In this document: positions 1 to 24,000 of the stretch, piece by piece
How the letters are laid out: each line of letters opens with the position of its first letter
Numbering within the stretch: the first letter of the stretch is position 1
DNA from: Treponemataceae bacterium
Lineage (GTDB): Bacteria > Spirochaetota > Spirochaetia > Treponematales > Rectinemataceae
Assembly (NCBI GenBank): GCA_963667725.2
Contig: CAXXHO010000005.1
Location: forward strand, 181,819 to 205,818
Length of the DNA: 24,000 nt
Direction of reading: 5' to 3'
Translations under genes and position numbers: made by a program
The notes under the pieces: model-generated
Seen by the model: the letters and a program-made list of their open reading frames with translations, nothing else
Told to the model about the DNA's origin: nothing
Databases searched by the model: none

Positions 1-431
1 ACGAATTTCACGCCCCAGGCCTGGGGGCGCAGGTGGATTTCCAGGGCTTCGAAGATCTGACGGGTCATGCGCTCCTGTACCTGCAGCCGGCTGGCAAAGG
101 CTTGGATCACGCGCACGAGTTTGGAGAGCCCTACCGTGCCTCCGGCACCCGGCAGGTAGCCGATGCTGGCGAAGCCGGAGAAGGGGGCAAGATGGTGCTC
201 GCAGGTGCTCACGAAGGGGACGCGCTCGAGGATGACGGGGCAGGGGGCCAGCTCCCCCGGCAGCGGCTGGAGCTCGGCGGCGACGTCGATGGCGTAGCCA
301 TTCAGTCGTTCGGCCCAGTACTCCGCCACCCGGTGGGGCGTGTCCCGCAGTTCGGGGCACTCGGGATCTGCGCCAAAGCTGGCCAGCAGTTCGTGAATGG
401 CCTTGGTGGCCCGTGCCTCGTCGATCCCCAT
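1..431 (-). CDS. folE: GTP cyclohydrolase I (FolE), 3'-partial; runs off the window edge
   Basis: This gene is absent from the ORF track because it is truncated by the window edge. The reverse-complement translation from the ATG at 431..429 reads MGIDEARATKAIHELLASFGADPECPELRDTPHRVAEYWAERLNGY...VPFVSTCEHHLAPFSGFASIGYLPGAGGTVGLSKLVRVIQAFASRLQVQERMTRQIFEAL. The STCEHH, GLSK and RxQVQERxTxQI motifs are the hallmark FolE core. The listed + strand ORF 33..557 is its antisense artefact. Confidence 0.9.
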   Translation of the reverse strand, partial: MGIDEARATKAIHELLASFGADPECPELRDTPHRVAEYWAERLNGYAIDVAAELQPLPGELAPCPVILERVPFVSTCEHHLAPFSGFASIGYLPGAGGTVGLSKLVRVIQAFASRLQVQERMTRQIFEALEIHLRPQAWGVKF

Positions 432-514
432 GGATGCCCCCGTTCAAAGCTGATGCCTGGGACACCATACCGCAGGCCATGGGGAATCAGGCACGGAGGC
501 GTCGGTCTCCCTCG

Positions 515-2290
515 CTACAGGCCCAGCTCCCGCAGGCTTTCCTGGAACTGCGCATAACTGAAGGGTTTCGCCAGCGTGCCTACTCGGGCATGGTCCTTCG
601 TGAATTCCTCCGGCAGCGCGTCCAGGAATCCACTGACGATGAGGACGGGAAGATCCGGGGCAAGGGTCCGCAGTTGTCCGAAGGTCTGGGGTCCGTCCAA
701 CCCTTGCATGTTCAGGTCCAGCACCACCAGTTCCGGCACCTGACCGCCCGCCACCCGCCTCTCGGCGGCTGCCCCGTCGGCGGCGACCTCCACCTGGTGA
801 CCGCCCTCCGCCAGCAGAGTTGCCAGGGCCGTGCGCACGAGGTCGTCATCGTCGACAAGTAGGATGCGACGACCCTGGATTTTTGGTGCCTCCCCCTCCA
901 GTCTATCCCCGTGTCCGTCGCCCTCGGACTCTACCCCTAGGGCCGGAAGGCGGAGGGTGATCCGCGTGCCTCCGCCCAACTTGCTTTCCAGGTCCAGGTG
1001 GCCGCCGTGGGCTTCGACTACTCCTCGGACCGTGGCCAATCCCAGCCCGGTACCCTTCCCGACCGGCTTGGTGGTGAAGAAGGGATCTGTGGCGCGGGCC
1101 AGTACCTCCGGGGGCATCCCCTCCCCAGTGTCCTCGACGGTGACGGCCGCCCACCCTTCGAGCGCCCGGGTTCTCAGGGTGAGGACGCCACCCCCGGGCA
1201 TGGCATCAACGGCGTTGACGCAGAGATTCATGAGGGCATTTCCGAGGCTGCTCCGGGCGCCACGAATCTGCGGGAGGTCCGGGGAGAGATCCACCGCGAC
1301 CTGTACGCGCATGAGCAGGGTGCGCTCCAGCAGGGCCGCCTCCTCGCGCACAAGCTCGTTCAGGTCCAGATCTTCTGGGGCCTCGGAGAGCCCCTTTCGG
1401 GCGAAGGCCGTGAGCCCCCGAACCAGATCCCGGCCCCTTCCGGTGGCCATCAGGATCAGCCCTAGGGATCGGGCCAAGGGCCCTCCCTCGGGCTGATGGG
1501 ACTGCAGCAGTTCTGCGGAGGCCTGGATGGCGGCAAGCACATTGTTCATGTCGTGGGCCACGCCGCTGGCCAGGCGTCCCAGACTCTCCAGCCGCTGAGC
1601 GTGCTGGATCTCCGATTCCAGCCGCCGATGCGCCTCTTCCTCGCGAATCCTGTCTGTGATGTCCCGGGCGATTCCGAAGAGACCCACCAGGTTGCCATCG
1701 GGCCCCCTCAGCGGGCCTTTGGTGGCCAGGAAGATCCGGGGGCCTTCTGGAGTCGTGAGGTGCTCCTCCAGCGTGGCGACCTCGAGCCCGTCCATGATCC
1801 GCCGGTCGGCGGCCATCAAGGTGTCGGCCTCGCCTGGGGGGAACACGGCCCGGTCATCTCGCCCCAAGATTTCCTGCGGTTCCCTTCCGGTCATCCGTCC
1901 CGCGGCCTTGTTGAACAGCAGGTAGCGGCCCTCCGCATCCTTTACGTAGATGGCGTCGGTGGAGGCCTCAGCCAGCCCGTGGAGAAGGAGCAGGGTGCGC
2001 TGGCGTTCCGTTTCTTGGCGTCGGACTTCCGCATCTCTGGCGGCGAGCTTTGCGACGAAACGGCGCAGGTGGAACGAGAGCAGCAGGGAGGTAACCGCCA
2101 CGAAGAACCACCCCTTGAGCATGCTCACCCACGTCCGGGCTGCCGAGTCCGGAACCAGGGCCTCGGCGGCGCGATCGGAGAGGAGGATCCACATGGCGGC
2201 GAAACCGGCGTAGCCCAGCACGATCCGCGCAACTCCCCGCCGCGCCATGCGCTCGGAGGAAGTGCCTGGAGAGGGTGCCGCACCTGTCAT
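515..2290 (-). CDS. Hybrid sensor histidine kinase: 2 TM, PAS, HisKA, HATPase_c and a C-terminal receiver domain
   Basis: 591-aa ORF with two N-terminal hydrophobic segments (IVLGYAGFAAMWILL, GWFFVAVTSLLLSF). It has a PAS-like region (DAIYVKDAEGRYLLFNKAAGRMTG...GIARDITDR). The H-box is SGVAHDMNNVLAAI, with N/G boxes (LMNLCVNAVDAM, VEDTGEGMP, GTGLGLATV). The C-terminal REC domain reads RRILLVDDDDLVR...LVVLDLNMQGLDG...KPF. The start codon is uncertain (2290, or the internal MARRG). Confidence 0.9.
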   Translation of the reverse strand: MTGAAPSPGTSSERMARRGVARIVLGYAGFAAMWILLSDRAAEALVPDSAARTWVSMLKGWFFVAVTSLLLSFHLRRFVAKLAARDAEVRRQETERQRTLLLLHGLAEASTDAIYVKDAEGRYLLFNKAAGRMTGREPQEILGRDDRAVFPPGEADTLMAADRRIMDGLEVATLEEHLTTPEGPRIFLATKGPLRGPDGNLVGLFGIARDITDRIREEEAHRRLESEIQHAQRLESLGRLASGVAHDMNNVLAAIQASAELLQSHQPEGGPLARSLGLILMATGRGRDLVRGLTAFARKGLSEAPEDLDLNELVREEAALLERTLLMRVQVAVDLSPDLPQIRGARSSLGNALMNLCVNAVDAMPGGGVLTLRTRALEGWAAVTVEDTGEGMPPEVLARATDPFFTTKPVGKGTGLGLATVRGVVEAHGGHLDLESKLGGGTRITLRLPALGVESEGDGHGDRLEGEAPKIQGRRILLVDDDDLVRTALATLLAEGGHQVEVAADGAAAERRVAGGQVPELVVLDLNMQGLDGPQTFGQLRTLAPDLPVLIVSGFLDALPEEFTKDHARVGTLAKPFSYAQFQESLRELGL

Positions 2291-2476
2291 GGGGCCTCGA
2301 ACGAAGCGGGTGCATCAGTGGAGACGTCTGGCCCAGAGTGTGCCACCGTATCTTCCCCTTTCGGGATCGCGAATCGGGAGAACAAGAAATTCTTGAGTCA
2401 GGAATCATCGAAACGACGATTTCCCCGTGACCCATTCCCGGGGCGCCTGTGGGAAAATCTATGCCTGGAGGCCCTC

Positions 2477-3514
2477 ATGAGCCAGCAGCCGGTCACCTAC
2501 GCCACCTCGGGCGTGGACATCAATCGTCAGGATGAGGCGCTGCGGCGCATCAAGCCCCTGGTGAAGGCCACCAAGACTGCGGGGGTGCGCTCGGACATCG
2601 GCCTCTTCGGCGGCCTCTTCAGCGCCCAGTTCCCCGAAGCCCAGCCCATCCTGGTTTCCTCCATGGACGGCGTGGGCACCAAGATGAAGGTGGCCCGTCT
2701 CGCCAACACTTGGAACACCGTGGGTGGCGATCTGGTGAACCACTGCATCAACGACATCCTGGTGCAGGGCGCCCGGCCCCTCTTCTTCTTGGACTACATC
2801 GCCGCCCAGCGCCTGGAGCCCGAGGTCATCGAGTCCATCGTTTCCGGCATGGCCAATGCCTGCCGCAACGCGGGCTGCGCCCTCATCGGCGGTGAGTTGG
2901 CGGAGATGCCCGGCGTCTACGAGACGGGCGAAGTGGATGTGGCGGGCACCATCGTGGGCGTGGTGGATCAGGCCGAGCTGCTGCCGCGCCTGGAGGCCAT
3001 GGGCGAAGGCGATGTGCTCATCGCCCTGCCCAGTTCCGGCCTGCACACCAATGGCTACTCCCTGGCCCGCAAGGTCTGCTTCGAGGTGGCTGGGCTCAAG
3101 GTGACGGACAAGCTGCCGGGCACGGAGCAGACCGTGAGTGAAGCCCTGCTGGCCATCCACCGCAGCTACCTCACCCAGCTCATGCCGCTGGTGAAGGCCA
3201 AGAAACTGGTGGCCATGGCCCATATCACCGGCGGCGGGCTCACGGACAATATCCCCCGGGTGCTGCCGGAACACCTGGACGCGGCCATCGAGACGGGCAG
3301 CTGGCAGATTCCGGCCCTCTTCAATTTCCTCATCGAGAAGTCCCAGATGCCCCTGGAAGATGCCCGCCGCAGCTTCAATCTGGGGGTGGGCATGGTGGTG
3401 ATCGCCAAGAAAGCCGATGCTGCCGAAGTTCTGCTGGCCCTCAAGAACGCGGGTGAAGCCGCCTGGGTCATCGGCGAGCTGGTGGCAGGCAAGGGCGAAG
3501 TTCGCTACCGGTAG
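2477..3514 (+). CDS. purM: Phosphoribosylformylglycinamidine cyclo-ligase (AIR synthetase, PurM)
   Basis: Within ORF 1496..3514 the real start is the ATG at 2477 (MSQQPVTYATSGVDINRQDEALRRIKPLV...). Conserved PurM blocks are present: SSMDGVGTKMKVA, DLVNHCINDILVQGARPLFFLDY, GGELAEMPGVY, SSGLHTNGYSLARK, HITGGGL. The upstream 327 codons of the ORF are antisense to the kinase gene and are not coding. Confidence 0.95.
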   Translation: MSQQPVTYATSGVDINRQDEALRRIKPLVKATKTAGVRSDIGLFGGLFSAQFPEAQPILVSSMDGVGTKMKVARLANTWNTVGGDLVNHCINDILVQGARPLFFLDYIAAQRLEPEVIESIVSGMANACRNAGCALIGGELAEMPGVYETGEVDVAGTIVGVVDQAELLPRLEAMGEGDVLIALPSSGLHTNGYSLARKVCFEVAGLKVTDKLPGTEQTVSEALLAIHRSYLTQLMPLVKAKKLVAMAHITGGGLTDNIPRVLPEHLDAAIETGSWQIPALFNFLIEKSQMPLEDARRSFNLGVGMVVIAKKADAAEVLLALKNAGEAAWVIGELVAGKGEVRYR

Positions 3515-4192
3515 ATGTCCGGCGACATCCTCATCATCGAGGACGAATCCGCCATCGCGGATACCATCGCCTACGCCCTGAAGACCGAGGGTTTCACGCC
3601 CCATCGCAGCGAATTGGGGGGCGAGGCCCTGGAACGCCTCCGCCGCGAATCCTTCCGGCTGGCCATTCTCGATGTGGGTCTGCCGGATCTCTCGGGCTTC
3701 GAGGTTTGTCGGCGCCTGCGCACCTTTTCCGCCATCCCGGTCATCTTCCTCACGGCCCGCAGCGAGGAAGTAGATCGCATCGTGGGGCTGGAAATCGGCG
3801 GGGACGATTACATGGCCAAGCCCTTCAGCCCCCGGGAACTGGTGGCGCGGGTCCGCGTGATCCTGCGGCGGATGGAGCGCATGGAAGCGGCGCCGAGCAC
3901 CACGGGGTTCGAGTTGGACGAAGGGCGCCATCGCATCCGCTTCTGCGGCCAGGATCTGGACCTCACCCGGTACGAATACCTGCTGCTGAAATGCCTCATG
4001 GCCTCGCCGGAGCGGGTGTTCACGCGCCTGCAGCTCATGGAGCAGGTGTGGGCCGGGGCGGAGGAGAGCGGAGATCGCACCGTGGATACCCACGTGAAGA
4101 CCCTGCGCGCCAAGTTGCGGCTGGCGAATCCCCAGCTGGATCCCATCCAGACTCACCGGGGACTGGGCTACAGCCTCGCGAGGCTGACATGA
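3515..4192 (+). CDS. creB: OmpR-family response regulator, CreB-like
   Basis: 225 aa. The REC domain reads ILIIEDESAIADTI...LAILDVGLPDLSGFEV...DDYMAKPFSPREL. The winged-helix output reads LTRYEYLLLKCL...VDTHVKTLRAKL...IQTHRGLGYSL. Its ATG immediately follows the purM stop, and its stop overlaps the creC start (ATGA at 4189-4192). The CreB assignment rests on the downstream creC and creD homologues. Confidence 0.8.
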   Translation: MSGDILIIEDESAIADTIAYALKTEGFTPHRSELGGEALERLRRESFRLAILDVGLPDLSGFEVCRRLRTFSAIPVIFLTARSEEVDRIVGLEIGGDDYMAKPFSPRELVARVRVILRRMERMEAAPSTTGFELDEGRHRIRFCGQDLDLTRYEYLLLKCLMASPERVFTRLQLMEQVWAGAEESGDRTVDTHVKTLRAKLRLANPQLDPIQTHRGLGYSLARLT

Positions 4193-5616
4193 AGCTCAGC
4201 GTCCGGGTCCTGCTGGGGTTCTTCCTCATCGTGGGGTTGGCGGCCTTCTTCGTGCTGCGCATCTTCATGGCGGAGGTGAAGCCCGGCGTGCGGCAGGGTA
4301 TGGAGGTGGCCCTGGTGGATTCGGCGCACCTGCTGGCGGAGCTGGCGGCGCCGGAGTTGGAAGCGGGCACCCTGGCCCAGGGCGAATTCGCACAGGCCGT
4401 GGAACGCTACGTCCATCGCACACCCAAGGCCAAGATCTGGGGCATGGAGAAGCGTGTGGCCGAGTTCCGGGTGTACGTCACCGATGCCCGGGGCTTCGTC
4501 GTCTTCGATTCCGAGGGCCAGGCCGCAGGCCAGGACTATTCGCGCTGGAACGATGTGCTCCTGACCCTGAAGGGGGAATACGGGGTGCGCAGTTCCCGGG
4601 CGGTGGCCGGGGATGAGAAGACCTCCCGGATGCATGTGGCCGCGCCGATCCTCAGGGGGGATCGACTGCTGGGGGTGCTCACGGTGGTGACGCCCACGGC
4701 GAGCGTGGTGCCCTACGCCCAGCGCAGCCAGCGGCGCGTTTTCCGGGCGGGGCTGCTGCTGATGGGGGGCGCCCTGCTGACGGGCCTGGCCCTCTCCTGG
4801 TGGCTCACCCGGAGCCTGGGCAGGCTTCAGACCTACGCCCGGCAGGTCGCGGAAGGACACAAGGCCAGCCTGCCCGCCCTGGGGGGAGGGGAGTTGGCGG
4901 AACTGGGCCAGACCCTTGAGGCCATGCGCGAGAAACTGGAGGGACGGAAGTACCTGGAGCGTTACATTCAGGCCCTCACCCACGAGATGAAGAGCCCCCT
5001 GGCGGCCATCCACGGGGCGGCGGAACTGCTGGAGGAACCCTTGCCCGAAGCGGAGCGGCGCCTCTTCGTGGCCAACATCCAGGAACAGGAACTGCGCCTC
5101 CAGCGCCTGGTGGAGCGCATGCTCGGCCTGGCCGGACTCCAGCATCGCCAGGGCCTCGAGGCTTCCGTGCCGCTGGTCCTTGGAGAGATCGTGGCCACTG
5201 TGGCTTCGGCCAAGGCGGCGGGTTGCGCCGCGAAGGATCTGAGGGTCGAAATCGTCGGCGCACAAGGCTCCCAGATCCGAGGCGAGGCCTTCCTGGTGGA
5301 ACTGGCCCTGTCCAATCTGCTGGACAATGCCATCGACTTCTCGCCGGTGGGTGGGCGCATCCAGGTGGTCCTTGAAGCCACCGAGGCGCGGGTCGCGGTC
5401 ATCGTGAAGGATCAGGGGCCGGGCATTCCCGAGTACGCGGCCGGTCGGATCTTCGAACCCTTCTACTCGCTGCCCCGGCCTGCCACGGGCAAGAAGAGCA
5501 CCGGCCTAGGCCTGAGTTTCGTGCGCGAAGTGGCGGAGCTCCACGGCGGAAGGATCGAGGTGCGCAATGGGGTCGGCGGGGGCGTGGAGGCGCGGCTGGA
5601 GTTTCCTGCCATCTGA
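4189..5616 (+). CDS. creC: Sensor histidine kinase, CreC-like
   Basis: The start is the ATG at 4189 inside ORF 3706..5616. The N-terminus MKLSVRVLLGFFLIVGLAAFFVLRIFMAEVKPGVRQ...LLAELA...GQDYSRWNDVLLTLKGEYGVRSSR is colinear with my recollection of E. coli CreC (LLLGYFLLV...KEVKPGVR...GQDYSRWNDVWLTLRGQYGARS). The H-box is LTHEMKSPLAAI and the HATPase boxes are LLDNAIDFS, VKDQGPGIP and STGLGLSFV. Confidence 0.85.
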   Translation: MKLSVRVLLGFFLIVGLAAFFVLRIFMAEVKPGVRQGMEVALVDSAHLLAELAAPELEAGTLAQGEFAQAVERYVHRTPKAKIWGMEKRVAEFRVYVTDARGFVVFDSEGQAAGQDYSRWNDVLLTLKGEYGVRSSRAVAGDEKTSRMHVAAPILRGDRLLGVLTVVTPTASVVPYAQRSQRRVFRAGLLLMGGALLTGLALSWWLTRSLGRLQTYARQVAEGHKASLPALGGGELAELGQTLEAMREKLEGRKYLERYIQALTHEMKSPLAAIHGAAELLEEPLPEAERRLFVANIQEQELRLQRLVERMLGLAGLQHRQGLEASVPLVLGEIVATVASAKAAGCAAKDLRVEIVGAQGSQIRGEAFLVELALSNLLDNAIDFSPVGGRIQVVLEATEARVAVIVKDQGPGIPEYAAGRIFEPFYSLPRPATGKKSTGLGLSFVREVAELHGGRIEVRNGVGGGVEARLEFPAI

Positions 5617-5700
5617 TGCGCTTCACAGAGCCTTCACACAGGCTCATCCTCCCTTCTTGAACGCGCGACATGCTTCCTCCATTCCTCATGGAGGCTGTTT

Positions 5701-7059
5701 ATGCGAAGAATCTTGCTCTGGAAGGGCCTGGCTGTGTTCGGGCTCGCGTTGTTGCTGCTCATTCCCCTGGCCATGATCCAGGGCCAGGTCGAGGCCCGGA
5801 ACCAGCGGCAAAAGGAGGTCAAGGCCAACGTCGCCGAGAGTGCGGCGGGCTGTCAGCAGGTGGTGGGGCCGCTGCTGGTGTTCACCTACACCGAGCGAGT
5901 GGAGGAGGCCGAGACCAACGAAAAGACCGGCCAGGTCACGCTGCGCACTCGAGAGATCCATGGCCATCAAATCCTGCCGCCCCAGGATCTCCAGATCCAA
6001 GGCGAGGCCCGGGTGGAGGAGCGCCATCGGGGCCTCTACAAGGCCCAGCTCTATCATCTGACGGCGCGGCTCACAGGCCGTTTCTCCCTGACGCCGAGTT
6101 TTGGCATGGATCTCTCGGGCCGCGCCATCACGCCCGGCCCCAGCTTCCTGGTGGTGGGCATTCCCGATCTGCGGGGCATCCACAACCGGCCCCAGGTCAA
6201 GTGGGAGGGCAGGGCCCTGGATTTCCGCCCGGGGGTTTCCCGGAGTCGCGTCCCCATGGGCATCCAGGCCGATCTGGGCACCCTGACCTTCCAGGACAAG
6301 AAGGACTTCGCCTTCGAGATTCCCCTGGAACTCACGGGCTCCCAGAGCCTTTCCTTCGCCCCGGTGGGCGAGAATACCCAGGTGTCCCTGCGCGCCAATT
6401 GGCCCAGCCCCAGCTTTGGGGGCCGATTCCTCCCATTGGATCACCAGGTTGGGGACAAGGGCTTCGAGGCCCAGTGGCAGGTCTCCAGCTTGGCCCGGAG
6501 CCTGGATTCCATCCTCAAGGTAGAAGGGCACGGACCCACCGAGGAGGCCTTCGACATCGCCTTTATCGAGCCGGTGAACATCTACCTGCAGACGGAACGG
6601 GCCGTGAAGTACGGCTTCCTCTTCGTGGGGTTGGTCTTCGCGGGGTTCTTCTTCTTCGAGCTGCTCCGGAAACTGCGGATCCATCCCATGCAGTACCTCC
6701 TGGTGGGTTTCGCCCTGGCGATGTTCTTCTTGCTGCTGCTGAGCCTCACCGAGCACATCCCCTTCCTGTGGGCCTACCTCGCGGCCAGCGCAGCCTGCAT
6801 TGCTCTGCTGGGTGCCTACCTGATCCATGTGCTCAAGAGTGTGGCCCATGGCCTTGGTTTCGCAGGGGGGACTCACGCTGCTCTTCGGCGTGCTCTACGG
6901 ACTCCTGATGTCCGAAGACAATGCGCTGCTGATGGGCTCGGTGCTCCTGTTCACGGCCTTGGCGGCGGTGATGCTGGCCACCCGAAAGCTGGATTGGTTA
7001 CGGCCTCTCGGGGAAAGAGAGTGGGGCCGAATAAGACGCAGGCCTCCTGGTTCTCGTAG
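5701..7059 (+). CDS. creD: Inner-membrane protein CreD-like; frameshifted near the 3' end, with the conserved C-terminus continuing in the +1 frame to 7120
   Basis: The 452-aa ORF begins MRRILLWKGLAVFGLALLLLIPLAMIQGQVEARN. It has internal CreD-type blocks (NWPSPSFGGRFLP, GFEAQWQVS, ERAVKYGFLFVGLVFAGFFFFELL, IHPMQYLLVGFALAMFFLLLLSLTEH). After the G6 run at 6865..6870 the annotated frame turns into low-complexity Arg/Ala/Gly sequence. The +1 frame (ORF 6827..7120) carries the expected LTLLFGVLYGLLMSEDNALLMGSVLLFTALAAVMLATRKLDW. Confidence 0.85.
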   Translation: MRRILLWKGLAVFGLALLLLIPLAMIQGQVEARNQRQKEVKANVAESAAGCQQVVGPLLVFTYTERVEEAETNEKTGQVTLRTREIHGHQILPPQDLQIQGEARVEERHRGLYKAQLYHLTARLTGRFSLTPSFGMDLSGRAITPGPSFLVVGIPDLRGIHNRPQVKWEGRALDFRPGVSRSRVPMGIQADLGTLTFQDKKDFAFEIPLELTGSQSLSFAPVGENTQVSLRANWPSPSFGGRFLPLDHQVGDKGFEAQWQVSSLARSLDSILKVEGHGPTEEAFDIAFIEPVNIYLQTERAVKYGFLFVGLVFAGFFFFELLRKLRIHPMQYLLVGFALAMFFLLLLSLTEHIPFLWAYLAASAACIALLGAYLIHVLKSVAHGLGFAGGTHAALRRALRTPDVRRQCAADGLGAPVHGLGGGDAGHPKAGLVTASRGKRVGPNKTQASWFS

Positions 7060-7116
7060 GATGAGAGCTGGGAGGCCCGCATCGATGATGGACGGCAGCG
7101 TATCGGCGGTGCGGCT

Positions 7117-7533
7117 TTGAGCGTGAACGCTCCCGGGCGCCTGCACGGCCTGGACATCCTGCGGGGCCTCATGGCCCTGGCGGTGGCGGTGTACCATCTG
7201 TCGATCTGGTCGCGGATCTTTGAGTCGGGAACCCGAATCAACAATGTGGTGGCCATCCTGGGGCATTACGGGGTAGAGGGCTTCTTCCTCGTCAGCGGCT
7301 TCTGTTTTTTCCACCTCTATGGTGAAACCTCCTGGGATCGGGGTGCGCTGCGGCGCTTCCACATCAAGCGCTTCTTCCGCATTGCGCCCCTCTACCACCT
7401 GGCGGTGGCGCTGAACCTGGTGTTGCACAACCCCGTGGGGCCGGAGGTCACGCTCCGGATGCTGGTGGCTGGGACGAAGCCGACCCTAAGGATATCGTCA
7501 ACTCGACGCACTGGTATGACGCCTTCACCCTGA
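7117..7533 (+). pseudogene. Acyltransferase-3 family (O-acyltransferase) gene, 5' fragment only
   Basis: It has a TTG (7117) or GTG (7123) start. The first ~105 codons carry the family's N-terminal motifs: LDILRGLMALAVAVYH, GVEGFFLVSGFCF, IKRFFRIAPLY. Full-length members are typically ~350 aa with ~10 TM helices. Here the family-like sequence ends near nt 7440-7470 and the frame terminates at 7533 inside sequence that belongs to another gene. Confidence 0.6.
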
Positions 7534-8201
7534 CCTTCAAGCTGTGGACAGGCTTCCTCGCCTTCGATGCCGAACAGGCCAGGGCTGTCATAGGGCCAGG
7601 AGCCGTGCGCGATTATTTCAGGCAAGCCCTCGCCAGGATAGCGGCGCATTCCCGCGAGCGGATGGGCCGGGCGCCGAGCCTTGTCGGGGAATTCGGTCTC
7701 CCCTTCGACTTGAACGGGCGGAAGGCTTACCGCACGGGCGATTTCCGCCTTCAGGAAAAAGCCCTCTCGGCTTATTACGACGCCCTCGACGCCAATCTTC
7801 TCAACGCGACGCTCTGGAACTACACGGCCGACAACACGCACGAATGGGGCGACGGCTGGAACGGCGAGGATCTGTCGGTATTCTGCGCCGAGGATTCGGG
7901 AGGCAGGGGTCTTCGCGGTTTCGTCAGACCCTACGCCTACGCGACTGCGGGAAGCATCGTGGAGATGTCCTTCGACATGCGCTCCGGAACCTTCCATCTG
8001 TGCTACGAACCGGACCATGCCATCCTCGCGCCCACCGAGATTTTCGTGCCTGATGTTCAGTATCCCGCGGGTTTTTCCCTCGAATCGTCGGGATGCGTCG
8101 TCGCCAGGCGGCTGTCGCAGGATTCGGGCTGTCTTTCCTGGCTGGACGTAAGGCCGGAACCCGGGGCCGAGGAATGCGAGATAACGCTGAAAAGGCTATA
8201 A
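7470..8201 (+). pseudogene. Glycoside hydrolase family 5-like (glucosylceramidase/endoglycoceramidase-type) gene, 3' fragment lacking a start and the N-terminal half
   Basis: The frame of ORF 7605..8201 stays open upstream to a stop at 7323 with no ATG/GTG/TTG. From about 7470 the translation reads WDEADPKDIVNSTHWYDAFTLTFKLW...APSLVGEFGLPFDL...LNATLWNYTADNTHEWGDGWNGEDLSVF...VRPYAYATAGSIVEMSFDMRSGTFHLCYEP...TEIFVP. HWY followed ~60 aa later by GEFG matches the GH5 beta-6 and nucleophile-Glu spacing. The tail resembles the GH5 C-terminal beta-sandwich. The NEP acid/base half is absent. The start coordinate is approximate. Confidence 0.55.
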
Positions 8202-8213
8202 GGAGAAAGCGCG

Positions 8214-9506
8214 ATGGGCGGAACAATCGAAAAGCGGAAAACCGCGAGCGGGGCGAAATCGGCGTTCTGGATCATGTTCGGCTTCATGCTGCTCCATCAG
8301 GCCGACAAGCTTCTCATAGGCCCCCTGACGACGCAGATCATGGATACTTTCCAGATCACCCGCACCCAGATGGGGGCGGTCAGCACCGGAGCCCTCATCG
8401 TCGGGGCCATCTGCTATCCGCTCTGGGGCTGGCTCTATGACCGGTTTTCCAGGCCGAAGCTCCTCGCCCTCGCCTCCCTCCTTTGGGGAGCGACCACCTG
8501 GCTCAACGCCGTCGTGCCCACCTACCCTCTCTTTCTCATGACGAGGGCGGGCACGGGCATCGACGACTCGAGCTATCCCGGCCTCTACAGTCTCATCTCC
8601 GATTATTATCCACCGAAAAAACGCGGCAAGATCTACGGTTTTCTCCAAGTTGCCCAACCGCTGGGCTACCTACTCGGTATGATCCTCGCCCTCGCCTTCG
8701 GCGCGGCCTTCGGCTGGAGGAACGTGTTCTTCCTCACCGGCGGCCTCGGCATCATCCTTTCCGTCATAATCTTCCTCTTCGTCAAGGACAGACCTCGCGG
8801 CGCCGCCGAGCCCGAACTCGCCGGGGCCGAACACCTTGAGCGCTTCAAGTTCAGCTGGAAAACGGTGGGCGGACTCTTCAGGAAGAAAAGCCTCGTCATC
8901 CTCTTCCTCCAGGGCTTTATCGGCGTTTTTCCCTGGAACGTCATCACCTACTGGATTTTCGACTACCTGGGCGCCGAACGAGGCTACGACGAGACCCAGA
9001 CCCTGCTCACCATGGTGCCCGCCGTCCTCATCATGGCCGCCGGCTATCCTATCGGGGGAATGCTGGGCGACCGGCTTTTCAAAAAGACGCTGAAAGGCCG
9101 CGTCATCGTGGGCGCCGCGGGAGTGGCCGTCGGCTGCGTTCTCCTGTGGCTGGCGATGAAGACACCCGTGGCCGACAAATTGGCCTTCGGCATCCTCCTT
9201 GCCGCCACCGCCTTCTTCATGCCATGGGCATCGCCCAACGTCCTTTCCTCCTTCTACGACGTCACGGAGCCGGAGATCAGGGCGACGACCAACGCGGCGC
9301 AGAATTTCGTGGAGTTCGGAGGTTCGGCCATGGCCCCCCTCATGGCGGGCATCATCGCGGACAAGAGCAGTCTCGGCAACGCCATACTCCTTATCTGCAC
9401 GGTGTCATGGGTGATATGCTTCGCCTTCTTCATATTCGCCGGGCGTTTCATACCCAAGGATATTGAGGATCTCAGGGAGAAGCTCGCGACGCGAGCCATG
9501 GAGTAA
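8214..9506 (+). CDS. MFS transporter
   Basis: 430 aa, with an AAGGAG RBS 6 nt upstream of the ATG. It has about 12 hydrophobic segments and the MFS loop 2-3 motif (LWGWLYDRFSRPKLL). The overall layout is MFS_1/Spinster-like. The substrate is unknown. Confidence 0.9.
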   Translation: MGGTIEKRKTASGAKSAFWIMFGFMLLHQADKLLIGPLTTQIMDTFQITRTQMGAVSTGALIVGAICYPLWGWLYDRFSRPKLLALASLLWGATTWLNAVVPTYPLFLMTRAGTGIDDSSYPGLYSLISDYYPPKKRGKIYGFLQVAQPLGYLLGMILALAFGAAFGWRNVFFLTGGLGIILSVIIFLFVKDRPRGAAEPELAGAEHLERFKFSWKTVGGLFRKKSLVILFLQGFIGVFPWNVITYWIFDYLGAERGYDETQTLLTMVPAVLIMAAGYPIGGMLGDRLFKKTLKGRVIVGAAGVAVGCVLLWLAMKTPVADKLAFGILLAATAFFMPWASPNVLSSFYDVTEPEIRATTNAAQNFVEFGGSAMAPLMAGIIADKSSLGNAILLICTVSWVICFAFFIFAGRFIPKDIEDLREKLATRAME

Positions 9507-9512
9507 CAAGGA

Positions 9513-11357
9513 TTGCAGGCTTCCGAGAACATAAATAGGACCGAGATTTTACGGACGCTGAAAAAATACTGGGGCTACACTGAGTTCAGGCCGTATCAGG
9601 AAGAGAATATTCTCTCGATACTGGAAGGGGCCGACACGCTCACGATCCTGCCCACAGGCGGAGGCAAGTCGCTCTGCTTCCAGCTCCCCGCCCTCCTCTC
9701 CGACGGTCTCGCCATCGTGATTTCGCCCCTCATCTCCCTAATGAAAGACCAGGTGGACGATCTCAAGGACCTTGGGATCGCGGCCGAGTGCCTCAATTCC
9801 AGCCTTCCGCCAATTGAACAGCGCTCGATCATGGAGCGCCTTGCCGCCGGCGCCCTCAAGCTTCTCTACCTTTCGCCGGAACGCCTTTTGATGGAGCATA
9901 TGCTCTGTGCGCTCAAATCCGTCAGGATAGCCTATTTCGTGGTGGACGAGGCGCATTGCATAAGCCATTGGGGCCACGACTTCAGGCAAGAATACCGGCA
10001 GCTCGGCCTTCTCAAAAGGGAATTCGAAAACATTCCCATACACGCGTTCACGGCCACGGCCACCGAAACCGTGCGGGATGACATCGCGCTAGAGCTCGGC
10101 CTCCGCGCGCCGCGCATCGTCGTCGGCGACATCGATCGGCCCAATCTCACCTATCGAGTGATCCAGAGACAGAACGGTCTTATCAAGCAGATCGGCGAGG
10201 TCATCGAAAAGCACAAAGGCCAGCCGGGCATCATCTATTGTCTCAAAAGAAAGGACGTCGACGAAATTTCAAAATCGCTCAACGCTCTTGGCTATAAAAA
10301 CCTGCCCTATCACGCCGGCCTTGACGACGCGACGCGAAAAAATAATCAAGAAAAATTTCTTCGAGAGGACGTCGATATCATTGTGGCGACGATAGCCTTC
10401 GGCATGGGCGTCGACCGCTCCAACATACGTTATGTGATCCACTGCGCCATGCCCAAGTCCATCGAGCATTTCCAGCAGGAAACCGGCCGCGCCGGCAGGG
10501 ACGGGCTTCCTTCCGACTGCTATTTCTTCTACTCGGGCGCCGACTACGGAATCTGGAAGAGCCTTCTCGCGGATTCTTCCGAGAGCGAGGTCATGTTGAG
10601 GAAGTTGGGCGAGCTCTACGATTTCTGCGCGAGGCCGCAGTGCCGGCACAGATCTCTCGCCCAGTACTTCGGCCAGACCTACGCACAAGAAAACTGCGGC
10701 GCCTGCGATTTCTGCCTCGGCGAAGTCGATATGGCGGAAGAGCCTCTCCTCATCGGCCAGAAAGTGCTCTCCTGCGTGGCGAGGGTGAGGCAGAGCTTCG
10801 GCGCCGACCATGTCGCCGACATCCTCAAAGGCAACGCGACGGAAGCGGTGCTGAAGTGGCGGCACGAAAAGCTCTCCACCTTCGGCCTGATGGAAGCCGA
10901 GACGAAAGTTTTCATACGTTTTATGATCGAACAGCTCGTGGGCCAGGGCTTTCTGAGAAGGGAGGGCGACTACGGCACCCTCGCGATCACGAAGGAAGGA
11001 ACCTCGCTTCTCAAGGGGCTGGCGACGCCCCGCCTGGCGAAACCGGTCACGAGGGAAAAGAAAAAGGAGATAGAGAAGAAGCGGCGTTCCCGGAGGGCTG
11101 AGGACTGGGAAAACGTCGACGAGGGGCTTTTCGACGCGCTGCGGCTGCTCCGCGCTAAAATCGCCCGGGACAAGTCGGTGCCCGCCTACCTGGTTTTCAG
11201 CGACAAGGCGCTCAAGGACATGGCGTCGAAAAAACCCCGGGACAGAGAAGCCTTCGCCGGCATCTACGGCGTCGGCGAGGCCAAGCTCAAAGAATACGCC
11301 GACGCCTTCATCGAGGCGATCGGGGACTATCGAACTTCGCCGCCCGAATCGAATTGA
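9513..11357 (+). CDS. recQ: ATP-dependent DNA helicase RecQ
   Basis: 614 aa. Motif 0 is FGY-type (WGYTEFRPYQEE), Walker A-like is PTGGGKSLCFQLPA, and the DEAH box is VVDEAHCISHWGHDFR. Later motifs include TATAT, VATIAFGMGVDRSNIRYVIH and QETGRAGRDG. The zinc-binding Cys cluster is CRHRSLAQYF...CGACDFC, and the C-terminal HRDC reads LFDALRLLRAKIARDKSVPAYLVFSDKAL. The start (TTG at 9513) is uncertain. Confidence 0.95.
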   Translation: MQASENINRTEILRTLKKYWGYTEFRPYQEENILSILEGADTLTILPTGGGKSLCFQLPALLSDGLAIVISPLISLMKDQVDDLKDLGIAAECLNSSLPPIEQRSIMERLAAGALKLLYLSPERLLMEHMLCALKSVRIAYFVVDEAHCISHWGHDFRQEYRQLGLLKREFENIPIHAFTATATETVRDDIALELGLRAPRIVVGDIDRPNLTYRVIQRQNGLIKQIGEVIEKHKGQPGIIYCLKRKDVDEISKSLNALGYKNLPYHAGLDDATRKNNQEKFLREDVDIIVATIAFGMGVDRSNIRYVIHCAMPKSIEHFQQETGRAGRDGLPSDCYFFYSGADYGIWKSLLADSSESEVMLRKLGELYDFCARPQCRHRSLAQYFGQTYAQENCGACDFCLGEVDMAEEPLLIGQKVLSCVARVRQSFGADHVADILKGNATEAVLKWRHEKLSTFGLMEAETKVFIRFMIEQLVGQGFLRREGDYGTLAITKEGTSLLKGLATPRLAKPVTREKKKEIEKKRRSRRAEDWENVDEGLFDALRLLRAKIARDKSVPAYLVFSDKALKDMASKKPRDREAFAGIYGVGEAKLKEYADAFIEAIGDYRTSPPESN

Positions 11358-13458
11358 GGGTGGCCAGAAGGGCCACGCCGACATCGGCGATCACCGCTTC
11401 CCACATGTTCGCCTCGCCCGCCGCGCCGAGGATGAGGAAAGCGGCCTTCACCCCAAGGGCGAAAACGATATTCTGCATGACGATGCGCCTCGTGAAAACG
11501 GCGATTCTCATGGCGAGTGGAATGCGCCCGATCTCGTCGTCCATGATCACGATATCGGAAGCCTCGATGGCCGCGTCGGAGCCGAGGCCGCCCATCGCTA
11601 TTCCGAGGTCAGCCCTCATCAGGACGGGAGCGTCGTTCATGCCATCCCCAACGAAGACGACTTTTTTCCCGGCGGGAGCCGAGGCCTTCAAGGCCTCTAG
11701 CCGCGCGACCTTGTCTTCGGGCAGGAGGCCGGCGAAGTACTCGTCGACGCCTACCGCGGCCGCGATCTCCGCCGCCGTCGATTCCCTGTCTCCGGTGAGC
11801 ATGATGACGCGGCGGACCCCAAGGGACTTGAGTTGGCCCACAATTGAGGCCGCTTCATCCTTGAGTACGTCGGCGACGAGAATCTGGCCGGCGTAGGTTC
11901 CGTCGACAGCCACATGAACCAGGGTTCCCGCCCTCGTCATTCCGGCCTCGATCGCGATGCCCTCGTCTTTCAGGAAGCCTTCATTGCCCGCGAGCACTTT
12001 CCGGCCATCGACGATGGCTGATACGCCACGACCCTTCACTTCCCTCACCTCGCCAGCTCTGCTGGGCTCGCTTACTTCGCCGACCTCGCTTGTCTCACTC
12101 GCCGAACTCTGCCAGTCGGCATCGCTCGCCTTCCGAATCGCCCTGGCTATGGGATGCGGCGAATAACGCTCCGCGGCGGCCGCGTAGCGAAGCACCTGCT
12201 CGGCGCTGAATTCGTGGGCCGCGTCCACCTTCACCACCTCGAAGACGCCCTTCGTGAGCGTGCCCGTCTTGTCGAAGACGACCGTATCCACCTTGAGGAG
12301 AGCGTCGAGGCTGTTCGCGCCCTTGACGAGGATCTTGTGGCGGGAGGCGCTGCCCACGCCGCCGAAATAGCCCAGGGGAATGGATATGACAAGGGCGCAG
12401 GGGCAGGAAATGACGAGGAGGACGAGGGCGCGATAGAGCCAGTCTGAAAGCAGGGCGCCGGGGATGAGGAGCGGAGGAACGAAGGCGATGAGGGCGGCCG
12501 AAATGACGACGAAGGGCGTGTAGTAGGCCGCTACTTTCGTGATGAACTTTTCTGTCGGCGCCTTGTGCGTCGCCGCGTTTTCCACGAGATCGAGGATACG
12601 CGCCGCCGAGGACTGGCCGAAGGGAGCGGTCACCTCCACAAGAATCCGCCCCGTATCGGTGACATAGCCCGCCTTGACCGCTTCCCCGATGCCCACGGAC
12701 CGGGGCACGGCCTCGCCGGTGAGCGACGAGGTGTCCACGAAGGAATCGCCCTCGACGATGGTTCCGTCCAGAGGAATCCTCTCGCCGGGCCTCACCTCGA
12801 CGACATCGCCCACGATCACCTGTTCGGGATCGACGATCCTTCCTTGCCCGGCGGTGACGATGCGGGCGAACTCGGGCCGGAGGTTCATGAGGCGCGAAAT
12901 GGAGCTTCGCGATCTCGCCACGGCCCTTTCCTGCAGGTATTCGCCGACGGAATAGAAAAGCATGACCCCTACCGCTTCCGGCAGCTGCCCGATGGCGAAG
13001 GCTCCCACGGTGGCTATGGCCATGAGAAACATTTCGTTGAAAATCCTGCCGCGCAGAAGGTCCATCCAGGCGCTTCTAAGCACCGGATAGCCCACGAGGA
13101 GATATGCCGGAACGAGAACGACATATTCGGCGAAATCGCCCGCCGTCGCGCGCAACTGCCTTCCGAAGAGAACGCCTACCAGTAGGAGGACGGCCGACGC
13201 GATGATCCGCACGATGGACCAGGTTCCGAGGGATTCCTCTTTCTTCGGGGCGCCCGAATCGGCGCGCACAAGCTCAACGGATGGCTCGATGTTCCCGATA
13301 ATGTTCTTGGCCAGTTCCTCCGAATCGGCGTCGAGGGCTAAGGTCTTGGTAGCGAAATTGACGGTGGCGAATTCGAAACCCTTGTTCTTCCTCAGCTCAT
13401 TCTCGATTTTATTCGCGCAGTTGGCGCAGTCGAGACCTTTCATATAGTACTTCGTCAT
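11308..13458 (-). CDS. cadA: Heavy-metal translocating P1B-type ATPase (Cd/Zn/Pb type)
   Basis: 716 aa. The N-terminal HMA domain has a CxxC (GLDCANCANKIE). The TM CPC motif is ISCPCALVISIPL, the phosphorylation site is DKTGTLT, and the HP motif is SPHPIARAI. The hinge is GDGMNDAP. The last TM helix carries DVG (VIADVGVALLATLN), typical of the Zn/Cd/Pb subgroup. The gene sits downstream of a cadC-like repressor gene. Confidence 0.9.
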   Translation of the reverse strand: MTKYYMKGLDCANCANKIENELRKNKGFEFATVNFATKTLALDADSEELAKNIIGNIEPSVELVRADSGAPKKEESLGTWSIVRIIASAVLLLVGVLFGRQLRATAGDFAEYVVLVPAYLLVGYPVLRSAWMDLLRGRIFNEMFLMAIATVGAFAIGQLPEAVGVMLFYSVGEYLQERAVARSRSSISRLMNLRPEFARIVTAGQGRIVDPEQVIVGDVVEVRPGERIPLDGTIVEGDSFVDTSSLTGEAVPRSVGIGEAVKAGYVTDTGRILVEVTAPFGQSSAARILDLVENAATHKAPTEKFITKVAAYYTPFVVISAALIAFVPPLLIPGALLSDWLYRALVLLVISCPCALVISIPLGYFGGVGSASRHKILVKGANSLDALLKVDTVVFDKTGTLTKGVFEVVKVDAAHEFSAEQVLRYAAAAERYSPHPIARAIRKASDADWQSSASETSEVGEVSEPSRAGEVREVKGRGVSAIVDGRKVLAGNEGFLKDEGIAIEAGMTRAGTLVHVAVDGTYAGQILVADVLKDEAASIVGQLKSLGVRRVIMLTGDRESTAAEIAAAVGVDEYFAGLLPEDKVARLEALKASAPAGKKVVFVGDGMNDAPVLMRADLGIAMGGLGSDAAIEASDIVIMDDEIGRIPLAMRIAVFTRRIVMQNIVFALGVKAAFLILGAAGEANMWEAVIADVGVALLATLNSIRAAKFDSPRSPR

Positions 13459-13469
13459 TTTCCGCCTCG

Positions 13470-13820
13470 CTAAAGCTTCTCGATGTAGTGGTTTCTGGCG
13501 ATCTGCAGCAGTTCCAGCACATGGCTGTCGGAGAGGGCGTAGAACACCTGCTTGCCGTCCCGGCGCGAACGTACGAGGTTGAGGCTTCTCAGGAACCTCA
13601 GGTGATGGGAAATGGCCGGCAGATTGGTCTCCAGAAGGAAGGCGAGGTCGCAGACGCAGAGTTCCTGCTGCGACAGCAGGTAGAGAATCTTTATCCTCGA
13701 CTCATCGGCCATGGCCTTGAAAAGCTCGGAAAGCCCCGCCACGTCGAGGAGGGAATCCCTCAGCCGCGGCGCCTTGTCCTGACAAGAAATGCCGAACTGA
13801 CTGCAAACATCTTCATTCAT
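13470..13820 (-). CDS. cadC: ArsR/SmtB-family metalloregulator, CadC-like
   Basis: 116 aa. ELCVCDLAFLL plus HHLRFLRSLNLVRSRRDGKQVFYAL form the winged HTH. The N-terminal Cys pair (CSQFGISC) together with the CVC pair is the alpha3N thiolate-site arrangement known from pI258 CadC. The gene lies 11 nt upstream of the ATPase gene on the same strand. Confidence 0.85.
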   Translation of the reverse strand: MNEDVCSQFGISCQDKAPRLRDSLLDVAGLSELFKAMADESRIKILYLLSQQELCVCDLAFLLETNLPAISHHLRFLRSLNLVRSRRDGKQVFYALSDSHVLELLQIARNHYIEKL

Positions 13821-13844
13821 ATGGGCTCCATCGATCTATTCATA

Positions 13845-13874
13845 TAAACGATTGCTCAATTAAGCAATCGTTTA
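13845..13874. promoter_or_regulatory. Perfect 12-6-12 palindrome; candidate CadC/ArsR operator overlapping the cadCA promoter
   Basis: TAAACGATTGCT-caatta-AGCAATCGTTTA lies 25-54 nt upstream of the cadC ATG. On the minus strand a TTGCTT(-35-like) and TATATG/TATGAA(-10-like) pair brackets or overlaps the right arm. ArsR/SmtB repressors classically bind 12-2-12-type dyads over their own promoters. Confidence 0.5.
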
Positions 13875-14053
13875 ATCGTAAGATAACACTAGGTCCAATT
13901 CCTGTCAATATAGATTCCGCCGTCCCGGATTCTTGACAGGACATGAAGTGAGGCGACACAATGCGTTATCGATAAAAAAATGATCGAAAGCCCTACTCCG
14001 CGGCCTTTCTCGCGGCTCAGAGGGTTCCGCTCAACCACACAAGGAGGTTCTTC

Positions 14054-14851
14054 GTGCGAAAGATGACATTCATGCTTACGGTATTCGCCATGGTCTTCGC
14101 GATGGTCTTCGCCGCCGGCGCCCAAACCGCCAAGCTTCCCGACCTCAAGGGAAGAAAAATCATCGCCGTGACCGAAAACGCCTATCTCCCCCTCAATTTC
14201 GTCGACGCTAAATCAGGCAAGGCCATGGGATGGGAATACGACGCGGTGAACGAGATCGGCAAGCGTCTCAACGCCAAGATCGAGTGGAAGATCACTTCCT
14301 GGGACACCATGATCCAGGCCGTGCGCGACGGACAGTTCGACGTGGGCATGGACGGCATCACCATAACGGACGAAAGGAAGGGCCAGGTCGACTTCTCCAG
14401 CCCCTACATGGTGAGCCAGCAGTTCATGCTCGTGCGCGCCAGCGAAAACCGCTTCCAGGACGAAAAGGCCTTCTCGGCCAACCCCAAACTCCTCATCGGG
14501 GCCCAGGCGGGCACCACGAACTTCTATGTGGCCGTCTACAGCGTCCTCGACGGCGACGAAGCCAATCCCCGCATCAAGCTTTTCGAGACCTTCGGCGCCA
14601 CGGTCCAGGCCTTGATAGCCGGAGACATCGATATGGTGCTTATGGACGCCGCCTCCAGCAAGGGCTACATCGGCGCCTACCCCAACAAGCTGAAATCGGT
14701 CGGCGGCGCCCTCGGCACCGAAGAATTCGGATTCATCTTCAAGAAAGGTTCCGACCTCGTCGGCCCCTTCAACGCGGCCATCGCCGCCCTCAAGGCCGAG
14801 GGATTCCTCGACAGGCTTAACACGAAGTGGTTCTTCGAGTACAAGCCTTAA
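14054..14851 (+). CDS. Amino-acid ABC transporter substrate-binding protein (SBP_bac_3 family)
   Basis: 265 aa. AAGGAGG lies 6 nt upstream of the GTG at 14054 (an alternative ATG is at 14063). The signal peptide is MTFMLTVFAMVFAMVFAAGAQT. Family blocks include GWEYDAVNEIGKRLN, WDTMIQAVRDGQFDVGMDGITITDERK, VDFSSPY and LNTKWF. Confidence 0.9.
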   Translation: MRKMTFMLTVFAMVFAMVFAAGAQTAKLPDLKGRKIIAVTENAYLPLNFVDAKSGKAMGWEYDAVNEIGKRLNAKIEWKITSWDTMIQAVRDGQFDVGMDGITITDERKGQVDFSSPYMVSQQFMLVRASENRFQDEKAFSANPKLLIGAQAGTTNFYVAVYSVLDGDEANPRIKLFETFGATVQALIAGDIDMVLMDAASSKGYIGAYPNKLKSVGGALGTEEFGFIFKKGSDLVGPFNAAIAALKAEGFLDRLNTKWFFEYKP

Positions 14852-14903
14852 AACTGCGGTAGCCCGCCCCAAGGGAAAAACCGTTGGCGCGGTTCCCCAA
14901 GAA

Positions 14904-14945
14904 CCCTGTCTGTGCCAGTAATGGCACAGACAGGGGATTTTCTGT
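14904..14945 (+). terminator. Rho-independent terminator after the amino-acid binding-protein gene
   Basis: A perfect 14-bp stem CCCTGTCTGTGCCA / TGGCACAGACAGGG with a GTAA loop, followed by GATTTTCT. It lies 53 nt after the stop codon. Confidence 0.75.
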
Positions 14946-15082
14946 GCTAAATAATGAACATAGAATTTAAAAATAAGCGAAGCACCCTACGCATTGGCTT
15001 TTCGGGCAGGACGCCGTATCGGCAATTTATTTCATGGAATGAAAATAGCACATTGCTAGATTCACTGCTTTGGTCAGGCTCT

Positions 15083-15098
15083 TGGCATGGGCTTTGCT
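15083..15098 (+). promoter_or_regulatory. Sigma-54 (-24/-12) promoter
   Basis: TGGCAT-gggct-TTGCT matches TGGCAC-N5-TTGCW with correct GG-to-GC spacing (12 nt). It sits in an AT-rich 290-nt intergenic region, 44 nt upstream of the ATG at 15142 (RBS AAGGAGG at 15128..15134). A sigma-54 activator is encoded in the same cluster. Confidence 0.7.
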
Positions 15099-15141
15099 AT
15101 TGCTACCTTGAGTTTCCAGATTATCTTAAGGAGGTTTCTAC

Positions 15142-16074
15142 ATGAAACGAATCGTTGGCGTTCTTTTGTGCGCGTTGGTGCTGATAACCGGTGTTTCCGC
15201 CCAAGCCAAGAAGAAGCAGGTCGCCGTCTGTCTTCCTGGATCAGTCGAGTTCTTCGCCGTGGAGCGCAAAGGCATGGACAAGGCAGCCGCCGAGTTCAAC
15301 CTTCAGCTCACCTATTCCGACGCCGAATGGGACGCGGGAAAACAACTGAACCAGGTGGAGAATTTCGTGGCCAAGGGCGTGGACGCCATCATGCTCTGCT
15401 CCCGCGATCCTCTCGCCCTGCTTCCGGCGGTAAAAATGTGCAACGAAGCCAAGATCCCCCTCATTACGTTCACCAACACGCTCGGCTCCGACAAGAACGG
15501 ACAGTATCCCGGCGTCGTTACCTTCATTGGCATCAACGACCTCTCCTATGGCACCATGATGGGCAAGATGGCCAAACAGCTCCTGGGCGACAGAGCCGCG
15601 AACATCGTCCTCATCGAGGGTGAGCCTGGAACCAGCGCCCAGCGCATGAGAAACGACGGTTTCAGGGCCGAACTCGCGAACAGCAAGTACAAGATCATCT
15701 ACAGCCAGGCGATTCCCGGCTGGACCAAGGAAGGATCGCTCGCCGCCATGGAAGCCTTTCTCCAGAAAGGACAGGATTTCGATCTCGTCTCAGCCGAATG
15801 GACGGACGGCGCGGTCGCGGCTGCCAAAGCCATCAGGGAAGCCGGACTCAAGGGGAAATACATCACCGCCCTCGAGTATTCCAAGGCGCTCCAGGCCGAG
15901 ATCAAGGCTGGAAGCGTCAACATGACGGCCTACGCTTCCATCATAGACATGGGTTATCTGGCAGTCCAGAAAACCGCCGAATTCCTCTCCGGAAAGAAGA
16001 TCGATTCCTACATCGAAGTCATTCCCGTCATCGTCGACAAGAACAATGTGAGCAAACACGTTCCCGAGATGTGA
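15142..16074 (+). CDS. Sugar ABC transporter periplasmic binding protein (RbsB/PBP type-1 family)
   Basis: 310 aa. The signal peptide is MKRIVGVLLCALVLITGVSAQA. Blocks typical of ribose/monosaccharide binding proteins are present: VENFVAKGVDAIML, EAKIPLITF, IVLIEGEPGTSAQRMRNDGF, AMEAFLQK, GAVAAAKAIREAGL. Confidence 0.9.
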   Translation: MKRIVGVLLCALVLITGVSAQAKKKQVAVCLPGSVEFFAVERKGMDKAAAEFNLQLTYSDAEWDAGKQLNQVENFVAKGVDAIMLCSRDPLALLPAVKMCNEAKIPLITFTNTLGSDKNGQYPGVVTFIGINDLSYGTMMGKMAKQLLGDRAANIVLIEGEPGTSAQRMRNDGFRAELANSKYKIIYSQAIPGWTKEGSLAAMEAFLQKGQDFDLVSAEWTDGAVAAAKAIREAGLKGKYITALEYSKALQAEIKAGSVNMTAYASIIDMGYLAVQKTAEFLSGKKIDSYIEVIPVIVDKNNVSKHVPEM

Positions 16075-16092
16075 TCCCATCCTCCAACAGTC

Positions 16093-16124
16093 GGCGGGGA
16101 ATCCGCTTCGGTGGATTCCCCGCC
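16093..16124 (+). other. Intercistronic GC-rich stem-loop (no U-tract)
   Basis: GGCGGGGAATCC-gcttcggt-GGATTCCCCGCC has a perfect 12-bp stem. It lies between the binding-protein stop (16074) and the next ATG (16140). No T-run follows, so it is more likely an mRNA-stabilising or partial-attenuation element than a full terminator. Confidence 0.5.
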
Positions 16125-16139
16125 GCTCAAGAGAAAACA

Positions 16140-17405
16140 ATGGAACCTAAATCGATACGAAACGGCGGTAAAATCGCCGCGCAGCTGATGGTCGGCCCCG
16201 AACAGCTGGCCTATTTCGGCGAAGCCGGAATACTGGCATGTCTGGACTATGCGCTCGATGTCCTCGCTCCCCGGGAGCTGATTCTTTCCATAACCGATTC
16301 ATCGAGCGACCTGGCTCGAAAGATCACGGAGCGCTGTGACAAGGTGGGTACAAGGGTTTCTCTATGGGTGATGGTTTTCGCCGACCGCCCCGCCGGCCTG
16401 TCTTCTTTTCCCCATGTCCAGGACGCTGAAGGCAGGACGGGATACGGCGCCACCGGCGCCTGGGAGAATATCGGAAAGGGCGACGAAAAGTTCCTATTCT
16501 ATTGTCCCAGCGCCCTGGATAAGGACGAGAAAGGCATAGAATCCGCGCTTCGGGCGGCGAAATCCATTGGCGCGCGGGGCATCTTCCTCGACCGGATACG
16601 ATACCCCTCCCCCGCCAACGGCTTCGAATTCATGAGCGCCTGTTCCTGCCCCCTATGCAGGGAAGCCTTTCGCGCCTGGAGCGGCGAAAAATGGCCAGAC
16701 CTAGCTTCGCTCTTTGTCCGGCATGCGGCTCATGGCGTCGGCGGCCCTCAAGCCTTCGTCGAGAGCGCCGAGAAAGTACTTCAATTCCGCTCGCGGATGG
16801 TCAATAACGCGGTGGCGCGTTACGCCGATGCCGCTCACGCGGAGGGCCTCAGCGTCGGTCTGGATCTCTTCGCGCCCGCGTTGGCCGGTTTCGTCGGCCA
16901 AGATTATCATTCACTGTCGCGCCACGCGGATTTCATGAAACCGATGCTCTACTGCAAAGCCTGGGCGCCGGCAGGCATGCCCCTGGAATTTTTCCTTTTA
17001 ATGAAGGGGCTTGAAGAATCAGGCATCGACGCATCAACAGCCGTAAGCTTCGTTTCCAAGTTCTCCGGAATAGACCGAGAATACCTGGATGCCGTGCGCC
17101 GGAAAGGAAATTTCCCGGCTTCGCTCGCCGCATCAGAACTGCTCCGCTGTCAGCGGGAAATAGATCCCGCAGCGGCTCCAAAACCAGAAATCTACGCGGG
17201 CATCGAGCTGGTTCAGCACGAAGCCTACGATACTCAAATCGACGACGGTGTACGCGACTCGTACCTGGAAAGCCTCTCGGGCCAAAACATCGCCGTATGC
17301 TGGAATATATTGTACGTGCCCAAGCGGCATATCGAGGCGATAGCCTCGATGGACGCTATCGCGTCGATCGACGCGATTTCACCGCATCACGAGGACTCTA
17401 AATGA
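16140..17405 (+). CDS. Uncharacterised cytoplasmic protein, possibly a glycoside-hydrolase-like (beta/alpha)8 barrel
   Basis: The real start is the ATG at 16140 inside ORF 15798..17405 (421 aa). There is no signal peptide and no TM segments. ARGIFLDRIRYPSPANGFEFMSACSCPLCREAF resembles the G-x-x-x-D-Y-I-R-F/Y-P strand-4 block of DUF4015/GHL-type putative glycosidases, followed by a CxCxxC cluster. Its stop overlaps the ATPase start (ATGA at 17402). The function call is weak. Confidence 0.75.
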   Translation: MEPKSIRNGGKIAAQLMVGPEQLAYFGEAGILACLDYALDVLAPRELILSITDSSSDLARKITERCDKVGTRVSLWVMVFADRPAGLSSFPHVQDAEGRTGYGATGAWENIGKGDEKFLFYCPSALDKDEKGIESALRAAKSIGARGIFLDRIRYPSPANGFEFMSACSCPLCREAFRAWSGEKWPDLASLFVRHAAHGVGGPQAFVESAEKVLQFRSRMVNNAVARYADAAHAEGLSVGLDLFAPALAGFVGQDYHSLSRHADFMKPMLYCKAWAPAGMPLEFFLLMKGLEESGIDASTAVSFVSKFSGIDREYLDAVRRKGNFPASLAASELLRCQREIDPAAAPKPEIYAGIELVQHEAYDTQIDDGVRDSYLESLSGQNIAVCWNILYVPKRHIEAIASMDAIASIDAISPHHEDSK

Positions 17406-18946
17406 ACATTCAAGAAAATTTGCGAACGCCAGAGGGCGGAAATGCGGCTGCCCCTCCCGTCATTCTCGCGATGAAGAACATTTCAAAAAGCTTCCTGGGC
17501 GTCCGGGTATTGGACAACGTCGATTTCTATCTCAGAAAAGGCGAAGTCGTCGCTTTTCTCGGCGCCAACGGAGCGGGAAAATCGACGCTCATGAAGATTC
17601 TCTCCGGCGTCTATAACGCGGACAGCGGCCAGATATTCCTTCACGACAAACCGGTTCAATTCAGCAAACCGATCCATGCCTACAGGGCGGGAATCAGCGT
17701 CGTGCACCAGGAATCGAGCCTCATTCCCACCCTGACCATCATCGAAAATCTATTTCTCGGCCGTGAATCCACAAAGGGTTCGGGGATACTGAACGGCAAG
17801 CTCATGCAAGCTGAATACGAAAAGCTCTGCGAACGTTTCGATTTGGATATTCCCTCCGCGACGAAGGTACGCGATCTCAGCCCCGCGCAGAAAAAAATGG
17901 CCGAGATAATGAAGGCGGTGTCGCGCAACTGCAGCATCATCATAATGGATGAGCCCACCGACGCTCTCAGCTCCCAGGAAACCGCCCTCCTGTTCAAAAC
18001 CGTCGGTGACCTTAGGCGCGAGGGCATGAGCATCGTTTTCATAACGCATTTTCTGGACGAAGTAAAAAGCATCGCCGACAGCGCGACGGTGATCCGCGAC
18101 GGGAAAATAGTCGCCGAGCGCGTCTCGCCTCTTCTGCCGATCAAGGAAATAGTCACCTTGATGCTCGGCAAGGAAGTGGCGGAACGAAAACCCTTCGTAA
18201 GGGCTCATGGCGAAAAGGAAGAGCTGGTGGTAAAGAACCTCGGCCGCCGCGCCGAATTTTCGGATATTTCATTCGAACTTCACGCGGGCGAAGTGCTCGG
18301 AATCGCCGGCGTCGTGGGATCGGGCAAGACGGAACTGGCGAGGACACTCTCAGGCGCATCGGTCAGCCACAGCGGTTCCATGACACTGGAGAACAGACCG
18401 ATACAGCTCCGTTCCCCATACGATGGGGTCAAGCATGGTATCGGCATGGCGCCGGAAGACCGTAAAACGCAGGGACTGATCCTCGACCATGACATTCAAG
18501 GCAATATTTCCCTTTCATCCCTGCCCAGCATCGTCAAGTTCGGATGCATCAACGCAAAAAAGGAAAAAAGCCGTACGATGTCTGTGGCCGCCCAACTTTC
18601 GATAAAGTTCGCCAGCCTTGATCAGCGGGTAAAATTCCTGAGCGGCGGCAACCAGCAGAAATGCGTTCTGGCTCGATGGCTGCTGGCCTCCCCGAAGGTT
18701 CTTATTCTGGATGAGCCCACGCGCGGCATCGATGTCGCCACGAAGGAACAGATCTACGCGACGGTGCGCGATCTCGCGTCGAAAGGAAAATCCATCATCT
18801 ATTTCTCTGGAGATCCCGCCGAACTCCTTGTGGTCTCCGACAGGGTGTTGGTTATGCAAAAAGGGAAGATCAAGCGTTCTTACGCGATTCCGCCATCTGA
18901 AGATATACTACTAAAAGATATGATTGAGGTGAACAATGAGCGGTAA
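17402..18946 (+). CDS. Sugar ABC transporter ATP-binding protein with tandem NBDs (CUT2, RbsA/MglA-like)
   Basis: 514 aa. NBD1 has GANGAGKST, AGISVVHQESSLIPTLTIIENLFLGR, LSPAQKKMAEI, IIIMDEPTDALS and FITH. NBD2 has GVVGSGKTELA, LSGGNQQKCVLARWL and LILDEPTRGIDV. Confidence 0.95.
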   Translation: MNIQENLRTPEGGNAAAPPVILAMKNISKSFLGVRVLDNVDFYLRKGEVVAFLGANGAGKSTLMKILSGVYNADSGQIFLHDKPVQFSKPIHAYRAGISVVHQESSLIPTLTIIENLFLGRESTKGSGILNGKLMQAEYEKLCERFDLDIPSATKVRDLSPAQKKMAEIMKAVSRNCSIIIMDEPTDALSSQETALLFKTVGDLRREGMSIVFITHFLDEVKSIADSATVIRDGKIVAERVSPLLPIKEIVTLMLGKEVAERKPFVRAHGEKEELVVKNLGRRAEFSDISFELHAGEVLGIAGVVGSGKTELARTLSGASVSHSGSMTLENRPIQLRSPYDGVKHGIGMAPEDRKTQGLILDHDIQGNISLSSLPSIVKFGCINAKKEKSRTMSVAAQLSIKFASLDQRVKFLSGGNQQKCVLARWLLASPKVLILDEPTRGIDVATKEQIYATVRDLASKGKSIIYFSGDPAELLVVSDRVLVMQKGKIKRSYAIPPSEDILLKDMIEVNNER

Positions 18947-19946
18947 CAATATCGATGCTAAGGCAGCGGCAACCATTCAAGCGGGCGGTATGGATGCCTC
19001 AAAGAAGAGGGGGCAGTACTACAAAGAAATTTTAAAACGCTACGGCCTGCTCATCAGCTTCTTTGTGCTCTCGCTGGGGATATCCCTGCTGACGCCCAAC
19101 TTCCTCTCCTCCAGGAACCTGCTCAACATCCTCAGGCAGAGTACGATCGTCGGCATCATGGCCATAGGCACCACCTTCGTCATCATCGGTGGCGGATTCG
19201 ATATCTCGGTCGGATCGGTGCTTGCCTTGTCCGCGGCGTTGGCGCTCGGGCTCCAAGGCTCGATGCACTGGGCCTTGGCCGCCACGATCGCTATCCTCGC
19301 CGGCGCGCTGATAGGTCTCTTCAATGGTATTCTCGCCGCGAAGATTCACATCGTTCCCATGATTGCGACGTTGGGTACCTCCACCATCGTACGCGGCCTC
19401 GTCTACCTCTATACCGGCGGCTACCCCATCAACGGTCAGCAGCCAGCCTTCGAGGTGATCGGCTCCGGCTATCTGTGGGGCATCCCCGTACCCGTCATCA
19501 TAATGATCGCGCTTGTCGTCATTTTTCAATTCATTCTCTCCAAGACGCAGCTCGGCCGCTACTGCTGCGCCGTCGGCGGCAACAAGGAAGCGACGAGGCT
19601 CGCCGGCGTCTCCGTGGACTTCTACCACGTCATGACTTTCCTCATCGGCGGTCTCATGGCGGGCATCTCGGGCGTCGTCTATGCGTCGCGGCTTTCGTCG
19701 GCCACGCCCCTAGCGGGGCAGAATTACGACATGGACGCCATCGCGGCGGTGGTCATCGGCGGCACATCGGTTTCAGGCGGCGAAGGCACGGTTCTCGGCG
19801 CCATGATAGGCGTCCTTCTTCTCACCGTCGTCACCAACGCCTTCAATCTCCTCGGCGTGCCGGTCTTCATCCAGTACGTCATAAAGGGCCTGATCATCCT
19901 GGTCGTCGTGGGCATCGACTCCTACTCCAAGAAGAGGCCCCGCTAA
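18936..19946 (+). CDS. Sugar ABC transporter permease (RbsC/BPD_transp_2 family)
   Basis: 336 aa. It overlaps the ATPase stop by 11 nt and has ~10 hydrophobic segments. Family blocks include NLLNILRQSTIVGIMAIGTTFVIIGGGFDISVGS, TLGTSTIVRGL, GGNKEATRLAGV and DAIAAVVIGGTSVSGGEGTV. Confidence 0.9.
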   Translation: MSGNNIDAKAAATIQAGGMDASKKRGQYYKEILKRYGLLISFFVLSLGISLLTPNFLSSRNLLNILRQSTIVGIMAIGTTFVIIGGGFDISVGSVLALSAALALGLQGSMHWALAATIAILAGALIGLFNGILAAKIHIVPMIATLGTSTIVRGLVYLYTGGYPINGQQPAFEVIGSGYLWGIPVPVIIMIALVVIFQFILSKTQLGRYCCAVGGNKEATRLAGVSVDFYHVMTFLIGGLMAGISGVVYASRLSSATPLAGQNYDMDAIAAVVIGGTSVSGGEGTVLGAMIGVLLLTVVTNAFNLLGVPVFIQYVIKGLIILVVVGIDSYSKKRPR

Positions 19947-19997
19947 GCGATTCGCCTTTGTCCTTTCGAGCCAAATGGTATACACTGGCGGCACGGT

Positions 19998-21377
19998 ATG
20001 AAAACGAAGGTACTTATCGTCGACGACGAGCAGCCCATGAGGGCTTCGCTCGGCGAACTCTTGCAGAGTGAAGGCTACCAGACGATGTTGGCGGACGGCG
20101 CATCTTCCGCGCTCGAACAGACCAGCGACGGCCATCCCGACATAGCCATCGTGGACGTGCGCATGCCGGGCCGCGGCGGCCTAGACCTCATCCAGGAGCT
20201 CCGCGATATATCCCCCAACCTCAGGATTTTCATGATGACAGGCTACCCGTCCGTGGAAACCGCGGTGTTGGCCATGAAATACGGCGCAATGGACTTTTTC
20301 ACCAAGCCGCTGGATTTCAGGAAGCTGCGTGACCAGCTGAATCAATGCAAAATGGCAGGCGCCAATCAGCAGCCGGAAACGCCCAATCATGCCGTCGGCG
20401 CCCTCTACGGAGAAAGCCTGGTCATTCGCGAACTGCGGGAATCGATCGAGCGCATCGCCCCCACGGAAGCCTCCGTCATCATCACGGGCGAAAGCGGCAC
20501 GGGAAAAGAATTAGTAGCCGAAGCCATACACAGCCAATCACTGCGTTCCGCCCATCCTTTCATGAAGATCAACTGCGCGGCGATACCTGACACACTTCTC
20601 GAAAGCGAGCTGTTCGGCTATGAAAAAGGTGCCTTCACGGGCGCTCTTGCCCGAAAAGCGGGGCTTTTCGAAAGCGCCAGTCAGGGCAGCGTCTTCCTCG
20701 ATGAAATCGGGGATATGGACATCCGCCTTCAGTCGAAACTCCTTCATATACTTCAGGGAGGGGAATTCCGCAGGTTGGGCGGCACAAAGGACCTCAACGC
20801 CAATACCCGGATCATATCGGCGACCAACCAGAACCTGCATACGCTCATCGAAAAAGGCATGTTCAGGGAAGACCTTTATTACCGGCTCTCGGTGATATGC
20901 ATCCAGACTCCCCCGCTTCGCGAGCATATAGAGGACATTCCCGCGCTCGCGAAACGCTTCGTCGCCGATTTTTCGCGTTCATACGGCAAGGAAGAACCCC
21001 TCATCGACGATGAGTTCCTGGCTATCCTCGAGGCGCAGCCCTGGCCCGGAAATGTCCGTGAGCTGAAAAACTGCATCGAGCGCGCCATCATCTTCTGTGA
21101 CGGTCGCCATCTCGGCACTCGCCATCTTCCGCAGCAGTACAAGATGGGAATTGGCAGAAATGTGGTCGTTTCCTGTCTCGATGAATCGAAGGAATCGGAT
21201 GCATCCCGGAATTCGATGAGCGAGGCGCGGCAGGACCTGGAACGCAGCATGATTCTTGAAGCGCTCGACAAGGCAAAGGGAAACAGGACGGAGGCCGCCA
21301 GGCTGCTTGGAATACCGCGACGAACCCTCTATAACAAGCTCGAAAGGCTTGGCATGGACGACGATGCAAGGTCTTGA
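19998..21377 (+). CDS. Sigma-54-dependent response regulator (NtrC family: REC, AAA+, Fis-type HTH)
   Basis: 459 aa. The REC domain reads VLIVDDEQPMR...IAIVDVRMPGRGGL...KPL. The AAA+ domain has GESGTGKELVAEAIH, the GAFTGA loop (EKGAFTGA), VFLDEIGDM and RVIS-type RIISATN. The C-terminal HTH is GNRTEAARLLGIPRRTLYNKLERLG. Confidence 0.95.
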   Translation: MKTKVLIVDDEQPMRASLGELLQSEGYQTMLADGASSALEQTSDGHPDIAIVDVRMPGRGGLDLIQELRDISPNLRIFMMTGYPSVETAVLAMKYGAMDFFTKPLDFRKLRDQLNQCKMAGANQQPETPNHAVGALYGESLVIRELRESIERIAPTEASVIITGESGTGKELVAEAIHSQSLRSAHPFMKINCAAIPDTLLESELFGYEKGAFTGALARKAGLFESASQGSVFLDEIGDMDIRLQSKLLHILQGGEFRRLGGTKDLNANTRIISATNQNLHTLIEKGMFREDLYYRLSVICIQTPPLREHIEDIPALAKRFVADFSRSYGKEEPLIDDEFLAILEAQPWPGNVRELKNCIERAIIFCDGRHLGTRHLPQQYKMGIGRNVVVSCLDESKESDASRNSMSEARQDLERSMILEALDKAKGNRTEAARLLGIPRRTLYNKLERLGMDDDARS

Positions 21378-23238
21378 GCTCCGTGGCGTCACGGCTTCCT
21401 ACAGGGAGACGATAGCCCTCGATGAGTTCAGCCTGATAGCGGCGAGCGGCGAAGTGCATGCCATCATCGGGGAACGCAGGGCGGGAAAATCATGTATCGT
21501 TTCCCTCCTCGAAGGAAAGATGACCCTCAATAAAGGCAAGATTCTCATCGATGGCATCCCCCTGGCGAAACGCAATCCAAAGATTATGGCCCAGGCTGGT
21601 ATTGGCGTTTTCCATCAAACGCAAAACATCATTCCCACACTTTTGCCCTGGGAAAACATCATGGCCGGGAGGATGCCCATCGGTTTTTCATCGGGCAACA
21701 AGCGCGATGAAACTGAGGCCTTTATCCTGACGCTCTGCGAAAAGTGGAGTCTCCGTCCAGATCTGCGCCTGCCTATGCATCGACTGACGAGAATAGAATC
21801 CACCGTTATCGAGCTTGGGCGAGCCTTGGCGTTCAATCCAAGGATCCTTATCCTGGATGAGCCTTCCGGTCGCTTTACCGCCGATGAGATGCAGGTCCTC
21901 TATTCCGTGCTGGCGGAAAGGCGGAGCGGCAATGAGGCAGTTCTCTATGCGGCCTCCAATGTCGACGAGGTGCTGAGGATCGCCGATATCATCTCGATTA
22001 TAAAAGCGGGGAAAATTGTGGAAACCCAGCCGGCAAGAAGCCTGGACCGAGAGGACATTGTCGATCTCGCCTATTCTTTCAACGAGTCGAGGGAAGAGCT
22101 GTTCAGCAAGAACATTCGCCTGTTGAAATACAAGAAGTACAATGAGGAAATAGTCTCCAATCTCCCGCTGGGAACGGTCTTTTTCGACGGGGAAGGCGAA
22201 ATATACCTTTCCAATCAATCAGCCTGCGACATTATCTGCACGGATCCAAAAACGTTGATTCCCGCGTCAAAGGCGGGAGAACCTGCTGCGGCGATTCCAC
22301 TTACCGCCTTGGCGCTGCGGAATGGTTTCGGCGATAAACGACTGGCGCTGATCATGGATTCCATAAGATCGGGAGTATCGGCGAAATGGAAACAGTGGCC
22401 GACGGCAAACGGCAGATTCGTCAACGTGATGACCTACCCCTTCCACGATAGTTTGAAGCAGCTATTCGGAACCATCCTCGTACTTCAGGACGTAACGGAA
22501 GAGAGGGCGACGCGGGACTATCTGGCAAGCCTTGACCGAACTTCGTCCATCGCCCAGCTGGCGACGGGCATAGTTCACGAAGTGAACAATCCTCTCGGCA
22601 TCATTTCCAACTATGTGGAACTCCTGCTCATGAAGACAAACGACGAGTATGCTCGTGAAAGGCTCGAAATTATCCGAAATGAAATAAAGCGAATTCATGG
22701 AAGCATGCTCAATCTCCTGTCCTTTTCGAGCGTCGATTCGTCAGCATTGAGCCCGCATGACATCAACGCGGTCATCAAGGATTCGCTTGTCCTGCTTGAA
22801 TACGAAGCGGAACGTCTCGGCATCAGCCTGGAAGCTGATATACCTAGCGAACCGGTGATGCTGCGCATAGATCCCGCCAGAATCAAACAAGTCCTGATCA
22901 ATCTCCTCATGAATGCGCTCGATGTTGCGGGACGATGTGGTTCCATAGTAGTCCGACTTCGAAAGCAGGCCGATAATAGCGCCCTCCTGCAGGTACAGGA
23001 CAGCGGCCCCGGCATCCCGCCCGCCAAGATCGCCAGTCTTTTCACGCCCTTCCTGAGCGAAAAAAGCGGAAGCGGACATGCCGGACTTGGTCTTTCAATC
23101 TGCAAGCATATAACGGAAGTCCATGGCGGCAGGATTTGGTGCGAAAGCGAACCGGGCAATACCGTCTTTTTCATTGAACTACCCTGCGAGGGACCAATGC
23201 AGGTAAAAGGACCGCATTATGCGCAGACCGCGAATTAA
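21364..23238 (+). CDS. Soluble sensor histidine kinase with an N-terminal ABC-ATPase-like (CUT2 NBD1-type, degenerate) domain, then PAS, HisKA and HATPase_c
   Basis: The start is the ATG at 21364 inside ORF 21256..23238 (624 aa); it overlaps the regulator stop by 14 nt. Residues 1-~235 are colinear with NBD1 of the ATPase at 17402. Examples: GEVHAIIGERRAGKS vs GEVVAFLGANGAGKS; AGIGVFHQTQNIIPTLLPWENIMAGR vs AGISVVHQESSLIPTLTIIENLFLGR; ILILDEPSGRFTADE vs IIIMDEPTDALSSQE. A PAS-like region spans aa ~255-385. The H-box is IVHEVNNPLGII, the N box LINLLMNALDV, G1 VQDSGPGIP and G2 GHAGLGLSI. I saw no hydrophobic TM segment. Confidence 0.9.
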   Translation: MQGLELRGVTASYRETIALDEFSLIAASGEVHAIIGERRAGKSCIVSLLEGKMTLNKGKILIDGIPLAKRNPKIMAQAGIGVFHQTQNIIPTLLPWENIMAGRMPIGFSSGNKRDETEAFILTLCEKWSLRPDLRLPMHRLTRIESTVIELGRALAFNPRILILDEPSGRFTADEMQVLYSVLAERRSGNEAVLYAASNVDEVLRIADIISIIKAGKIVETQPARSLDREDIVDLAYSFNESREELFSKNIRLLKYKKYNEEIVSNLPLGTVFFDGEGEIYLSNQSACDIICTDPKTLIPASKAGEPAAAIPLTALALRNGFGDKRLALIMDSIRSGVSAKWKQWPTANGRFVNVMTYPFHDSLKQLFGTILVLQDVTEERATRDYLASLDRTSSIAQLATGIVHEVNNPLGIISNYVELLLMKTNDEYARERLEIIRNEIKRIHGSMLNLLSFSSVDSSALSPHDINAVIKDSLVLLEYEAERLGISLEADIPSEPVMLRIDPARIKQVLINLLMNALDVAGRCGSIVVRLRKQADNSALLQVQDSGPGIPPAKIASLFTPFLSEKSGSGHAGLGLSICKHITEVHGGRIWCESEPGNTVFFIELPCEGPMQVKGPHYAQTAN

Positions 23239-24000
23239 GCAGACGGCGCTGGATCGCATCCCCTGGTGGCTCGTCGCCATCGTAGGCCTAGGGGGCTGGC
23301 TCCTCGCGTCCGCCATGGCCACGGCCGATTATCGCGTCATATTCGGCGCCGTATCCCGCGGCCTCGGCGTCACGCTGATGGTATCGCTCATCGCGTATGC
23401 CGCATCGATACTGTTCGGTCTAGGGCTGGGGCTTCTGCGCGCTTCGCGGCTTCGCGCCGCACGCGAAGCCGCGACCTTCTACATCGAGCTGGTACGCGGC
23501 CTTCCAATGCTCGTCATTCTGTACTACATAGCATTCGTTGGCGCTCCCGCCCTAGCTCAAGCGCTCAACGTCATCCTGACCCCACTCATCGCGACGGGGC
23601 TCATCGGCCGCGTCGAAGCGCGCAGCTTCGATTTCGCCACGCGCGCCGTCCTGGCCCTCACCCTCGGCTACTCGGCTTTCATCGCGGAAATCTTCCGCGC
23701 GGGCATAGAGAGCGTGGACAAAGGCCAGGTCGAAGCCGCCGAAGCCCTCGGGATGTCACATCTTCAGGTGATGTGCCGCATCGTTCTGCCCCAAGCCATC
23801 AAGAATGTCCTGCCCGCCCTCGGCAACGAATTCGTCGCCATCATCAAGGATTCCTCCCTGGTCTCGGCCCTCGGCGTCCAGGATATCACCCAGCTGGGCA
23901 AGGTCTATGCCGCGTCCACTTTCAAATTTTTCGAGACTTACAACGCCGTCGCGTTCTTCTACCTCTGCCTCACGCTCAGCCTATCCCTTCTCGTGCGAGC
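23219..24000 (+). CDS. Amino-acid ABC transporter permease (HisM/GlnP family), 3'-partial
   Basis: This gene is absent from the ORF track because it runs off the window. From the ATG at 23219 the translation reads MRRPRIKQTALDRIPWWLVAIVGLGGW...FYIELVRGLPMLVILYYIAF...AFIAEIFRAGIESVDKGQVEAAEALGMSHLQVMCRIVLPQAIKNVLPALGNEFVAIIKDSSLVSALGVQDIT. This contains the EAA loop and polar-amino-acid permease blocks. It overlaps the kinase stop by 20 nt. Confidence 0.85.
   Translation, partial: MRRPRIKQTALDRIPWWLVAIVGLGGWLLASAMATADYRVIFGAVSRGLGVTLMVSLIAYAASILFGLGLGLLRASRLRAAREAATFYIELVRGLPMLVILYYIAFVGAPALAQALNVILTPLIATGLIGRVEARSFDFATRAVLALTLGYSAFIAEIFRAGIESVDKGQVEAAEALGMSHLQVMCRIVLPQAIKNVLPALGNEFVAIIKDSSLVSALGVQDITQLGKVYAASTFKFFETYNAVAFFYLCLTLSLSLLVR

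Follow-up and report, generated by a model that had tools for sequence, protein, structure and literature searches.

In the Pst-PhoU-PhoR and MalK-MalT systems, the ATPase subunit of an ABC importer passes the activity of the transporter on to a regulator, and MalK sequesters MalT while the maltose transporter is idle. In ChvE-VirA, LuxP-LuxQ and TorT-TorS it is a Peripla_BP-type protein that gives the two-component system its chemical specificity, and the histidine kinase KdpD takes its input through an N-terminal domain that is P-loop-like and binds ATP. CbrA carries a transporter-derived domain fused to a PAS/HisKA/HATPase_c kinase, and its partner CbrB is a sigma-54 activator. In BceAB-BceRS the ABC transporter is the sensor for the histidine kinase, an arrangement that has been termed flux sensing (PMC3023708, PMC9169098).

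Here we describe a locus in which a soluble kinase has an ABC ATPase domain of its own. The window (the whole 24,000-nucleotide stretch of DNA from a Treponemataceae bacterium that was analysed) contains at 15083-23238, all on the + strand, a sigma-54 promoter, a CUT2 importer, an unnamed enzyme, an NtrC-type activator and the kinase (Table 1). An earlier note on this DNA had listed seven elements on one strand with tight or overlapping spacing; all seven lie where it had placed them, with junctions of -4, -11 and -14 nt (overlaps) and gaps of 65 and 51 nt. Its description of 15083-23238 as one uninterrupted unit holds in so far as the seven elements are co-directional, but a conserved hairpin lies between the first two genes and the unit may extend past 23238, because the gene of a BPD_transp_1 permease, starting at 23219, shares 20 nt with the 3' end of the kinase gene. 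This gene stands outside the sugar module, yet may be co-transcribed with it.

Table 1. Features of the locus and its borders (positions in the window).
Feature	Position	Strand	Evidence or remark
Upstream hairpin, perfect 14-bp arms, T-rich tail; contains dyad TGTGCC-N6-GGCACA (14911-14928)	14904..14935	+	
Candidate activator site 2	14943..14960	+	TGTGCTAAATAATGAACA, 1 mismatch to TGTG-N10-CACA
Sigma-54-type -24/-12 promoter	15083..15098	+	TGGCATgggctTTGCT
Periplasmic sugar-binding protein, CUT2 type	15142..16074	+	Peripla_BP_4 1.5e-48; signal peptide
Intercistronic RNA hairpin	16092..16125	+	15-bp stem, without U-tract
Cytoplasmic (beta/alpha)8-barrel protein, unnamed family	16140..17405	+	AF2 model, invariant four-Cys set
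CUT2 ABC ATPase, two fused NBDs	17402..18946	+	ABC_tran twice, 2.3e-55
CUT2 permease	18936..19946	+	BPD_transp_2; 9 hydrophobic segments
NtrC-type sigma-54 activator	19998..21377	+	REC + Sigma54_activat + HTH_8
Kinase gene, 624 aa	21364..23238	+	ABC_tran, HisKA, HATPase_c all above cut-offs
Kinase residues 1-237, ABC NBD of CUT2 NBD1 type	21364..22074	+	Profiles, AF2, Foldseek
Kinase residues 244-376: linker helix 244-265, PAS-like domain 270-376	22093..22491	+	AF2, Foldseek
Kinase residues 378-624: DHp (phospho-acceptor H405) and catalytic domain, N/G1/F/G2 boxes	22495..23238	+	
Polar-amino-acid ABC permease gene, 5' part	23219..24000	+	BPD_transp_1; runs past window end

The kinase is built in the order NBD, helix, PAS-like domain, DHp and CA. 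Comparison of its N-terminus with the ABC_tran profile (PF00005), which the earlier note had named as a check, gave a clear match (58.3 bits over residues 20-168, with the cut-off at 25), and the CUT2 ATPase models AraG, YtfR and XylG cover residues 4-237 with 108-126 bits. HisKA (39.1 bits) and HATPase_c (93.7 bits) also exceed their cut-offs. The AF2 model shows five domains; its pLDDT averages 80 overall and is about 90 within the NBD. With Foldseek, the N-terminal half retrieved ABC NBDs, LptB and LivF-like (TMt 0.77-0.84; LptB 0.84), and the C-terminal half PAS-kinases (YF1 4gcz and 8a6x, ThkA 3a0r); structural matches of the kinase core include ZraS, HK853, ThkA and the core of KdpD, and no PDB entry spanning both halves was found by Foldseek. 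PAS Pfam matches are present in homologues, and conservation within the kinase is lowest in the PAS region, which has large insertions and deletions. The invariant residues are H405-E-x-N-N-P, N513, N517, D546-x-G-x-G and G574-L-G-L; the H-box histidine together with the N, G1, F and G2 boxes assigns the kinase to class I (HisKA). As had been supposed, it has no transmembrane sensor: no hydrophobic segment was found (Kyte-Doolittle maximum 1.28), as befits a soluble protein.

The kinase core is nearest to the AtoS/NtrB type and its partner is an AtoC-like sigma-54 activator, but AtoS has transmembrane and HAMP parts and lacks an NBD, the opposite of what is seen here. Identity with AtoS (NF008468) was rejected: the model scores 195 bits where the cut-off is 646, and the match covers residues 252-609 only. 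Source annotations label members of the family ‘AtoS’, a name from JGI, or ‘ATP-binding protein’.

How does this architecture compare with the described systems? The likeness to Bce would lie in a kinase without a ligand-binding sensor of its own and in a neighbouring ABC transporter that is both needed for sensing and regulated. BceS, however, is seated in the membrane, where it binds the permease BceB, and serves a resistance-type transporter, whereas this locus combines a soluble kinase bearing a covalent NBD with a binding-protein-dependent importer and a sigma-54 output. Assignment to the Bce-type modules, which are marked by an intramembrane-sensing kinase having two transmembrane helices and by a BceB-type permease whose extracellular domain is large, was rejected, since the kinase lacks a hydrophobic segment and the permease is of the BPD_transp_2 type; the resemblance is functional only. 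With CbrA the kinase shares the fusion to a transporter-derived domain and the sigma-54 partner, but in CbrA the fusion involves a secondary transporter's membrane translocator, while here it involves the ATPase domain, a soluble part, of a primary ABC transporter, and a complete separate transporter is retained. As in Pst-PhoU-PhoR and MalK-MalT, the state of an ABC importer would be read at the cytoplasmic ATPase face; there the regulator binds the transporter's NBD, directly or via PhoU, whereas here the kinase has its own. KdpD is similar in having a Walker-motif nucleotide-binding domain N-terminal to the kinase core, which it modulates, but KdpD-N is not an ABC NBD, KdpD is membrane-anchored and it is tied to the KdpFABC pump through regulation. 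Finally, specificity would be supplied by a Peripla_BP-type binding protein, as with the periplasmic co-sensors; their kinases span the membrane and bind in the periplasm, which this kinase cannot reach.

The kinase NBD contains Walker A (GERRAGKS), a Q-loop glutamine (Q85) and Walker B (ILILDE, with D165-E166), in agreement with the patterns GxxxxGK[ST] and hhhhDE. Among 57 family members the Walker A lysine is present in 56/56, the Q-loop glutamine and the Walker B aspartate in 57/57 each, and the catalytic glutamate in 55/57. The canonical LSGGQ signature and the H-loop histidine were not found in the kinase NBD. Its signature, RLTRIEST, is degenerate like that of CUT2 NBD1 (DLSPAQKK in the operon's own NBD1), and the histidine occurs in 20 of the 57 members and in none of the window kinase's clade (S198 in the window kinase). 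The Walker A consensus GE[RH]R[AS]GKS has an arginine where ABC proteins typically have the middle glycine, which might alter nucleotide binding.

Compared with the neighbouring ATPase, the kinase N-terminus is 28% identical to NBD1 (E 8e-28) and 25% identical to NBD2 (E 1e-12). The kinase NBDs group with NBD1, apart from NBD2, in 200/200 bootstraps and are monophyletic in 158/200, and the domain ends where CUT2 NBD1 ends (LVDLAYSF aligned to IVTLMLG). The domain had been taken for a duplicate of the ATPase domain found in the neighbouring transporter. It is a genuine CUT2 NBD1-type NBD, but the origin in this operon did not hold up: the operon's own NBD1 ranks 11th of 20 NBD1s, and unrelated CUT2 ATPases reach 33%. 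Judged from these sequence relationships, the kinase NBD is an ancient CUT2 NBD1-type domain and the fusion is old.

The kinase family is large and without a name: it forms 53 clusters at 90% identity, over 140 clusters of full-length members at 50%, and has 162 metagenome relatives. The recurrent proximity of NBD-PAS-HK genes to sigma-54 activators and ABC transporters, on which the earlier note had staked its idea, was found on both counts: a sigma-54 response regulator is encoded directly 5' of the kinase gene at 60 of 60 informative loci, and CUT2 genes lie near it at 51 of 80 loci and at 11 of 11 whose flanks reach 5 kb or more in each direction, the 29 loci without CUT2 genes all being truncated contigs. 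At 77 control loci of ordinary kinases, a CUT2 permease or binding protein was found in one and a CUT2 ATPase in none. The linkage persists across at least four gene arrangements and in distant members, and one locus carries two complete systems next to each other. Every complete locus retains a dedicated ATPase for transport; in locus L099 it is a single-NBD protein. The collinear order of transporter, response regulator and kinase is seen at just 3 of 51 loci, most others having the regulator-kinase pair divergent or upstream, so the positive feedback loop by read-through that had been suggested is not conserved across the family. Several CUT2 systems per genome occur in L003 and L170.

The promoter core reads TGGCAT-N5-TTGCT and is the sole exact match to TGGCAY-N5-TTGCW on both strands of the 24 kb (0.10 expected by chance), 59 nt from the ATG of the binding-protein gene. 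In relatives a -24/-12 element lies 50-130 nt 5' of the first transporter gene, and an element that agrees with the consensus at 10 or more of its 11 positions stands ahead of the transporter operon in 32/52 regions, against 0/52 controls. The upstream hairpin is likely the terminator of the upstream SBP_bac_3 gene. The dyad within it, candidate activator site 1, is the sole TGTG-N10-CACA in the window (0.19 expected) and is located 172 nt 5' of the -24 element; it is 100% conserved between variable flanks in locus L089 and has counterparts at -174 (L081), -172 (L091), -192 (L093) and -140 (L083). Candidate site 2 follows 32 bp after site 1, 140 nt 5' of the -24 element, and a second dyad is found 30-33 bp past the first in L081, L083, L089, L091 and L093. 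The position of these paired dyads, spaced by about 32 bp, is conserved in relatives at 110-190 nt upstream. Thus the GG at -24 and the GC at -12, their spacing, the placement upstream of the operon and the candidate activator sites further 5' agree with the sigma-54 promoter predicted at 15083. The activator has the domains Response_reg (9.6e-28), Sigma54_activat (6.3e-68) and HTH_8 (3.9e-15), and its translation contains the receiver aspartate D53, the EKGAFTGA motif and the C-terminal HTH_8; receiver Asp, GAFTGA-bearing AAA+ domain and Fis-type HTH identify an NtrC-type enhancer-binding response regulator. No equivalog model reached its cut-off (AtoC 422 against 714).

The importer belongs to CUT2 (TC 3.A.1.2), with a Peripla_BP_4 protein bearing a signal peptide, a two-NBD ATPase and a BPD_transp_2 permease. 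Because this is the sole permease gene of the importer, the permease presumably assembles as a homodimer. The best model for the binding protein, RbsB, stays far under its cut-off, and the ATPase scores 460-475 bits with XylG, RbsA and AraG, all under the equivalog cut-offs; the ribose transporter RbsABC was rejected (RbsB 97 bits against 337, RbsA 462 against 745, RbsC 266 against 398). The intercistronic hairpin has a folding energy of -36 kcal/mol (z -6.8; 0/200 shuffles equally stable) and shows compensatory stem changes in L089, L091 and L081; it is likely an mRNA-stabilising or attenuating element. The barrel protein matched no Pfam or NCBIfam family, and its homologues (about 140 clusters) are without exception labelled ‘hypothetical’. 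C122, C168, C170, C173 and acidic residues are invariant in its family, and the gene is kept in the cassette in L081, L083, L085, L089, L091, L093 and L120. The AF2 model (pLDDT 91) gave weak Foldseek matches to GH18, GH14 and GH66 barrels (TM at most 0.49), which suggests a glycoside-hydrolase-like or sugar-enzyme-like protein.

From the demonstrated architecture of the kinase, its strict gene linkage and the conservation of the promoter and of the ATP-binding residues, we propose that the locus forms a self-contained unit that takes up sugar, breaks it down and controls both processes, an explanation that as a whole has slightly less than an even chance of being right. The regulator-kinase pair very probably acts through the adjacent sigma-54 promoter on the CUT2 importer and the barrel enzyme. 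The only input modules of the kinase are its N-terminal NBD and the PAS-like domain, and the NBD probably acts as a nucleotide-dependent input. Both NBDs of the kinase dimer would bind ATP and close as a transporter-like sandwich dimer; in the window's clade, loss of the H-loop histidine and the degenerate signature would make them poor at ATP hydrolysis. As the pair opens and closes, the change would travel through helix 244-265 and the PAS-like domain into the DHp helices, a switch that would set autophosphorylation of H405 and hence phosphorylation of D53 of the activator.

Could the NBD pair also connect the kinase to the sugar? Most likely it would do so by docking on the dimeric CUT2 permease at its coupling helices, where it would replace or alternate with the transport ATPase. 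When the binding protein docks outside with its sugar, the kinase would then read this event inside. Docking is a tentative step, which we hold to be appreciably more likely wrong than right. In a mirror-tree comparison the kinase NBD distances correlate with those of the kinase core (r 0.90), the regulator (0.79), the ATPase (0.69), the permease (0.47) and the binding protein (0.46). Since they track the kinase core and regulator over the permease, there is no sign of a co-evolving NBD-permease interface, and no excess NBD-permease co-evolution was found by mirror-tree, although a strongly conserved coupling helix would look alike. Because no complete locus lacks a transport ATPase of its own, a docked kinase would have to compete or alternate with it, and generic recognition of CUT2 permeases would entail cross-talk in genomes with several such systems (L003, L170).

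It also counts against docking that the ligand could in reality be sensed by the PAS-like domain. The NBD would then be an autonomous switch, either an ATP/ADP energy sensor or a device for ATP-dependent dimerisation, that leaves the transporter untouched; the PAS-like domain would sense the sugar or the product of the barrel enzyme, and CUT2 would be linked because it is regulated and co-inherited. We consider this rather unlikely. The conserved ATP-site residues demand no membrane partner, the NBD distances follow the kinase core and not the permease, the kinase is soluble with a PAS-like domain throughout, and two-component systems often adjoin their own target operon. On the other hand, it leaves unexplained why CUT2 NBD1 specifically was chosen as input. 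No other class of sugar transporter accompanies the kinase in any full-flank locus (the 11 and the earlier ones), the exclusive pairing with CUT2 persists despite repeated rearrangement, changed substrates and accessory enzymes, and the variability of the PAS region speaks against a role in ligand sensing.

If the partner were the transport ATPase instead, the kinase NBD would pair with it in a hetero-NBD sandwich or be captured by it in a MalK-MalT-like manner, reporting whether the transporter is idle or cycling. NBDs naturally dimerise head-to-tail, the single-NBD ATPase of L099 must itself dimerise, the correlation with the ATPase exceeds that with the permease, and the sequestration of MalT offers a precedent; but most loci fuse both ATPase NBDs in one chain, leaving no free partner site, and the kinase, itself dimeric, brings two NBDs, so we regard this as quite improbable. 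Very improbable is a relic, that is, a folded cap or dimerisation surface without a nucleotide role, or else an NBD that is the true motor of the transporter. The degenerate signature, the histidine lost in the window's clade and the plain source annotations (‘AtoS’ or ‘ATP-binding protein’) would fit such readings, yet the Walker A lysine, Q-loop glutamine and Walker B Asp-Glu are invariant down to 29%-identical members, which argues against a relic, and the dedicated ATPase of every complete locus argues against a motor.

No paper describing a fusion of an NBD with a kinase was found in the literature, and a soluble kinase with an NBD as input, encoded beside an importer, looks like an undescribed wiring from transporter to gene control.

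The N-terminal domain of the 624-residue kinase is of the ABC-ATPase type, as the earlier note had read it: Pfam places ABC_tran on residues 20-168 with 58.3 bits against a cut-off of 25, together with HisKA and HATPase_c, and residues 4-237 are matched by models of CUT2 ATPases, those of a class of sugar ABC importers. In BLASTP the kinase aligns with both fused nucleotide-binding domains (NBDs) of the operon's own transport ATPase, with 28% identity and E 8e-28 for NBD1 and 25% and E 1e-12 for NBD2. The AF2 model has a mean pLDDT of 80, with about 90 for the NBD, and gives the domain limits listed in the table. The kinase contains no hydrophobic segment, which agrees with the same note's view of a protein lacking a transmembrane part. 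According to Foldseek, the C-terminal two-thirds resemble PAS-kinases (YF1 4gcz, 8a6x, ThkA 3a0r and ZraS 9jfj) and the N-terminal third resembles isolated NBDs (LptB with a TMt of 0.84, and 1ji0); no PDB entry found by Foldseek spans both halves.

Soluble NBD-PAS-kinases form a family in which the ATP site is conserved. Counted in 57 members, the Walker A lysine (56/56), the Q-loop glutamine and the Walker B aspartate (57/57 each) and the catalytic glutamate (55/57) are retained. The H-loop histidine is present in 20 of 57, only in deep-branching members, and gives way to Ser, Thr, Asn or Gln in the other 37, including the whole clade of the window (S198). The signature is degenerate (RLSxxEQ-like), as it is in CUT2 NBD1, and a hallmark of nearly all members is the Walker A motif GE[RH]R[AS]GKS, with arginine for the middle glycine typical of ABC proteins. 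Taken together, the residue counts suggest that nucleotide and Mg binding has been kept by selection, while ATP hydrolysis by the NBD is probably slow in the window's clade. H-loop mutants of HlyB and MalK are the established precedent behind a long-lived ATP-closed NBD dimer, and by analogy retained binding with slow hydrolysis would favour such a dimer here.

Where did this domain come from? The earlier note took it to be copied from the ATPase of the neighbouring transporter. We built an NJ tree (Poisson distances, 200 bootstraps) from kinase NBDs and the NBD1s and NBD2s of cognate and unrelated CUT2 ATPases, in which NBD2 split off in 200/200 replicates and the kinase NBDs were monophyletic in 158/200. 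At 28% identity the NBD1 of the window's own operon ranks only 11th of 20 NBD1s, and unrelated CUT2 ATPases reach 33%. On the tree and the identity ranks we reject a recent duplication of the neighbouring NBD1, and the copy claim with it; they point to an ancient fusion that probably arose in a single event.

The family is large. In a database clustered at 90% identity, 53 clusters combine ABC_tran, in part PAS, HisKA and HATPase_c at identities down to 29%, their named sources being Rectinemataceae, Spirochaetia and Spirochaetota. When the family profile was searched against 1.84 billion representatives, the best 150 matches were almost all full-length (about 600 aa) and rank 150 still scored 366 bits, from which we derive more than 140 family clusters at 50% identity. 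Scanning metagenomes with the stretch ahead of Walker A, which is specific to the family, gave 162 relatives. Family clusters that have a name go under 'AtoS', 'ATP-binding protein' or 'hypothetical'; NCBIfam holds no model for the NBD-kinase fusion, and its AtoS model scores 195 against a cut-off of 646. The labels 'AtoS' and 'ATP-binding protein' on hundreds of family genes are mis-descriptions. Our literature search yielded no description of an NBD-kinase fusion, an architecture that is visible in domain tables, yet unnamed and unstudied.

Six co-directional genes downstream of the -24/-12 element, the gene set that had been proposed for this locus, were recovered by listing the window's ORFs and scanning them with Pfam and NCBIfam. 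Going from the first gene to the last, neighbours are 65 nt apart, overlap by 4 nt and then by 11 nt, are 51 nt apart and finally overlap by 14 nt. Judged by its domains the transporter is a CUT2-type sugar system, and none of its components reaches an equivalog cut-off (RbsB 97 vs 337, RbsA 462 vs 745, RbsC 266 vs 398). The coupling helix of the permease corresponds to the 'GGNKEATRLAGV' loop.

Features of the window and dyad positions in related loci (dyads numbered upstream of the -24 element)
Feature	Position	Strand	Remarks
Hybrid PAS-kinase-receiver gene	515-2290	-	
AIR-synthase-related ORF	1496-3514		672 aa; domains only in residues 386-668
HAMP kinase gene	3706-5616		
CreD-like membrane protein gene	5701-7059		
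SBP_bac_3 gene	14054-14851		
Upstream hairpin	14904-14935		perfect 14-bp arms, T-rich tail
-24/-12 element	15083		TGGCATgggctTTGCT
Binding protein	15142-16074	+	Peripla_BP_4; signal peptide
Internal hairpin	16092-16125		-36 kcal/mol, z -6.8
TIM-barrel protein	16140-17405	+	without Pfam or NCBIfam family
ATPase	17402-18946	+	ABC_tran x2
Permease	18936-19946	+	BPD_transp_2; 9 hydrophobic segments
Response regulator	19998-21377	+	REC + Sigma54_activat + HTH_8; D53, GAFTGA from translation
Kinase	21364-23238	+	624 aa
Kinase domains (AF2)			NBD 1-237; helix 244-265; PAS-like fold 270-376; DHp 378-452; catalytic domain 463-608
Walker A of kinase	21469-21492		residues 36-43
Polar-amino-acid ABC permease gene	23219-24000		BPD_transp_1
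Dyads, window	-172, -140		
Dyads, L081	-174, -142		
Dyads, L089	-174, -141		
Dyads, L091	-172, -139		
Dyads, L093	-192, -160		
Dyads, L083	-140, -110		

The product of the second gene has about 140 homologue clusters, every one named 'hypothetical', and its AF2 model (pLDDT 91) is a (beta/alpha)8 barrel. C122, C168, C170 and C173 are invariant along with several acidic residues, and the four cysteines may form a metal site. The Foldseek matches are weak (TM at most 0.49) and comprise barrels of GH18, GH14, GH66 and GH168 as well as sugar isomerases, and a sequence-profile search of the PDB gave no match; we therefore assign no enzyme class. The protein is a predicted cytoplasmic carbohydrate-active enzyme. 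A distant homologue (L172, 7001-8182) is translationally coupled to a PFK-family kinase and lies beside GH3 genes. The protein marks an uncharacterised family of sugar enzymes, the substrate of which the module could reveal.

An obligatory partner of the NBD-kinase is a sigma-54 regulator, and an obligatory neighbour is a CUT2 importer with a -24/-12 promoter and paired dyads in its operon. Among the related loci inspected by hand, the window's gene order recurs in L081 and L089, a divergent arrangement is seen in L083, L087, L171 and one JGI contig, the regulator-kinase pair comes first in L085 and L086, and L001 and L002 are further linked examples; in all of them, and likewise in L003 and L170 (below), the kinase gene lies directly 3' of the sigma-54 response regulator gene, with a CUT2 transporter adjoining. 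A systematic tblastn analysis of 80 metagenome loci bore out the recurrent linkage that the first reading had named as a check. The regulator is directly upstream of the kinase in 60/60 informative loci, and CUT2 components were detected in 51 of the 80 and, where both flanks extend for 5 kb or more, in 11/11, the 29 negative loci all ending short on one side. Of the positive loci, 28 have the transporter divergent and upstream, 13 have it downstream and on the same strand, 6 downstream but on the opposite strand, and 3 share the window's order (upstream, same strand); 1 is mixed. As a control, 77 unrelated NtrB/AtoS-like kinase loci were examined, with the caveat that they represent other phyla; a CUT2 permease or binding protein was present at one of them and a CUT2 ATPase at none. 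These loci came from a contig scan that used the full-length alignment and picked up HisKA and HATPase patterns, in which L001-L003 were the only family members.

Accessory genes vary by locus (TIM-barrel protein, URO-D, GDSL lipase, GatZ with PfkB), which indicates that the substrates differ while the transporter class stays constant. Flanking genes are different in every locus, suggesting that the cassette moves as a unit, and in L081, a 52%-identical relative, an IS630-type transposase gene (DDE_3 + HTH, 11890-12854) lies directly 3' of the kinase gene. Every complete locus has its own transport ATPase. The kinase was also considered as a substitute for this ATPase and rejected in that role: L099, apparently ATPase-less, encodes a single-NBD ATPase of 284 aa (5130-5984) instead of the fused two-NBD protein. 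Some family loci have such a single-NBD CUT2-type ATPase with GatZ-like and PfkB genes after it, and in L099 these genes suggest catabolism of the tagatose or galactitol type. One Spirochaetota genome carries two complete regulator, NBD-kinase and CUT2 systems back to back (L003, 2423-14681), each with its own -24/-12 element, and in another (L170) the regulator-kinase pair lies among four CUT2 sets, raising the question of how cross-talk is avoided.

The promoter-like element is the sole exact TGGCAY-N5-TTGCW in the 24 kb, where 0.10 would be expected by chance. This strict pattern occurs once per locus, each time 50-75 nt ahead of the first transporter gene, and loci without it have relaxed matches. 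In the metagenome set, 32/52 stretches ahead of the first transporter gene detected, and 0/52 controls, have GG/GC and agree with the consensus at 10 or more of its 11 positions; nearly every operon that begins with the binding-protein gene is among the positives. No sigma-70-like promoter for the regulator-kinase pair was found in the 51-nt gap (19947-19997). The window's clade has two TGTG-N10-CACA dyads with a spacing of 30-33 bp, about 110-190 nt upstream of the -24 element; a distant clade has GGGRA...TYCCC dyads in their place. Dyad 1 of the window (TGTGCC-N6-GGCACA), which falls at the conserved position of the candidate activator site, sits within the upstream hairpin, a probable terminator of the SBP_bac_3 gene. 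Since this hairpin is 100% conserved in L089 and its flanks are variable, terminator and candidate activator site may share one sequence.

The internal hairpin lies directly 3' of the binding-protein gene, shows compensatory changes in L089, L091 and L081 and is without a U-tract. A stable hairpin after a binding-protein gene is a classic layout that gives more binding-protein mRNA relative to the distal genes, or partial attenuation, and here it probably sets the ratio of binding-protein to membrane-component mRNA. At the other end, the polar-amino-acid permease gene begins within the last 20 nt of the kinase gene. In the corresponding region of L089 (11866-14595), 89% identical, an asparagine-synthase gene and spacers separate the two, and the roughly 1.9 kb absent from the window points to a deletion there (or an insertion in L089) that rewrote the last 8 or so kinase codons. 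In both loci the cassette is flanked by the SBP_bac_3 gene and this permease, and the sugar cassette looks as though inserted into an amino-acid transport operon. Further upstream the window holds the hybrid PAS-kinase-receiver gene and a HAMP kinase gene followed by that of the CreD-like protein. The 5' part of the AIR-synthase-related ORF overlaps the antisense kinase ORF, and its true start is probably much later.

How could a soluble kinase follow a sugar across the membrane? ATP would close the NBD pair of the kinase dimer, a motion that would gate the kinase via linker helix and PAS-like domain. Coupling to the sugar would take place at the transporter, most likely by docking of the NBDs on the permease dimer. 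We tentatively propose a 'signalling ATPase', with the chances somewhat against it: the NBDs of the kinase dimer would plug into the coupling helices of the CUT2 permease in place of the transport ATPase, making binding protein and permease a transmembrane receptor in which the sugar-loaded binding protein, docking from the outside, triggers ATP-dependent NBD closure on the inside and so switches the kinase. The two NBDs of a MalK dimer come together at their C-terminal ends below the dimer, and by analogy the docking geometry is compatible, as the kinase coiled coil would start at that point. CUT2 ATPases may associate dynamically with the permease; we do not count this as evidence here.

A mirror-tree analysis of 19 complete loci weakens the claim of a specific co-evolving NBD interface. 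Distances among kinase NBDs correlate best with those of the kinase core (0.90), followed by the regulator (0.79), ATPase (0.69), permease (0.47) and binding protein (0.46). The correlation with the permease shows no excess, which we do not take to speak against contact. As the permease is not favoured, we keep two other readings alive beside the signalling ATPase: the NBD may be an autonomous ATP switch, with sensing cytoplasmic and performed by the PAS-like domain, or its partner may be the transport ATPase.

Transporters that double as sensors, or trigger transporters, are a recognised theme, and in all those described, to our knowledge, the kinase either lies next to the transporter in the membrane or forms a fusion with a membrane translocator. 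Bce-type modules sense flux (PMC3023708, PMC9169098), and the window's module is functionally alike, but its kinase is not in the membrane. It is likewise functionally similar to CbrA and CrbS, which are symporter-kinase fusions (PMC7096432, PMC5715377), but lacks the SLC5/STAC part. The module fits best under two-component signalling coupled to a transporter, the architecture of its input domain being new.

The new point is that a large, conserved family of soluble kinases adopted an ABC-importer ATPase domain as input module, and kept the ATP-binding residues and, over many rearrangements, the adjacency to CUT2 genes. If it is the transporter that the NBD reads, the family would offer a simple, separable system for studying how docking of the binding protein reaches NBD closure in ABC importers and how the tweezers-like NBD motion gates a histidine kinase, as well as a natural template for engineered sugar biosensors. 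Should the signalling-ATPase reading hold, this would be the first case of ABC mechanochemistry serving as the sensor of a two-component system, and a new mode of cross-membrane signalling without a membrane-spanning signalling protein.

Follow-up and report, generated by a model that had tools for sequence, protein, structure and literature searches.

Transporters are known to inform histidine kinases in several ways: PhoR gives opposite outputs when mutations lock PstB in one conformation or another (PMC5775613), BceS is controlled by the activity of BceAB (PMC8534201), and in one fusion protein the kinase is joined to an Amt transporter domain that serves as its sensor (PMC8534201). We found no description in the searchable literature of a kinase that takes the cytoplasmic ATPase part, the nucleotide-binding domain (NBD), as its input. 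The kinase described here has such a part, and appears to connect transport with gene regulation in a previously undescribed manner.

An ABC nucleotide-binding domain fused to a histidine kinase

The open reading frame at 21364..23238 on the forward strand of the window (the whole 24 kb stretch of DNA that was analysed) encodes one protein of 624 residues, in which an ABC NBD, a conserved helix, a PAS domain, a DHp domain with the phospho-acceptor His405 and a catalytic domain (CA) follow one another from N- to C-terminus. Its start is the ATG at 21364, at which the homologues also begin, and not the upstream TTG at 21256. A sequence-only reading had proposed this fusion, and Pfam bears it out: residues 20-168 match ABC_tran (E 1.6e-15, with 58.3 bits where the cut-off is 25), residues 397-459 match HisKA (E 7.8e-10) and residues 503-608 match HATPase_c (E 1.3e-26). 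The PAS match at residues 322-381 is weak and sub-threshold in the window protein; PAS families are annotated in many family members. NCBIfam models align residues 4-235 with positions ~5-238, that is NBD1, of AraG, YtfR, XylG, AlsA, RbsA and MglA, and residues 252-609 with AtoS (score 195, cut-off 646).

The AF2 model (mean pLDDT 80.7) bounds the domains as NBD 1-237, helix 243-265, PAS 270-376, DHp 378-453 and CA 463-608. In Foldseek comparisons its NBD matches solved NBDs with a TM of 0.80-0.85 (LptB, 1ji0), and its C-terminal portion is similar to 4gcz and 8a6x, both PAS/LOV histidine kinases. No transmembrane segment was found in the kinase: hydropathy over 19 residues peaks at 1.28, whereas the permease encoded nearby reaches 2.84. 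The protein cannot detect an external substrate by itself.

On the DNA, all on the forward strand, the input domain (residues 1-237; Pfam, NCBIfam, alignment, AF2 and tree) occupies 21364..22074. The connecting helix (residues 238-268, LAYSFxxSREELxxKNxxLLxYKxYNExI in the alignment) lies at 22075..22167; the sequence-only reading had placed a linker with a predicted coiled segment after the NBD. The PAS-like domain, residues 269-376 by Pfam, AF2 and homologues, spans 22168..22491. The DHp (HisKA) domain, residues 377-455 by Pfam and AF2, spans 22492..22728 and is modelled as long helices at 378-424 and 428-453; His405, at nt 22576-22578 as had been noted before, lies in the H-box HEVNNPL, of which H405, E406, N408, N409 and P410 are invariant in the family alignment. 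The catalytic domain, residues 456-624 by Pfam and alignment, runs with the stop codon that follows from 22729 to 23238 and is complete, as previously suggested, and its N, G1, F and G2 boxes are all intact; N513, N517, G548, F563 and G574-L577 are invariant, and D546/G548/G550 and F560/F563 are also conserved. With an H-box in a DHp helix and these catalytic boxes, the protein is by sequence a soluble HisKA-type histidine kinase of the NtrB/AtoS kind, of predicted activity.

Such a fusion might arise from an assembly or sequencing error that joined an ATPase fragment to a kinase, or the N-terminal 235 residues might be made separately, as one 363-residue relative (P0123, in the same 90% cluster) could be taken to suggest. 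P0123, however, breaks inside the PAS domain and not at the NBD/kinase junction, which gives no indication of separate translation. The window frame is also without an internal stop, and the continuous architecture recurs in ~52 sequence clusters (29-89% identity) from independent assemblies, drawn from four collections (NCBI, ENA, JGI and Logan); 52 of the 53 best matches carry PF00005, PF00512 and PF02518, and all named sources are Spirochaetota. Mean pairwise identity in the family alignment is 40.2% for the NBD, 39.9% for the catalytic domain and 27.9% for PAS, the least conserved part, with a variable insertion at 299-314. The junction helix, at 45.7%, is better conserved than all three, and only DHp is higher. 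We regard an artefact as so improbable that it can practically be set aside; across these sequences the fusion is a real architecture and one under selection.

A diverged single NBD1 at the input end

The NBD landmarks listed in the sequence-only reading are all present and in order (LELRGV, the P-loop, Q85, IPTL..ENI..GR, the signature position and ILILDEP), with the H-loop position and the IIKAGKIVE strand where it had placed them. Walker A is GERRAGKS (residues 36-43, 21469-21492), Q85 of the Q-loop lies at 21616-21618 and D165-E166 of Walker B at 21856-21861, all on the forward strand. In 32 aligned sequences Lys42 of Walker A, Gln85, Asp165 and Glu166 are invariant, from which ATP binding is predicted; G36 and G41 of the P-loop are invariant in the family alignment too, and N98 and G102, in the ENIxxG block near the Q-loop, are retained in the family. 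The P-loop has nevertheless changed from GxNGAGKST in CUT2 NBD1 to G[EAD][RH]R[AS]GK[ST] in the kinases; compared with the Walker A pattern GxxGxGK[ST], GERRAGKS fits GxxxxGK[ST], and almost all members have Arg in place of the Gly at the fourth position. This family-specific RR/HR change might weaken or alter nucleotide binding.

At the signature position the window kinase has LTRIES and the LSGGQ motif is absent. Degeneracy of the signature extends to all 32 aligned members (consensus L[ST]xx[EQ], both glycines missing), and genuine CUT2 NBD1 shows it too. The H-loop His is lost in the window kinase (YAASN) and its clade (YAAS/YAST), and is retained only in the subclade P0030-P0047 (YISH). 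These losses cast doubt on the ATP-driven sandwich homodimerisation that the sequence-only reading had envisaged, as does the pairing of CUT2 NBD1 with the LSGGNQQK of NBD2, which a kinase homodimer would lack; judged by its motifs, a canonical ATP-sandwich homodimer of the kinase is unlikely.

In a phylogeny with CUT2 NBD1 and NBD2 sequences, the kinase NBDs form a single clade whose sister group is NBD1 of the two-NBD CUT2 (ribose-type) ATPases, in agreement with the ribose-type NBD1 identity first read from the sequence. Their identity is 30% to CUT2 NBD1 and 22% to NBD2. The kinase NBD tree mirrors that of the co-encoded ATPases; for the NBD of the window kinase, identity to the cognate NBD1 (27.8%) does not clearly exceed that to non-cognate ones (26.1%). 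By these comparisons the input end of the kinase consists of one NBD1, in diverged form, of a ribose-type (CUT2) ABC transport ATPase, and it looks as if the NBD2 of an RbsA-like protein had been swapped for helix, PAS, DHp and CA. NCBIfam equivalog scores for the kinase are all far below their cut-offs (AraG: 126 against 689). An identification of the kinase as a CUT2 transport ATPase was rejected: it has the NBD1-like half only, and no NBD2.

An NBD of this kind could conceivably pair with the transport ATPase itself and not with the permease, for instance in a hetero-sandwich with NBD2, and so read or inhibit ATPase cycling. CUT2 NBD1, with its good Walker A and degenerate signature, is naturally complemented by the NBD2 signature; the kinase NBD retains exactly the NBD1 half of such a site, including the catalytic Glu166, and the LSGGNQQK of NBD2 would complete its Walker A site. 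NBD2 is, however, covalently bound to its own NBD1, which would have to be displaced to give access, and no module examined contains an orphan NBD2 gene. The replacement of NG by RR/HR in the P-loop, moreover, would face the partner signature and may clash with it. We consider this arrangement very unlikely.

A conserved module with a sigma-54 regulator and a CUT2 transporter

The strongest clue to function is the operon context (sigma-54 regulator, transporter and -24/-12 promoter), which the sequence-only reading did not cover. All the following genes are on the forward strand. A periplasmic sugar-binding protein with a signal peptide (15142..16074; Peripla_BP_4, RbsB-like, Pfam E 1.5e-48) has RbsB as its top NCBIfam match, under that equivalog's cut-off. 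It is followed by a conserved protein of 422 residues and unknown function, here called protein X (16137..17405), by a CUT2 transport ATPase with two fused NBDs (17402..18946; ABC_tran twice, Pfam E 2.3e-55; XylG, RbsA and AraG in NCBIfam at ~1e-140), and by a single CUT2 permease (18936..19946; BPD_transp_2, RbsC/AraH-like, Pfam E 2.3e-46; NCBIfam RbsC 4e-79), which implies a homodimeric membrane domain. The NBD1 of the ATPase has GANGAGKST and a degenerate signature, and its NBD2 a canonical LSGGNQQK. Protein X is modelled as a glycoside-hydrolase-like TIM barrel (AF2 pLDDT 92.3) with weak Foldseek similarity to GH18, GH66 and GH191 barrels, and carries an invariant CxCxxC cluster. It has no Pfam match above threshold (DUF4015 at E 0.0067), every homologue is annotated as hypothetical, and it holds the same position at five other loci (L081, L083, L085, L087 and L090).

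The last gene before the kinase encodes a sigma-54-dependent response regulator of AtoC/NtrC type (19998..21377; Response_reg, Sigma54_activat at 6e-68, HTH_8), with a receiver, an AAA+ sigma-54 activator domain and a Fis-type HTH; its NCBIfam matches are AtoC and NtrC. Its stop overlaps the kinase start by 14 nt, and an overlap of 14 or 4 nt recurs at other loci, the regulator gene lying directly upstream of the kinase with stop and start overlapping at all of them. This adjacency and translational coupling support the pairing of kinase and regulator. A CUT2 transporter adjoins the kinase in 14 of 15 loci, in varying gene order and orientation, the contig of the 15th being cut. The transporters at the loci are complete (binding protein, two-NBD ATPase and one permease), often with protein X, and the permease gene is single in every linked transporter, as would suit a symmetric kinase dimer. 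In one genome (L003) the kinase-regulator pair occurs twice, with a separate adjoining transporter for each pair. The kinase is part of a conserved module with a translationally coupled sigma-54 regulator and a CUT2 transporter.

Ending 45 nt before the binding-protein ATG is a motif match to a sigma-54 type -24/-12 promoter, TGGCATGGGCTTTGC (15083..15097, forward strand), the sole match with at most one mismatch to TGGCAC-N5-TTGC in the 24 kb window. The same element lies ~50 nt upstream of the binding-protein gene at L081, L085, L087, L003 and L001, with weaker -24/-12 versions at L083 and L086. A motif search also found two candidate enhancer (UAS) dyads, TGTGC-N8-GCACA, at 14911..14960 on the forward strand, one perfect (14911-14928) and one with one mismatch (14943-14960), where 0.57 matches at up to one mismatch are expected by chance in the window. 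Measured from their centres, they lie 32 bp from each other and ~155 and ~123 bp upstream of the -24 element. The upstream gene is followed by a terminator-like hairpin (14904-14935), and the first dyad sits within it; equivalent 18-bp dyads precede the binding-protein gene at L083 and L087. The dyads are putative enhancer sites for the regulator. With a regulator of receiver, AAA+ and HTH domains and a -24/-12 promoter, the locus is, as far as its motifs go, a sigma-54 two-component regulon.

What the kinase may sense

One reading of these findings is that the NBD-like domain is a free cytoplasmic sensor of nucleotide (ATP/ADP, energy charge) that gates importer expression with no transporter contact. 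Its nucleotide-binding residues are invariant and its hydrolytic and sandwich features (signature, H-loop His) have decayed, and KdpD is a precedent for a kinase with an N-terminal P-loop ATP-binding domain. Such a sensor leaves unexplained, however, the specific origin from CUT2 NBD1 and the persistent CUT2 linkage through rearrangements and in a duplicated module, and the catalytic domain of the kinase already binds ATP. We judge it quite unlikely.

Another is that the PAS domain is the true sensor, of an imported sugar or a metabolite made from it, perhaps by protein X, with the NBD only aiding dimerisation or tethering the protein close to the transporter and passing no signal. PAS is the usual cytoplasmic ligand-binding module of soluble kinases, its high variability and indels would fit different ligands for different transporters, and in 4gcz and 8a6x it is the PAS domain that senses. 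A mere tether or dimerisation aid, though, would have no need to keep the Walker A Lys, Q-loop Gln and Walker B Asp-Glu unchanged over 29-89% identity, and the conservation of the NBD-PAS helix above NBD, PAS and CA suggests that a signal travels through it; the sub-threshold Pfam scores for PAS in the window protein also weigh against this reading, which we hold to be unlikely.

We tentatively prefer, without giving it the weight of a firm conclusion, a transporter-coupled sensor that runs its own transporter operon, the NBD serving as a conformational reporter on the permease. We infer that the NBD is the sensor module of the kinase, and it probably docks on the permease dimer, an idea indirectly favoured by gene content: wherever the DNA suffices, the kinase has beside it a complete CUT2 transporter in which one gene encodes the permease. 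The DHp dimer would present two NBD-like domains, which would dock, as genuine NBDs do, on the coupling helices of the homodimeric permease. A substrate-loaded binding protein docked outside would favour closure of the two ATP-loaded domains, and this closure would travel by way of the conserved helix and PAS to DHp and switch autophosphorylation. ATP would be bound with slow or no turnover, in view of the degenerate signature and the lost H-loop His, making the domain a conformational reporter and not a motor. The kinase would then phosphorylate the regulator, which would activate the transporter operon from the upstream dyads; the genes for regulator and kinase are themselves part of that operon in this window. 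From gene linkage, at the 14 of 15 loci, the kinase probably switches on the adjoining transporter.

Several points weigh against docking. The transporter owns a full ATPase, and the kinase would have to compete for its sites or use a subpopulation of permease. The Q-loop and ENI block are also needed for the fold and are no proof of a coupling-helix interface, and the helical-subdomain helix at residues 105-130 is variable; for mapping the interface, no solved structure of a CUT2 permease could be found. A kinase homodimer, finally, would have two ATP sites with degenerate signatures, a pairing unseen in native CUT2 ATPases. It is possible, if doubtful, that the kinase dimer replaces the ATPase on some permease dimers to give a non-transporting receptor of binding protein, permease and NBD-kinase. 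If true, this would be a transmembrane receptor built from ABC-importer parts, in which an outside ligand acts through the coupling helices and ATP-loaded, catalytically crippled NBDs directly on a histidine kinase.

Comparison with known systems

Like the NBD1 of RbsA, AraG, XylG and YtfR, the kinase NBD has a full NBD fold, the Walker A Lys, the Q-loop, the Walker B DE, the LIPxL..ENI..G block and an NBD1-style degenerate signature. It differs from them in its altered P-loop, the H-loop His lost in its clade and an identity of only about 30%, and from the CUT2 ATPases as whole proteins in having one NBD, with PAS-DHp-CA in place of NBD2. With the AtoS and NtrB systems it shares the PAS-DHp-CA core and H-box, a regulator with receiver, sigma-54 AAA+ and HTH_8 domains, and a -24/-12 target promoter. 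AtoS, however, is membrane-bound with a periplasmic loop and HAMP, and NtrB senses via PII, whereas this kinase has no membrane segment and its N-terminal 237 residues are an ABC NBD.

Among transporter-linked kinases, the likeness to PstSCAB-PhoU-PhoR is that a kinase without an external sensor reads an ABC importer's conformation from the cytoplasm, at the NBD (PMC5775613), and that the signal goes to a cytoplasmic PAS domain (PMC5775613, PMC4423584, PMC13577022). PstB, though, is a working transport ATPase linked non-covalently via PhoU, whereas the present kinase carries an additional NBD paralogue, joined covalently ahead of its PAS domain. In BceAB-BceS, too, ABC transporter and kinase form one sensory unit and the kinase controls transporter expression (PMC8534201, PMC10314905), but BceS, an intramembrane-sensing kinase, makes its contact with the permease BceB in the membrane and has no fused transporter domain. 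In KsAmt5 (an Amt-kinase) and in kinases with 5TMR/ECF S-component-fold or periplasmic binding-protein domains, a transporter part is the input module, as here (PMC8534201, PMC11109136); those kinases recruit substrate-binding or membrane parts, however, and not the ATPase.

The NBD-kinase fusion defines a conserved protein family

The open reading frame at 21364-23238 (+) translates into 624 residues with no internal stop, confirming the claim of the sequence-only reading that it fuses an ABC-transporter nucleotide-binding domain (NBD) to a histidine kinase. Profile-HMM annotation, the check proposed for that claim, placed Pfam ABC_tran at residues 20-168 (E 1.6e-15, 58.3 bits against a cut-off of 25), HisKA at 397-459 and HATPase_c at 503-608 (E 1.3e-26) above threshold, and PAS at 322-381 through sub-threshold matches. 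Every NBD landmark that had been listed was found in the order given, and His405 does lie at nt 22576-22578. A start at TTG 21256 was rejected in favour of ATG 21364, which agrees with the homologues and with the overlap onto the regulator gene. In NCBIfam, residues 4-235 align to NBD1 of sugar ATPases that carry two NBDs (AraG, YtfR, XylG, AlsA, RbsA and MglA) and residues 252-609 to AtoS, all with scores far under the equivalog cut-offs, and no NCBIfam model covers the full-length protein.

An AlphaFold2 model of the kinase, computed from 32 aligned family sequences (mean pLDDT 80.7, close to 90 in the NBD), comprises an NBD (residues 1-237), then a long helix at 243-265, an alpha/beta domain of PAS-like type (270-376), the DHp helices (378-453) and a catalytic domain (463-608). 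In Foldseek searches the modelled NBD superposes on the solved NBDs of LptB and T. maritima 1ji0 with target TM-scores of 0.80-0.85, and the rest of the model matches the PAS/LOV histidine kinases 4gcz and 8a6x. A hydropathy scan of the sequence found no hydrophobic segment, and the kinase is therefore soluble. All sequence features of the HisKA kinase family are present, and the protein belongs to that family. Within the ABC NBD superfamily it is derived and non-canonical, having the fold, Walker A Lys, Q-loop and Walker B and lacking the canonical signature and H-loop. Its single NBD means that it is not a transport ATPase of the CUT2 (ribose-type sugar transporter) class, nor is it AtoS.

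That the fusion might be an artefact, arising from a missing stop or assembly error or hiding a separately translated N-terminus, could draw support from a truncated relative. The sole one, P0123 (363 aa, 96% identity, in the same 90% cluster and on a 131-kb contig), breaks within PAS and not at the NBD/kinase junction, and probably represents either a frameshift or a pseudogene of a different assembly. Against an artefact, searching 5.8 billion protein clusters yielded the identical protein and some 52 further clusters with the same Pfam architecture, at 89% down to 29% identity and 590-645 aa in length, drawn from NCBI, ENA, JGI and Logan assemblies. We regard an artefactual fusion as virtually impossible. 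All six organism-named records, on which the taxonomic range of the family rests, are from Spirochaetota (Rectinemataceae for the 89% relative, Spirochaetia, Sphaerochaeta, a Treponema-labelled MAG and 'Spirochaetota bacterium'), and public annotations call the proteins 'ATP-binding protein' or 'AtoS'. A GTDB genome scan with the family alignment used generic kinase motifs, and among the matches listed 3 of 80 loci (L001-L003) held true members. A profile of the NBD plus linker recovered at least about 13 family-type representatives, its top 150 matches being saturated by two-NBD CUT2 ATPases through their summed NBD scores, and family size is therefore a lower bound; none of these best 150 matches joined the NBD and linker to another output domain.

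Mean pairwise identity across the family is 40.2% for the NBD, 45.7% for the connecting helix, 27.9% for PAS, 52.6% for DHp and 39.9% for the catalytic domain. Conservation of the NBD therefore equals that of the kinase's own catalytic domain, and the NBD/kinase junction is, on the alignment, not a neutral linker. The PAS domain could be the real ligand sensor, with the NBD acting as a tether or dimeriser, a reading that we consider unlikely.

The input domain descends from the first NBD of CUT2 ATPases

We built a neighbour-joining tree from the kinase NBDs and the NBD1 and NBD2 halves of co-encoded and other CUT2 ATPases. All the kinase NBDs fall into a single clade, whose sister group is the full set of NBD1 halves, with mean identities of 30% to NBD1 and 22% to NBD2, as expected from the earlier assignment of the N-terminal domain to the NBD1 type. 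Branching within this clade mirrors that of the neighbouring ATPases, and together with the sister position this points to a single ancient fusion that later co-diversified with the transporter. Comparing each kinase NBD with its own operon's NBD1 and with others gave differences of 1-3 percentage points, which are uninformative. The break point falls exactly at the RbsA-type NBD1/NBD2 joint, and the kinase looks as if NBD2 had been swapped for the helix-PAS-DHp-catalytic segment.

Genuine CUT2 ATPases are asymmetric, with GxNGAGKST and a degenerate LSxxxxQ signature in NBD1 and the canonical LSGGNQQK in NBD2, and the kinase domain keeps the NBD1 pattern, its signature L[ST]xx[EQ] being degenerate in every member. 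Residues G36, G41, K42, Q85, N98, G102, D165 and E166 are invariant, and we argue from these that binding of nucleotide and Mg is probably retained. The P-loop has changed family-wide from GxNGAGKST to G[EAD][RH]R[AS]GK[ST] (kinase residues 36-43, nt 21469-21492), with RR or HR standing in place of the NBD1 'NG' in almost every member; this puts one or two basic side chains where a partner's signature motif would approach. The H-loop His occurs only in one distant subclade (YISH), being Ser, Thr or Asn elsewhere (YAAS in the window protein).

Loss of the signature glycines and of the H-loop His argues against normal hydrolysis by the kinase NBD. On general ABC enzymology it also argues against a canonical ATP sandwich of two kinase NBDs, and thus disfavours the ATP-driven sandwich homodimer that the sequence-only reading had proposed. 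The kinase NBD might pair instead with NBD2 of the ATPase, which we think quite improbable, or, given its conserved nucleotide site, serve as a free sensor of nucleotide or energy that does not contact the transporter, to which we give rather more credence while still holding it decidedly unlikely. The input domain of this soluble kinase is thus NBD1-derived, conserves the nucleotide site and is probably impaired in hydrolysis.

The kinase is encoded with a sigma-54 regulator and a CUT2 transporter

The kinase gene closes a run of co-oriented genes, tightly spaced or overlapping and all on the + strand: a binding protein (15142-16074, Peripla_BP_4), the conserved protein X (16137-17405), a two-NBD ATPase (17402-18946), a single permease (18936-19946, BPD_transp_2), a sigma-54 response regulator (19998-21377) and the kinase itself (21364-23238), whose start overlaps the regulator stop by 14 nt. 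We examined fourteen further loci encoding family members at 29-52% identity. The regulator lies directly upstream of the kinase in all of them, with a 4- or 14-nt overlap, and in 13 the kinase adjoins a CUT2 transporter that has a complete ATPase of its own and a single permease gene and is co-oriented, divergent or downstream according to locus; in the fourteenth the contig ends at the regulator gene. In L003, from an uncultured Spirochaetota, two regulator and NBD-kinase pairs stand back to back and divergent (4950-11779), each beside its own CUT2 ATPase and permease, and the whole module appears to have been duplicated. Persistence of the linkage through rearrangement and duplication indicates that kinase, regulator and transporter would form a functional unit.

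Protein X (422 aa) occupies the same position in L081, L083, L085, L087 and L090. Its confident AF2 model (pLDDT 92.3) is a TIM barrel with weak likeness to the glycoside-hydrolase barrels GH18, GH66 and GH191 and a sub-threshold DUF4015 match; C123, a C169-x-C171-x-x-C174 cluster, D152, R155, D243, K268 and E357 are invariant, and the protein may process the imported sugar. A longer frame (15798-17405, 535 aa) was rejected, as the conserved protein starts at about 16137. Genes of the URO-D family (uroporphyrinogen decarboxylase or methyltransferase-like) recur beside more distant modules (L088, 2073-3164 and 14967-16223; L090, 9008-10135; the locus of relative P0047), one of those in L088 accompanied by a Met_synt_B12-like gene, which hints that some modules might handle substrates beyond plain sugars.

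Across the 24 kb a single near-consensus sigma-54 promoter occurs, TGGCATGGGCTTTGC (15083-15097, +, 1 mismatch), ending 45 nt before the binding-protein ATG. In L081, L085, L087, L003 and L001 a strict match, usually the only one in its locus, precedes the binding-protein gene by about 50 nt, and L083 and L086 have weaker versions. Two TGTGC-N8-GCACA dyads, one perfect (14911-14928) and one with one mismatch (14943-14960), lie 32 bp apart and about 120-155 bp upstream of the promoter, against a chance expectation of 0.57 per window. Equivalent dyads occur in L083 and L087, and enhancer sites for the regulator are a plausible interpretation. The first dyad, however, also forms the stem of a hairpin (14904-14935, perfect 14-bp stem) that is followed by GATTTTCTGT and looks like a terminator of the upstream gene. 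The hairpin core TGTGCCAGTAATGGCACA resembles an NtrC-type enhancer dyad, so the element may have a dual role as terminator and enhancer. We infer that the kinase-regulator pair controls the transporter operon, including, in the window, its own genes.

The module lies between an SBP_bac_3 binding-protein gene (14054-14851) and a permease gene (23219-24000) of a polar amino-acid ABC transporter, the ATG of the latter overlapping the kinase stop by 20 nt, and may have been inserted into that operon. GC content is 0.51-0.59 in the module, 0.63-0.68 in the first 8 kb of the window and 0.61 after the module. Signalling genes also lie further upstream (515-7059). A PAS hybrid kinase (515-2290, -) is followed by an AIR-synthase-like gene with its end at 3514; next come an OmpR-type regulator at 3515-4192, a HAMP kinase extending to 5616, and CreD (5701-7059), which together make up a creBCD-like cluster. 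The numerous long, overlapping ORFs of this region result from its high GC.

A possible mechanism of transporter sensing

That kinase output is physically coupled in some way to the neighbouring transporter we consider fairly probable. A more specific proposal, our best reading and one held tentatively, is that the DHp dimer would present two NBD-like domains, which would dock on the permease dimer at its two identical coupling helices and report to the kinase the binding-protein- and substrate-dependent conformation of the membrane domains. ATP would then be a bound cofactor for closure of the NBD-like domains and not a fuel. Such docking has weak points: the transport ATPase itself would be a competitor for these sites, conservation of the Q-loop/ENI block is needed for the fold as well, and the P-loop carries the RR/HR change. 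The structure search found no solved CUT2 permease and placed no CUT2 ATPase near the top, so the NBD-permease interface is not mappable by homology.

Comparison with known transporter-coupled kinases

Signalling from an ABC transporter to a kinase is known from Pst/PhoU/PhoR and BceAB/BceS, in which readout of the NBD conformational cycle is still debated, and the transporter parts known so far as kinase inputs are binding proteins, Amt, S-component-like and sodium-solute symporter domains. In the openly searchable full-text literature we found transporter-coupled kinases and no description of one with a fused NBD. Given this, the lack of a full-length NCBIfam model and the generic annotations, we judge the NBD, on architecture and synteny, to be a putative new input-domain class within transporter-coupled two-component signalling, which would add the cytoplasmic ATPase to the transporter parts so recruited. 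An NBD paralogue fused straight to PAS-DHp-CA makes a minimal, soluble, genetically compact and experimentally tractable system, which could test whether opening and closing of the NBD or permease docking drives the kinase switch. Were the NBD only a nucleotide sensor or tether, it would still define a new, more ordinary, input-domain family. The analysis also identifies a putative conserved Spirochaetota regulon comprising a sugar-type CUT2 importer and a glycoside-hydrolase-like barrel under predicted sigma-54 control.

Precedent for reading transporter conformation from the NBD side comes from PstB variants locked in different states, which give opposite PhoR outputs (PMC5775613), and from BceS, driven by BceAB activity, and an Amt domain that acts as a sensor when fused to a kinase (PMC8534201). 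Kinases with an S-component-like 5TMR have also been described (PMC11109136). Pst/PhoU/PhoR and BceAB/BceS are the nearest functional analogues, differing in that their coupling is non-covalent whereas the NBD of the window kinase is fused. Other analogues are kinases fused to Amt, S-component-like 5TMR or binding-protein domains, in place of which the window kinase uses an NBD.

Follow-up and report, generated by a model that had tools for sequence, protein, structure and literature searches.

A CUT2-type ABC nucleotide-binding domain at the head of a soluble sensor kinase retains its ATP-binding residues and lacks the H-loop histidine

What does an ABC nucleotide-binding domain (NBD) do at the head of a histidine kinase? 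The question is raised by a locus of a Treponemataceae bacterium, contained in a stretch of 24,000 nucleotides (contig CAXXHO010000005.1, positions 181,819 to 205,818; hereafter the window), in which a soluble sensor kinase gene follows a sigma-54-dependent response regulator gene and the genes of a CUT2 sugar importer. The importer genes were assigned with Pfam, motifs and NCBIfam, the regulator with Pfam and the kinase from its open reading frame and translation:

15083..15098, + strand: -24/-12 sigma-54 promoter TGGCAT-N5-TTGCT, 44 nt ahead of the binding-protein ATG
15142..19946, + strand: CUT2 sugar ABC importer genes
15142-16074, + strand: binding protein
16140-17405, + strand: ORF of no assigned function, between the binding-protein and ATPase genes
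17402-18946, + strand: double-NBD ATPase, complete
18936-19946, + strand: permease
19998..21377, + strand: sigma-54-dependent response regulator, REC - AAA+ - HTH_8
21364..23238, + strand: soluble sensor kinase, 624 aa

The kinase ATG (21364) lies inside the end of the regulator gene, with an overlap of 14 nt. This arrangement recurs across loci: a regulator homologue is located immediately upstream of the kinase in 20/20 loci, and a -24/-12 element is present in 20/20, oriented to the CUT2 transporter operon in 19, while stray matches to the element number about six in 342 kb. CUT2 transporter genes adjoin the regulator-kinase pair in 19/20 loci (ATPase and permease both matched in 17). Locus L112 has the regulator, the kinase and the sigma-54 promoter, yet no transporter nearby, and locus L098 has a motor ATPase with a single NBD.

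The 624-aa kinase is composed of an ABC NBD, a helix, a PAS domain, HisKA and HATPase_c, in that order (residue 1 is the ATG at 21364):

21364..22074, + strand: NBD1-type ABC nucleotide-binding domain, residues 1-237 (Pfam, BLASTP, AlphaFold2, Foldseek)
22075..22167, + strand: conserved helical linker between NBD and PAS, residues 238-268 (helix 243-265 in the AlphaFold2 model)
22168..23187, + strand: PAS-like domain 269-376, DHp with His405 (22576-22578) and CA domain 456-608

Pfam assigns ABC_tran to residues 20-168 (E=1.6e-15, above the gathering score), HisKA to 397-459 (E=7.8e-10) and HATPase_c to 503-608 (E=1.3e-26). The AlphaFold2 model of the whole kinase has a mean pLDDT of 83, with block means mostly of 84-96 over residues 1-230, and Foldseek aligns the NBD model to whole NBDs such as LptB (TM 0.83-0.84) and 1ji0 (0.81). 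The N-terminal domain is thus a real ABC NBD by both fold and sequence. The PAS/DHp/CA region matches PAS-kinases in Foldseek, with hits to YF1, ZraS and HK853; its H-box, N and G boxes are all present, and no change is seen at H405, N513, N517 or G574-L577 among 52 homologues. According to Pfam and the model, the kinase is fully soluble in layout, with no membrane segment.

Within the NBD, translation of 21469-21957, which begins at GERRAGKS and finishes at LYAAS, locates the following motifs:

21469..21492, + strand: Walker A GERRAGKS, residues 36-43, satisfying GxxxxGK[ST]
21616..21618, + strand: Q-loop Gln85 in VFHQ
21784..21804, + strand: signature-equivalent LTRIEST, residues 141-147, in place of the canonical LSGGQ
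21844..21861, + strand: Walker B ILILDE, residues 161-166, with the catalytic Glu166 present
21865..21879, + strand: D-loop equivalent SGRFT, residues 168-172, with Thr replacing the canonical Asp as in CUT2 NBD1
21955..21957, + strand: H-loop position, Ser198 instead of His

The usual fourth-position Gly of the Walker A consensus GxxGxGK[ST] is Arg in GERRAGKS, and the A-loop aromatic residue is Tyr. An earlier sequence-only reading had quoted the Walker A, Q-loop, signature, Walker B and H-loop motifs together with those of the adjacent motor ATPase (LSPAQKK and VFITHFLDEV in NBD1, LSGGNQQ and YFSGD in NBD2), and all motifs and coordinates proved correct on retranslation. Its interpretation, a selective decay in which binding motifs were kept and catalytic and dimer-interface motifs were lost, requires a comparison with the transporter domain from which the kinase domain derives.

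That domain is NBD1. In BLASTP against the operon's own ATPase, the kinase NBD aligns better with NBD1 (28% identity, E=5e-28) than with NBD2 (25%, E=1e-12), and its NCBIfam matches to AraG, YtfR, XylG and RbsA are confined to their N-terminal halves and all score far below cut-off. On these alignments and on the tree, the kinase NBD is a descendant of NBD1 of CUT2 sugar-importer ATPases that now forms a separate clade: the 194 homologous kinase NBDs collected here (25-100% identity) group together with support 1.0, apart from CUT2 NBD1 and NBD2. The comparison sets comprised 81 CUT2 NBD1 sequences (80 NBD2 for the D-loop) and 23 CUT2 ATPases of this genome. All of these NBD1 (81/81 and 23/23) have the H-loop His and the P-loop N-G; the kinase carries R-R and Ser in place of the GENGAGK[ST] P-loop and the invariant His, and it has a single NBD with PAS-HisKA-HATPase_c instead of the double-NBD chain that energises a BPD_transp_2 permease.

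The signature is read differently after this comparison. Among this genome's CUT2 ATPases, the NBD1 signature has Ser in 12/23, Thr in 8/23 and the second Gly in 8/23, and the kinase departs from that range only in its Ile where the second Gly would be and in its missing final Gln. As the signature is degenerate even in the NBD1 of real CUT2 transporters, all 23 of this genome included, most of the apparent LSGGQ loss is inherited; the partner NBD1 and the 23 ATPases argue against a kinase-specific change, and the earlier claim of signature decay is not supported in that form for an NBD1-type domain. One degenerate site has been described in RbsA and NupO (PMC11466899). CUT2 NBD2, by comparison, has a canonical LSGGN.Q and lacks the H-loop His in 23/23 ATPases of this genome; the caveat raised earlier, that NBD2 naturally lacks this His, is true but does not apply to the kinase domain, because that domain is NBD1-type. 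The D-loop also resembles that of NBD1, with Thr in 53/71 of a smaller set of kinase NBDs and 68/81 NBD1 versus Asp in 80/80 NBD2.

Across the 194 kinase NBDs, G36, G41, K42, S/T43, Q85 and D165 are each invariant (194/194). A lack of P-loop conservation among orthologues was one result that would have refuted the sequence-only reading; on this point it is not refuted, and its claim that nucleotide-site residues are kept is supported. A wholesale loss of catalytic motifs is not supported: the Walker B Glu, which had been grouped with the binding motifs, serves ABC ATPases as catalytic base, and Glu166 is retained here and in 189/194 homologues, so some of the catalytic residues survive. The columns of K, S/T, Q, D and E rank in the top 2-10% for conservation; position 198 is at the 49th percentile. 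The H-loop His is present in 137/194 kinase NBDs; the position changed at least 10 times on their tree, and the His was lost at least six times on the tree of 71. Its distribution depends on the clade, with 0/29 in the window's clade, 113/127 in the largest clade and 24/36 in another sister clade. In this sample the loss is specific to the window's subclade, unlike the largest clade, and the earlier observation of His loss is right for Ser198, although the loss is not a family trait. The largest clade, to which a second paralogue with His in the same genome belongs, retains K, Q, D and E along with His, and the family overall is hence not catalytically decayed.

Other positions are more variable. 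Family-wide, the signature has Ser in 45/194 and the second Gly in 4/194, and the window's clade follows the pattern L-[ST]-x-[ILV]-E-x-[STA]. Walker A positions 3-4 are H/R then R in kinase NBDs versus N-G in CUT2 NBD1, and the P-loop of the window's subclade is GERR[AS]GKS; replacement of the P-loop Gly by Arg did not correlate with loss of the His. An aromatic residue at the A-loop is found in only 48/71 kinase NBDs.

With a probability of about 0.55, we propose that the NBD binds ATP, is impaired in hydrolysis and couples the state of the transporter to the kinase. The domain in the window appears to keep everything that NBD1 needs for Mg-ATP binding (P-loop, A-loop Tyr, Gln85 and Asp-Glu). 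Arg at P-loop position 4 is, by analogy, compatible with nucleotide binding, as human thymidylate kinase has a catalytic P-loop Arg in GVDRAGKS (PMC3169407). Against this background, the window's subclade adds three changes, namely the lost His, Ile/Leu/Val at the second-Gly position and Arg at P-loop positions 3-4, and the kinase NBD has no partner able to supply a canonical LSGGQ. The second Gly of the signature contacts the gamma-phosphate. Together, the retained binding residues, the three changes and the missing partner suggest that the domain most likely binds ATP without running the canonical ATP-sandwich hydrolysis cycle. The invariance of the ATP-binding residues and the absence of the catalytic His from the lineage indicate that ATP is probably bound for signalling instead of driving transport.

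In such a system, the NBD would be the input module of the kinase and would probably dock on the neighbouring CUT2 importer at its permease. Engagement of the binding protein and substrate would set the ATP-dependent conformation of the NBD, which would be relayed via the helical linker (40% mean pairwise identity, level with the NBD) and the PAS domain to His405 of the DHp; the sigma-54 regulator would then activate the transporter operon from its -24/-12 promoter. Docking is consistent with the segment after the Q-loop, L-I-P-x-L..E-N, which is equally conserved in kinase NBDs and the NBD1 of the partner transporters; in solved ABC importers, this segment forms the lining of the groove for the coupling helix. 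No structure of a CUT2 permease or double-NBD ATPase turned up in sequence searches of the PDB. Several points speak against the proposal. L112 lacks a nearby transporter, and the A-loop aromatic residue occurs in only 48/71 kinase NBDs. The complete double-NBD motor of the operon would compete for the same permease sites. Furthermore, some turnover by the window's protein is possible and hydrolysis may matter for the family, as Glu is kept and His is kept in the largest clade, including the same-genome paralogue.

The last point leads to a still-working ATPase, in which Glu166 serves as base, the contacts of the His and the signature are taken over by Arg38/Arg39 or Ser198, and turnover sets the timing of autophosphorylation or gates it, for instance within a homodimer formed by two kinase NBDs. 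Histidine kinases are dimers, so two NBDs would sit close together. The presence of Glu166 here and in 189/194, the His of the sister clades (113/127 and 24/36) and the catalytic P-loop Arg of type I thymidylate kinase all fit this idea. We nevertheless consider it unlikely: the 104 real NBD1 examined all carry the His, which kinase NBDs have lost repeatedly, a canonical ATP sandwich should be hard to form around the Ile/Leu/Val that the whole of the window's clade has in place of the second Gly, and any kinase homodimer would miss the NBD2-type LSGGN.Q. At the opposite extreme, the NBD might be a vestigial remnant under neutral decay, with its signature and H-loop differing from consensus on that account. 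This is hardly credible, as it is contradicted by the six nucleotide-site residues that are invariant over 194 sequences of 25-100% identity, by a fold predicted with high confidence and by the mean pairwise identity of the NBD (39%), which is level with that of the kinase CA domain (40%) and above the PAS domain; a domain conserved equally with the CA domain is not undergoing neutral decay.

Two other explanations move the contact of the NBD away from the permease. As a free cytoplasmic sensor of nucleotide or energy charge, it would touch no transporter and the genomic linkage would reflect the regulatory target only, which would explain the invariant nucleotide site and the L112 pair without an adjacent transporter. 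This is improbable, given that the NBD is of the same class as the neighbouring NBD1, keeps the coupling-groove segment and has adjoining transporter genes in 19/20 loci; moreover, ABC NBDs as a rule already bind ATP at concentrations well under those of the cell, which would make for a poor energy gauge. Alternatively, the NBD could contact the motor ATPase, for instance by pairing with the NBD2 signature of the motor and reporting its open or closed state. An NBD1-type half-site needs the NBD2-type LSGGN.Q, which is found only in the motor ATPase, and this ATPase is present in nearly all loci. However, the motor carries both its NBDs on a single polypeptide, where they pair with each other, with no sign of swapping, and the motor of L098 has a single NBD, so that this contact is more improbable still. 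A further elaboration of the proposed ATP-binding input, which we offer tentatively and as doubtful in its full detail, would have the soluble kinase sense extracellular sugar through its own NBD in the permease. The NBD would be a hydrolysis-dead, ATP-latched switch in which the P-loop Args replace the His and signature gamma-phosphate contacts in cis, and the His-containing paralogue would represent the ancestral cycling state.

The kinase NBD can be placed among known systems. It shares a degenerate signature, the D-loop Thr and the Lys, Gln and Asp-Glu with CUT2 NBD1 (RbsA, XylG, AraG, MglA, YtfR), but differs in its own clade, its fusion to PAS-HisKA-HATPase_c without an NBD2, the H/R-R P-loop, the Ile at the second-Gly position and, in the subclade, the missing His. 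Heterodimeric ABC exporters are further asymmetric proteins with degenerate nucleotide-binding sites. Site 2 of RbsA and NupO is another such site (PMC11466899). Degenerate sites of this kind are thought to bind ATP and hydrolyse it slowly or never. The kinase likewise combines kept ATP-binding residues with a diverged signature and H-loop, whereas in the asymmetric proteins the degenerate site has a consensus site as its neighbour and belongs to a functioning transporter, and here the NBD is off the motor and on a kinase. With type I thymidylate kinase (GVDRAGKS, PMC3169407) it shares G-x-x-R-x-G-K-S, whose fourth-position Arg contacts phosphates there, but the fold class and function are unrelated and this is a resemblance only.

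For the signalling side, the two-component kinase of BceAB-BceS appears to need the ABC transporter as co-sensor and controls its expression (PMC9169098). We propose a similar co-sensing for the window's kinase, in which genomic linkage and promoter logic are what is observed. BceS is, however, a membrane kinase of the intramembrane-sensing type that contacts its permease via transmembrane helices and has no NBD fusion; its two transmembrane helices are absent from the window's kinase (Pfam, model), and BceAB-BceS is exporter-type and not sigma-54 dependent. In PstSCAB-PhoU-PhoR, a histidine kinase with a PAS domain is likewise informed of the importer's state from the NBD side. That relay runs via the separate PhoU and the true motor PstB, whereas here the kinase polypeptide itself contains an NBD paralogue. 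The Pst phosphate importer is the transporter part of that system (PMC12976172).

The motif pattern alone is a modest result, as much of it is inherited from naturally asymmetric CUT2 ATPases. If the proposed coupling is true, signalling has borrowed ABC nucleotide-binding domains as inputs, and an importer would be connected directly to a two-component phosphorelay, with no sensor that crosses the membrane. In addition, the family is a natural experiment that separates the requirements of an NBD for signalling from those for transport, with ATP-binding residues held constant, the catalytic His dropped repeatedly and both paralogue types in one genome. Literature searches found no description of an NBD-kinase fusion, and no NCBIfam model reaches cut-off on the kinase NBD. 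A phmmer search with the NBD alone against 1.84 billion representatives returned mostly double-NBD ATPases and only about seven extra fusion members. An H-box-pattern scan of the genome contigs yielded mostly generic kinases, with full-length fusions only at L001-L003. A protein identical to the 624-aa kinase is on record (P0005).

The kinase ORF spans 21256-23238 of the window (+), and its most likely start is the ATG at 21364; the resulting 624-aa protein is identical to one already on record. Its layout was derived from Pfam matches and an AlphaFold2 model (52 homologues as input, mean pLDDT 83).

Domain layout of the kinase (residues, source)
1-237, NBD, confident (AlphaFold2)
20-168, ABC_tran (Pfam)
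243-265, helix (AlphaFold2)
270-376, PAS-like domain (AlphaFold2)
378-452, DHp helices carrying His405 (AlphaFold2)
397-459, HisKA (Pfam)
463-608, CA domain (AlphaFold2)
503-608, HATPase_c (Pfam)

In Foldseek searches, the N-terminal half resembled whole NBDs (LptB, TM 0.83-0.84; 1ji0, 0.81) and the C-terminal half PAS-kinases. The NBD aligns gaplessly with NBD1 of the operon's own CUT2 sugar-importer ATPase (BLASTP, 28% identity, E=5e-28) and more weakly with its NBD2 (25% identity, 1e-12). NCBIfam matches of the NBD were limited to the N-terminal halves of AraG, YtfR, XylG, RbsA and MglA, all far below cut-off, and no NCBIfam model spanning the fusion was found.

The sequence-only reading had proposed that this NBD kept its nucleotide-binding motifs and lost its catalytic and dimer-interface motifs. 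Translation confirmed every kinase motif it quoted, as well as the comparison motifs of the operon ATPase (LSPAQKK and VFITHFLDEV in NBD1, LSGGNQQ and YFSGD in NBD2).

Kinase motifs (+ strand, by translation)
Residues 36-43, nt 21469-21492, Walker A GERRAGKS
Gln85, Q-loop VFHQ
Residues 141-147, nt 21784-21804, signature-equivalent LTRIEST
Residues 161-166, Walker B ILILDE
Ser198, H-loop position

The pattern is real but narrower than proposed: the binding residues are invariant, the H-loop His has been lost repeatedly and, in one subclade, throughout, and the degenerate signature is inherited. Of the catalytic residues, the H-loop His is indeed absent, but Glu166 is kept.

A first search retrieved 52 clusters of the same architecture (29-100% identity), whose source names, where given, were Spirochaetota. 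The fusion occurs in 13 of 401 Spirochaetota genomes searched, and the window's own genome has a second copy (29% identity). With this paralogue as query, 117 further full-length clusters were found, a few of them named outside Spirochaetota (KSB3/Moduliflexus, Vecturithrix, Desulfomarina). In a tree with 80 CUT2 NBD1 and 80 CUT2 NBD2, all 194 kinase NBDs form a single clade (support 1.0).

Residues retained among the 194 kinase NBDs
Walker A Lys, 194
Walker A Ser/Thr, 194
Q-loop Gln, 194
Walker B Asp, 194
Catalytic Glu, 189
H-loop His, 137 (at least 10 changes on the tree)
Signature Ser, 45
Signature second Gly, 4

Ranked by conservation in a non-redundant set, the invariant columns fall within the top 2% and the His198 column at the 49th percentile. 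As the P-loop Lys and Ser/Thr are invariant and the NBD matches the CA domain in conservation (mean pairwise identity 39% and 40%; PAS, 27%), neutral decay, named earlier as the outcome that would speak against the idea, is clearly not observed. The NBD derives from NBD1 and is under purifying selection; none of its Mg-ATP-binding residues varies.

This domain is properly measured against CUT2 NBD1 rather than the textbook LSGGQ. It was compared with the 23 double-NBD CUT2 ATPases of the window's genome and with 81 CUT2 NBD1. In the 23 ATPases, NBD1 always carries G[EAQ]NGAGK[ST] and the H-loop His, with a highly variable signature (Ser in 12, Thr in 8, second-position Gly in only 8), whereas NBD2 always has LSGGN.Q and never the His; the transporters encoded beside kinases follow the same pattern, and RbsA and NupO have one degenerate site apiece (PMC11466899). 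LTRIEST does depart from LSGGQ, but because real NBD1 signatures are already degenerate, its LT start and missing glycines are mostly inherited. The D-loop Asp to Thr change is also an NBD1 trait. Only two signature features are kinase-specific, namely the bulky Ile in place of the second Gly (Ile, Leu or Val across most of the window's clade) and the lost terminal Gln. The truly kinase-specific changes lie in the P-loop, where position 3 has gone from N to H/R family-wide and, in clade B, position 4 from G to R; these occur in none of the 81 comparison NBD1 and none of the 23 in the window's genome.

Clades of kinase NBDs
Clade A (with the window genome's paralogue), GEHGAGK[ST], size 127, His in 113
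Clade B1, GEHRAGKS, size 36, His in 24
Clade B2 (window's clade, support 0.93), GERR[AS]GKS, size 29, His in 0 (Ser, Thr or Asn)

Given this distribution, the His loss is derived, recurrent and fixed in the window's lineage rather than a family trait. The 117 paralogue-retrieved clusters, nearly all of clade A, all have the Walker B DE and a conserved signature re-specified as LNL[SP]D[RQ]. The paralogue itself (G000:C3:373268-375055, equal to L106:9054-10925, minus strand; 623 aa), whose clade is much larger (>117 clusters), has a complete NBD1 half-site (GEHGAGKS, Q, DE, ITHRI) and is accompanied by a sigma-54 regulator, a -24/-12 element and a CUT2 transporter of its own. The kinase NBD of locus L112 (Walker B D-A, H-loop T-S-R) has lost not only the His but also the catalytic Glu. 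Two members appear broken (L104:10197-10948 and G077:C220:3485-5287, L087/L103), one with a frame change somewhere from the NBD start to residue ~57, so that its long frame lacks Walker A, the other with an in-frame TAA.

From these residues we infer that the kinase NBD binds ATP and that the clade B2 NBD does not run a canonical hydrolysis cycle, because it lacks the His, meets no NBD2-type signature in a homodimeric kinase, and has Ile at the gamma-phosphate contact position. Residual ATPase activity is kept alive as an alternative by the retained Glu166 and by the H-loop His of the sister clades. Arg at the fourth P-loop position, for which human thymidylate kinase (GVDRAGKS) is a functional precedent (PMC3169407), could supply phosphate contacts in cis, which we regard as a lead. 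More speculatively, the NBD would dock on the permease and report binding-protein and substrate engagement, as suggested by synteny and by the segment after the Q-loop, which is as conserved in kinase NBDs as in true NBD1; PDB searches found no CUT2 permease or ATPase structure for comparing contacts. A literature search found no publication on this fusion.

A conserved helix and PAS domain connect the NBD to the kinase core, and the kinase belongs to a conserved module that includes a CUT2 importer. In the window, a -24/-12 element (TGGCAT-N5-TTGCT) at 15083 precedes the binding-protein ATG by 44 nt; the genes then run on the same strand in the order binding protein, 421-aa ORF, double-NBD ATPase, permease, sigma-54 regulator, kinase. 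The related loci (19, from 14 genomes) all place a regulator homologue immediately before the kinase, and 18 have CUT2 transporter genes within 9 kb (one with a single-NBD ATPase; two on short or cut contigs, with the transporter visible only in part). Allowing up to one mismatch, a -24/-12 match is present in 20/20 loci including the window, aimed at the transporter operon in 19, with ~6 stray matches in 342 kb. Control of the adjacent importer by kinase and regulator is therefore well supported. The sole locus without a CUT2 transporter, L112, belongs to a Spirochaetota genome and has an Ig-like/ice-binding-like (Big_5) gene behind the sigma-54 promoter beside the regulator-kinase pair (L112:4904-7399, minus strand).

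At L098:3532-8884 (minus strand), the linked transporter has a 265-aa single-NBD ATPase; the GatZ/KbaZ-like and PfkB genes that come next suggest a pathway for a tagatose- or hexitol-type sugar. The window's 421-aa ORF (16140-17405, +), between the binding-protein and ATPase genes, had no Pfam or NCBIfam match and no tblastn homologue in the 19 related loci. NBD2 of the operon's motor ATPase (17402-18946, +) retains both Walker B DE and the Walker A Lys (GVVGSGKT); since this Lys occurs in only 3 of the genome's 23 CUT2 ATPases (mostly Arg or Gln), the second site may be less degenerate than usual. Just upstream of the sugar-transporter/two-component block is a gene for a family-3 solute-binding protein (14054-14851, +), and a BPD_transp_1 permease gene (23219-23998, +) overlaps the end of the kinase gene by 20 nt; an amino-acid-type transporter thus appears to be interrupted by this block.
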